A stretch of DNA of 64,000 nt from Gnetum montanum (taxonomy: Eukaryota > Plantae > Gnetophyta): contig MNCI01000651.1 in assembly GCA_015680685.1 (NCBI GenBank), positions 1,350,603 through 1,414,602 of the forward strand. Direction: 5' to 3'. This document shows positions 1 through 64,000 of this stretch, one piece after another (position 1 is the first letter of the stretch; each line of letters begins with the position of its first letter). Position numbers and translations under genes: made by a program. The notes under the pieces were generated by a model. That model was not told the origin of the DNA and ran no database searches. It saw only the letters and a program-made list of their open reading frames with translations.

Positions 1-199
1 ATAGCTTAGATAGTTTAGGCATGTACAAAGAAGATTAAAAAACAAACCTATAATAAATAGGTTGCTACATCATTGTTCCAGGAAAGCCATCAAAAAGAAG
101 ATAAAAAAAGACATAGGAAAAAATTATCAAAGATGATCAAAAGAAATTGTCAATAAACAAGGAACTAGCTCTTCATAGAAGTGTATGGAGATAAAAACT

Positions 200-940
200 C
201 ATGTAGCCAATCCCATTTTGTTGGAACAAGGCTAGGATGATAATGACAATGATATAATTTTTAAAGCTCCTCATCAAAATGTATGCAAGAAATTTGCTAA
301 GTTGATGCATAATGAATTGAAGATGAGCATGATGAGAGACATCAACTTCTTTCAATTGCAAGTGAAACAAAGGAAGGAAAAAATTGCCATATCTCAAACA
401 AAATATATCAGAAAATCTTCTTGTGAAATATGGAGTTGAAAATGCAAAGATCAAGGTAACATCCATGGCTCCCAATACAAAGCTAGATACAAATCCCCAA
501 GGTAGAACTGTAAATGAGAAGTTGTATCAAGGTAGGATAAATGGTCTTTTATATTTAACTACTAGTAAACTAGATATTATCTTAAGTAATCTTAACCTTG
601 TGGGATATTGTAATGCAGACCATGCAAACAATCAACAAGCAAATATAGCTACTTTCTTGGACACTGCATTGTTGCTTGGAGTTGCAAAAAACAAAGCACT
701 ATTGCCTTATCCACTACAGAAACATAGTATGTTGCAGCTGCCAATTGTTGTGCACAGCTATTGTGGATGAAACAAACTTTGAAAGGTTTCAGAGTTAAAG
801 TTGGGACCATTCCTATCTACTGTGATAGCAAAAGTACAATAAACATAACTAAAAATCCAGTTCAGCATTCAAAGACAAAGCACATGAAGCTTTGACATTA
901 CTTCATCTGAGAACATGTTGCAAACAAGAACATCCAGGGT
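200..940 (+). mobile_element. Ty1/copia RT-RNase H remnant (SIRE-like), degenerate with internal deletions
   Basis: Fragments GLLYLTTSKLDI, LVGYCNADHA, WSCKKQ...YVAAANCCAQLLWMKQTL, IPIYCDS...NPVQHSKTKH with stops and frameshifts. Confidence 0.85.
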
Positions 941-1727
941 GGACATTAGGTGGAATGTCCCAGTAGAAGCTTGGCAATGCTTAGGCTGGACATCCTACAT
1001 TTTCTTAGATGTCCAAGAAGAGCCAAAGCAATGTGCAAAGTGGATGTCCAAGCCTCAAACGGGATGTCCCACGTAGCTATTGTGGAAAAATAAAAATAGT
1101 TTTTTCATTGTCGTTTTGGCATTCCAATTCCACTTTGAGTTTCCAAGGAAAGTCTAAGAAGGTTGGTTTACTTAGCCTTCAACCTTGTAACCTTACCACA
1201 AACACTTCATTCTCAAAAAATTGATTGAAACAACTACACAACACTTCTCTCAACTATGCACACTCTTGCTTCTGCAAGATCAAGGTCGATCTTGTTTTGC
1301 TGGGAGCTCTACCACTGCTACACATCTTTTCCCTATATTTGAAATGCTTGGACTTTATTGATCCTCTTTCTCATATTGGCATTTCTTTGTTTCTAGGGCT
1401 TAGTGTTCCTTTATGCCCTAGCATCTGTGCCTATTGTAGAAATCACATTTTTGTAGAACATTCTCTACCCACTTTGTCTATTACCGGCTTACTTTGAGAA
1501 GCTTCGAGTTTTCTGAGGAGAAAATTTCAACTTCTACATTGATACCCTTTGGAATTGTGCCTTGCTAAATTCTGAGGTATTGCCAAGTGTTATTGTTTTT
1601 CCCTGAACGGTTCTGGTGTGTCTTGAGACAGTACTGAGGTTCCTAAGAGTCTTGAGAGATACCAAGCTTAAAGATCTCTTCATTTGTGCCCTATAAGATG
1701 TGTGTAGCATCCAAAAATCTACCACAA

Positions 1728-1846
1728 TGATATCCTCTACCACTTTTCTTTTGCTTATGAATTAAAGTGGTAAGCTTGACGACACAGTGATATCCTCTAC
1801 CATTTTTCTTTTGCTTATGAATTAAAGTGGTAAGCTTGATGACACA
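1728..1846. repeat. 60-bp tandem duplication (2 copies)
   Basis: TGATATCCTCTACCA(C/T)TTTTCTTTTGCTTATGAATTAAAGTGGTAAGCTTGA(C/T)GACACA at 1728 and 1788. Confidence 0.95.
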
Positions 1847-1924
1847 TATCAAGAAGAGTATTCCACTCTGTTTCTATTTTGACCCCTTGGATCTATCCCA
1901 CCAGTTTCAGAATTCCTTTTACGA

Positions 1925-2025
1925 TTTTTTTTTTTTTTTAATTTAAACCTTAGTGCTACCCAGTAGAATCGAACCTGTGACCTAGGGTTACCAAGTGAAG
2001 ACCGTTACCACTAGGCTAACACCTC
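1925..2025 (-). mobile_element. tRNA-derived SINE
   Basis: Minus strand: A-box TAGCCTAGTGG (2018-2008), B-box GGTTCGATTC (1975-1966), short body, A15 tail (1939-1925). Confidence 0.8.
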
Positions 2026-4494
2026 ATTAGAACTCATTCAGTTCAATAATCCATAAAAGTACAACCTAAATATCCTCAACAGGTATGGACTAGAGCATTT
2101 CAAGGAAATCCTATTGTACATTACTGCAGAAAGCAATTGGATTTTTAAAGACTACTAGAACATGGTCAAAAGTGAGTCCGAGCATTTGAGCAATTGCACC
2201 TCCTTTGTTGATGTTGATTTCTACTAGGTTTATATGTGAATCAACAAACTATAGCTAACTCTTGATCCCTCTGGCATATTTTACTTGGTGGAGACCAAAC
2301 AAGCCGAGAAGCTTAAAGGAATTGAAGTTGATCTAGTTCTTTCTCACACTTAATTTAATGTTAAGAGCTTCCCTACACGTATGCCCTTCAGCTGCCCTTC
2401 TTGCACCATATGCTATTGTTTTGCAAGTGAGGGATCCAACTGGGTTTTATAAAAATTTTCCGCTTCAAAAACACCTAGTTAAAAAATGGATAAATGTGTG
2501 ATGGGTTGGAATCTATCTAAAAGAGCAAGACTAGGAAGCATAGCTTGCTCACATGTAACACCCATGTTCTAGATCATCCTTTTTGTTTGATATGTGCTAA
2601 GACTTCAACCTTAGATGTGTAGCATCTAGCTCACTTGTTACGCTACTTGGCTATGTGGTTTAACCTTGGTTGCGTGGTGTGGTTGATGGACTGCTACTAT
2701 TTGATAGATTAGAACTTATATTTATGTTATTCCATTAATGAGGTTTAGGAATTATATTCTAATGTTAAGCATATATGCACTAACCTTGTAGAGCAAATCT
2801 AATGGGTAATTAAAGCCCAAAATCATATCGGCTTGTTAATATTAAAAGAAATGTAGCCTTACTAATCTGCTGAGATCTATAGAAGGATAGCAGCCTTGGA
2901 AAGGTTTCAGTCATGTCAGTTTCAAGGTAGGAAAGTTTATTACAACTATTCACCTTTGGGCTTCAGTTCCTTACGTTTGTACACACATATTTGATTTTTG
3001 TTTTCCAATACCTGTGGGTATTATTCGGAGCGTTGTTTTCAGAGCTTGCAAGTTTCAGATTTTCATTTATCGTGCTTTTCCGGATTTTGGTGTTGTGTTT
3101 CTATACATTTCTCTGCTTTTCACGTCTGTTTCCTCTTGCTTCAGGCTCACACACTATAGGACAGAATTGCAATTGCTAGGGCACAATGTTCGGCAGTTCC
3201 GAGGTGCTGTTTTGGGCACATGTTCAACCTACCTCCAGCCTCAACTTGGAATGGAGAAAGTTGCATTCACGAGCAAAAGTAACTCAAGTTTCGGCAGAAC
3301 TTTGCTGTCACAACAGGCATCAGGAACATTGGCATAACTATTACACACTTGGAGTGCTATGATGCTGTTGTTTCAGCGCGCTATGATGATGTTGGTACAA
3401 TGATTCAGTGGTGACGGTCAGGCTCTACAAAAGCGGAATAACAATTAATCTTTAGGTAGTAGCATGCCAAATCATGATACACAATACATCACCCCCTGAA
3501 GATGGTCACTTAATTTACCATCTTTCACTCTCAATGATTGTGCATATTGTGCATCTTCCATCTGGAGCAGCCCTACGATGCAGTGTGCCTCATAGAGCTT
3601 TTTGGCAATGAAGTTACTGCACAACTCGCTGCGGACAAGAAACATGGGATATTTCAGTTGAGTTCCTCACTGTTGCCTGCTCGCACTGAATGTGGATTTT
3701 GTTCAAGGGATTCCATCACATTCACGTCATACAATTGATCGTTTGCTTGGTCCTTCGGGCATATCAGATACTACCTCTATCACATGACGTGCAGTCCAGG
3801 TTTCAGTCCTGCAAAGCAACTTTGAGTTTGAGACAATTTCAAAAAATAAAGACCAAATACATGGAAGTGGTTTCCACTCCGACTATTAGTTGGCTGATCG
3901 TTTGACCCTTTACAGGCACTTTAAGCACCTCGCTCATGTTGGGCTGTCTCCACAGGATCTAGCATTGCTCACACTAGCTTGGAATTCCCACTAATGCTCC
4001 CACCTAGGCGTTGTACACCCCCAATTTCTATATACCGGAGAATGTAATATTGTTTGGTTTAGCTCACACTCCTCTACCAACTATGCCACTACCCCAAACA
4101 ATGCATATTGTGCTGAAGCAGTTTTGGAATTGGCCACTCCATCATTGGTGGCTCTCTCCATTCCAAAGTCTATTCCTCTGACGCCTAACTTACCAGGTTG
4201 CTTTCAATCTATTGTTTACTCCGTTGCACTCTTTGATGTCTTCAATATCCCCAGCGTTGTCATGCTAGTGCTCTATGTTCTTTGCCATCTCATCCAGCCT
4301 CACTCAACGTTTCCCAAGCTCACCCCAACATAACTCAGCACACACACATCCCCCTCAACGGATGTGCTTAACACTATGAACATGGCTTATCTGTCTTGTA
4401 GTTCTGTAATTGATATTGTTCCTCCAAAAATGTTCTCTCAAAATTCTGCAAGGATACCTCCACGAATCACATGTTTGAAAGTATGATATAAGGC

Positions 4495-6296
4495 TGTAAA
4501 CAGTCTTCAGAACAATATAAACCTCAATAGATCAACAATAACGAAATGAATGGGCACACACCTCCAATCAAATATGGACTTACCATACCACCCACGATTT
4601 AGGAATGGCAGGAAATCAATGAATAGCGATGAACTTAATAACAAAATCAATAAGATATAAGTGATGTGAATAAGACCTAGCCAATACAAATATACTTAGA
4701 ATAACTAATAAAGCATGAAATGAATAATAGATGAGAGACTGATATATGAAACAGGGTTTTCGGTTTTCCTTCTCGATGAACAAAAAGTGTTTTATAACAA
4801 AGTTTGCCTCTTATATAATGCCAACAGAAAACTGGGATAACATGGATGATAAAACGGATTAAAGGTTTAAAGTGACAAATTAGCCTCAGTTTATGAGGAA
4901 AAATGAAGCTTAAATGATCAATTTTAGTGCCTTACAAGTTGATAGATGAATGGGCAATCTACCGTCGTTGTTCGGGATCAATTCGAAGATCAAACTGGGT
5001 CATTTCTGGATGTTTTCCCATCAGTGACACTGGTACATGACACAGTGATGCTAACACTAGCCCCAGTGACACTGATGCTACGTCAACATGCCCGCCCGTG
5101 TGTGCTGCTGGTGACATAGGTGCAAGGATGAAGCTCACAGACTGCAGACAACACTGGAGTGGCCGTGGATGAAGCTCACAGATTGCAAATGACACTAGAG
5201 TGGCCATGGAGCATGGAGGTGTCGTAGTTGATGCCAGTGCTCGTGCTCCAAATCTCTCAAAATTGGAAAGTGCTCTCAGAATCTTAAGAAATCAACCCCA
5301 AATTGATATTTAAGGCTGGTATTTATAGGATTATGTTTTCCTAAAAACATTTAAAGTTTAGTACAATTAACTCGGAGTTCGTTTTAGCACCTTGAAGTGC
5401 AAGCTAGCTACAACTAACACTGATGATGTAGGCAGGTAACGCAGTGATGCTGAACCTGCATCAGCAATACCTACATTAGCTAGTTTGATACCCTGCACTC
5501 TGAATTGTGAATCCGGGACCCCAGGGATCACCATTGACACTCGAACTGATGTCAAACATTGCCAAGATGATGCCAAATGGACATCAAGGATCACACAAAA
5601 CTCACAAATGTTGTACAGAGTCAAGTTTTCACATTGTAGTGCCTAAGTGACATGGACAAGTGATGCTAAGACTATGTCAACATCACTTAAGCATCATGAA
5701 AATGAAACATGTTTCTCTGTGCCTTTTGGGGTCTTCAGTATTGCCAAAACTAATGTTTGTCACCTTGGAGATGATGTAGATTATCCTAAGAGGTTCAACG
5801 AAGGCGACACTAAGCTCAGAAAGCAAGTTTTTGATGGTAGGAATGCAGGTGACACTAAGTAGGTGACGTTGATGCACCTAGATGAGACTTGACGTTTCAG
5901 GCCTCCAAATACTGCCAAAATTGATACATGTCATTTCAGAGGTGATGTGGACTAGTCATTGGAGGCTCAATGGAGCTCGATGTGTGATCTGCAGGTGAGT
6001 TTTTAGGTCGTGAATTGCTAGGGACACTGGATAGGTAATGTTGATGCTGCATCAGCGTCACCCAACATCATGTAGCCAAAATGACTTATTTCGAGCTTCT
6101 GAAAGCCACTGAAAGTGCTCAAATTGATGCCTATCCTTCATGGCATGGTCAAGATCAACCACTGGGGGCCTATAGAAGTCTAAAATGCTACTAGTGATGG
6201 TGTTTTGAAGGACATTTTGATGGGCCAAGTGGATATGACAATGTTAAACCCCAACTTGCCCTAGTTGCTGAAGTACGAGAGAAAGTGGGTACAACA
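4495..6296 (-). mobile_element. Probable 3' LTR (about 1.8 kb) of a Ty3/gypsy (Tat/Ogre-like) element
   Basis: Minus strand: purine tract AAGAGGGGGCAA (6308-6297) immediately followed by TGTTGTACCC; candidate end ...GTTTACA at 4495. The left boundary is inferred. Confidence 0.55.
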
Positions 6297-6595
6297 TTGC
6301 CCCCTCTTAATGTATGTTGTTGAGATATTAACGAACGATCCATCAAAAAAAAAGATGGATGGTAATCTGGTGATTTATCTACAAAAGAAAGGGGGAGAAA
6401 AGAAGCAGGATAAGGGGAGAATGTTAGGATACCGCTAATACACTAGTCATGAGCAAGTGGGATAAGGGTAGAATTTAGTAAAGGGATTATAAAAAGAGAT
6501 GAATAGCTCGATAGGGAAGGAAGAGATTTGAAAAACTGCAATGATTAAAAAAAATAGATGTGGATAAGGCCGAATTTAGAGCATACATGTGACAT

Positions 6596-6972
6596 GATGA
6601 TGGATGATGTTACAAATAACAATACAGCCCCAACTAGAATGCCCACTCGGCCTAGATTGAATGCTCAATGTTAATGTAGATGACTAATTTGTTGATAATG
6701 GCTTGAAGATAGGCAGGATGATGATGGTTAGGTTTAAGGTTGATTAAGGGATAAAATGATCATAAGAATTGGAAAATAATGATGAATGGATGATGGATGA
6801 TGTTAAAAATAACAAGACAGCCCCAACTAGAATGCCCGCTGGGCCTAGATTGAATGCTCAATGTTAATGTAGATGACTAATTTGTTGATAATGGCTTGAA
6901 GATAGGCAGGATGATGATGGTTAGGTTTAGGGTTGATTACGGGATAAAATGCTCATAAGAATTGGAAAATAA
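6596..6972. repeat. About 193-bp tandem duplication in the retroelement 3' region
   Basis: TGGATGATGTTA.AAATAACAA.ACAGCCCCAACTAGAATGCCC...GGAAAATAA at 6601 and 6794. Confidence 0.92.
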
Positions 6973-7197
6973 CAATGTAAAGAAAGATGAAGGACAGATG
7001 AGAACCACAAGATCTGAAGAGGTGGTGCCTGTGGGATACAATGATGAATGAATAATGTACATAAAGAAGAATGAGAGATGGGAACCACAGGAATTGAATA
7101 GGTGATGCCTATGGGATACAATGATGAATGAGCAATGTAGAGAAAGAGAAAGGAGAGATGGGAACCACAAGAACTGAACAGGTGACACCTGTGGAAT
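6973..7197. repeat. 80-bp tandem repeat, about 3 copies
   Basis: Anchor (A/G)GAACCACA recurs at 7001, 7081 and 7161, with GGTG..CCT.TGG and CAATGATGAATG. Confidence 0.9.
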
Positions 7198-7699
7198 GGT
7201 GGGCTTATTCATGCTAAAGTTGGGATTAGTCATGTAGGAGGTTGCACATGATCTTGGTTAAAGGTTTCTGATGGCCGAGGAGGCATATATCATGTTATAG
7301 AAGAAAAATTAGATGGTGACAGACATACGGGAAAAGTATCGCGCATAGATAGACCCTCAGGATTTTCTGAAACAAGGGCTCTCACATCTCGAAAAGGAGA
7401 TCAGGAGCCTACAGATGACAAAGAAATACTCTTTCAGGACTGCCAAAGCTGCACACCAGCAGAGGCTGTTGGACATTCAGGCCTAGCAGGAGAACAGTGA
7501 ATCTCTGAAGAAGGAGCATGACTCACTGGTTGAGCTGTAACTGTTGGCTGGGGAAGAGAAGTAATACAAGAAGGAGAGATCTAGGGTCCAGTGGCTCAAG
7601 GAAGGGAACAAGAACAATCGCTTCTTCTTTCCCACCACAAAAGCCAATAATCAAGCCAAAAAGATTCACCACATTCTTCAGGGCCAAATCCTCCTACAT

Positions 7700-9171
7700 C
7701 ATTCACATAGCATTGCTCAAAAGATGCAGAAGTATTGGATGGGGGTCATGATGGGGGGAGGTTCCTCCCTTGTCTCCATCCAAATTCAAAAGATCATCAA
7801 GGAGGAGAATAACAACTGGCTTGTTGCCCCAATAACCATGCTCAAACTCTCTAAGGCCATGGCTTTCCTCAAAACTGATAAGGCACTGAGGCCAGATGGC
7901 TGGCCTATCAAGTTCTTCCAAGAATTCTCAAATATCCTAGGAAATAATATTCTAGATGCCTTCAACCAAATGTTGAAGTGGGATCAGGTTTGGCACAAGA
8001 TCAACTGCTCACAAATTGTGCTTATCTCAAAGATCCCAAATCCCACATCGCCTGCGCAGAGAAATTGGAGTGTGTAATACACTCCTCAAACTCTTCACCA
8101 AAATTCTCATTAGACAACTACAACTATCGATGTTATCTTTGGTTGGCACCCACCAAGCTGGCTTCGTTAAAAGGAGAGATATCTAGGATCAAATCCTACT
8201 ACTTCAAGAAGTCATGCACTCCATACAAAGAACTAAGTTCCTTGATATGTGCATCGAACTTAATATTGCAATGGCCTATGACACCATTCAATGGGATGCT
8301 CTTCCGGACATTATGCTCATGAAGGGAATTCACCTAAAATTTGTGGCCCTCTATATCAATCTTCAAGCCACACAAGCCTACTCTGTTTTGAATAGGCTAC
8401 TTTGGGGGTTTCCCTCCCCCAACAAGGGGCTACATCAAGGTGACCCCCTTTCTTCCTATTTATTTATCAACGTTATGGATACTATGAAGCTTTATTGAAG
8501 GGTGAAGGGGGTCTGAGGGTTAAATATTGAGGGGGTTTATCTGCATCACTGAACATTATGTTGATGACATGATACTTATGACCCAAGCAACCATGCTCAA
8601 GCCCTAGCTATCAACAAGGCTCTAGCCAAGATGGCTCAGGTGCAAGTAAGGGTGCACATAGAGAAGTAGGCTAAGTGGGAGGTGGAGCTACTCAAACGGG
8701 ACCAACAGGACCAAGCAAGGGTGATGGAAAAAAGTCAACGCCATAAAGAAGCAACTGAGGAGCATAGGAGGTAGAAAGGCCCAAAAGAGGCCACGATTAG
8801 GAACAAGTTGGGAGACCAACTATGCATGTAGATAGAGGAGGATTTGCTCAAGGAGGAGTGGGAAAGGAAGCTACATGAGGACGAGGAGGAGCAACAGTTT
8901 TGAGATCTGCTCCAGGAGCAACAAATGAGGGCTAGCCAAGACACTACACACGAGTCAAATACATGCCGCTGGCTCAAGAATGGTAGATGCCCATACATTG
9001 TGCTTGGTATCAACTAAAATGCTACAGCCAAATCACCGCCACCAAGCTTCACCCTAATAGGGCCAAAACTCTACTGTCCAAAGACAAACAGCAGAGTGAA
9101 GACAAATACAAGGAATTCCAAGAGGCAACCACTTTTATGACAACTGAACACCACATGGCTATCCCAAATGT
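7700..9171 (+). mobile_element. Extended-ORF2 LINE family, fragment 'a': RT piece joined by internal deletion to coiled-coil and C-terminal tail
   Basis: KALRPDGWPIKFFQEF, LHQGDPLSSYLFI, EHYVDD; from about 8640 E/Q/R-rich sequence, then HESNTCRWLKNGRCPYIVLGIN and LHPNRA...KEFQEATTF. Confidence 0.85.
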
Positions 9172-9481
9172 TGTAAAGTGATGTTTATGTGGAGATGTGT
9201 TTTATCCCACATGAGTTAGGATTGGGGTTTGGTCCTAATGTTTCCTTATAAATAGAAGGCTAGGGGTAGCTTTTATATGTGTGTGGTTTTGATGCAGGAG
9301 TATCGTATTGAGGTTTTACGTTAGAGACGTAAGTCTTATAGATGTTGATCTGAGAGCTGTTGGAGTAACAGATTGGGTACTTGGGAAAGCTATAAGGACA
9401 GCTTGTATCCTTAAGATTTGAGCAAAATATAATGTAGATCAACATTTTCGTGGAGTGGAACTCTCACTTTTGATCATAACA
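9172..9481 (+). repeat. 5' LTR of the copia element (probably 5'-truncated)
   Basis: 310 bp aligning without gaps to 13615-13924 (about 39 mismatches by hand); ends ...AACA before the PBS; TATAAATA at about 9247. Confidence 0.93.
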
Positions 9482-12400
9482 ATTGGTATTAGAGCCAAAT
9501 CTAAAGACATGGAGAGGTTGCAAACAACAAAAAGATTGGTAGGAAGGAATTGGAACGTCTAGAGCATTTTGATGAAGGCTATTTTTAGCACAAAAGAAAT
9601 ACTAGGAGGCCCTAGAACCCTCTCAACCAGCAGGAATGTCAAATGTTGATTGGAGAAAGATTAAGACTAGGGCATTATTTTTCATTTATCCAACCCTGAG
9701 CAATGGGATCTTAGCATCAATTAAACTTGATATGGATCCGCATAATCTATGGCAAATGTTGAAAAATAGGTTTGATAAAGCATCAGGTTTGAATACCTTT
9801 CACATTTATCAGACAGTTTTTAAATGCAAGAAGATATATGATGTGTCTTTCCAAGATCATTTGGATAAGATGATGGGAAATCTAAATAAGTTGGAAGAAT
9901 ATAAAATTGTTATTTCAAATTTAGTTAAATCCTATGCTCTGTTAGACTCCTTACCTGATTCCCAGTCTACAGTTGTGACATCTATTACTACTTCTATGAG
10001 TGCTTCATCTATGACGTTTGAACAGGTCATGTCTACCCTTCAAGATTCAAAAGAAAGAGTAGATGAGTCTTCTGGACCTGGAAATGTTCATGTAGCACAG
10101 GAAAGAGGGAGAAGTAGGAGACATTTCCCAAGTAGGGGGAGAAGCAAGAGTAGAGGTGTATCATGTGGCAAAACTCAAACTCAAGAGTGTTGGTTCTGTA
10201 AAAAGAAAGATCATTTGAAGAAGGACTGCTTTGCATGGTAAGCACAAAAAAATAAAGAAAAGGAGAAGAAGTCGGAAGAAGGAACATTAGAGGTAATTGC
10301 AGCTGAAGAAAACATTAGTTTCTTGATTCAAGAACTATGTACAATGGTGGTAGATGGATGTAGCATTGACATCCGGTTGATTGACTCAAGTGCCTCCTTT
10401 CATATTTGCCCAAATATGTCTTGTTTTGCCTCTTATCATGACATTGAATCTAGTTTTGTATGTGCTACTAATGGAAAAGCTTTAAAAGTTATTGGAATTG
10501 GAAGTATAATTCTACAACAAGTAGAGATGTCAAAGGTGACAATAGATAACATTCGATATGTTCCTAAAGTCGCAAAGAAGTTGATTTCAGTTCCACAACT
10601 AGATGATTCATGTCTAAATTTCAGTAGTGGAGATGGACATTGGAGGATTTCCAAGGGAATCATGACCATTCTAAAAGAAAAGGAGGACAGCTTATATACG
10701 TTGATGGCAGATTCATGTAACTCTGTTGTAGTAGTTTCTGATGCAAAAAATTCTGAAGTGTGGAATAGACATCTTGGACACATTGGTTGGTCAACCTTAA
10801 AGATACTTCAAAATCAATCTCTCATTCCTGTATTTTTTTATGCCCAAACTAATTGCAAAGACTATCTAGTTGGAAAATCTAGGAGAGTAAATTTTTGTAG
10901 GGATTTGGCCAGCACAAAGAAAAATAAGTTAGAATTGGTTTATTCTGATGTTTGTGGTCCTATGACTCCTATTTTTCTTTCTGGATCTATTTATTTTGTG
11001 ACTTTCATAGATGATTGTACAAGAAATGTTTGGGTTTATATGCTGAAATCAAAAAATGAAGTGTTTTCAGTTTTCAAAACATTTGCTGCAAGAGTAGAAA
11101 ATGAAACAATGCTGAAAATAAATTGCCTACAAATTGATAATGGTAGGGAGTACACTTCCAAAGTATTTGCTGATTTCTGCAATAGCAAAGGAATTAGACA
11201 CATTTGTACACCTCCTAGTACACCACAAGAAAATGGAGTTGTTGAAAAATGCAACAGAACATTGCTAAATCATGCCAAAACAATGGTTTCAAGTGCTAGC
11301 CTACCTAAGACGTTTTGGGAAGAGGCAATTAAGACTATTGCATATTTGGTGAACAGGTCTCCACATTCTTCAATTGATAATGCTATTTCAAAAGTTGTTT
11401 GGAGGGGTAAAGACATTTCATATTGTCATTTAAAAATTTTTGGATGCAAAGCATTTATGCATATTCCAAAGGAGAACAGAACTAAGCTGTAGAACAAGGC
11501 TAATCGTTGCATATTTGTTGGAGATGGAGAAGATGAGTTAGGATTCAGACTTTGGGATCCTGAATTGAAACGTGTAGTGAGATCAAGGGATGTTAAATTC
11601 AAAGAAAATGTCATGTTTAGTGAGCTCCAAAAGAAAGACAAGGACAGCAATGACTCACAGCATGAGAACTCCTTTTAGGGTGACTAAAGAAGTTGAAAAT
11701 GATGAAATTCATGGATTTTACAAATCTAGAAACATTGGACAGCATGCTGGAATTAGTGGGCAGCAAGTTAAGAACTCAAGATAACAAGGACATGAGGTAG
11801 AAGATGATGGACAACAAGCTGCAGATGTGTCTCATTGGGTTAAAAGGTCAACAAGAGCTACCAGACCTCCTGATAGGTACCCTCCTTCCCTGAATTATGA
11901 AATTTACAATGATAGTGGTGAACCGGAAACAGTGGAGGAAGCCATGACATGTGCTAATGCCACAAAGTGGAAGGCAACTATGCATGATGAATGGGAATCA
12001 CTCTAGCAAAACAAAACATGGGAGCTGGTTCAGTTGTCAAAAGGGAGAAAACCCTTGGAGTGCAGATGGCTATACAGAATTAAAACAAAGGCCAATGGGG
12101 AAAAAAGTTTCAAGGCTAGGTTGGTGGTGAAAGGCTATGCACATAAACCATGTATAGACTTTCAAGAAATTTTTTCTTCAGTGGTGAAACACTCTTCTAT
12201 ACGTTTAGTGCTATCTTTGCTTGCTTGCATGGATATAGAGCTGGAACAACTTGACAAAAATAGCATTCTTGCATGAAGATTTGGATGATAAATATACATG
12301 AAACAGCCCTAAGGGTATGAAAAATAGCAAAGTTCAGGTCTTGTTTGCAAACTGAAAAAGAGCTTACATGGCCTGAAACAAGCCCCTAGGTAGTGTCATA

Positions 12401-13518
12401 AAAGGTTTGCTACCTTTATGAAGAAGCTAATTTATTAGCGAAACAATCTGGACCACTGTGTATTTTTCTAAAGATTTTTCAGGTAAGTTTACAGTGTTGT
12501 TGCTGTATGTTGATGATATGTTAATTTCTGGAAATGACATGGCAAAGATAAAATGTCTAAAGCTAGAAATGGGCAAAGAATTTGCCATGAAGGATTTGGG
12601 ATAGGCAAAGAAAATTCTTGGAATGCATATTTACAGGGACATAAAAAGGAAGAGGATGTGGCTGAGTCAGGAAGAATACATTGGACAGGTTCTAAAACAT
12701 TTCAACATCAAGGATGCAAAACCTGTAAGTACACCGTTTTTAGCACAATTTAATTTATCAAAGGACTGTTCAAAGTCAAAGGAGGATTTTGAAAAGGTAA
12801 AGAATGTCCCATATACTTTTGTTGTTGGGTCATTGATGTATGTCATGGTTTGTACACATCTTAATATTGCTTATGCCGTTGGAGTAGGTAGTAGATTTAT
12901 GACCAACTATGGGTGGAATCACTAGCTGGTTGTTAAATGGATTCTAAAATATTTAAAAGGCACAAAAATGCATTGCTTCTTTTTTGGAGATACTGATCTG
13001 CACATTGAAGGTTTTGTAGATGCAAACTTTGTTGTTGATCATGATACAAGACATTCCACTACAAATTTCATGTTTATTTTGGTGGTGCAGTAGTGAGTTG
13101 GTTGTCACATCTACAACCACTGGTAACTTTATCTACAATCCAACCAGAATATGTAGCCCTCACAGAAGCATGCAAGGAGATGTTATGGATGAAGAGATTC
13201 CTGCAATCTCTTAGATTAAAATAGCAAAGGTATGATGTGTTTTGTGACAATTTGAGTGCAATCCATCTTGTAAAGAATGTTGCCTTTCATGCCAGGACGA
13301 AACATATAGATGTCTAGTTCCACTTCATAAGAGAAATCATAGAGGACGACTTGGTGCATGTTCAAAAGTCCATACAAAGCTTAACGTTGCCGATGCTTTA
13401 ACAAAACCAGTGATAGCTAAAAAGCACAATTTTTGTAGGAAGAAGCTTGGGATAGTTGAACCTTAATCAGAAGAGTGCATCTCTTGAAGGTTGGTTGGAT
13501 TTGTCTTCAAGGAGAGTT

Positions 13519-13924
13519 TGTTGGAAAAGTGAAGACAAATACGTTACTATTATTTGTCGTATTTCTTCTTATGTTTTTAAAAGAATGTTGCATTAAAAAA
13601 AAGGGGGGTCACTTTGTAAAGTGATGTTTATGTGGGGATGTGTTTTATCCTACATGAGTTAGGATTGGGGTTTGGTCCTAATGTTTCCTTATAAATAGAA
13701 GGCTAAGGGTACCCTTTATATGTGTGTGTTTTTGATGCGGAAGTATTGTCTCAAGGTTTTACCTTAGAAACATGAGTCTTGTAGATGTTGATCTGAGATC
13801 TGTTGGAGTAATAAATTGGGTGCTTGGGAAAGCTATAAAGACGGCCTGTGTCCTTAAGATTTGAGCAGAATAAAAGGCAAATCAGCATTGTCATGAAGTG
13901 GAACTCTTGTTTTCAATCATAACA
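13519..13924 (+). repeat. 3' LTR of the copia element
   Basis: Purine tract AAGGAGAG (13509-13516) then TGTTGG; TGTT...AACA inverted termini. An alternative start at 13615 is possible. Confidence 0.8.
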
Positions 13925-14573
13925 TACAGTGCCCTCAGTTTCTAGGTTATAGATTTGCATATTTTCTACAAAACTTCCAGCACCTGGTTCCAAGCCAGGT
14001 AATTTTCCACAACTCAACTTCCAACATTTTGTTTGTAAAAGCATTTTACATATTTAAGGCATCACTGATCAAAAAATTTCTAAATTCTAAGGCATCATTG
14101 ATCAAAAAATTTCCCTGTAAAATTCTGCACCAATCAAGTTCAGCGTTTCTCATGGTGATTTGATTAAACTTTCCAAATTTAGCTATCTTCCTACAAGACC
14201 TTCAATGGTCTACCAGCTTTAAGCATATCCATTTTAGTGGATAAACATTTTATAATTTAATGGGCAAGGTCATCAGCTTCAGTTTAATTAGACCTAAAAA
14301 GTTGAAACCCCAAAAGGTTTCATAACACATTTGGTATGTTAAGCCATTTGGCAACTCGCTATTTTAAATGTTAAATTCAAGATATCATCCAATCGTCATA
14401 AGACAAAGCAAGTATTAGCAATTCCCGTAAATTGGGTGACCATGTTCTATTTTGAGAGCTATGCTATTTAGCAAATATTCAATTAATGTATATATGTTGA
14501 CAGTTGCTACTACCAGTACTAAAAATTGAAGTGCGCTAATTGCAACAAGAAGTGTGAGTATATGCATTCCTAC

Positions 14574-14633
14574 CCTCTTCATGGTATGGAGCTGGAAAGA
14601 ACTGTCGGTAACACAAGGCTGACACTATAAAGC
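14574..14633 (-). CDS. LPP: LPP coding exon 6
   Basis: (G)FIVSALCYRQFFPAPYHEE(G), matching CYxQFFPxPY. ATAACAG acceptor, GTAGG donor. No stop reached, so at least one more exon lies at a lower coordinate or outside the window. Confidence 0.92.
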
Positions 14634-14761
14634 CTGTTATCAAAAATGGCAACAATAAGCAAAATCAGCTGAACAAGTTGAATGTGCTCTTAAAAATCTC
14701 ATAAAAATAATAGTAATAATTGTCATCGTGACTGTTGTAGTTATCAACAGTGGGAGAATAC

Positions 14762-14950
14762 CTAAAAGGCCTCCTGCAAAAACATCTTGCCAATGGTGCC
14801 AATAATCATCTACACGTGAAACGCCAACCAAGGCAGCTACTAAAAGTGGAAAGAATACAATGCAGAGCTTTGCAGCATGGCCTCGACGATCGAACAAATT
14901 TATCTTCCCCGCCAGATACCATGAAAGATATCCCAACCCAGCAAAGCACC
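14762..14950 (-). CDS. LPP: LPP coding exon 5 (C3 motif SRxxxxxHxxxD)
   Basis: (G)[62 protein letters not shown](G); 189 nt, GTATT donor. Confidence 0.96.
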
Positions 14951-16204
14951 CTGCCACAAAAACCAGAAATTCAAAAGTTTGCCCCACTAGCAATAAACTT
15001 AGCTATCCAGATATTGTTTACAGTACTTTGCAACATAACAGATAGATGAAATACACTTATCAGGAACCTCCTTATAATAATATATCCAAGCATATAAGTA
15101 TGAAACGACAAAAATTGTTACATGTTAACCAACTGCAACTAAAAAATAGTTGGATTATAATAATTTCTTTTGAATCCAAAGAATAGCACTCCCTTTCACT
15201 GTTGTCATAACATTTCTGCTCCCCTGTGCAACCATGAAATATTTGCACTTTCAGTTTAAAATATTCTAATTTTTGACTGCTCTAATTTTTATTGTTCCTC
15301 TTTCTTAATTGGACTAACAAGAACATCAACCTTCATATTTTTCACCCACCCCCATTATTAAATAAAGCCAAGGAAACTTCTAGCCTCCCAGCTCATGAAT
15401 ATTATGTGCAAGTATTTTGAAACCACTTTTCATGTGAACTTTCACAGTACATGGGCTGTCTCTGGCAATTTTGATATACAGGATTTGAACTCTATAAATA
15501 TAGGTGCCACGTCCTTAGCATGTAAGCAAGGACCGTTCAGTTATAATTTCATTCGCACTCTTCTCATTGAACATGTTTGCAATTTCCTCCCCTGTTGTGC
15601 ACAATGTTAATTCTTGCGGTCTTTTTTTCAAGTTCTCACTCAGCAAAATGTGTTCACTCGTAGCTTAAGATTTTTTCAGCTACATTTGAGACTCTTTTGG
15701 CATCCTTGCTTATGGCTCAAAGATTCAATTTTCAAGTTCAAATTGGCTCCAATATTCAAGTGTTTACCTCAACAAGCACGAATGTAGATGATATCTTTGT
15801 TCACATCTCTACTCGTCTACTTATTTTACATGCATTTGATTGTCGTCGTGCTTTTTATCGTTATATGTACTGTTTTATTGGTTTGAGAATATCATAAGAA
15901 CTAAAGTTGTGATCTTCTTCTTACTTCCAATTATGTTCCTTTGTGTATCGTAGCTGGCAAACACCAACAAGTTTCCTAGGCCTCGGTGCCAACTACACAT
16001 TAAACCCAATTGTAACAAGATCAGAGTTAGGTGTTTCACTTGGTTATAAGGTCAGTTATTTAAATTTAATTTTTTTTGGCATATAGGTGACAAAAAACCT
16101 AGTACACTTGTTCATTTCATTTTATTTTATTTTTTGAGAAACCTTAGTAGATAGCTTATTTAAGCTTACAGTTGTAAACACCGGAGAAGGTTGGGTAACA
16201 CATC

Positions 16205-16292
16205 ATTGTTAGCCTAGTAGGAAGATTCTTAATCTAGAAGCTCCAAGTTATGGGTTCAATTCTTAGACACAATGCTGAGTTATAAAGTTTTA
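16205..16292 (+). mobile_element. Degenerate tRNA-derived SINE related to 1925-2025
   Basis: TGTTAGCCTAGTAGG (A-box-like; TGTTAGCCTAGT shared with the first copy) and GGGTTCAATTC (B-box-like) at similar spacing. Confidence 0.55.
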
Positions 16293-16595
16293 ATTTGACT
16301 ATAAACTAGCTTAGTTATATATTTATAATATATATTTATAATTTGGCCAAGAGAATCTTTAAAAAACTGAGTTGAATTTTAGTTCCTCTACTATATTGAA
16401 TATTATCCAAGTCACAATTTACTAGATTCAAAGTATTCCACAATAACTTTGGTCACATCACTATGATTGTATGATGAGAAGATAAATAATTCCATGTTTG
16501 GTACTAAATCTTGTGCTGCAAAATATTTCTAAATTCTCATGGTGTTGTTTTCCATGCATGCTCCCCTTGCCCTTCCCAATTTCATACTTGTGCAT

Positions 16596-17564
16596 TGCCA
16601 TACAAAGATGGAACAAGGGGGCTCCACCTCAATAGACCCCAACAGGACCCATTTCCCAACTTCCAAGCAAATCTAGCTTAGAAAACAAAAACAACACAAT
16701 GAAGTGGAGAAAATCCCCCTTATATTAAGAAAACTCTCAAAGTACAGAGAAAATACATTCAAGATGAAGAGCCAAACTCAACTCACAAGTCTCTCAAGGA
16801 TCTTAGAGGCCACACATGTCCCTTCTCAATCCCCAATTGCTCACCATGGAGTCAAAGCTCAAGACAAGATACTTATAAGAGATTCTCTCAACCTCTCTCA
16901 AGTGCTCTCCCTTGCCTCTCACTCAATTTCCTTACACAAGTTCTCTTCTTGCACAAGCTCTCCTTCCTCAAAAGCTCTCTCTCTTTCTCTTGGGTTAGGT
17001 CTCTTGGTGATACCAACAATGGTGATATACATCATTATTTATAGACAACCAAAAGACAAGAAACCTAGAAACCTTTCCTCAACTCACTTTGAAGTTCTTC
17101 AAATGTTTCCCCAATCTTCTCAACTTCTCCCCGGTTGTTTCCATCCTTTTCCATCTTGTTTTGGTTGTTTCCTATATTGTGATGGGTGTGTGATGGGTGT
17201 TTTTAGAAGTTTCCCCGGCCGTACAGATCATCTCTAACCTTCAGAAGATATCTTCTATGTTAGCCCAACTCTCGGGGTAGATGTCTTCTGTCATTGCAAG
17301 ATGTCTACTCCAACGTCAAGACATCTTGTGCAAGATGCCTCCTGCCTAGGGGAGAAGTCTCCCGTAAGACATCTTCTATACAGACAACGTCTCACCTAAG
17401 ACGTCACCCAAACTACAAGATGTCTCCTCTAATTTCTAGATGTCTCCTTCACATCTAGGTCTCAGCCAAAACATCTCCTAGCCTTCCAAGATGTCTTCTT
17501 CAAGCCTGAAACCTGCAAAACACACATGTAAGGCAAAACAAGGGGATCAGGAGAGGTCCTTACA
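16596..17564 (-). mobile_element. Solo-LTR-like repeat (family shared with 38985-39320 and 57701-58553)
   Basis: Shared blocks GACCCATT, GAGCCAA.CTC.ACTC, GGAG...CAAGACAAG...ATAAGAGATTC.CT.AACCTCTC; minus strand begins TGTAAGGACC at 17564. No TSD found. Confidence 0.65.
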
Positions 17565-18299
17565 CCAAAAGACATAAATATAGAAGCCACAAATTCACTT
17601 GAAGCAAATATGTTAGGGTTGTTACCAATAGGCTTTCCCTGAAATGTTATGGATGAAATATTATTTAGCATTACCAATCTATAACCGGTAGTTAGCCTCT
17701 TAGCCAAATCAATGAGGTATGAGGTATCTTTGGGAGAGAACTAGTGGGGCAAAGCATATCTGAGAAAAGAAGGCTACATAACTACACATCTATGAGAGAA
17801 GAAAACTTTTAGTCTTCTATTACCGAAACTGAAATCTTCCATATTTTCTATGGTTGAAATTCCTGGTTTGGTTACACCTTGATTGTTGTAATTTACTGAA
17901 AGCCAATTAATGATTTTGCATATCAATACCTCTTGTTATGCCTTTGCTTAATTTCTTGCAAAAACCTGGTGTCATTTTGGGGATTTAAACATTGTGTGAG
18001 ATATGTGTGGCTCTTAGGATTTATTTAATGAGGTTCCACACAGAGTGTGTAGCAAAAACAACAATTTTGGCAGCAGAACTTAAGAAAAGATGATGCAAAT
18101 TGATTGCAATGAATATAAAGGGCTAGAAGAGATGGAAATTAAACAACTAACAAAGAAATTAGGGTAGCACCATGGTTAAGCCAAAAAGGTAGAAAGATAA
18201 ATGGTAGGTTGGAATGACACTTTTCCATGGGTTTTGATCTTGATGCTTGTTGCAGTATTTATGAGAGTGCCTTGTTGCAATTACGTCTACAATTTAGAA

Positions 18300-18650
18300 A
18301 TGATTAGTGAATTTATCTATAACTTCATGATTATGATGGATTTGAGTTATGTCAATGACCATATCCTCATAATGTGTAGAATTCAGTGCTAATTTATGGA
18401 TTTACCTATGATTTCATGATTGTGATGATTTGAGTGGTCTTGATAACTACGTACTTATGATTTAGAAGATTTGCTCCTGGTCTGTAGAACTATCTATAAT
18501 TTCATAATTGTGATGGATTTAAGTGCCATAGATTATCATGTGTTCATGATTTGTAATATTTGGTGCTCATTAGTATATCTATTTAGGGTTTCATAATTGT
18601 GATAAATATCAGCAGTGTTGATGTGCTCATGACTTTTATGATGAATAGTG
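18300..18650. repeat. Degenerate tandem repeat, about 88 bp x 4
   Basis: TTCAT(G/A)ATT(A/G)TGAT recurs at about 18325, 18413, 18501 and 18590. Confidence 0.75.
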
Positions 18651-18859
18651 CTTTTTATAGCATTGGTTTTAAGTTGTGTTATGCATTGTTTGAGTGGTTT
18701 AAGAATTATTTGATTAGTGCTAGCTAAAAAACAGAAATGTGATGCAGGAGGTAGAAGTTTGAATTCCTACAAATTCATCACTAGTTTAGAATCTAAAATG
18801 AGTTGGTGACTAGTTAAATGACCTATGATTCTTGTCTATAATTGAATACCATTATCATC

Positions 18860-20636
18860 ATCATTGCCCGGTCTAGCTGGCGTTGTCACTGTGCCTCCTC
18901 CTCCTGTTCTTACTCGTGTTGGGCTCTTTCAACCACCTCGTGCTTTGTGTGAGCGGTCTCCTCCTACAGCAGCTCGTCCCTCACTTGGGCACGGATCTCG
19001 TCCACCAGACGGGCCCAGGCTGCATCCGCCAGAAGTGTTTGTTGCCTTATTCTCTCCTGCTCCCTTTCACAGAACTAGGTTTCCATCTCAGCCCAAGCTT
19101 GCGTGAGAGCTTCCTCCCATTTTGCCTCCCACTCTCGGTGCTCAACGTTGTGTGCCGCAGCTGCGGCCTCCTGTGCCACTTGCTGTAACGCCTCGTCCCT
19201 ACTTTTGTTGCGCCCCAAGGTTTCAGGCGGCACCGCCTCCGATTTCACCCTGGGGTTTGGGGGCCTCCATCCTCAATGTCTACGTCTTCTCCTCGTATAT
19301 GTAACTGCTGGCTGGGTCTACAGACTCTCCCGGGTGGCCGAAGATGTTGGGTCAGACAAGTGGCCTCCCCGCAAGGGGGCACTCTGCAGCCCTAATGGGT
19401 GTTGACCACCCACCCCCCCCCCCCCCCCCCCCNTCACTACTCCCTACCACAAGGCTAGAATGAGCCCGGAGCGGCAGCCTCGCCTCTACTATTGCAAGGT
19501 CACCAGAAAAAACCATGGCAGGTTAACCCTAAGTCTCATTTTAAGGCATTTGAGGAAGGCAAAGTGGATGCCTTGGAGTTTAGACCCGTTGCCAGACTGG
19601 ACAAAAAATCTGTCCACCAGATCCGCTGCTTGGGCCCAGATTCGGGGCAAGGAGGATTTGGGAACTTGTCTACTCTGTGTGTGTGGAACCAGCCCATTGA
19701 AGAAAATTTCTACGTCCTATAGCCCTCGTGCAAATGTCAAAATGACTTCGCCACCGGCCTGGGCCCCCAGACACCTGGCAATCGAAGCCTCAGTGACGAT
19801 GACCTCTACACCCCGAAAGTAGGTTTGGTCATTGTGCCAATTAGTGAAAAAAGCATCATCTAAAAGGTCCGGGTCACCAACTAGCCGTTGTAGGGCGCCA
19901 CTCCAGCCACACTACTCCACCATCAGCCACAACTCCTCATCTACTTGGAAAACAGCGTAGTTAGGCTCATACATCGACGTGACTCCCATCGCTACCTCAA
20001 TCTCTTTCCACGTAGTTACGGCCTAGGAAACCATGAGTTTGGANNNNNNNNNNNNNNNNNNNNNNNNNNNNNNNNNNNNNNNNNNNNNNNNNNNNNNNNA
20101 AGTCTGTGTTGCTGGAAAATTGTGTGATTTCTCGTCTTCCACACTACCCATAAAAGTAGCATGGCCCGAGAGTCGCCTATGAGATGCATTGGGGGGGCCA
20201 CACTTGAAGAACGCCATGTGGCACGCATGTAGGCACATTCGGAAATGAAGTGCTGCACAGTCTTGGGCATGGCACTACATAGAGGACAGGTGTCATCTAG
20301 GATGAGGCCTCGTCTACGTAAGAGCGCCCTAACAGGCAACGCGTCATTTCGAATTAACCACAAGAACACTTTAATTTTCTCGGGCAGCCACCCCTTCTAG
20401 ATCTGCCGCCAACCTAGCACCGAAGGGTACATGGCTACCATCAAGTGGCATGGCTCAAGCACCAACCACCCTTGTGCCTGCATTTCGCGCGCATGGCCAT
20501 AGAGCATCTGCTAGGGCTTCGAGTCTTGCGCCCCCGCCTCCCATCTTCTGTATTTTGCATTCATTATCCGGATCCACTAGGCCAGCTCCCTAAGTTGGCT
20601 CGTGAACCGGAGCAACAGGCACTGTTGTCCCATTGT
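18860..20636 (-). mobile_element. Extended-ORF2 LINE family, truncated copy 'F' (zf-RVT + extension)
   Basis: FLWLIRNDALPVR...CPLC...QHFISEC...WVVWKTRNHTIF, then AMGV...GW...FFTNWHNDQTYFRGVEVIVTEASIA, HFAFLKCLKMRLRVNLPWFFL...SGLILALW and a coiled-coil. CpG-rich. Confidence 0.9.
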
Positions 20637-20860
20637 CAATGTTTGTTGCTAACAAAATAAAATATTATTTTACTATTGAATAGATTTGAAATTATCTTTT
20701 TAAATGCTTCTTGCAACCAATGTAGCCAACTGTTTGGTTGAACAAATTTGTTGATGAACATCATGATATATTTTTTTTTATTGCTTGAGAAAATCAAAAT
20801 TTTTATTTTTAAATCAGAAAAATTCAAATATGTACACTGTATCAAAGAAATCTTGCATAG

Positions 20861-23800
20861 GTGGAAAAATGAGCACGAACAGGAACGAGAGTGAAGTGAG
20901 GGTGATTCTGGTGCAAAGGGTGAGGATGGGGTAGGTGTGGGCAGAGTGGGTAACGCAGGTGGGGATCATGGTGCTGCAGGTGCTACAGGAGCGGGGCAGG
21001 AGTCAACAGCGGACTCTACTTCAGGGGCAGCGGGAGGTGAGGCATCAGGTGTGGGATGTGTTGGTGGCGGTTTGAGGTTTGGGGGTCCTAGCAGGGCTCC
21101 TCCTCCTTGGTGCCCCAGGACTAGAGGTATCGAAGCATGCATTTGGAGGGAAGGTTCCATGCAATTGCAAGTCAAGGCCATTCCGAGTCAGGTGCTACGG
21201 ACCATGGAATTAAGTCTTATCGGAAAGTGTCTTGGCCAGCACTAGCCCTAAGCTGGATTTGGTCAAGAAGTGGGTGGCAGTGCAATGGTATTTTTGTCTT
21301 GTCATGGTTTGCAATCTCCCAGTTGATTTGCTATTGTTTATCTTCAAAACTATGTCAGATCAGGATAAAGTTCTTCTGGGGGGCCCTCGTTTTTCGGTGC
21401 CAAGGGATTGGCCCTCATCCACTGGTGCCCTAGTGCACATCGAGATCCGAATTTGTTTTCTAGGATGCCAGTGTGGATCCAAGTTTCTGGGATCCAGTGG
21501 GAGATGTGGACACCTGCCTTCCTACGGGCGATGGCAAGTCTCTTTGGAGAGTTCATTACATTTGATAGATCCATGGCATCCTTGGATAGAATGGGGTAGG
21601 GGGTTGGCCTCCCTTTCCTATTGGCTTTTTGAGACTATCGATACATCCATGTGGAGCATCACCATTTGGTTCCACCAAATAGGAATGTGGCTCACAAACT
21701 TTTATGTTGCACAGCAATGGGAGGAGTAGCTGAGGGAGCTATAGAGGATTGCTTTGTTAATCTTGGATTGGGGGAAGTGGATTCTAGTCGGGGACTTCAA
21801 TCAAAGCTTGTACCCATGGGATAAGTCTAATGAGGGAACCTTGGAGCCTCTTGGGGCATAGTCATTCCTACAATTTCTAGAAGCTGATGGCCTAGTGGAC
21901 ATGGACATCAAGGGTTGCCAATTCACATGGTGCAATTAAAGAAAAGGTAAGGACACAGTCATGACAAAGATTGACAAGATTTGGGTGGGCTTGGTCCTAT
22001 TGATGGCCCCCGGGTGACTATTTTGGGGAAGGAGTAGGTGGCCTCTAACCACAAGTCGTTGTTGTGCCAAGTAGGTCCCCTAGTGCACACGAGCTAACAC
22101 CGTTCCAATTTAAATGATTTTGGTTAGCTAAGCCTTGATTTAGATTGTTGGTGGAGAAAATTTGGAAGGACTAACCCTCCCCCACTAATGCTAGGGATTT
22201 TCTTAAGCAAGGGCTCACTTTGCTGAAATAGAGCATTAGGGCATTGAAGTTGGAGGATAAATTTTCCTTTAGGTCCTAGTGTGGGTTGTTGCTAGAGCAC
22301 TTAGAGGTGATTCAAGCAACACAGGAGTGGAGATAGGACCGTGACAATAACGAGGGGGCAGTGCTTGCGGAACTCCAAAATCTAGATGTTGAGGAGGAAA
22401 CCTATTGAAGGCAACAAGGGCATGCGCGCTAGCACCTAGAGGAGGATAGGAATACTCATTTTTTCTTCGCTAATGCCAATTCGGTGCAGGTTTCCAAATA
22501 GATTCATAGAATTAATGTTGCAAGTGCTACAGTGGAGGGGGAACATGAAGTTGCCTATGCACTAATGGCTTATTGGTCGGGTATTTGGCAACAGAAGGAG
22601 ATTGTGCCTCTCTCTATTGATATTGGGCGAATCCTAAATGAAGCTGATAATCGACAGTTGTTAGCCCCGTTTAACCGGGAAGAATTAGTGGAGGGTCTTG
22701 CTTCTATGAAAGGGGGGAGGGCACCTAGTCCTAGTTGGCCTCTAGAATTTTCCCGAGCTTTCATTGATGTTCTGGGGGATAATTTATTGGATGCCTTTAA
22801 CACCATGTTGCATTGGAGGCAGGTCTGGCGGGAGATCAATTGCTCTCAATTGGTGCTTATCCCCAAGATGGCTAATCCAATGACTCCCGCTCATTTCTAG
22901 CTGATTGGGATGTGCAACACTCTGCTTCACCTATTTACAAAAATGCTGAGGGCTCGGATGGGGCCCATGATGCCACGTTTAATTGGGCAGCAATAGGCCA
23001 AATTCGTCAAGGGTAGGTTCATTCAAGACAAGATCATTCTAGTGTAGGAAGTGATGCACTCGTGGAAAGCAACCAAATACCCATGTGCCTCAAACTTGAT
23101 ATTACCAAAGCATATGACACAATGTCTTGGAGTGCCCTCAAGGATATAATGCTACGAAAAGGTTTCCACCCGAACTTTGTGGATCTTTGCATACATATTC
23201 AAATGTTGGGGGCCTTCTCACTAGATTTGGAGGGGCAGCTTTGGGGGTCCTCCTCCCCTGGCAGAGGGTTACATCAGGGGGATCCCCTTTCATGGTATCT
23301 ATTTATCATTGTCATGGACACAATGCAGGCCTATTGCACGCTGGAGGGTGTGAGGTCTAGATATTGGAGGTGTCAGTTGCCTGGTTGAACATTATGTTGA
23401 TGATACCATTTTGTTTTCTTAGGCAGCGATGTCTCAAACATTGGCGATCAATAGGATGCTGCAATGTATGGCTAAAGAGACCGGATTGGAGATCAATCGG
23501 GGTAAGTCAGTGGTTCATCTGCGAAATACATATGCCAAGATTCAAGGTCGGATTGTGTATATCTTGGGGATCTTACCAAGATCCATTAAAGACACTTATC
23601 TTGGGTTACCTCTGTATGATTGCCATTGGCAGCATGTGTGGGGTAGTCTCCTTCGGCAGCTGCAATATAAGATTGGTTATTGGATGGCTTGGTTCTTAAC
23701 TCCAAATGGGAGGTCCCTATTGGCTACATCGGCTCTTTTGGATATTACTCGTACATGGCTTTGGCTGCTTCTCCCCCGACAAACATCATACAAAAAGTTG

Positions 23801-26052
23801 ATCAACTAATTGGGAATTTCACGTGGTTGTGGGTAAAAGGGATGATCGATTGCATCTAGTTGGGTGGGATACAATGGCTAACCCTAAAAATGTCAAGGGC
23901 TTGGGATCCTCCGATTCCAAGATGTCATTGCAATGGGGTACCTGGGGCTTCCTAATCAGCTACTTCAGCATGACTATAGTCCAACTAGATGGATTACTCT
24001 TATGAACAATAAATATCAACAATGGGAGGCCATTGCGGGTGATTCTCATATCTGGCGGGCATTATGCACACCTGCGAGGGAGATGATGGTGTTGGGGCTT
24101 TTGGGTATGCCACCAAAGCAACTAGTCAAAGCTAAATATCTGGAGGTTAGGGGATGGCAGGGGTTATGGAAGGGCCAACTCCCCAGAAAAATGAAAATGT
24201 TTATATGGCTTGTCAATCATTCTACTATCCCTGTGCGACATGAATTACAATGGCAAGGGGTTACTGTTGATCCCATGTGTCCCTTTTGCAAATTGTGCAC
24301 ATTATTTTCCAATACTCATTTTCACGAAGAGTTTGGCAAACAACAAACATCCAACCGGCAATTGTGTTTGACAATGATTCCCAGGCTATTGTGATCCTAT
24401 GGGTGCTCTAGAGAATGCAGAACTACAGAATTTTTAGGGGGATCTTGCCACCACCGCTAGCACAAGTTGCTACGGTTGGAGTGCGGCTTTGGTGGGAGGC
24501 GCATTTGGCAATGGGGGTGACTCCCACCTACAAGCCATCTTGTACAGAGTACCGGGAGAACCCGATTCTCTAGAATATGGTTTCCATGGTGGGGTGGACA
24601 TATGTGCTGGCTCTGCTCAGGGGGGACCCTAACCTAGAAGATGGGCACTTTTATACCAATTGGCAAGGGGATAGGACACACTTTAGGAGGGTGCGCATTG
24701 AGCTTACAGAGGAGGCAATTGCGAACTACTTACACATGCTGACAAGGGGGGAGGAGGTGCCACTTCAGGGGTGGGGGCTGTCAGACACTTAGGATTTCTT
24801 TGTGGGGCTGGTGCCTAAGACCAGGAGTGGTCAGGTCCTAAAGGCGATGCTGGACCCTCTGTGGTAGGATGTGGTAGTTCTAGTCAATAGGTTCTTTGTG
24901 CACTCCGACAACACCTGGAAGTTGCTGGAAGTGCACTTCGGTTTCATGCAAAGCCTCCAAAAGGGGTATACGGTTAATCTACCTCATTTTTTCCTAGCGA
25001 CGTTGCAACAACAAAAGAGGGGTACACATTCGGGCCTTATTTTAGCTCTATGGCAAGTGGCTTAGGGGAAGGTTCAACTAGAACCAACGACTTCTCAAGT
25101 TCAGGCAAAGTATGGCCATCAACGGCTACGTTGCGTGGACCGAACGGTAGAGTCAAAGGACTCCGATGACCAGGGGTATTGGTGGATCTGCATGCTAGGG
25201 AAGGTTTTGGAGGGATTCCATCAAGGGTTCCAACTCAATCCCCGAAACAACAAAGTGGGAATAAGCCAATTGAGGTAGGGTCTAGGACTGTAGGGAGTCG
25301 GGACCTAGTTGAAGTAGCAACGCTGCATGTGCTGGAGGCTGACCTGCAGTAGCAAATCCAGGAGGAAGCATGCCAACGAGGCCCAAGCGAGGGCGGATCA
25401 AGAATGCAAGGAATAGGAAGAGAGAGAGGTGGCCTAGATTCAATAATAGCTAGATCAGGTGCATGAGAGCGGAGCACGAACCTGGATGAAAGAGTGACGA
25501 TGCCCCTATGTGATAATGAATATTGGTCGTCACCTACCCTAGGGAACCCTAAGGAAGCATATCAGACAGAGGGGGAAGAAGCTGCACCCAAACAACATAG
25601 GGGATGAAGCAGAATGCACTAGGAAAGCCAAAGCCTTTAAGGATTTCCAGCATGCAACAACTTTTGTCAACACAAAGCAGTACAAGGCTATTCTGGATGC
25701 TATTCACAGTCAAGAGTAGGTTATATGCCGCTGTACACACCTGCCATGCCATATATAGGTCATGACCTTGGGCTTTGGGTTTTGTTGGTTTCTGGTAGTC
25801 CTGTCTCTTTGTTTTGTTGGGTCTTTTGACTAGTGAATTAGTATTGGGGGGTCCACAAGGGTGACTCACCAATTTTGATTTTTTGATGTTGGGCAGTTGG
25901 TAGGTGGGGTCTAGGTTGACCTTGCCTTTTGTGATGGGGGCTTTTCTTTCTAGGAGTGGAGGGGAGAGACCTCCCCTCATTTTTGGGGCTGTACAAATCT
26001 CACGTAATTTTCTTTTTACGATTAATCTAACCCGAATACTTTTCAGAAAAAG
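20861..26052 (+). mobile_element. Extended-ORF2 LINE family, copy 'A' with both ends and a TSD (internal deletion between ORF1 and the endonuclease)
   Basis: Perfect 14-bp TSD GAAATCTTGCATAG at 20847-20860 and 26053-26066. ORF1 DUF4283-like (LIGK, GGP, PVWIQV), endonuclease (WILVGDFN, FTW), RT (LKLDITKAYD, LHQGDPLS, YLGLPL), zf-RVT, extension about 24500-25760, 3'UTR and A-rich end. Confidence 0.95.
24391..25760 (+). pseudogene. C-terminal extension of LINE ORF2 in copy A (accessory-ORF-like domain, coiled-coil, Cys/His tail); decayed
   Basis: Frame from 24391: VILWVL*RMQNYRIFRG...AMGVTPTY...VGWTYVL...FYTNWQGDRTHFRRVRIELTEEAIANYL...HFGFMQSLQKGYTVNLPHFFL...SGLILALW; later, after frameshifts, RCPYV...LHP...FKDFQHATTF...LDAIHSQE*VICRCTHLP. 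Homologous translations in five other copies. Confidence 0.85.
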
Positions 26053-27599
26053 GAAATCTTGCATAGAATGTTTACAGCAATGCTATTTGATTGTGATGAC
26101 TATCTTTTTTCTTAGAAAATCAGCAATTGGTTGAGAGCACCATCTGAATATAGTGTTTTTGTGCCAATTAGACATGATTCATTTTACTAACCTTTTGTTG
26201 CTGTTGAAATTCTAAAAGATCAGAAATTACGGTTGAGGAATATTAGAATTTATTCTAACTTGATTAGAAAATCAAAATACATCTGTCCGTCTAACATAAG
26301 CAAAATCAAAAGAAAAGTGGTATGCTATCTTTAATAGCAGCTAAAGCACATATGATATTACATGTACTCAGTATTTGAAAATGCTATCAAAAAATTTGTT
26401 AACATTATTAATTATGATTTGTTGATGTCTGTTGTTGTCATGACAACAGCTTGGGTGCTTGAATGTTTATTGTTTCTTATAGTATCTGAATGGGTCAATT
26501 AATGCGATTTCCCTCTCTATTGTTATTCTAATATTTTAAAATGTGTTATGGAAGCATGAAAAATGATTACAAGGGATAAGCAAATGGACATGAAGGGACA
26601 ACACAGAACTTCCTTCTTGTTTCCATGACAAAGTGATGATGTGGTAAAATATTTATGTTTTTTTCATGGCCTTGTGATTAGCTTTGATTCCTCTATTAGA
26701 GTTTCAATAATTTGATTTGTGAATTATTGTTCTGCATGATTATTGTCCTGACTGGCCAGTTCTTTGTTTAAACAAGTTTAGTAAGCCACACTGTCTAATT
26801 TCTAAGTTTCCATTTTTTATGAACAATGAATATTATATAGTTGGTAAAAATATTGTGAATAAACGTGGAGATAGTGTCATAGTTGCAATAATTTTGTTGT
26901 ATTTCGTTTTGCAATTTATCCAGCTTATGAATAAAATGTTTTCCAACATTTTGACTCTCCATATAACTGATTATCTAGCTTGCAGTTCACAAGTCACAAG
27001 TTTGATCCTGAGGAAAATTCTGAAACAAGTCCCAATCTAGAGGCATGGTAGGGCTACGGCATTGGGTAGACAATTGGCCATAAGGTAACCAGCATCAAAT
27101 TCTTTACCTAGCTTAACAGTTAACACGTTATGATGGGATAAAGGCACCATACTAATAGTGATGATATGTCTGATTATGTTTTGATATGTATAATTTAGAA
27201 TTGTTGAGGCAGATTGATTGAGTTGATTTGTCTGTTGCTTATCTAGAAGGCTATGAACATGATTACAAGTTTAGTTGTTTTCACATTTGTATTGCAGCTT
27301 AGGTGCATAGCATCTATTGAGAAATGTCAACACTCATATTGGCATTTACTTCTAGCTAGATCCTTGGGTCGTTGTTTGCATTATATAATTCTCTATGTTT
27401 ATGACCTACTTCGTGTGCTTAATTTATTGTTACCAATGCTAGACCATAGATAAAAATGCAGACAGGATAATGGATTGCCTTTTCAGGTAAAAGATTTCAA
27501 ATTGCAGATTGCTTGGACTTGCAACCAAAATCATGTGGAATCATATAAGTTCTTCATTTAGCTCAATCTTCTGTACACGGGAATTCATCTGAAGGTGAC

Positions 27600-30500
27600 C
27601 ACCTAATGACTGTACATAGTGAGGAGCAACAGGCGCAACAACAACAATGGCAGGAGCAGCAGCAACAGGCACAGCAACAGCAGGAGCAACAACAGAAGCA
27701 GCAGCAGCAACAGCAGGAGCAACAACCGGCGCAGCAACCGCTACTGCTGGGGATGGCCCCAATGGGTTGGGGGCTAAGAAACCCGGTGGCGCCATCGAGG
27801 CCCACTCCCGCAGTGACCACACCCTGCGGCTGCGAGTCCACCACCCCCCCATCGGAGGGCGTCCGCAGTATGGAGAGGAGCCTCATTGGCCGTTTCATCT
27901 CCCGAGGGGCCCGCCCACGGCTGGACCTCATCCACCGGTGGGTGAAGGAACAGTGGAAGTGGGTGATGTCGATGTTCGGAGCCTTTCTGAGGACCTGCTC
28001 CTCTTTATTCTCCCTTCCCTGCAGGCCAGGGATTCTATGTTGCTCGGTGGCCCGTGGTTCTACGGGGCTCAGGGGCTCGCCTTGACCCCATGGCATCCTG
28101 GGGCCCACCGAGAGGCCAACTTGTTTACCCGGGCCCCGGTCTGGGTGCGGGTGGCCGGCATTCCTTGGGAACTCTGGAACCTCGAGTTCCTAACGGAGGT
28201 TGCAGGGTTTTTTGGTGACTTCATTGCCCGTTTCTGCATCTGGCGCAGTCTGTCGGAGACTAACCTCATCCGGGCGGTAGTGCTGGAACTCCCTGGGGAA
28301 GAGGAAACCCTCCAAGTCACTTTCAAGAACCTGGGAGTGGATCCTGGCCCGACACGTGGTACGGACAGCCACGCAGGCAGGCCTGACGGTTGCAGGTGTT
28401 GCGGGAAACCCGAACACCTAGAAGCACAATGTCGATTCCGCAAGACGTGGCCGAGAGCCCCGGCCCGACGAAGGGGGCAACTGGGTCACCATGGGACGCA
28501 AAGGACAACTGCGTCCCCCGTCTGACCAACCCCCCTCCCGAAGTAACCCCACGACCAACCCCCCCTGCNNNNNNNNNNNNNNNNNNNNNNNNNNNNNNNN
28601 NNNNNNNNNNNNNNNNNNNNNNNNNNNNNNNNNNNNNNNNNNNNNNNNNNNNNNNNNNNNNNNNNNNNNNNNNNNNNNNNNNNNNNNNNNNNNNNNNNNN
28701 NNNNNNNNNNNNNNNNNNNNNNNNNNNNNNNNNNNNNNNNNNNNNNNNNNNNNNNNNNNNNNNNNNNNNNNNNNNNNNNNNNNNNNNNNNNNNNNNNNNN
28801 NNNNNNNNNNNNNNNNNNNNNNNNNNNNNNNNNNNNNNNNNNNNNNNNNNNNNNNNNNACAACCAACCCACACACCCCACGCGGCCTCCCCCCGGTCACC
28901 CACAACCCAGCCGAACACTACAGAACCGGGACCCGAGCTCCCCCCTTTGGGGGAATAGGTTAATGTGGTTCGGGGGAGCACCCGAACCTGACAACGCCAA
29001 GCGCAAGAGTCCCCCGCCAAGGAGGCTGAGTGCAGCCCAGTGGTGTGGGACGACGAGGGCCGCTCAGGCCGACCGACTGAGACCAGATCCAGGAGCAAAC
29101 AAGCCCAACGGAATATCGACTTGGGGCAGCAACAGACCCTTTGGGAGGTCTACCAACGCCACACCTCTGATCATACATGAAGGTTTTCAGCTAGAATTGC
29201 AAGGGACAGGGTACCCCCTATAAAAGAAATACCCTACGTCGTATTGTTAAAGAAGAAGACTGTGACATCGTTTGCCTCCAGGAGACCAAGCTGCAAGCAA
29301 TGGAATCATACCTTCTCCAACGGGAAGGTTGGGTTACCAAAATGCACCCCTGCCAAGGCAGGGCCGAGGGCCTTGCCATTCTGGCACATTACGCCATGCG
29401 ATTGGTAGACACTTCACAATGGGCCATCNNNNNNNNNNNNNNNNNNNNNNNNNNNNNNNNNNNNNNNNNNNNNNNNNNNNNNNNNNNNNNNNNNNNNNNN
29501 NNNNNNNNNNNNNNNNNNNNNNNNNNNNNNNNNNNNNNNNNNNNNNNNNNNNNNNNNNNNNNNNNNTCGGGTGCACAGGCTTTCCTGGACTTCTTGGCAA
29601 CTCACTCCCTGGTAGACTTACCCATTGAGAACTGCCAGTTCACCTGGAGCAACCGACGAAAAGGTTCGGACCATATCCTCTCCCGCATCGATCGGGTCTG
29701 TGTCAGCTCCAACCTCCTCCTCCGCTCCACCGTGCACATGACGGGGCAAGAAAGAGTCGCCTCCGATCACCGCTCGCTGGTCTGTTCGCTCGGACCGGAT
29801 AAGCCCCAGGCCCCACACCCTTTCCGTTTCGAGGCCACATGGCTCTCCAAACCATGGTTACGACCTTTGGTTGAGGATATCTAGGCTGATTATCGACCTA
29901 ATCGTGTTGACCCCCAAAATTTCCTCAAAGAGGCCTTGCTTCATCTAAAGTGGGCCATTCAGGCCCTCCCAATGGAGGAGAAATTTTCCTTCAGGACTGG
30001 TCAAAGGGTGGTTCAGGATCAGCTCAGTCAAATCCAGGCCCAACAGGAGATTGGGGAGGACTTGCATCTGGAGGAGCTGTGTCTCCTACGTCAACTCTAG
30101 ATCCTTGACCTGAAGGAGGAAACGTATTGGCGGTAGCGCTCCCGGGTCAGATGGCTTCGAGAAGGGGACAGACAAACAAAATTCTTCTTTGCCATGGCCA
30201 AAACTCGAGGTGAGAGCCAAGCCCGTTGCTTGCGAACCCAGACAGGCGAAGTTATCGACGACCCACAGGGGATCACCAATGAGCTGTCACAATACTGGGG
30301 GAAAATTTGGACCAAGCAGCCTACTCAACCCATCTCTGTCCACGTGGAGAAGGTGCTACATGAAGGAGACAATAGGCGGCTGATGGCCCCCTTCTCTTGG
30401 TTGGAACTAACTACCACTATCAACAGCATGCCGAGAGGGAAAGCGCCTGGACCTGATGGATGGTCTCTTGAATTCTTCAAGAGTTTTATGGATACTGTGG

Positions 30501-31905
30501 GGCCCAATATCCTGGATGTGTTCAACCTCATGTTAGCCAGGAGACAAGTGCGACGGGAAATCAATTACTCTCCACCCAAAGCACTTCCGTCCCATTGGAG
30601 TTTGCAACGTCCTTATTAGGATCTTCTCCAAGCTCCTAGTCAACCGGCTTGGGCCTCTTCTGCCCAAGCTGGTGGGAATCAATCAGGCTAGTTTTGTGCA
30701 GGGTAGGACCCTTCAGGATCAGGTTCTCCTCATGCAGGAGGTGTTGCACTCCCTCCGGACTACAGGCTTCCCCAGCCTATGTCTCAAGCTTGATATAGCT
30801 AAGGCATATGATATGCTCAATTGGGAAGCTTTGCAAGCCATTATGCATCGAAAAGGGTTTGACCAAAGTTTCATCCAACTGTGTATACACATCCAATCCT
30901 CCGTCCGTTTCTCGTTCGATGTGGGGGGGGCGGCTGTGGAGCTTCTCATCCCCTGGTAGGGGTTTGAGAGAGGGCGACCCACTTTCGCCCCTGCTCTTCA
31001 TCATTGCTATGGACCTCATGCAACATTATTGCAGCATGTCCAAGGTGGAGGGCTTGGACATCGCTGGGGTGGCCTACCGGGCCAAACACTACGCAGATGA
31101 CACCATGCTGCTCAGCCAAGCAGCGGCCCCACAAGCACGCTGTATTAACACAACCCTGACCCGACTAGCAGAGGAGTTGGGATTAGAAATTAACCACACC
31201 AAATCTGCGGCGCATTTCATTAATGTTGATGCGCAAGTAAAAGGCAAGGTGGTGCAAATCCTAGACATACAGCCTGGGACAACTAAAGACACATACCTGG
31301 GCATCCCGCTATTCCAATGGGGCCGAAACAATTCGTGGGGGGCACTCATGGCAAAGGTTGAAAGGCGGATGAACCACTGGGCCAATCGCTTCCCAACTCG
31401 CAAGGGTCGTCTCCTCGTGGCAACCGGGATTCTCATGGCCGTCACACGATTTGTGGCGGCCGTTGCCGTTCCCCCAAACGCCATCATCCAACAAATTAAC
31501 AAGATGGTACGAAGCTTNGCGGGGGGGTTGGGCATTACATCTTTCAAGGATGAAATCATGTTAGGGCAGCAACGGCTCCTGCACCGCCTAATGCGCCTGC
31601 ACGGGGAGCCGAGTCAGTGGGCCTGCATCATCAATGGTACGTACACGCAGTGGGAGGCCGAGACGCGTGCCTCACGGCCCTAGCAGACGATCTGCCAGCA
31701 CGCATGAATGATGCTAACCCAAGGTTGGCTGGACCTCGAGCCGCGCGCCCTGCTATTAGCGAAATATCCGCCGGAGGACGACTAGTAGCGGATCTGGTGC
31801 GAGCGGCTCCCCGAAAAAATAAAAAAAATCTTTTTATGGCTAGTACGATCTGATGTGCTCCCTGTACGTGCCATTCTGCACAGGCACGGCATCATGCAGG
31901 ACGAT
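27600..31905 (+). mobile_element. Same LINE family, CpG-rich copy 'C' with ORF1 and ORF2, truncated at zf-RVT
   Basis: ORF1 from about 27647 (A/T/G-rich N-terminus, GGPWFYG...PVWVRV, knuckle CRCCGKPEHLEAQC); ORF2 from ATG 29177 (MKVFS*NC, FTWSN, SRIDR, SDH, KAPGPDG, LKLDIAKAYD, LREGDPLSP, HYADD, YLGIP). Two N gaps. Confidence 0.95.
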
Positions 31906-33711
31906 TTTGAAAGATTTTTGCAATAGTCAAATACGTCTATTAACAAAAACATAAAAAAGCATACAGTAGATTCAGACGAGCAAGGTAAGGCTTCTTGTTT
32001 TAATGACTCTTGTTTCTATTGTTGGAAAGCTTCATGTGGAACATGGCATTCATTAAGGGACATAAGCATGAGCAAGGTACACACAGACTACATCCACAAC
32101 TATGGTAGGCTAACAGTAGCAATGCTAAGTACTTTCCTTGAGTTCCAACCAAAGGCTTTGACATTGCTGGCAATCATCGTCATACTCGTATTGCATTGCT
32201 TATGAATGCCTAAAATGCCAAATAAGATAAACAAACTATCACAAGTGTCAGGTTCCAATAGCCTTCAATGTTAAACTACTACCCATGTAGATAAAAATGG
32301 TGCCAAAACCACAGATGCACCATTCGAAGCACCACTACCATCATGGATGTTCATGTTTCATTAAATTTGGCTAGTTTTGTCAGATGAAACCAACTACAGG
32401 AAGACATAGATGCAAATAGACCATAACAACAGAGTGCAAAACTATAAAATCATGCACATTTGATTCCAAACTCACGATTTTAAAATGCACATTTTTCTAT
32501 GGATCACAATGCACTCAATATGGCAATTCTGATCTGATTCAATGCATTTTCTCTGGATCGCAATCTGGAATCATCTAGATCACAATTCTGATCCACATAT
32601 TTAATCTATGTGATAGACAAATTGCAAGCTAAACTTATGATGGTTGATCAAGTGTTTGAAAAAGGATTACTCGTGCATTTTTGGGTAAGATTTTGGGGGC
32701 TTCAAGTGTTAGATCTTGTCCCCTAGGCTAGAGCTTCCAATTGTCCTAAATAGCATAAGAGCATGTTAAGTTTTTATTGTTCAATTTGCAAAGCTTGTGC
32801 AGTTCGTGGATTACTCATCAATTGGGGTTCAAGATTGTTTCCAATAAATGATGATTTGTGCAACTTTTGTTTTACTCGGTTATTCAAGAGGTGGTTGTGC
32901 AAAGTTTGTGTAGCTTTCAATTTACTCATCACTCAGGGGTTGGATTTGATCAGTGCCAGTTTAGCCATGGTTTTAGAAATTAGTTTTTCATGATCACCAC
33001 AAGGATAAGTAAAAAGGTGAATTCTTCTTAAAGGCTATGTATTAGATGAATTTCAAATCATGTGGTCAATGGTTATGATTTATGGTTACAGTAAACAGTT
33101 ATTAACATGTCTTGACATTTTGCTTGTGTCCCAAACTATGATTTCTATAACAACATTGCAATTATTGCTGCATATTGGACTACCGTAACGGCATGAGTTA
33201 TCAGTTAGTTTCATCTTGGCTTTTGACATATTTGATTCTAGAATTATTAGTTTCAGCTTGACTTTGACATATGTGATTCTAACCTGGAATGGTTTAATTG
33301 TTGGACCATTGTTCATCTTGTAGTGCAAGGCTTAGTTTAAATGAAGGTCAAATATTGCTTTCCTTGCAAGACTATGACTCACCTCCCTTTATTTCACTTT
33401 TTAAGACGTGTAAGTGCATGGGATGTGCTAGGATGATGAAAGAGAGATGTGACTCAAAGGTCAAGTAAAGCATAGCTAGACGTAGACGTTGATCAATAGG
33501 AGTAACTTGCATTCTTGTAAATTTGAATCTGGTGTAGTCGAACTATTGATGTCACCTCATAATATGATTTGAAATACTGTAAAATAATGATAGATGAACA
33601 GTTAAGCTCCTATTTTGACTGTTACTGGTAATATCTTCGTTATTATTGTTCATTTAAAGTTTAATGATTTACATTATACCATTGTTAACAATTTTGGTGT
33701 TAATATGCCCT

Positions 33712-35340
33712 AATGGAGACTCCAAGGGGACCGCCATGCTCTAGACAATGTGGAAATTTAGAAATAACCTCATCTTTCAGGGTCAATGGCTCCTGCCACC
33801 AATTTCAGCTGCTGCTGCTAGAACATGGTTATGGCAGAAATCCTCGTGGAGCATGGGGCAAGCATAGTATTGTGAGCCGGTGGTGGGAGAGTTCTAGTAG
33901 GATGAAGAACTATGGCAATTGGTTACAAGGGTGGGGTGGGGCTGGATCATATTGAAGGGGTGCCTGATATTGCAGATGGCACCTTTTCAAGAATTGGGAA
34001 GGGGAGACAACAATATGCAGAGGAAGACAGATTCAGCTAATGAAGTCAACGATGGCAGTGGTGTTGGGGGTGCCATTAGGTGGGTGGGGGTGGGAAGGTG
34101 ATCCCATCGATACTTCACAGCTTTCAGTACGTGTCTGAATTCTTTGGGAGAGGGATCTCGAAGATAGTAACTGGGCATGTTCCCAAGTCTACACTACCAC
34201 GGATTTGGCAGGCAGCAGCAACTTTAATTGACAAATTTTTGGTGCAATCGAGTAGCTCGAATAGACTTGTAGGGGCTCACTTCGCCTTCCTTTAGTGCCT
34301 AAAATTTGGCATGCATGCAAACATCCGAAGATTCTTGCTAGAGTCCCTGATGAGGAAACAACCTAGTAGACATCTCGGTCTAGTTCTGGCCTTATGGTGG
34401 TCAGGGACACCGATCATTTTGAAGGAGCCGCAATCTGAGCCACAACGGGTGTATTATAAGAGGCACCTCCGTTACACTATTAATGGAGGACAGACAAGCG
34501 AGGGGGGGGAGGCAATTGAGGGAGGAAGCTAAGAGCAAAAAGTAAACCTTTACGAGGTGGCGCAAGGCAAGCAGGAGGCGATTATCATGATGACACACTG
34601 CGAGCTTGATGCCCTTGTACAAACAGCTAGGAGTGAAGTGGCGGGGACAGTGCATGAAGAGACAGAAGCAAAAGGAGAGGTGCAGTGGGATGCGCGTGTG
34701 TGGCAACTGATGACGCTAGCTGCATGCCAGAGGGCAAAGCTATAGAACCTACTCCATAGGAACAAAGCACAACAGGAAGAGACAAGCAACCAACTAATGG
34801 AAAGCATGATGAATGCACAAACTCCGACATAAGAGGAACAATAGGCACGGAGGCGACCAATGGATACCCAAGTCCATGAGCAAAATATGAACAAGGAAGG
34901 CCAGGATGTTTGCAGACAAACGCTGTAGGAGAAAGAGGAGCATAGGATAAATCTGCCAGGAAAGCCTAACAAAGTCACCACGCAAGAAAGCATACATTGG
35001 TGGAATCCCCACAAGGCATGATGGGTGTTGTTGTGTTTTGTCAGTTTTGTCACTTGTTTCTTTCACTTGCAGGGATGGAAAGAGCATGTTGAATTAGGTG
35101 ATTTCAAGTACAATATGGATAGCCTACCTGGGCCTTCATGGACATGGGGTTTTGTGTTTCAAGGGTGAGTCATTTTTTATAAGGGGTATGTGGGGGTGGC
35201 AACTATCGGGAATGGCAACGTCCCCCTAACTGGGGTCGGCTAGGGTAGCTGACAGGTGTTGTTTGGCTTCATGAGCTAAGCAACTTGTACATATCATTTT
35301 CTCTGGTTTGAATAAATCCCAATCACTTCTCGAAAAAAAG
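33712..35340 (+). mobile_element. Extended-ORF2 LINE family, 5'-truncated copy 'D'
   Basis: GDSKGTAML*TMWKFRNNLIFQG... runs in one frame to DEELWQLVTRVGW; later LIDKFLVQS...HFAFL*CLKFGMHANIRRFLL...LGLVLALW, coiled-coil, 3'UTR and A-tail at about 35333. Confidence 0.88.
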
Positions 35341-35899
35341 AATGTGACTTTTTAGTCAAGGCTTGTGGCTTGCATCCTCAAGCCACATGTGAGATCCAAA
35401 CAGGCTACCTATTGAGCTATACAAGCATTATGCAATTATTGAAATTACATTTGTCAAATAGATCCATAGGTAAAAATAGTTCCCATCTTGGTTTCAATTT
35501 GAATTTCACTAAAGAATAAACCATAGAACTTTAACACCCACTAGGGAACTACGAGTATTAGTACGTATTTGTAGTAGTGTAGGAACAGACCAAGTTTTTA
35601 CTCTACATTTCATGAGTTGAGATATTTGTTTGTGTCTTTTTAGGTGGGTTCTTTTGATATTTTATAGAAAAACAAGCTTGAAGGAGTGTTGGCGTGCAAT
35701 GGGCAATGCCATGGTTGAAGGCTAACTTTGAAGTGCTAAAAAGAATAACTGAAACATCTAAGAAAAGATATGACCCTAGCTTAGACAAGCTACTACATTT
35801 CAACAAGATCTAACCCTACCTTAGCACCCAACTCTAGGCTAGAAAGTATAAGAAAATGGTTGGATGTAAAATCTACTCCATGAGGAGCAATACAAACAT

Positions 35900-37831
35900 A
35901 GATGGAATCATATCATCACCACCTCTCTTTTCATACCACTAGGGAAACTTGACACTACTTCACCAACTATTGTTACCTGCAGTTAGACCATCTCTCAAAG
36001 GAAGCAACATTGGTTATCTCTGAGCAATGAGGCTTATACCCATTCACATTGGTTCATCCAAAGTTCTTGACCCTCATGCACTAATTTTGGGATGTGCTAT
36101 CTTCTTATCAAAGTTCACAAGTCAACCAAAAAACTTAGCAGTGGGATTGAATACCTAAGTCCAACTATTTCAACTCCTCCAATTCTAGTGCAGTCAATTT
36201 GTATGGACATTGCCTAGGAGAGGAAATTCCCAGTAACAATTCAATTTTGTGGTCCACCAACTGACACTCAAGTAACTCGCTTGGTAACTCCTTTGACATC
36301 AAGTCCTTATACCTCCCTAAAACTGCTTCAATTCTCCTATTCACCTAAGCCAAATCTTTACCTCCTCCTTCAACTTCTCTCAACACTGCAAAATACATCA
36401 TCTAAGTTGAGTCTCTGGCCACCTTCGTCATCATCATAGGGAACACAATTTAAAGATCCTAAGGTGTGCTATTCACTCCAAGTGCAAAAATCTTCATCAC
36501 ATAGGGTGAATTCTCATGCAAGATGTAAAGAAAAACAAGATGTGGAGCAACCAACACTTTAGCCTTCCTCAAAAAATCTTGTCCACGGATGACTTGGAAA
36601 GAAGGTATGTCCAACATTATCCCACCTGTACTGAAACCTTATTCACCATCCCAATACATTTGATTGGCTGAAACTTGGCTAACTTACAGGATGCCAAGGC
36701 CAGCTCAACCTACAAATTGAGATCACGAGTGATTTTCAACATCAAGTAATTGTGGTTGGCACATGTGTCAACCAAAGCATTCATTGCCTGCTTAGAAAAG
36801 TTTACTAGAACCATCTAAACTACATGCAAAGTGGTCCCCTGTTTCCCCCGCTCTCCTTGGACATTCTGTTCCACCACCACCAAACTCCTAGAGATCTGCT
36901 GAATTACATCCCAATTTCCTATCTCTTCTCTGTCCTTCCCCTCAATTACTTGTAATTAAGCTTGTGGTTGGGGTACCTAAGAGCATTCAACCTTTGATTG
37001 TCACTTTGTCCCCTTCCACCATTTTTTTGATTTGCATTTTATAGACAATCCTTAGCAATATGACTCCTTGAACATAGTTGGATGCCTAGGAGGATTATTC
37101 ATGGGTCCTCCAAAATGTGTTTGTTTGTCTACAAATATAAGAGCACAACATTTTCCATACCTGAGGTGAGAAGGTTGGCAACCTAGAGTAGTGGTAATGC
37201 ACATACCTTTTAAGCCTTTAAAATTCTTTCCTCCAAATCCTCCAAACTTTTTACTCCCTTGTTGTACCTCTACCCCATTATTATCTTATTTTGTTCCCCT
37301 ATGATCCACCGAACCTGCAACCACTTGAAGTGCTTCTCTATATTCTGTGATTTTTTGGGTTTTAATCTCCCAATGCACCCAAGGCTTTAGGCCATTCAAA
37401 AAGAGTCTGTATTTGTCTGCTTCATTGATAACAACCTGTAGATTATCAATAACATCCCTCTACTGCTCCATATGATTAATCAACACAAAGTTTTGGGCCA
37501 CTGTAAGTTCATGTTTGGTGTGTGAATTCAGTTATGACAGAAAAGGTACCTCCATCGGATCAACTATCTCTTGGATCATTCTCGCCTTCTCAACAATAAG
37601 CAAACACCAGAAGATTCCACCATCAACGTTCAACAGCTGACCCCACACTCCCACATCTTTTCAGCTAATTCATTGATTGCCTCTGCCCCATTTCTTCCAC
37701 TTCTATTGAAACATCTTCTATAATTAGTGCATCATCAAGAACAAGACCAAGATCTCCTCTCTTAACCTTCTTCATGCTGTCTATCACAAGTTACTATCTT
37801 CCACTAGAGCCAAAACCTGTCTTTGATACCA
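35900..37831 (-). mobile_element. Ty3/gypsy (chromovirus-like) PBS-gag-protease remnant
   Basis: PBS TGGTATCAAAG at 37831-37821; protease motif MNALVDTCANHNYL near 36785-36745; heavily decayed. Left boundary approximate. Confidence 0.7.
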
Positions 37832-37832
37832 T

Positions 37833-38930
37833 GTGCTAAAAGAAGCAACATCTAGTGCCATCCGAATCAAAGTTAAATCCAATAGAGCAGTTGTGGCCAG
37901 TATATGAAAAGCAGATGTTCATCATTGTGCATTGTCTTTGTACTTGGCAACACTATCTCCTAGGTGGCCCTATGGTAGTCAAAATAGACCATAGAACCAC
38001 AAGCTACCTTCTCACTCATCCAAAGTTAAAATCAAAGTAGGCCATATGGTTGACAAGAATTTGACCTTCAGTTTGTTTAATGGTCAAATGTGGTGGCATA
38101 TGCTTTCAACTGTTGACCTCAATGTGCTCAATGGAAGTTGTTGGACAGCCCACTGCTTCTTCAGTAGTGCCCAACTATGACCTCCGAAAGAAAATTCTTG
38201 AAGAATTGCATCATGATCAACATGCCCAAGAATTGTTGGTGCTCCTTTGAGGTGAAGAAACTTCAAATTCCAGTGAAGCAGATGACTTATTAATATTCAA
38301 AAATAATAATTTATGCACCTGATTGGGGTGGTTTGTGTTCAAAGATCATTGAAGAATATCAAAGCACACTTTGGGCTGGCCATCTAGGTCTGAAGAGAAC
38401 AATAGCCTTTGTGAAAAGAAACTTCTATAGGCCAAACTTGGGTGTGGGTATGGCAAACTTTATTAGAAATTGATTGGTGTGCTAGCTTCTATGGGTGACC
38501 ATTTATATGGATTTCATCTTTTGGCTTCCTACACTATGAGGCTTTTTCAGCATCCTTGTAGTTGCAGACAAGTTTTCCAATTATGCCATCTTCATTCTGT
38601 GTCCAACTCCTTGAACAACTAAAAATGTGATGGCTTTGTTCTTTGGCGATGTAATAAGATACTTTGGTATGCCTACAAGTATTGTGTCAGTCAAGGACTC
38701 TCATTTCACAAGGGCTTTTTGGCAAAGGTTGTTTGAGATGATGAGCACAAAGCCAAAAATGTTTTCAGGATATCATCCTTAGATAGATGGGTAGAGAAAG
38801 TAGGTGAATCATATTTTAGAGAAGTATTTGCAACATTTCATCCAGCTTTACCAAAGCAACTGGGTGGGGTTGTTACCTATGACATAATTTAGTTATAACA
38901 TTCAAAAATCCTCAGCTGTTGGAATTCAAA
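37833..38930 (+). mobile_element. Ty3/gypsy RNase H-integrase remnant
   Basis: ESKLNPIEQLWPVYEKQMFIIVHCLCTWQHYLLG..VVKIDH; STLWAGHLGLKRT; IYMDFI..LP, ILVVADKFS, GMPTSIVS..DSHFTRAFW, GYHP*IDG. Confidence 0.88.
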
Positions 38931-38984
38931 GTTGGTGAGTTCGTTCAAAGATAGATTACATAGGACAAATTAGACTGGTGCAAA

Positions 38985-39320
38985 GCCTACCTCAATAGAC
39001 CCATTCCACAAGTTTCCTAACCAATTTAAGCTTAGCAAAAAAGAACAACACATTTTATTAAGACAACTCTCAAAATGTAAAGAAATACATCAAGGTTCAA
39101 GAGCCAAGCTCTACTCAATTACTCACACTTGGAGCATAATCAAGACAAGATACTTATAAAAGATTCTCTCAACCTCTCTCAAATGCTCTCCCTTGCCTCT
39201 TACTCAAATGGACACAATGTCCTATTACAAGCTCTCCCTTACATGCACTCAACCTCTCTTGCACAAGCTCTCAAGAGACCTCTCAAATCTCTCACTTAAC
39301 TCAACCGCTAGCTCTTGCTC
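38985..39320 (-). mobile_element. LTR fragment of the 16596-17564 family
   Basis: Shares ACCTCAATAGACCC and CAAGACAAGATACTTATAA.AGATTCTCTCAACCTCTCTCAA.TGCTCTCCCTTGCCTCT with 16620-16930. Confidence 0.75.
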
Positions 39321-39652
39321 CATATGAATGGGTATTATATTAGCATTCTCTCAAACACAAGAAAAGTTTGATTGCACAATTTTGTACCTAGAATGATGTT
39401 GAGCTAGCTTCATGGCTCATAGAGAATGACCTGCCTTGAGCTATCACTTCTCAAAGATAGACCTAGTGGTTGGAAGATAGTGCTGCTCGGAAAAAAAAAG
39501 GTGGATGTAAAACAAGTTGGAGAAGACAAGTGGAATGAAGGATAGACCCCTTTTAAAGGGCAAAGAATCAATGTATTCATCCAACTTTGGAGTTTTGGGT
39601 GATTGCACATCCAAGCTAAAGTCCCAAAGATCCCTACTCATGCTAAGCTTCT

Positions 39653-42600
39653 TGATGAGGAGCTCCCATGGATCCCACAATCCAAGCTATCTCAATGTCA
39701 CAACAATAGCAAATTTGAACAAGAAAAGAAAATGAAAGCTTATTTCTTGCTCAAATGGAGAAATTACAATTGAAAGGAAGCACAAATTCCCAAGGACAAA
39801 CAAGAGATTCAATCAAATTCTCACACTCACACACTCAATCAAAGAAAGCATACTATCACATGGATGACAATCAAGACACCTTGACAAGACTCTATCTCTC
39901 TCTACTCTTTTCTCAACTCACCTCTCTCACCCTGGACTCTATTCTCCTTGAGACTAACCTTCTCCTTTCTAATTCTCTTGGACTCTTATTTATAGCTTAT
40001 TGATATGACCTTTTGTCTTTCCTCCAATCTACCATTCAATTTGATGTCCATTAAAATCTGCATGGGATGTCTCGAAGAAGAATGGGGTGTCTTGCCCAAA
40101 AGTAGTTGTTAACAGTTGGGACATCCTGACTTTGGTTGGGACATCTCAAAATCATGTGGGATGTCTTGGCTGGGACATCTCAAGTCTAGTTGGGATGCCT
40201 TGAATGTAGTTGGGATGTCTCACCTGCAGCTAGGACATCTCACCTACCAAGGCAAAACACAAAGATGCTCATTTTGAGGTCTGGAAACTTTGAACACCTT
40301 CAAACAAGTTCCCATAGCCCCTGGAACCCCCTAAACTCATCAAAATAGTCCCAAAACACTCTCAAGCATGCCAAAATTCCAAGGAAATATCCCATCATTG
40401 GAGAGATGTTACATTGGCTTGTTTGATGTCCACATCAGCACCCTCCTCCTTCAAAAGACTCTTGATTCCCACACAAGAGGCCCTTACAGGGATAGCTATT
40501 GCCCCCTCACATAGGCCACAAGTCACACACAAAGCCAAGCACAACACACATGGAATGGTTAGATCTCACAACATTTTGTCTCTACCATCCAAACTTATTT
40601 CACAAACACATAAACACACAACACAATGTATGCATGACACACATAAACACACATACATACACAAACACAACACACTCATTCAAGATACATTCAGGATTAC
40701 ACAAAGGCTGGCTGATGTCCTCATGAGCTCTCCCACACTTAAAATGTCATGCTTAATGACCTTTCACAAGCTGGAAGGCATCATGCCCCCATGCCTCAAG
40801 GCCATGACACTTAGCACAATAATCAAGGCTCAACACATCAAAATCAATGAAAATTATTATCATTTGAGGTTTTGGTTTTGAGCTTTTCTTGCTCATGGAG
40901 GCTTGTCCTCATGCCCCACCATGCTTTCTTTATTTGAGCATCTCTTTGGAATGCTTCTCTTGCATCCCCACGATGACTCAAACCTACAACAATTGAAGAA
41001 TAAGAAAAAGCAAAAGGATTAGACTTCCTTAACCCAACATCCTTTCTTCCCTTCTTTTTCCTCTTCTTCACCTTCTTCTTCTTGGTATTTGGAAGACTCT
41101 CACTTAGCTTCCTTTTACCATCAAGACCACAATGGATATTGCCTTCATGCTACTCATCCATTTCACAGCCAAGACAATCAAATTCATCACTATCAATGTT
41201 CTCACCAACATCAATAATGATCTTCTAACAAAGACTATGCCAATAGCCATCATCATCAAACAAGTTACCATTATTAGTCTTCCTCTCACTAACAATGGCA
41301 TCAAAAGTCACATTGCTTTCATCACACACAACATGACTCACAAAGTGTATCACAATCACCATAATGATCATGATGCACATTATTACCATTGAACAAACCA
41401 CTACCAAGCTGAAGTGAAAAACTAGCATCCATCAAACTAGCTTCAACATTAGAGACATTACTACAATTTGCAAGGTAAAGCTCAGACTCACTTACCTCTT
41501 CATGGCTTCTCCCATCCATCTTTGGTACAACTTGATCTTCAACATGTGATTGTCCAATCTCATCAAAGCTTGAAGGTTCAAGATCCCAAATAGGAGTTCC
41601 CAATTCCAATGGCTTCTCCTCTTCAAAGGAATCATCAACAAGCTCTTCATCCCATTTTAGAGGTACCAACTCAAAAGGTAAACTCTCCTCCATGGCTTTA
41701 ACATCGAATTCATCAAAGCAATCATTCTTCCACATACCTTGGCTAGAAAATTCACCTCTCTCCCATGAGATAGCCTCAACTTGGCTTAGAATCTCCTTTC
41801 CCTTGCCACAAGGTATAGAACAATTGCAAAAGGAATGAGTTTCATACCTTCTAGTGCTACCTTTGATCTTTCTTGAAGAAATTCCTTGATCTTTGCTATT
41901 TCTTTGGCTTTGATCCTTCACCTCCCATGACTTATGAGGTAGGAACTCTCCTTGATCAGCAGCGTACAACATCTTGGACCTTGAAGATCTCTTGGTCCCT
42001 TTGATGAAGCCCTTGGTTTCCTTCCTCGAAACCTTTGAGCATTGAACACTCCTTTGCTCAATAAGAGATACTTGAGAACTCATTTTCTCATTGATCTTTA
42101 CTTCACCAAACCTTACATCTTCTTCCTTTCCTTGATGGCCAAAAGATATTCTCTTAATTTTCCTCAAAACATCTTTCAAGTTAGTCTTTAATTCCTTTAT
42201 ATCTCTTGACAAATCTTGAACTACCTTCTTCTTCGCAGGCATAATGGAAAATGACCTAAAAGGTAATTCTCACAAAATTCTACAAGAAAAAGTGAAATTT
42301 TCAAGACTTCTCAAAGAATGGAACAAGAAATACTCAAATCTTAAGAGAAATGAGCATAAGATGTTCAAATACTAGCTATTACAAGCCAATGGATGTCCAA
42401 TTCCATAATTATCTTCCAATTCATGAATGATATGACAAACTTAGGGATTAGAGGGAAATTCTTGGCAAGAGAGAATTCATCCAAGCTTGAGAATTTGAAA
42501 TGATTCTTGGCAATTGACATGAGAATTATCCACTTGAATGCAATTGTCTTCAATTCCAAGTAGCTCTAATACCAATCTGATGAGGAGCTCCCATCGATTC

Positions 42601-43418
42601 CACAATCCAAGCTCTCTCAATGTCGCAGAAATAGCATATTTGAACAAGAAAAGAAAATCAAAGCTTATTTCTTGCTCAAATGGAGAAATTACAGCTGAAA
42701 GGAAGCACAAATTCCCAAGGACAAATGAGATTCAACCAAATTCTCACACACACACTCAATCAAAGAAAGCACACTCTCACATGGATGATGATCAAGGCAC
42801 CTTGCCAAGACTCTATCTCTCTTTACTCTTCTCTCAACTCACCTCTCTCTCCATGGACTCTCCTCTTTGAGACTAACCTTCTCCATTCTAGTTAACCTAA
42901 TTAGCATTCTCCATTGGACTCCTATTTATAGTTTCTTGGTGTGACCTTTTGTCTTCCCTCCAATTTGCCATTCAATTTGATATCCATTATAATCTACATG
43001 GGATGTCTCAAAGAAGAATGGAATGTCTCACCTAAAAGTGGATGTTAACAGCTGGGACGTCCTAACTCTAGCTGGACATCTTGAGTCTGGTTGGGACATC
43101 TCAAAATCATGTGGGATGTCTTGGCTGGGACGTCTTAAGTCTAGCTAGGACACCTTGAATGTAGATGGAATGTCTCACCTAGCTAGGAGGTATCACTTGC
43201 GACTAGGACACTAGGACATCTCACTTGCCATGGCAAAACACAAAGATGCTCATTTTGAGGTCTAGAAACTCCATACCCCTCCAAACAAGTCTTCATAGCC
43301 CCTGAAACCTCCTAAACTCATGTAAATAGTCCCAAAACACTCTCAAACATGCCAAAACTCCAGGGAAAGATCCCATTATTGAAGAGATGTTACATTGGCT
43401 GATTTAATGTCCACGTCA
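39653..43418 (-). mobile_element. Non-autonomous LTR retrotransposon with CRM-like termini
   Basis: Two LTRs, 39653-40437 and 42578-43418, with TGA(T/C)G...CATCA termini; PBS TGGTATTAGAGC 42574-42563; purine tract AAGGAGGAGGG at about 40451-40441; 2.1-kb interior with no RT or integrase motifs. No exact TSD. Confidence 0.88.
41322..42242 (-). CDS. 306-aa ORF of unknown function inside the non-autonomous element (gag position)
   Basis: ATG-initiated, about 320 bp downstream of the PBS; N-terminal heptad-like segment, basic then acidic regions; no catalytic motif recognised. Confidence 0.45.
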   Translation of the reverse strand: MPAKKKVVQDLSRDIKELKTNLKDVLRKIKRISFGHQGKEEDVRFGEVKINEKMSSQVSLIEQRSVQCSKVSRKETKGFIKGTKRSSRSKMLYAADQGEFLPHKSWEVKDQSQRNSKDQGISSRKIKGSTRRYETHSFCNCSIPCGKGKEILSQVEAISWERGEFSSQGMWKNDCFDEFDVKAMEESLPFELVPLKWDEELVDDSFEEEKPLELGTPIWDLEPSSFDEIGQSHVEDQVVPKMDGRSHEEVSESELYLANCSNVSNVEASLMDASFSLQLGSGLFNGNNVHHDHYGDCDTLCESCCV

Positions 43419-44935
43419 GCTCCACTATGCACTAGGAACAATTCCTCTAAAATATGCGGTAACCTCCCCTTGGATGCAAAGGATCAACTCTACAATCTTG
43501 TATCACTACAAGGGGTAGAGAACCAACTCGCATCTTAAGCTAGTAGATTTCGCTCCAAATAGAAAGGTTGGTACAATTTGCATGAAAAAAAGCAAACCTT
43601 TTCTTCCTCAACCTGGCTTGCACAAACCTCTATGAGCATTTGTTAGACATCAAGTTGAATTCAACTCTTGTGCTTTACAAGTGAATAACCCTAGCCATTG
43701 AACTTTCTTGTCTACAATTGTTGGATGGTCTTTTAAGTGTTTAATTCCCTCAAAATCCATTTTACTCCCCATGTTTGAGAATTATATGAATGACAACTTA
43801 AGCTCCAAGGAAGTTGCTTCTTTCAAGCAAAGGATAGTGTAAGAAAGTATGCCTTGTTGTAGGTTCAAAGGTTGCTTCCTTATGGAATGAGGGCTAGAGG
43901 AGTGTTGAGATCCAGTCAAATTCAATTCTAACTTAACCATCTATTAATTTGATCTAATGACTGATTGAAATTGAATTTTGAAATTTTGGAGAGAAATTGA
44001 TGAAAACTTATGAAATTTTGAAAATTTGTTTGAATGACTCTTGGACTTCTTTGAGATTAAGATTCTAAAACTGAAATAAGTTTAAATAAATATTAATAAA
44101 GTTAGTTCTTTGTAACAGTAGATGAATGATGAATATTGTGATGGGTGAAAACATTGAGTGATTGATGATGTTGAGAGAGTACATATTTGATGAGCAATCT
44201 TGGTGAAAACAATGTTTGTGAATAACCGAGAATTAAACTTGGAGAAGATGAAAAGATGAAAGAGAGTGATGAGAGCTTGATAACATTAGTAACCAACCTT
44301 TAGTACATGAAAAACAAAGCATTACAACATGTGTGGCTTTAGAATTTATAGAAAATGATTAGGGCCATAATAAGGGGTAATAAAAAGTTATTCCCCAATA
44401 AAAAACAAATAAATTTCTGAAAAATAAGTATGAATTGGGATCAAAATAGAGTACCTCTGCCCATCAATTTGTACCAAAAAAATATAATAATTTGATTTTT
44501 GGCTTTTTGTAATAAAGGAGAAAAATTGGATTCATGTATTTAGCTCTTTGTCTTCATGCTGAAACATTACTTGCAATGTACACTATTGTTAACACCATCA
44601 TCTCCGCCCTCTTTAGAACTACATAACCCTGATCCTTTGTGTACAAAATTCCAAGAATATGTAGACAACCTAGGCTTTAGCTTTAGGCACGAAGACCTTC
44701 CCTACTTTTTGGGGCACCTCTTAGCTGTCCAATTCTTGACCTATATAAACTGCATCACTGAGTCTAGTGGTTTTAACAGGTGGATTCCATTTTGCTTAAA
44801 CCTAACCCAAAATAGCTTATAAAGAGGTGCTTGCTCTTTCCATATCTGATATACTAGATGAATCAGTTGACTGCACTTCTTTTGGGTTGTTTCTATGCCA
44901 TCCTACAAGCACACACTTCTTCCTTATTTCTATCA

Positions 44936-45219
44936 CATTAACTCTAAGCATTTGCATCTTGAAGGCTAGCAAAGATTATGTACACTAAATTAATAAGAGT
45001 GAAAATTATCAGAAATTGAAAAGAACATAATTACAAGAGTTAACTTCTACTTATTACGGCCCTTAAAGTGATTATATTGCATTAGCTCTAGGCATCTGCA
45101 TCTCAAAGGCTAGCAAAAATTAAGTACAGTAAATTATAAAGAGCAAAAGATATCAGAATGTGAGAAGAAAACAATTACCAGAATGAAATTCTACTTCTTA
45201 CAGCCCTTAAAAGTGATTA
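44936..45219. repeat. About 144-bp diverged tandem duplication
   Basis: CATTA.CTCTA.GCAT.TGCATCT..AAGGCTAGCAAA...CCCTTAAAGTGATTA at about 44936 and 45080. Confidence 0.88.
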
Positions 45220-45303
45220 GATAATTTGGAGAAAGCAACAATCACTGGAAAATTGATAGCCTAAAAATACATATTCAGGAAATATTCAGAACTCTCAACT
45301 CAC

Positions 45304-45397
45304 CTGATGTATGTCCACTGGGGAAGCTCTTATGTCCCTCCTTGATATCAGCATGGTGTCCATTACAGATAACATCCAGGCTAATGGGATCATAATT
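45304..45397 (-). CDS. LPP: LPP coding exon 4 (C2 motif PSGH)
   Basis: NYDPISLDVICNGHHADIKEGHKSFPSGHTS(G); CAG acceptor, GTGAG donor, 94 nt. Confidence 0.95.
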
Positions 45398-45495
45398 CTG
45401 ATGCATCAGGAACCAAACAAGTTTTCATCTTATAACTAATTTCAAAGATAAGATGCTATTTAACTTGAAGCAAACCCCAAAAACAAATTATCAAC

Positions 45496-45605
45496 CTCAA
45501 CTCCCTCTGGAAAGCATCGCCAGTAGAAGTCAGGTCGAGGTCGGCCAACTGCAGCTTCTATAGACTCTGTAATAACAGCCGTCAAAAGTTCTGAGAATAA
45601 AAGAC
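45496..45605 (-). CDS. LPP: LPP coding exon 3 (C1 motif region)
   Basis: (G)[36 protein letters not shown]; TGCAG acceptor, GTTGAT donor, 110 nt. Confidence 0.94.
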
Positions 45606-45723
45606 CTGCATACAAGTTGCAAAGCCGTATGAGAAGATTCTATGTACTTGTGTGAAGCCTAAATGTAAAAGAAAATTATTGAAACACAGATTCCAAATCA
45701 TAATAACGTAGCAGTAAGAAAAC

Positions 45724-45811
45724 CTAATACTGCATGATGAAGATCTTGAACATTTCGTCTGCGATAGTAGTAGACAAGAAATACTGAAATTGGTACCAAA
45801 ATTGCCAATAT
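45724..45811 (-). CDS. LPP: LPP coding exon 2
   Basis: ILAILVPISVFLVYYYRRRNVQDLHHAVL(G); DLHHAxLG is typical of plant LPPs. CAG acceptor, GT donor, 88 nt, phase consistent with neighbours. Confidence 0.93.
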
Positions 45812-45969
45812 CTGCCAACAGCACAATGTGATGCAGTAAAATAATTGCAATATCATAAAAGCCATATAATAGTAAAAACTATTCCATTTTGAAATTATGC
45901 ATTAACTGTTCAAGACACTGATTACATTTTAAAGGATAATCCTTCAACGGGGTATGGTTGATTACATAC

Positions 45970-46179
45970 CGGTACAGCCCAAAATGGAACTGTATTTCCT
46001 TTGAAAGGGTATCTGAGATCAATCATCATGTCTTTCCCCACAAAACGATAAAATGGTGACACACATATATAGAGAATTGCTTCTATCACCACAAGTCCAA
46101 AAATCATAAGCCAGTCATGCTTGTGATGCTTGATTCTATCTGTGAACTGGGACATTGTAAGCTGTATCAAATCTGCTTC
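45970..46179 (-). CDS. LPP: Lipid phosphate phosphatase (PAP2/LPP family), first identified coding exon; first in-frame ATG at 46155
   Basis: Reads (EADLIQLT)[62 protein letters not shown], matching the plant LPP N-terminus (HDW...PFxRFVGxDMxxDLRYP...NTxPxWAVP). Acceptor AAAACAG ends at 46180; donor GTATGT starts at 45969. Confidence 0.93.
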
Positions 46180-46324
46180 CTGTTTTAAGATGATAAATAT
46201 TAGTTAAAGGTATCTCTCAAGATTGTGCTGATTAAATTGTTCTCAAGTCCTTATCACTCAAATGCTATTTCCCAGATCATTTAACAGAGAAGCCTTAAAA
46301 CCATAAATACATTTATATATTTCT

Positions 46325-46376
46325 TTTGATCATCAACATCCTAGTCATGTCCCAACAAAATAGAGTTGGTTACAAA
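46325..46376 (-). mobile_element. Possible RTE-type LINE/SINE 3' end
   Basis: Minus strand TGTAACCAACTCTATTTTGTTGGGACATGACTAGGATGTTGATGAT resembles plant RTE 3' termini followed by (GAT)n. Confidence 0.35.
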
Positions 46377-46769
46377 TGTATTTATCTATGTATCTGTCTA
46401 TGTATATCTGTGTATATCATGTGAGAATTGAAGTTCATAGTTCATACATTATAATGATCTATGCTTCAGCTAAGTTCTCTATGTAAACAACCAGAAATAT
46501 TATTAGCAAGCACAGAAGGATTTGAAAACCTTAAACACACAGTGCTTGAAATTTATAGAGAAACCATGAAAGGATAAAATCTCAGGAAATCTTTGGAAAG
46601 AAGTGCATTCTGCATCTTCCATAAAGTCTTGCAGTCTGCAGAGGTCTCTCTACTTTCTAATATGCACAAACACTAGAACCATTAGCATAAACTTTCAATC
46701 TTTATGTTTCAAGTTCTGAACAAGAGCTTTATAAAGTTTCTAGCATGAATTAATAATTCTAATAAATGT

Positions 46770-47600
46770 CGTGATTATAATATGGTACATACATCGAGAG
46801 TCGGAGAGAGGGACCCCTTGAGTAGGCAGAAAATCAGAAATCAAGAGGAGGGAACACCCCTACCCTAACCAAAAGTCGTTAGGAAAACAAAAATTAACTA
46901 AATCAGCTAGGTACAAGATAATACCACAAATGGGTCCCACATCATGCCCATGATTTCCCCTAAATATCAAAAAACAACAGTAAATGTTCTTTCCAATTCT
47001 AAAAAAGCGACAAGCCATCAAGGAAAAGGCAGAAATCTACAACCACAAATGGGCCTTTCCTGCCCATGCACTCTATCCAGAATGCCACATTCCTCCTGGG
47101 AACTGATAAAGTTGGCATCCTGCTGAAAGGTCTAGAACCTTTCCTCCCTCCAACTCTTATGATCTTCATCGAGGCCTTGTGCTTTATTCGGGTGGAGAGA
47201 TAAGGGCATCTGCCTGATATAAGAATCGAGGATTGGCCAAGGAATCTGGCAATTAATCCCAAGGGCAACATAAGGGTGTTTACCTGCCCTAAACCAGTTC
47301 CTGGTATTAAATTCATGATGAACCATGAAATGTTGTCTAATCTCTTGTTGTTCCCATTCCTCCCTATTCCACATGAGCTGTACCTGCTGAGAAACCCTCC
47401 TAAATTGAGCCTCTTATTCTCTTCCCATGTGCTCCTCCTCTCTCTGAATCTATCCTTCCTCTGCCTTTCTTCATTGCTCCTGCAGCACCTTATGCCTCTC
47501 CAATTCCGCCTCCTACTTCAATTCCTCTTGGATGTGCCCTCTAAGCTAAGCCTCCAGGCAGGATCCTTTTACAGTTGTGTTCCTTTGTGTAATGACCCTC
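46770..47600 (-). mobile_element. Extended-ORF2 LINE family, 3' fragment 'E' (coiled-coil, tail, 3'UTR)
   Basis: HEFNTRNWFRAGKHPYVALGIN...LHPNKA...F*TFQQDANF...ILDRVHGQERPICGCRFLP aligns with tails of copies a, A and B. Confidence 0.8.
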
Positions 47601-47939
47601 TTCTTTTGTCCTTGGGCCCTTGCATATTTCCTTTTGTTTGTGTATGATGTGTTTGTGTGAGTATGCTTGGTTTGGACAATAAAAAATGAAAGGTCACAAC
47701 TGGTCACACCAATTAGTCGTGACCCTCATTTTCATTTATATAAGAACTGTGCCCCTCCTTCCCTATCCCATGTTTCCCTAATGATGAGGATCTCATCGTC
47801 GAAGGTTGTGGTTCCATTGCTTTAATTTTTGCGACGTAAATATTGACAAATCAGTTTTCTTGTGCATGCTATTGCAAAAGTTGATATGCATATTTCATTA
47901 ATAGGATAATGTTAATGGCTATGTAGGAAAAAATGAATG

Positions 47940-48030
47940 CAGTGTGTGTAGAGAGAGAAAAAATGAATGCAGTATGTGTGTGTGTGTGTGGAGGGAGAGA
48001 GAGAGAGAGTGTGTGTGTGTGTGTGTTTGT
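47940..48030. repeat. Compound (GT)n/(GA)n microsatellite
   Basis: Visible GT and GA runs separated by repeats of GAATGCAGT. Confidence 0.9.
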
Positions 48031-49194
48031 TTTTGAATGCAGTATATTGATAATGTGCTTTAAAATGTTTTATGAGGGCACATGATACGGTGTGTGAATG
48101 TGTTTTTATGAATCGATGCATATGAAATGAAATCAGAAATCCTTGTGCACCGAGCCTAAATGAAATGTTTGCATTTGCAAATTTTCCAATGTGTAGATTA
48201 TTGAAGCAGTTATGGATAGATCTGAATTCTTGATTTGTAGATGAATTATCATGGCAAAATCCTGAGATTTTGCATCTTGAAAAGGTACTTAAAACTTTGA
48301 TTTGCACTTGTCTTTTGTAGCACTTCTAATGGTCGAGAAATTAGAATGCAATTCAGAAATATCTGTGGCAAGAAAAGAACCAAGGATTTTAGTTTTAAAA
48401 AAACAAGACGAGATTGTTTATCACAATTATAATTTGAAACTGAGATTTAGAGTTCTTATGCTATTAAAAAATCATCTGCTAGCTTACATGTATTATAGAG
48501 ATGGCGGTAGATGATTCATAGTGGTAGCGATTACAGAATATCTTTCTAAACAATCTTAGCCTGATTTTTCCTATGATTGCAGGTCTTCAGCTCTGAACCC
48601 GACAGATTTTTCTCTTCTCATTAACCCTCAACAACTTGGATGACACCACTCTACGTGTTCTGCTCTTTGCCTTGCATCATGACTATATAGCAAATCTTTA
48701 CAATGGGTCACAGTCAACCGGCAAAGCCACCACAGGATCACAACTTGATTGCAAATGGGCTGTAACTTGTTCACGACCTGCAATGAGGACAGTGATATCT
48801 GTTGTTTGCCTCTATTACTGTCTGACAATCAGGCAGGTTGCGATGGACCCCCAATGAAGAAAAACCTTTAAAAAAACATTCAAAACTTTCCAGGTTCAAG
48901 GAGCATTGAATTCTTGATGATTGCAAAATATTGCAGGACTTTCATTCTAATTTCAATGAACCAGGCAACGTATATGTTCCCCAAACCCCCATAGGCAGGG
49001 CCATCATGAAGCCCATCAGCTTCTTAAGGATCTCAAGCATAATGAAGACCCACATAGAAAGAGAGCATTTCATCACATAACGGAGGAAGATAAAACAAAA
49101 ACTACAGAACTTTAGCTCACTTGCTGAATTGAACCAACCAATTTCAAAAAAGCAATAAAATATCCCACATGGCAAGTTGCAAATGAATGTGCAA

Positions 49195-50070
49195 GGAGTA
49201 TGAAACATTGAAGGAAAAATGGCACATGGAAATTACTTGCCTTTCCATTTGACAAGAAAGTGCTAAGAAACAAATGGGTCTTCCAAGAACAATTACACTT
49301 GGATGAAACACTTCACAAGCAGAAACCGAGGTTAGTTGTCAAAGGATTTGTGCAAAAGCATGGCATTAACTACAAAGAAGTTTTTACACTAATAGCTAAA
49401 TGGCATAGAATTCAAACTATTGTTGCATTGGCTCCATAAAAAGGATGGAAGAAACATAAACTTGAAGTAAAGATTGCATTCCTTAAGAGAGATCTAAAGA
49501 AGGAGATCTACATGTCTCAGCCAAAAGGATTTGAAAGTAAAGGACAAGAGTAAAAGGTGTGCAAACTGAAGAAGTTATTATATGGCCTAAAGTAGTTGCC
49601 TCGTGCTTGGCATTCTAAGTTGAAAGAGAGCTTAGTAAGTGTGGGCTTTCAAGTGTGTGACTACTAGGATGTGGATGCAACATTGTTCATCAAACACTCA
49701 AATGGTAGAGTCATATCTCTTTGTATAAGTAGATGACATCCTGATCACAGGCAACGGTGAAACAAGCATTAGAGAGATGAAGAGGAACTTGCCAAAGAAT
49801 TTGAGATCACTAATCTAGGGTTGATAAGACATTACCTGGATATTTAAGTACTTTAGGAGAAGAACAAAATCATACTCAAGTAGGCAAATTACGTTAATGA
49901 TCATTTGAAGAAATTTAAAATAAATGAAGCTGAAACAATCTAACTCCAATGAAACAAAATCTAAGACTAAAAGGTGACAAGGACTCTCTAGATGCAGATG
50001 AAACACTATACCAAAAGATTGTTAGAAGCTTGATATTACAACTTAAAATGACTAATAACGTTATGCTGTC
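49195..50070 (+). mobile_element. Ty1/copia reverse-transcriptase remnant
   Basis: KNGTWKL...NKWVF...RLVVKGFVQKHGINYKEVF...VKIAFL..DLKKEIYMSQPKGF...VCKLKKLLYGLK*LPRAW, then VDDILITG. Confidence 0.9.
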
Positions 50071-50103
50071 TATGAGTGATGTTCCTGTGTATCTATACAT
50101 TCT

Positions 50104-53100
50104 ATTTTTTATTTTATTTTTTATTTTTTTTTTTGAGAATGTTCGGGTTGTCTATTAATAAGAAAGATACTAATAAAGCACTATATACATCATCCCTAGC
50201 AAACCAAAGCCCAGGAACAGCTGATAAAACACCCCCTCCCAACACCCAAAATCGGGGGTGAAAAAAATCCTCGACCACCAGAAAACATAAGAAGATGAAA
50301 CAAAGTAGCATAACACAGTAGGGCCCTCCATCAAAAACAAGAGAGCTAACCTCTTCACCACCCCCAAATCCTAACTGCAAAACCACATAACAACAAAGCC
50401 AAAAAAATATCACCCAACACCCTATAAACAAGTCGGAAGATGGGTACAGGCAAAGAAGTCCCTCTCCTGAGCATGGATAGCATCTGGGACTGCCCTATGC
50501 CTCTCAAAGTCCACAAACACCACCGCCTCCTAAAAGTTCTTGAATGTCTGATCCTTCCTCACACACTCTATGATTCCTTCTCCATCCGGGTGCACATCCC
50601 ATCCTCTATGCCTGATGTGTCTACAAAGTGCATGCCAAGAGGTATTGTGCCCTATGTCCATAATGACATACGGGCACCGTCCCCACAACAGCCATGATCT
50701 AACACTCTGTTCATGAGCCCAATCTAACTAATGTTGGATCAAGGTAGCCTTCTCCTCCCTTGCCCTCCTCTCCTGCTCTTCCTTCTCCCTCAACTCTTGG
50801 ATTCACGCCTTCTCTTGGAGCTATGCCCTCAAGCTCTCCCGCAACTCCACCTCAAGAGCCTCCTTGGCCACCACCTTAGCCAAATCTCCCCGCTGCCGCT
50901 CTTCCCACGCCTCTTCCCTATATCGGTGCTCGGCCTCCTCCAACTAGAACTAGAACTCTTCCTCACGTGCAACCCATCGATTCTGCCAAACAGTCTGCTC
51001 CTCCTCCCATGCACAATGAGTCGTTGCCACTCTTCCCACTCCGCTTCCCTATATTGGTGCTCAACCTCCTCCAACTAGCACTAGAATTCTTCCTCACGTG
51101 CAACCCATCGGTTCTACCAAACAACCTAGTCCTCCTCCCATGCATAGTGAGCCGCCACCTCCGCAACCTCAGCCAAGAGTTGTCCATGCATATTGAAGAA
51201 AGATCCTTAGCACACCTCAACAGCAACCCCCCCCCCCCCCCCCCTTTCAAACAAAACCTCCCCACCCCTCGCAAGCTCCCTTTGCTACTCCCTCCCAATC
51301 TCCCCTAGCTGGACACCCCCTCTTCATCCAGCACATCCAAATCTGCCTCCGAGCCAGCCCCAATTTCATCCTCCTCCAAATCACTCATCAAATTGACCAC
51401 AACTGGCAACTCATAGCATGACCATCTGCGTCCATAAACCATCCAAACGAGGATCCCAGCAGTTGAGGGAGGAGCCCTTGACCTCAACACCCTCCACAAA
51501 GCTAGAATCAATCTCGAGTGCCAACCTCGATGCTGTCTCCGTAGTGTATCCAAGAAAAAGTGGGGTAGATTGACCATGCAGCCAAGCCGCAAGCAACACA
51601 TAAAAGTAAAGTGCAACCCCTGCAACTTCGAGATGTTGTCGGACTACACAAAAAAGCACTTTGTCAACTCCACCATGTCCTACCAAAGTTCAGAGAGCAC
51701 CAACTTCAACACCTAGCCACTCCCGGTCTTAGAAACCGGCCCTAGAAAAAAACAGTCGCATCCTATAACCCACGCCCCCTTAGGGAAATCACCTTACCCC
51801 CAGCCAACACCCCCAACAGGCCTATGATAGAATCCTCCATGAGCATGATCTGTACCCCCCGAAACAACATGACATCCCCCATCCAATTTGCAAAGAAGGC
51901 CTCATATGCCAAGTCTGACTCTCCCTAAAGAAGAGGAAGCAAGTCAGCCCATCCCACGTGACTCACCATTCACCATTCACCATTCCCCAAAGCATCGAGT
52001 TGGCCCAGTACCCATCACAAGCAGATTCAAACTTAAGGGTCACCCCCCATGGCAACATGCACCTCAGCCCACAACTAAATGCCCTAAACAACTATCTACG
52101 CCAACGGCAACAATGGTTGTCCCCGGAACATACAACAATTCCATGTTTTCCATAGCACCCACAGAGTTGCCACTGCCTTCGAATCTCCGTTAAATTTCAA
52201 ATCTTGACAAAGATTCACTGCCCAAATAACCTGGCACGTAAACCCACAATTGTATATAAAATGTTGAACCAACTCAACAACGGCCATGCAAAGAGGACAC
52301 ATGGCTACCACATTTACCCACCACCACACAAGCACAACTTTCACCAAAAAAGCTGAATGATGAATCAACCAAATAAAAGCTTTTATTTTTTTGGGAAGTT
52401 TCCCCTTCCACAACCCCCGCCAATCGCACACCTCTAGGTATTTGTGCCTAATTAGCTGCTACGGGGAGGTGCCCAACAACCCCAATTGCATCATGATTCT
52501 AGCATGCCTACACATTGCCTTCCAAACATGAGAGTCATTCAACCCATCCTCCCACCGCTGGTACTTACCTTCTACCATACTTAGCCATTGCACTTGATGA
52601 GGACCTGGCTTAATCAGTTTATTTACCAAGTTATGATACCCCATGTCAATTATGTCCTGGAACTTGGGAACTCCCAAGCCTCCAGTGTTCTTCGAACAGG
52701 CGACAACATCCCACCTTACCAAATGCAACCTATTCCCCCCTTTTCCCCTAGACCAAGTGAAATTATATATAATCTAATCAATTTGCTCAATAATACCATT
52801 CGGAGGAAAAGCAACATAGGCCACATACCTAGCCATGGCAAATAACACTGTTGTAGCAAGCAAAGCCCTCCCACATAGGTAAGAAACCATCACGTCCAAT
52901 GATTAACATGTTTCTGTAGCCATTGTAGAAGGCCACACCAAGCCTGTCGCCTATGCCAATCGTACATCAGAAGACCCAAGTACGAATCCTCCTACGATCC
53001 AGGTAAAACCCCCAACTATTGTATGATCAACCCCTTAACCCTAACATTGGTGTTCAACAAGTGAATTGCAGACTTGCCTCTGTTAATTTCCAACCCAATC

Positions 53101-56100
53101 CCCTCTGTCACATGCTTCAACGCCTAATTAACCGCCATCACCTAGGGGACCATAGCCCAAAAGAAAAGAATTGTGTCATCTGCATAGTGTTCAACTAGGC
53201 ACCTAACACCCGCAATATCCAACCACCTTACCCCCTCCATTTCACAGTATGCTTGCATAGTATCCATGACCAAAATGAAAAGGTAAGGCAACAGGGGGTC
53301 TCCCTGTCTTAACCCCCCACCCGAAGAAGAGAACCCCCACAGCTTTGCATCAAGATCTATAGAAAAAGCCCCCGATGATTGAATATATATGCATAGCTTT
53401 ACAAAATCTTGGTGGAAGCCTTTCCTTAACATGATTGCCTGCAACGCCTCCCAAGACATGGTATCATAGGCTTTAGAAATATACAATTTAAGGCACATAC
53501 CCAGATACCTGGATAGCCTCAAAGAATGCATAACATCCTACACCAACAGAACACGGTCTTGAATGTACCTTCCCTGTATAAAACCCGCCTAGTTGGGTCC
53601 TACCAGCCGTGGCATAAGAGGCCCCAACCTTGCCACCAGCATCTTTGGGAAAAAACAGAGAAGAGTGTTACAAACCTCAATCAGCTAGAAATGCGAAGGA
53701 TCCGTTGAGCTAGTAGACTTTGGTATAAGCACAATTTAAGAGCAATTAATTTCCTTGCGCACTTTTTGCCACATCAACATAGCATTGAACGCGTCCAAGA
53801 TATTCTCCCCAAGAATGTCAATGAAAGCTCTAAAAAATTCCATCGGCCACCCATCCAACCCTAGCACCCTACTTGGCTTTATCGAACACAGAGCCTCTTC
53901 CAACTCCAACTTGGTGAATGGGGCTAAAAGACAATGGTTGTCCTCCTCATGTAGGACAAGATCAATAGAAATCAACAATGGACTCACCAACTTCCTTTTC
54001 TAGATATTGGACTAGAAGTCCATCAAAACCTGAGCAACCTGCTAACTTCCAATGATTTCCTATCCTTGAAGGGTGAGGTTGTGGAACTTCTTGGATAGAT
54101 TCGCTGATGTGGCAGCTGCAAAGAAAAAACATGTGTTCCAATCCCCATCTTTCAACCACCATGCCTAACCCCATTGTCTCTAGTAAGTCTCAACCTCCCT
54201 AGCCACAGCTTGAAGGTGAGCTAAAACCTCACATTCCACCTCGTTCAAATCCTTACCAAATTCCTACTTCACTTGTATCTCCGCTAGCCATTGCATGAGC
54301 CTCCCCCAAACAAATCTAAACAAGTACTTATCCTCAACACTGAGCCCACTCAAGGCTTGCTTGAGCTGACCCAATCCCTACTTCCGTGAATATGACCCCC
54401 AAATACTCTCCACCAAAGGCTATAGCCAAGGTTTATGGATCCAATAGCATTTGAAATGAAAAGGATCACCTTTCCCCAAAGATACATCCCCCACACAACA
54501 CAAAATTGATCAATGGTTAGACATCATGCATTCTTGTCCTATAGCCACCACCCCCCTCATCATGAGGACATGGAAGCTTACCCAAACACAATCAATCTTA
54601 GTCATGATCCACTCACTCCCCTTCCATCTATTACTCCAAGTGAACTAACATCCACGTATCTCCAGGTCAACAAGATCATGAGCTTCAAGGAATTGCAAGA
54701 ACTCCTAAGTGCTAGGGGGATCCTAAGCTCCACCATCAGACTTCTCCCATCCATATAGCCATTGATTGAAATCCCCTACTATAATCCATCGTCTCTAGTC
54801 CTGAACCAGAGAAGCAATCCTTTGGAGCTCCTACAACCATTCTTCCCAATGTTGAGTACCATAGAAATTCGTGATCTAGATTCCAAAATCCAAGAGCAAC
54901 ACCATAAGCCTCCATGTGGAGCAATCAACAACCTCAAAACGCCCACGTAGAGTAGAGAAAGTCCTCCAGCTTGTCTGCAATAAGCAACAAGCTAAACTTG
55001 CCACCCTAGCCACCTAAGCCAATGGGCCTCTTGCTGCTAAAGTTTGATCTCCTACAAACAAACAACATCACATTTCTCCCTATTTATGATTTCTTTAAGG
55101 GTATTTCATTTATAGGGTGTACCCTATCCCCTACAGTTCCATGAGAGGATCCTCATGTCCAAATCACTGCGCATTTCTTGTAAACCTCCTTGAGGATGGG
55201 ATGAACCCCCAAGTCGACCTCCAACTGTGTCTTTTTGGCTCGGGACATAGTGCCCAATGGACAACCCACCTTGCTCATGTCCAGGGAAACCAGGAGGGGT
55301 CCTTCAGCTGCAACACCCCCCCCCCCCCTTCCAAAAGCAATCTCTTCCAAGGGGGATAAGGAACCCCCTAACCACCGAAACCCAACTACCAAGAGGGGAG
55401 GACTCCCACCCAGACCCTCGACCAGCACTTACTACCAACTACAACCCACCCTTGACGGGCAAACCCAAGGATCCTAACAATCCTGGTGAGCTCGACAACC
55501 TAGGCAAAATCGACGATCTTGGCAACCTTAGCAGACTTCCCCCCAAAACCCCTTGCAAGTTCTGCTACTTAGCCAAGTCACCCTCCTTGGTCTCAACCAC
55601 CATCACCTGCCCAGCAACCCCCTATGTGCTTGGTCCTAGGGCACCTGCCCATACAAGACCCAAACCCTGCACTAGCCCCCTGGGCCCCAAGGTCCCAACC
55701 CCTAAGGGGCCCATGCCCTGACCCAACACCCAAGGAAGCCTTCCCTTCCTGGTCACAACCGTCCAGTCTACACACCCCTACCCCTTCTTTGGGCCTGGTA
55801 CCTTCTGACCAATCCTACAATCTGCAATTTGGTGCCCAACTTTGCCACAGGTCTCACAATGTCGAGTCGAAGTAGGCTTCTTGGCTGCCTAAGTGTTTGT
55901 GGCCACATTTTCATATTCAACTGTTACCCTCTCCTCTCCCGAGGGGAGGTCAATGACAACCTCTTTAACCAATTCCGCTAGCGACAGCAACCTCCACAAA
56001 GAATCCTACAAAACGCATCCTTTCTAAAGAACCAATAACCCGGTCAAAAGAGATAAATTCCCCGAAGAACCCAACTAGGGTTTTGAGAAATTCCGTTGTC

Positions 56101-56834
56101 TAGAACTCCCATGGAATCCCAAAAACCCAGATCCACACAAGAGCCCTTGAAAACAAATTCAAGTCCCGATGAGCTCTTGACTGCCAATGAGTCAAGGCCA
56201 AACCCTATGCCCCAAAGAACCAAGGGCCACCCATCAAGACCCTATCCCTATCCATCACCGACTAAACCTTGTGCCCCAAAGAACCAAGGGCCACCCATCA
56301 AGACCTTAACCCTATCCATCACTGACTGAAAAATAAATAAGAAGAGACCCTCCAAAAGGATACACACCTTCATGGGGCAGAAACCCCAATGCACAATGAC
56401 CCACTTCTTAACTAGGTCTAAACTAGGGGGTGCCCCCACCGAAACAAACTTACCTAAGGCTCAACTCTACCGTCCTCGAGCCCTCACCGGAAAGGCCCTT
56501 CATACAAAGCCATAACGAGCCATCTGCCCACAGACATTCCTCCACACATCCATCTCCAGGGTGCCAAGAGCCCCCCTTCCAAGCATCCTCATCACCACCA
56601 TCGCCAAACCCTGCTTACAGTCCACTACAGCATCCCCACCCCCCCTCGGGGCAACATCTTCCCTTGTCGACCCTTCTGACCCACTGCTTGTGCTACGAGA
56701 TGCCCTACCGCACTACAACCACCATCCGTATTAGCGCCCTCCACCCCATCCGTGCCTATGCCACTAGCACCATCCATCCTACCACTACTCCCTGCATACC
56801 CCACGTTCCCACCCATCTTCCCTCCAAAGTCCTC
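50104..56834 (-). mobile_element. Extended-ORF2 LINE family, near full-length copy 'B'
   Basis: ORF1 (LDLVKKWV...GGPWFFGAQG) about 56800-55150; endonuclease from about 55140 (KCDVVCL*EIK), RT (LRQGDPLLPYLF, EHYADD), zf-RVT (CPLC...QHFIYNC...WVLWKTWN), extension about 52050-50430; 3' end TTAATAGACAACCCGAACATTCTC(A)n matches copy A; possible short TSD ACATTCT (50097-50103, 56835-56841). Confidence 0.95.
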
Positions 56835-57700
56835 ACATTCTGATGTTTTTTGGTTGGCATGTTCCATGTTAATTCTTGATGTCCTTATGTGGGCCATTTT
56901 TTAGTAGTTGTTGAGTGGTTCAATGTAGATTTCATTGTTAATATTTTTAAATGTTAGTGATGTTATTTTTAATTTTTTGAATATGCTCAAGCTATTGCAA
57001 CATGTATTTTTGGGGGAGGATGCTAATAAATAAGTAATTATTTATTTTATTTTATTTCATTAAAAAAATCAGTTTCAAAACGATGTCCAACCCAAACCCT
57101 ACATGTTTTCCCATAAATAACCTACTGCTAAGGCGTTGTTGTGACATTGATCACTAGTAGGATAGTGTACAACAACATGCACCAATGGAGTAGCCATTGA
57201 CCTACTAGGTGCCTACCTTAGTGATCTGGGTGAAAACTCAAGCACCAATGAATTAGAGCCCAAATTGAGGTTGCTCATGGATGGTTATTCATTCAAGAAA
57301 TTGTCGAAGTACTACTATTGCTCTATTGCTAATCAACTTGCTACCTTTTCACTATTTTGTTTGCTTGCAAATCTCCAAAACCCTATAGGTAAAAAGGGGT
57401 TTTCCCTTACTAAGATTTGCATTTCATTTCATTTTGTTTCTTTGACCAAATCTCATTTATCGAGGACGAACCCTGTCCATAAGGAACAATGTGCACTAGT
57501 GATGAATCTAATGGACAGAAACTTGTTAGATGGAAAGTGATCCAATGTTCTTTCTACATGTACTTCATTATGACCCTAAGAATATTTGTTCTTATCCCCT
57601 CAATCCAACTAGTCATTTATATCCATATGACATCTACATAGGCATCACAATTTCGTATACCTTTCTTAACAATCTTTCTATAAATATTGTTGTTTCATTT

Positions 57701-58553
57701 TGATAAGAAGCTGCCTCAGCAGACCCTAAAAGGACCCATTCCACAACCTTTACAAGCAAAAATACCTTTGAAAATAAAAACACAAGGGAATAGAGAAACT
57801 CACCCTTTATTAAACCACTCTCAATACATCGATAATGAGGAGCCAAGCTCAACTCAAACCTTCCAATCATCTTAGAGGCTACACATGTCCCCTCTCAATC
57901 CCTCAATTGCTCACACTTGGAGTCAAAGCTCAAGACAAGGACACTCATAAGAGATTCCCTGAACCTCTCCCAAGTGCCTCACTCTTGCCTCTCACTCAGT
58001 TGAACACAATTGTCCTATTACAAGATCTCCCTCACTTGCACTCTTCTCTTACCTCCCTTCTCTCCTACTCAAACATAGGCCTTTGATGCCTATTTATACT
58101 TTCTTGAGTGACCTTTTGTCTCCCCTTATGCCCAAAAATACAAATTAATGTCCATTGCAATCCGCCAACAAAAACATCTCATCACCAAATAAAACATCTT
58201 TGATGAAAAGGAGATGCCTTTCCTAAGAGTAGAGAGGTGCAGAGAAGACGTCTTTTGACCAAGAGGTCAGCTTGCATAGAAAGCATCCTTCCAACAAGGA
58301 AGACATCTTTCACTAGAACAAGATGGCCTTCAAGCCAAGAAGTTGTTTTTCAAGCCAAGAGGATGTCTTTTATGGTAGTATCCCAAAAAATGAGATCCCT
58401 CTACTAAAGACTCAAACACCTCAAACAAATTTTTTTTGGGTCCAAAAAACCTAACACATCCCAAACATGCTAAAACAACAAAAAAAACACACAACATAGA
58501 ACATAGAAACATTTAAGGATTGACAATTTGGGCTAGGTAATGTCCTTGTAACA
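57701..58553 (-). mobile_element. Solo-LTR-like repeat, same family as 16596-17564
   Basis: Extended similarity to 16620-16930 (ATCTTAGAGGC.ACACATGTCCC.TCTCAATCCC...GGAGTCAAAGCTCAAGACAAG). Boundaries approximate. Confidence 0.7.
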
Positions 58554-58689
58554 TTTTACCTAAAATTCCACCACATCCTTTCTTCATGTTCTTATTATTA
58601 TAGTCCCTTATGGCTAAGCCTATTATATTGAGTTCAAATACGATCTTCATAAATGACTTAAACATCATTAAAGTTATGAACTTTGCTTT

Positions 58690-58990
58690 TTTTAACATAA
58701 AGAATTCTATTTGTCATGTTCATTATGTTGATGTAATTCACCATATGTTCATCCTTAATGTTAAAAAATTTGTTTTCTAGTGAAAGCTTATAAATATTTG
58801 CAAACTCAAAGAATTACATTTCCCATTTCATTTCTTTCTCCAACCCGATGTCTTTAAAGAATACTCCTTCATTTACTCTCACTTATCCAATATGTCAATT
58901 AAAATCTTCTCCAAAAAAAAATGTCTTCTTGATATTGAATATCTTGCAATTGTTCATATAGTGGATCATCAAAAGATCTTAATTTTATCA
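58690..58990 (-). mobile_element. RTE-clade LINE endonuclease remnant
   Basis: RHRVGERNEMGNVIL/EFA...KDEHMVNY...QIEFF resembles the RTE APE pattern GxGxRNxxGxxILxFA...HLVTY...QIDF. Confidence 0.6.
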
Positions 58991-59339
58991 TACTATTAAA
59001 TTTCTAGTGCATTTAAACTTATGATGTTAATTACCACTGTGTAATTTCTATGATGTTAATTACCATTGTGTTATTTTAAAGTAAGAAAAAACTTTAAAAA
59101 TCAATTTAAGTTTTATTGTTAGTTCTTAAATTAGATAATTATGTAACAAAACTTTCATGTAACCTTGGTAGATGCTTAGGGTTCCAAGTAATTTATAGCT
59201 ATGCTCCAATTTTTATAAACTACTTATAATTTATAGCTTGTGCAAAAAATTATTCGTTCTACACATTTACAAAGGACTCATAGCATTGTTTTAAAACATG
59301 ATACATGATACCTCAAACACATATGATACTATAAAGTAG

Positions 59340-60350
59340 AATTATATGGCAGCAGTACTCAAGAAGATGGCCTTTCCAAAGCATTGGATCCACAAATTAG
59401 TAAGGTGTTACCAAAAATCCTGGTTTGCTATTTTACTTAATGGAACTAGGTATGGTGATTGTTCTAACTCCAATAAATTGTGACAAAATGATTCAGTGTT
59501 ACCCTTTTTATTCATCTTGGCTATAGAAGATGTTAGTTCCTATATAAGAAAACTAAACTTTCGAGGGGATATTAAAAGCATACAACCAGCTTTGCATTGT
59601 CCATTTTACACTCACTCACAATTCGTGGATAACACCTTATTCTTACACAAGGATGAAAAATATGTTGAGCAACTTCATCTGGCTATATTGGAGTTTTTGT
59701 CAGCTTTCAGGTTATAGACAAATTTATCCAAGAGTAAGTTTTTCAATTTTGGAATAAAGAAGGAATGCTTCCAAGAGTGAAGTCAGGTACTAGAATGTCA
59801 AATTGAAACTTTGCCTACCATTTATCTAGGTATGTCTATTTTAAAAGGCCACATGATGCAAAATTTATGATCATGTGTTTGTGAAAAGGTGGATAACAAA
59901 TTAGATGGGTGGAAGTCTAAGCTCTTGTCACATGCAGGTTGCCTACACCTTATTACCTTATTAGATCTAGTTTGCAAGCTTTACACTTGTACTATCTTTC
60001 TTATTTTAAGTGTCCAGGAGAAAGTCTACAAGAGATTTAGAAAAAAGAAAGAAAGAAAGGACTTTTATAGGGTCTGATCACTTGAAGAAGTCTCTTCACT
60101 ATTTTGGATGGGATCAAATTTGTTAATTGTGGACAACTAGGAAATACACCGTGCAACATCTTGAGGACATTAATACTATTCTTCTAGACAAGATTGCATG
60201 AAAAATTTGTAAAACAAACAAGTTGTGGGTTTAGGAGATGAAGATGAAATATTTATAGACAGTATAATTTTTTGAATACTCACATTATTACAAATCTATC
60301 CCCAACTTGAAAAGGCTTTCAAGCTATAAAACATTGATTTTTCCAATATG
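59340..60350 (+). mobile_element. Old L1 LINE RT remnant (different, AT-rich family)
   Basis: KKMAFPKHWI...FAILLNG, PFLFILAIE, HSQFVDNTL (FADD equivalent), LPTIYLG, KLDGWKSKLLSHAG. Confidence 0.85.
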
Positions 60351-61929
60351 ACTCTTTCCAAAGTAATGTTTGGAAGTGGAATACAACATCAATCTATCAA
60401 TTACAAAATGTTTCTTAAACATTAAGGGAGCTACAACATGATGTATTTTCCTTTTTTTCAGTAACAAGATTTACACCACTCATCTAAGATTATTTATAGT
60501 AAAAGCTATCATGTAAACACTACCAACCATGGATTATCTTTACAACCAAGGTATTATATAAAATAATAATTGCATTTTTTTTACTCACAAGTACCAAAGA
60601 CACTAAATCATATATCCTATCAATGTCCTTTTGTGATTTCATTATGACAACATTTTCAACCAGCCTCAGGACATGCTCAGCCATAGTCATAAAATATAGT
60701 TGATTTCATTAAGGCATTGCACCAAATAGAACTAAATAAGGATAGGGCTAAAGTTTGAGATGCCTTACCATGGTGTCTTTAGTATACATTATAGGAAGAA
60801 AGAAACACAGTTTTTTCAGCGCATGCAATGTTGCCCAAAATCAATGTGGACAAAAGCCTTAATGTTGTGACAAGACCTAGCATGCTATAGAACAAGTTTT
60901 GGCAAACCAATGGCGAATCTATTTCCTAGACTAATTCTATTTTGTACTATGTTTCATAAGTTGGCATGTCTAACATTATAAATGATATTCATTGTTCTTT
61001 GGAACATGTATCCAAAATTTGTACTATGATTTGTTGTTGTGACCCAGCCACTATAGATCCAGGGTTTGTTTGCTCAAAAAATAAGTTGCAAACTTATTTT
61101 TAAAAAAAATTGCATTATCTCAACTTACACGTTAATAAATCTAAGTAAAAAAGGAGGAACCTTGACTAGTCCACGCCCATCTTTTTACCTGTCTAAGTGG
61201 AGTTTCAATAGGACATAGTTTTGTGGAGCTGATCAAATCACAGACTACCTTTTTAATATTCTAAGACTCCAAATCGCAAATCATCTTAAATCATGTAAAA
61301 CACATGATTATAAACATTAAAAACTAGATATTTTCTAGATTTTAGAATTCTATGACATCTAGGATTGGCAGAATCCTAATTTTGGTAGTACTGTGATTTC
61401 AGCCGACCCAAAACAGCAATGTGTTTAATTGCAATCTGGAGTCAAGACTGATTCTAATCTGCTTCCTAAAACTCTACAATAGGGTATGTAATTCATTTCC
61501 ACTTTATTTCTTTTACCATCTAATTATGATTTGACCTTAAAAGTGATTTCTTTTCTGGATTCAAATAAAAATGACTACTTAAAATGTGATTCCTGCACCT
61601 GGAAAGTTACAAAATATATAAGCACGGAAATATTTTGTAAAGATAACTGAGGGAATTGCTTTAAATTATAAGCTTTGCTAAAATTTTAACTACAGCGATA
61701 ACAACACTAAAGTTAATAACAAGATACCGGAAGGCTTATAAGTTCAAAGTTTCAAGGATGTGCGTAATTTCCATGCGTTGTCCAAAAATTAAAAAATTAC
61801 TAAGCAACTGCGTATTCATGTTGTCGATGTATAGCCAAACAAAACAAACTAAGCAACATTTAGCATCTACAGACCGATAAAACTGCTTAACCCTTTGTTG
61901 AGGTTTCGTTTGAAGATGAAAGATGGCAA

Positions 61930-62340
61930 ACAGAAAAGCACCTAAAACTTGGATATCCAAGCTTTATTTGCAGGTTTATTCTTCAGAAGCGCAGATCTCA
62001 GAACTTAAGCAGAAAAGCCTCAGAAAGTGCAGCAAAAGGAATACAGCAAAGAAACACGGCAGTCTTTTGCGTTAGCATTTGTCAAAAAGGGGTGCATAAA
62101 AGGTAGAAGCAAACAAAAGCTACAATGCTGAATTCAGGTCAAGATTTCATACATCTCGCAAAGCAGCGCAGCGTAGCGTAGAGTATAAATTAAACATCCG
62201 CCAGCGCCAGCCACAAAGATATTCAAATACAGACAACAATTGAATTATCACATTCTAGATTTGGACAAGTTTCGAAAGGACGGTTTATGGGCCCATAGAA
62301 AATAGCCTTTGTTTGAACAGAGCCTGAAACTGCAAACTGC
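61930..62340 (-). promoter_or_regulatory. Candidate LPP promoter / non-coding first exon
   Basis: Non-TE stretch with locally retained CpGs (GCAGCGCAGCGTAGCG, CCGCCAGCGCC), CT-rich on the minus strand like a plant 5'UTR, palindrome TATGGGCCCATA (site II-like TGGGCC) at 62286-62297, possible donor TTTTAG|GTGC near 61941. Confidence 0.4.
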
Positions 62341-63199
62341 TGTGTCATGAAATGAAGCGTCTTGGCTTTGCTTTGCTGTTCTTAAGAAAAAGGCAGATGC
62401 TAGTCGTGTTGGATGTTATTTTCCATGTTCTGTTCGCCTTGGAAAAGGAAATCCAACAAACGTGCTGGGCGTACTTCATGTTATTTTCAGCGATCTTTTT
62501 GAAAATCATGTTTGTTATTTGTCCAGAACATTTGAGAAGAGAATTGAAACTTTGACTATGTGTATGTTTCATTTAATATAATGCTTCCGCAACTCTGTCT
62601 GACAACTTTTTATCATTAATGGTAAGATTCTTGGTTGGTCCAAATCAAATACACCATAAAAATACAAATTTTAGGAAATGTAGGAGCTCTCCAAATATTT
62701 TTCATTTTCTTTACCTAAAAGTGCAATGGTAATTGCATTTTCCAGGCCTTATTGAATTTGTTTTGAATAAAATCATTCTTTGTAATAATCTCTTAAGTAA
62801 CTTTTAAATTAAAAGGGAATATATAGCTACCATCCTTCCAAAAAATATTTGAAAAAGCCTAATGCAAACTATTATTAACTTTAAATAAATACTCAAGGTT
62901 AGAAATTAAATTTTCAAAATTTCTTTTTTCCCTTTCTATTCAAAGCATAGATGCTAAAAGCTTTATTCCAAGTAAACTATCTATCATGTATACATAAATA
63001 AGAAACTACATTCATCCAAAATCAACTCCAAGTGGTACACAATTTAGATGCATTAGTAGCTCAAGCTCCTTACCGTGGGCTAATTTTCTTAATCATATCT
63101 TCTAAAACTGTAATATGATTGTAATTCTAATATTTACTAAGTTTACATCATGTCTTCCAAATTTACAACAAAATTGGAAAACTAGAAATAAAATAACCT

Positions 63200-64000
63200 A
63201 AGGAAAAAAAAGATAGTAAAAAAAGTTATTAGAAGACTAACTATTATCATTCTTAGGTTTTCCTTGCATAAGGCTATTTCTTAGAAAAAGCATCCAAACA
63301 TCATCTCCATTAATGTACTTTACAATCCATTTTTCTGCTAGAGAAATACCCTAGTTATAATAATTAATGAGGCCAAGTTCTCCATCTTTCTTGTTACTAG
63401 TACAAATATCTCAAGCAACTCTAAAAAAACCTTTTTAAGGTTCCTTAACAGACTAAAGAAACCAATAGATAATATGATCAATTCTATCATAAGAAGTTTT
63501 AGAAGAAGTCCAATAACTAGAGCCACATAATTTCATAGTAACATTGGGCTTGAAAGAAAAAGGTATTCCAAAAATTTTGAAGACAGAATTTTTTTTTCAA
63601 CATTTTCAAAGGTTTGAGAGTAATTCATTGATCAATATTGCCATTACAATAAGTAAGAGATTTTGCCAATTGATCCAAGAGCTAGATAAAATGTAATAAT
63701 CCTCACTCTAGCTAAAGAGTATTGATATGTTGCCAAAAATTGTTGTTCATAAAGAAAGAATTATCTACAAAGTGCATGCTAAGCAATTATGTAGCTTGAT
63801 CATAAATTGAAATTTACTTAATGATATTACTTTTTAGATCATAATGTAGATTATGTGAAAGAAAGTTTGCAACAACAATGAAAAGATAGGGAGCTAGAGG
63901 ATAACCTTGATGAATTGACCATTGAAGAGAAAAAGAGGAACTTAATCAAAAATTGGTAGCAACTTGAGCATTAGCATTAATGAGTAGGGTATAGACAAGA
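63200..64000 (-). mobile_element. Old LINE RT remnant running off the window end
   Basis: Minus strand MHFVDNSFF (FADD equivalent), KIFGIPF (YLGIP equivalent), KWIVKYINGDDVW. Confidence 0.65.

Follow-up and report, generated by a model that had tools for sequence, protein, structure and literature searches.

An L1-type LINE family of Gnetum montanum with an in-frame accessory module, including a probable Transposase_32/ATHILA-related domain and a probable J-domain, behind ORF2

Plant LINEs are, to our knowledge, thought to be fixed two-gene elements in which RNase H is the sole optional extra. RNase H is described as a captured tail of ORF2 in some plant L1s (PMC5203782), and L1-clade elements such as Celine (PMC11288735, PMC5203782) resemble, as described, the family reported here in their ORF1 and ORF2 core, poly(A) end and 14-bp target-site duplication. 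Captured ORF2 tails are also reported from insect R1/TRAS LINEs, in which a viral SF1 helicase was acquired at the ORF2 C-terminus and was proposed to counter silencing (PMC4686597, PMC6338049). Among other plant transposons, the Transposase_32 (PF20167)/ATHILA (PF03078) ORFs of LTR retrotransposons are listed with a domain of approximately 180 aa related to the one studied here, and the 3' aORF of sunflower Athila 14, situated 3' of the enzyme genes, is described with a similar basic nuclear-signal-like segment and a coil behind it (PMC11728184, PMC7264820). VANC21 of VANDAL21, a Mutator-like DNA transposon, is by its description a further transposon-borne accessory domain with a coiled coil (PMC5735166), and the PMD of the MAIN/MAIL1 proteins is known in fusion with MULE transposases, according to PMC5418596. 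One published view derives VANC, within dicots, from host genes of the MAIN-like type (PMC13547354).

The window analysed here is a 64,000-nucleotide stretch of plant nuclear DNA from G. montanum. Its self-comparison yielded LINE copies A, B, C and D (likely one split element), E, F and G (Table 1). In agreement with the original prediction of an L1-type LINE with a conserved coding domain after the ORF2 tail, Pfam matches were obtained for DUF4283 (E = 2.4e-17), Exo_endo_phos (3.5e-9) and RVT_1 (9.1e-10) in copy C and for zf-RVT in copy F (8.7e-14), giving the ORF2 order APE endonuclease, RT and zf-RVT; a CCHC knuckle was read directly in ORF1 of B and C, and A-rich or poly(A) ends were present in A, B and D. 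The ORF2 core of A was delimited by tblastx blocks against B, C and F and by Pfam on the counterparts in those copies. Compared with B, copy A has an internal deletion of approximately 1 kb between ORF1 and the endonuclease, and a frameshift near 24290 in its zinc-finger region, where it lacks 16 nt relative to B and F. A target-site duplication was found for one of the six copies searched, copy A, and none was found for B. Since A is flanked by this 14-bp duplication and has an A-rich end, the sequence between, including the extension, belongs to the element. On these sequence features, namely the ORF1 and ORF2 domains, poly(A) and target-site duplication, the family was placed among the plant L1-clade LINEs.

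Table 1. Features of the LINE family and the host-gene intron in the window; domain names within the extension are putative.
Feature	Coordinates	Strand	Remarks
Copy A, whole insertion	20861..26052	+	Target-site duplication on both sides, A-rich end, colinear with B
Copy A, 5' target-site duplication, 14 bp	20847..20860	+	14-mer elsewhere only at 26053
Copy A, 3' target-site duplication	26053..26066	+	Matching 14-mer
Copy A, ORF2 core	21628..24438	+	Endonuclease, RT, zinc finger, WxxWKxRNxxIF tail; stops, frameshifts
Copy A, putative Transposase_32/ATHILA-related domain, 181 aa	24511..25053	+	Conserved ATG; in frame with ORF2 tail
Copy A, basic linker and shortened putative coiled-coil region	25054..25500	+	Deletions, local frame changes
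Copy A, putative J-domain and short C-terminal tail	25507..25758	+	HPN at 25585-25593; Pfam DnaJ E 0.0024
Copy A, 3' UTR and A-rich end	25759..26052	+	G/T-rich UTR
Copy B, near full length	50100..56900	-	ORF1 with CCHC knuckle, ORF2, extension, poly(A); 5' end approximate
Copy B, putative Transposase_32/ATHILA-related domain	51494..52050	-	One frameshift near 51750
Copy B, likely coiled coil	50730..50997	-	E/Q/R/K/A = 63%; in frame with J-domain; inferred from composition
Copy B, putative J-domain and tail	50419..50670	-	HPD at 50592-50584
Copy C	27600..31905	+	ORF1 (DUF4283), endonuclease, RT, zinc-finger start; colinear with A
Copy D	33712..35340	+	WKFRN tail, domain, linker, likely coiled coil, 3' UTR, poly(A)
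Copy E	7350..9400	+	Linker and part of RT, internal deletion, putative J-domain remnant 8913-9178 (HPN at 9050)
Copy F, both ends truncated	18860..20576	-	zf-RVT, tail, N gap, domain 19989-19447, basic linker, likely coil
Copy G, 3' end only	46750..47560	-	Likely coiled coil, putative J-domain (HPN at 47194), tail, UTR
Host-gene intron	14951..45303	-	GT donor 45303, AG acceptor 14951, in-frame join

Copy C is likely the 5' part of an element that resumes as D after an AT-rich interruption of 1.8 kb (31905-33711) within the zinc-finger region, for which a target-site duplication was not found. Copies F (-) and A (+), although of diverged subfamilies, stand head to head approximately 285 bases apart (20576-20861). 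When a single DNA run was searched with the 3' 2.3 kb of A, 342 contigs matched at 80% or more, the majority of them (236) at less than 90%, and the layout is thus that of a genome-wide family. A sequencing run of a second species contained pieces nearly identical to copy A. The family is old.

The window also contains a minus-strand host gene, which we take from familiar motifs to be lipid phosphate phosphatase-like. Five stretches that carry such motifs lie at 46119-45331, and there is an exon near 14950-14780. Its intron of 30,353 bases (30.4 kb) contains copies F, A, C and D, together at least 12.8 kb. Other repeats were observed. A Ty1/copia gag-pol piece (9606-11492, +; Retrotran_gag_2, protease-like, integrase) lies directly behind copy E, and 9171-9481 is repeated at 13614-13924 (87%), a pair that may be LTRs overlapping the 3' end of E. 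An 800-bp direct repeat (39653-40442 and 42578-43423, 82%) encloses a 315-aa minus-strand frame (41322-42269) with no Pfam match, and this may be an old LTR element. A weak translated match to the RT region of copy B at 59313-59543 is a more distant LINE remnant, and a short dispersed repeat, 200-350 bases long, has three copies that are 77-82% alike, at 16627-16966, 39053-39250 and 57714-58043.

A degenerate pattern of the domain behind the ORF2 tail matched exactly four times, in A, B, D and F, as had been predicted, and not once in 100 shuffles. In copy A a single frame runs from 24292 through the WKxRN motif and the ATG at 24511 to the domain end at 25053. In copy D the frame holds from 33712 to the VGW motif, two frameshifts follow inside the domain (33853-34397), and the FxNW segment exists in another frame; the unbroken frame claimed for these two copies was therefore confirmed to the domain end in A and was lost within the domain in D. 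The junction of copy B is in frame as well, beyond that claim, with one reading frame kept between 52746, which is upstream of zf-RVT, and 51739, in the middle of the domain. The extension, which had been predicted to end at 25120, continues into a linker followed by what is likely a coiled coil and by a probable J-domain. ORF2 is thus followed by an in-frame module of about 420-480 aa in the slot that RNase H occupies in other plant L1s.

Comparison of the copies revealed constraint on the encoded protein. The gap-free alignment of copies A and F spans 181 codons, in which codon positions 1, 2 and 3 are identical in 112, 115 and 54 cases, respectively (Fisher p = 1.8e-10). For the C-terminal half of the domain, all six pairs gave pS values of 0.73-0.94 and pN values of 0.24-0.41, compared to 0.71-0.82 and 0.27-0.36 for RT. 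The pN/pS ratio was 0.32-0.53 in the domain, 0.33 and 0.53 in the J-domain end, and 0.41 (A-B) and 0.61 (A-D) at the junction; the control frames gave 1.2-1.3 (two shifted) and 0.6-1.3 (antisense). Synonymous sites are saturated, so that an exact dN/dS cannot be obtained for the domain; as measured by pN/pS, constraint was similar to that of RT and not near neutral. These sequence comparisons indicate that the domain has been kept as protein, under purifying selection, for as long as RT. Stops in aligned sense blocks were TAG in 66 of 77 cases, with similar density in core and extension; they mostly stand opposite CAG, CAA or TGG in other copies and recur between copies within the domain. In A and B, CTG is depleted and CTA and CAA are enriched, which together with the excess of TAG gives a strong signature of CHG decay. 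The TAG pattern fits decay of methylated CHG, and CHG methylation is described as high in gymnosperms (PMC9364684).

The window copies themselves gave no Pfam match to Transposase_32 (PF20167). The link to Transposase_32/ATHILA was reached, over the full length, through 26 relatives (P0008-P0033): a profile built on these alone matched the copy A domain from 24511 (iE 1.3e-18), and the relatives matched Transposase_32 over profile positions 3-165 of 177, the best at 25.4 bits (Pfam cut-off, 45 bits). On this evidence the domain is very probably related to Transposase_32/ATHILA, and the resemblance noted in the original prediction holds as remote homology via the relatives, below the Pfam cut-off. 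Organisms were named for seven relatives, all gymnosperms (five Ginkgo, one Taxus, one Welwitschia), and copy A had its best match in the Welwitschia protein, with 37% over 90 aa. The relatives, proteins starting MGG and mostly with no Pfam match, look like an uncurated gymnosperm branch of Transposase_32; P0013 and P0032 have long coils, and P0008 carries the domain twice. The domain of copy F was modelled as mostly helical with one hairpin. The sole structural match of this model was VANC21 (PDB 9lnk), a fold match over 165 residues with 10% identity and a modest Z, which suggests that the domain probably has a VANC-like fold.

Behind the domain there follow a basic segment, an E/Q/R/K/A-rich stretch that, by composition, is likely a coiled coil, and a conserved end of 110 aa. 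In D and F the rich stretch shares the frame of the domain; the 110-aa end is kept in A, B and G and broken in E, and in B and G it shares the frame of the coil. A five-row profile of this end matched PDB entries across helices I-IV, and all 37 matches up to E 10 were J-domain proteins (best E 1.9e-4). One of the five rows, copy A, matched Pfam DnaJ (PF00226, E 0.0024), and single copies retrieved J-domain proteins only from PDB, at E 0.35 and worse. In all likelihood, judging by these profiles, the end is a J-domain; none was detected in copy D. Its signature is HPD in B and HPN in A, E and G. A single G-to-A change at a CHG site, the type of decay seen most often in these copies, is enough for each HPN; the first base of the Asp codon follows the Pro codon and hence always lies in such a site, so that decay is a sufficient cause of HPN, although HPN may be fixed in the family. 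The coiled coil and J-domain, which were absent from the original prediction, account for over half the extension.

We consider it probable that the module is translated as a fusion with the ORF2 protein (ORF2p). It is unlikely, although arguable, that it is a separate third gene, with ORF2 ending at or near a TAG common to B and F and reinitiation 12 codons on at the conserved ATG. This ATG is followed by GG in all four copies and has a good context (purine at -3, G at +4); profile homology starts at it, 17 of the 26 relatives have Met there (nine at residue 1-3), none of the 26 has an L1 tail, RT or J motif, and model confidence is low before the Met. Against this, the spacing between WKxRN and ATG is identical in A, B and D and a multiple of three, and A and D, which have GTT and GCT, respectively, at the TAG position, are free of stops up to the ATG. 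Trp and other residues after the B/F TAG are conserved as codons. The TAG itself is a recurrent decay product of a kind also common to copies inside the domain, where A and B share a TAG at which D has CAG. Copy B has three TAGs between WKxRN and ATG, and the junction of F contains a 56-N gap and one TAG at the codon of one of these. The stops, which had been described as isolated and not shared between A and D, are thus absent from the A and D junctions and shared between B and F and between A and B. A free accessory protein would act in trans, as VANC does, and may coexist with the fusion. The whole accessory gene, start codon included, appears to have been captured from another plant transposon, for which the LTR element of the original prediction is a candidate, and the J-domain was apparently added later than the domain.

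As a tentative explanation of the whole, which we hold almost as probable as its opposite, the ORF2-fused module would bind the element's own chromatin, recruit Hsp70 and counter host silencing. It would be made together with ORF2p and travel with it to the new insertion; because ORF2p acts in cis, the fused module would reach each one. There the VANC-like fold would bind DNA or chromatin, the coiled coil would oligomerise the module, and the J-domain would bring Hsp70 onto silencing complexes, holding off silencing. The predicted fold may bind DNA or chromatin, and VANC21 lends the original counter-silencing idea a structural lead; an anti-silencing role as such is possible, with the balance somewhat against it. 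The main functional rival, which we consider unlikely, is targeting or particle chaperoning: the domain would tether the ORF2p-RNA particle to a chromatin type, e.g. gene introns, and Hsp70 would be recruited for folding the particle or taking it apart. J-domains are general co-chaperones, a module fused to ORF2p works in cis when integration takes place, and four copy segments lie inside one 30-kb intron; moreover, no array of a cognate short motif was found, nor was any such motif enriched among the six copies, which are decayed and represent diverged subfamilies. However, the sole structural match is to a sequence-specific anti-silencing protein, insertion bias cannot be shown from only one window, and Gnetum introns are described as LINE-rich in general (PMC9364684). 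It is very improbable that the module is a functionless passenger, a fragment gained from an LTR element or a host gene by nesting or 3' transduction and copied along. Copy E lacks the domain and D the J-domain, but E is a deleted copy, in which the zinc finger and half of RT are missing as well; constraint equals that of RT between lineages with saturated synonymous sites, frame and spacing are preserved, and the module lies inside the target-site duplication. A degenerate RNase H, at the position where some plant L1s are described to have one (PMC5203782), is scarcely credible, since neither Pfam nor PDB profiles gave an RNase H match, the mostly helical model has one hairpin, and the positive matches are to Transposase_32/ATHILA. 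A broader form of the anti-silencing explanation is doubtful. It combines a VANC-type sequence-specific anti-silencing factor, joined to a J-domain that recruits Hsp70 and fused to RT, with a single superfamily of Transposase_32, ATHILA, VANC and PMD-MAIN that would be DNA- or chromatin-binding, predate flowering plants and have passed among LTR elements, Mutator transposons, LINEs and host genes.

The family is a real and, going by the literature matches listed, new variant of plant L1 in its module content, captured ORF2 tails being already known. Among those matches, neither a domain of Transposase_32/ATHILA/VANC type nor a J-domain was reported from a LINE. The family shows a long-kept three-part accessory module in place of RNase H, one that could help to explain LINE persistence in a genome with heavy CHG methylation. 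It also suggests a testable function for the uncharacterised Transposase_32/ATHILA domains, since it connects one gymnosperm branch of them with VANC21, whose structure with DNA is solved. DNAJ1/2, with SUVH1/3, are chromatin J-proteins in Arabidopsis, and a DNA-binding fold and a J-domain in one transposon protein would parallel such host complexes of reader and J-protein.

Where plant L1s end or enter RNase H, the ORF2 frame here continues for about 420-480 aa into domain, coil and J-domain. Compared to the accessory ORFs of LTR retrotransposons, the domain is carried by a non-LTR element, in frame with ORF2 and with a J-domain, and compared to curated Transposase_32 it belongs to a gymnosperm branch that scores under the Pfam cut-off. 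VANC, as described in PMC5735166, is a separate gene on a dicot DNA transposon, the description mentioning no J-domain, and its likeness to the domain is one of predicted fold; the motif arrays associated with it were not found in the window copies. A VANC-like fold in a gymnosperm LINE would bear on the dicot, MAIN-like origin proposed for VANC (PMC13547354). The helicase-bearing insect LINEs differ in domain, donor and host, and their helicase is described as acting on RNA (PMC4686597, PMC6338049). In Arabidopsis, SILENZIO, with MBD5/6 and HSP70, is described as a J-domain protein that reaches methylated chromatin through a partner that binds DNA (PMC8616336); by that description it resembles the LINE module, in which both parts would reside in one protein, whereas SILENZIO is a host protein, separate from its reader, that represses.
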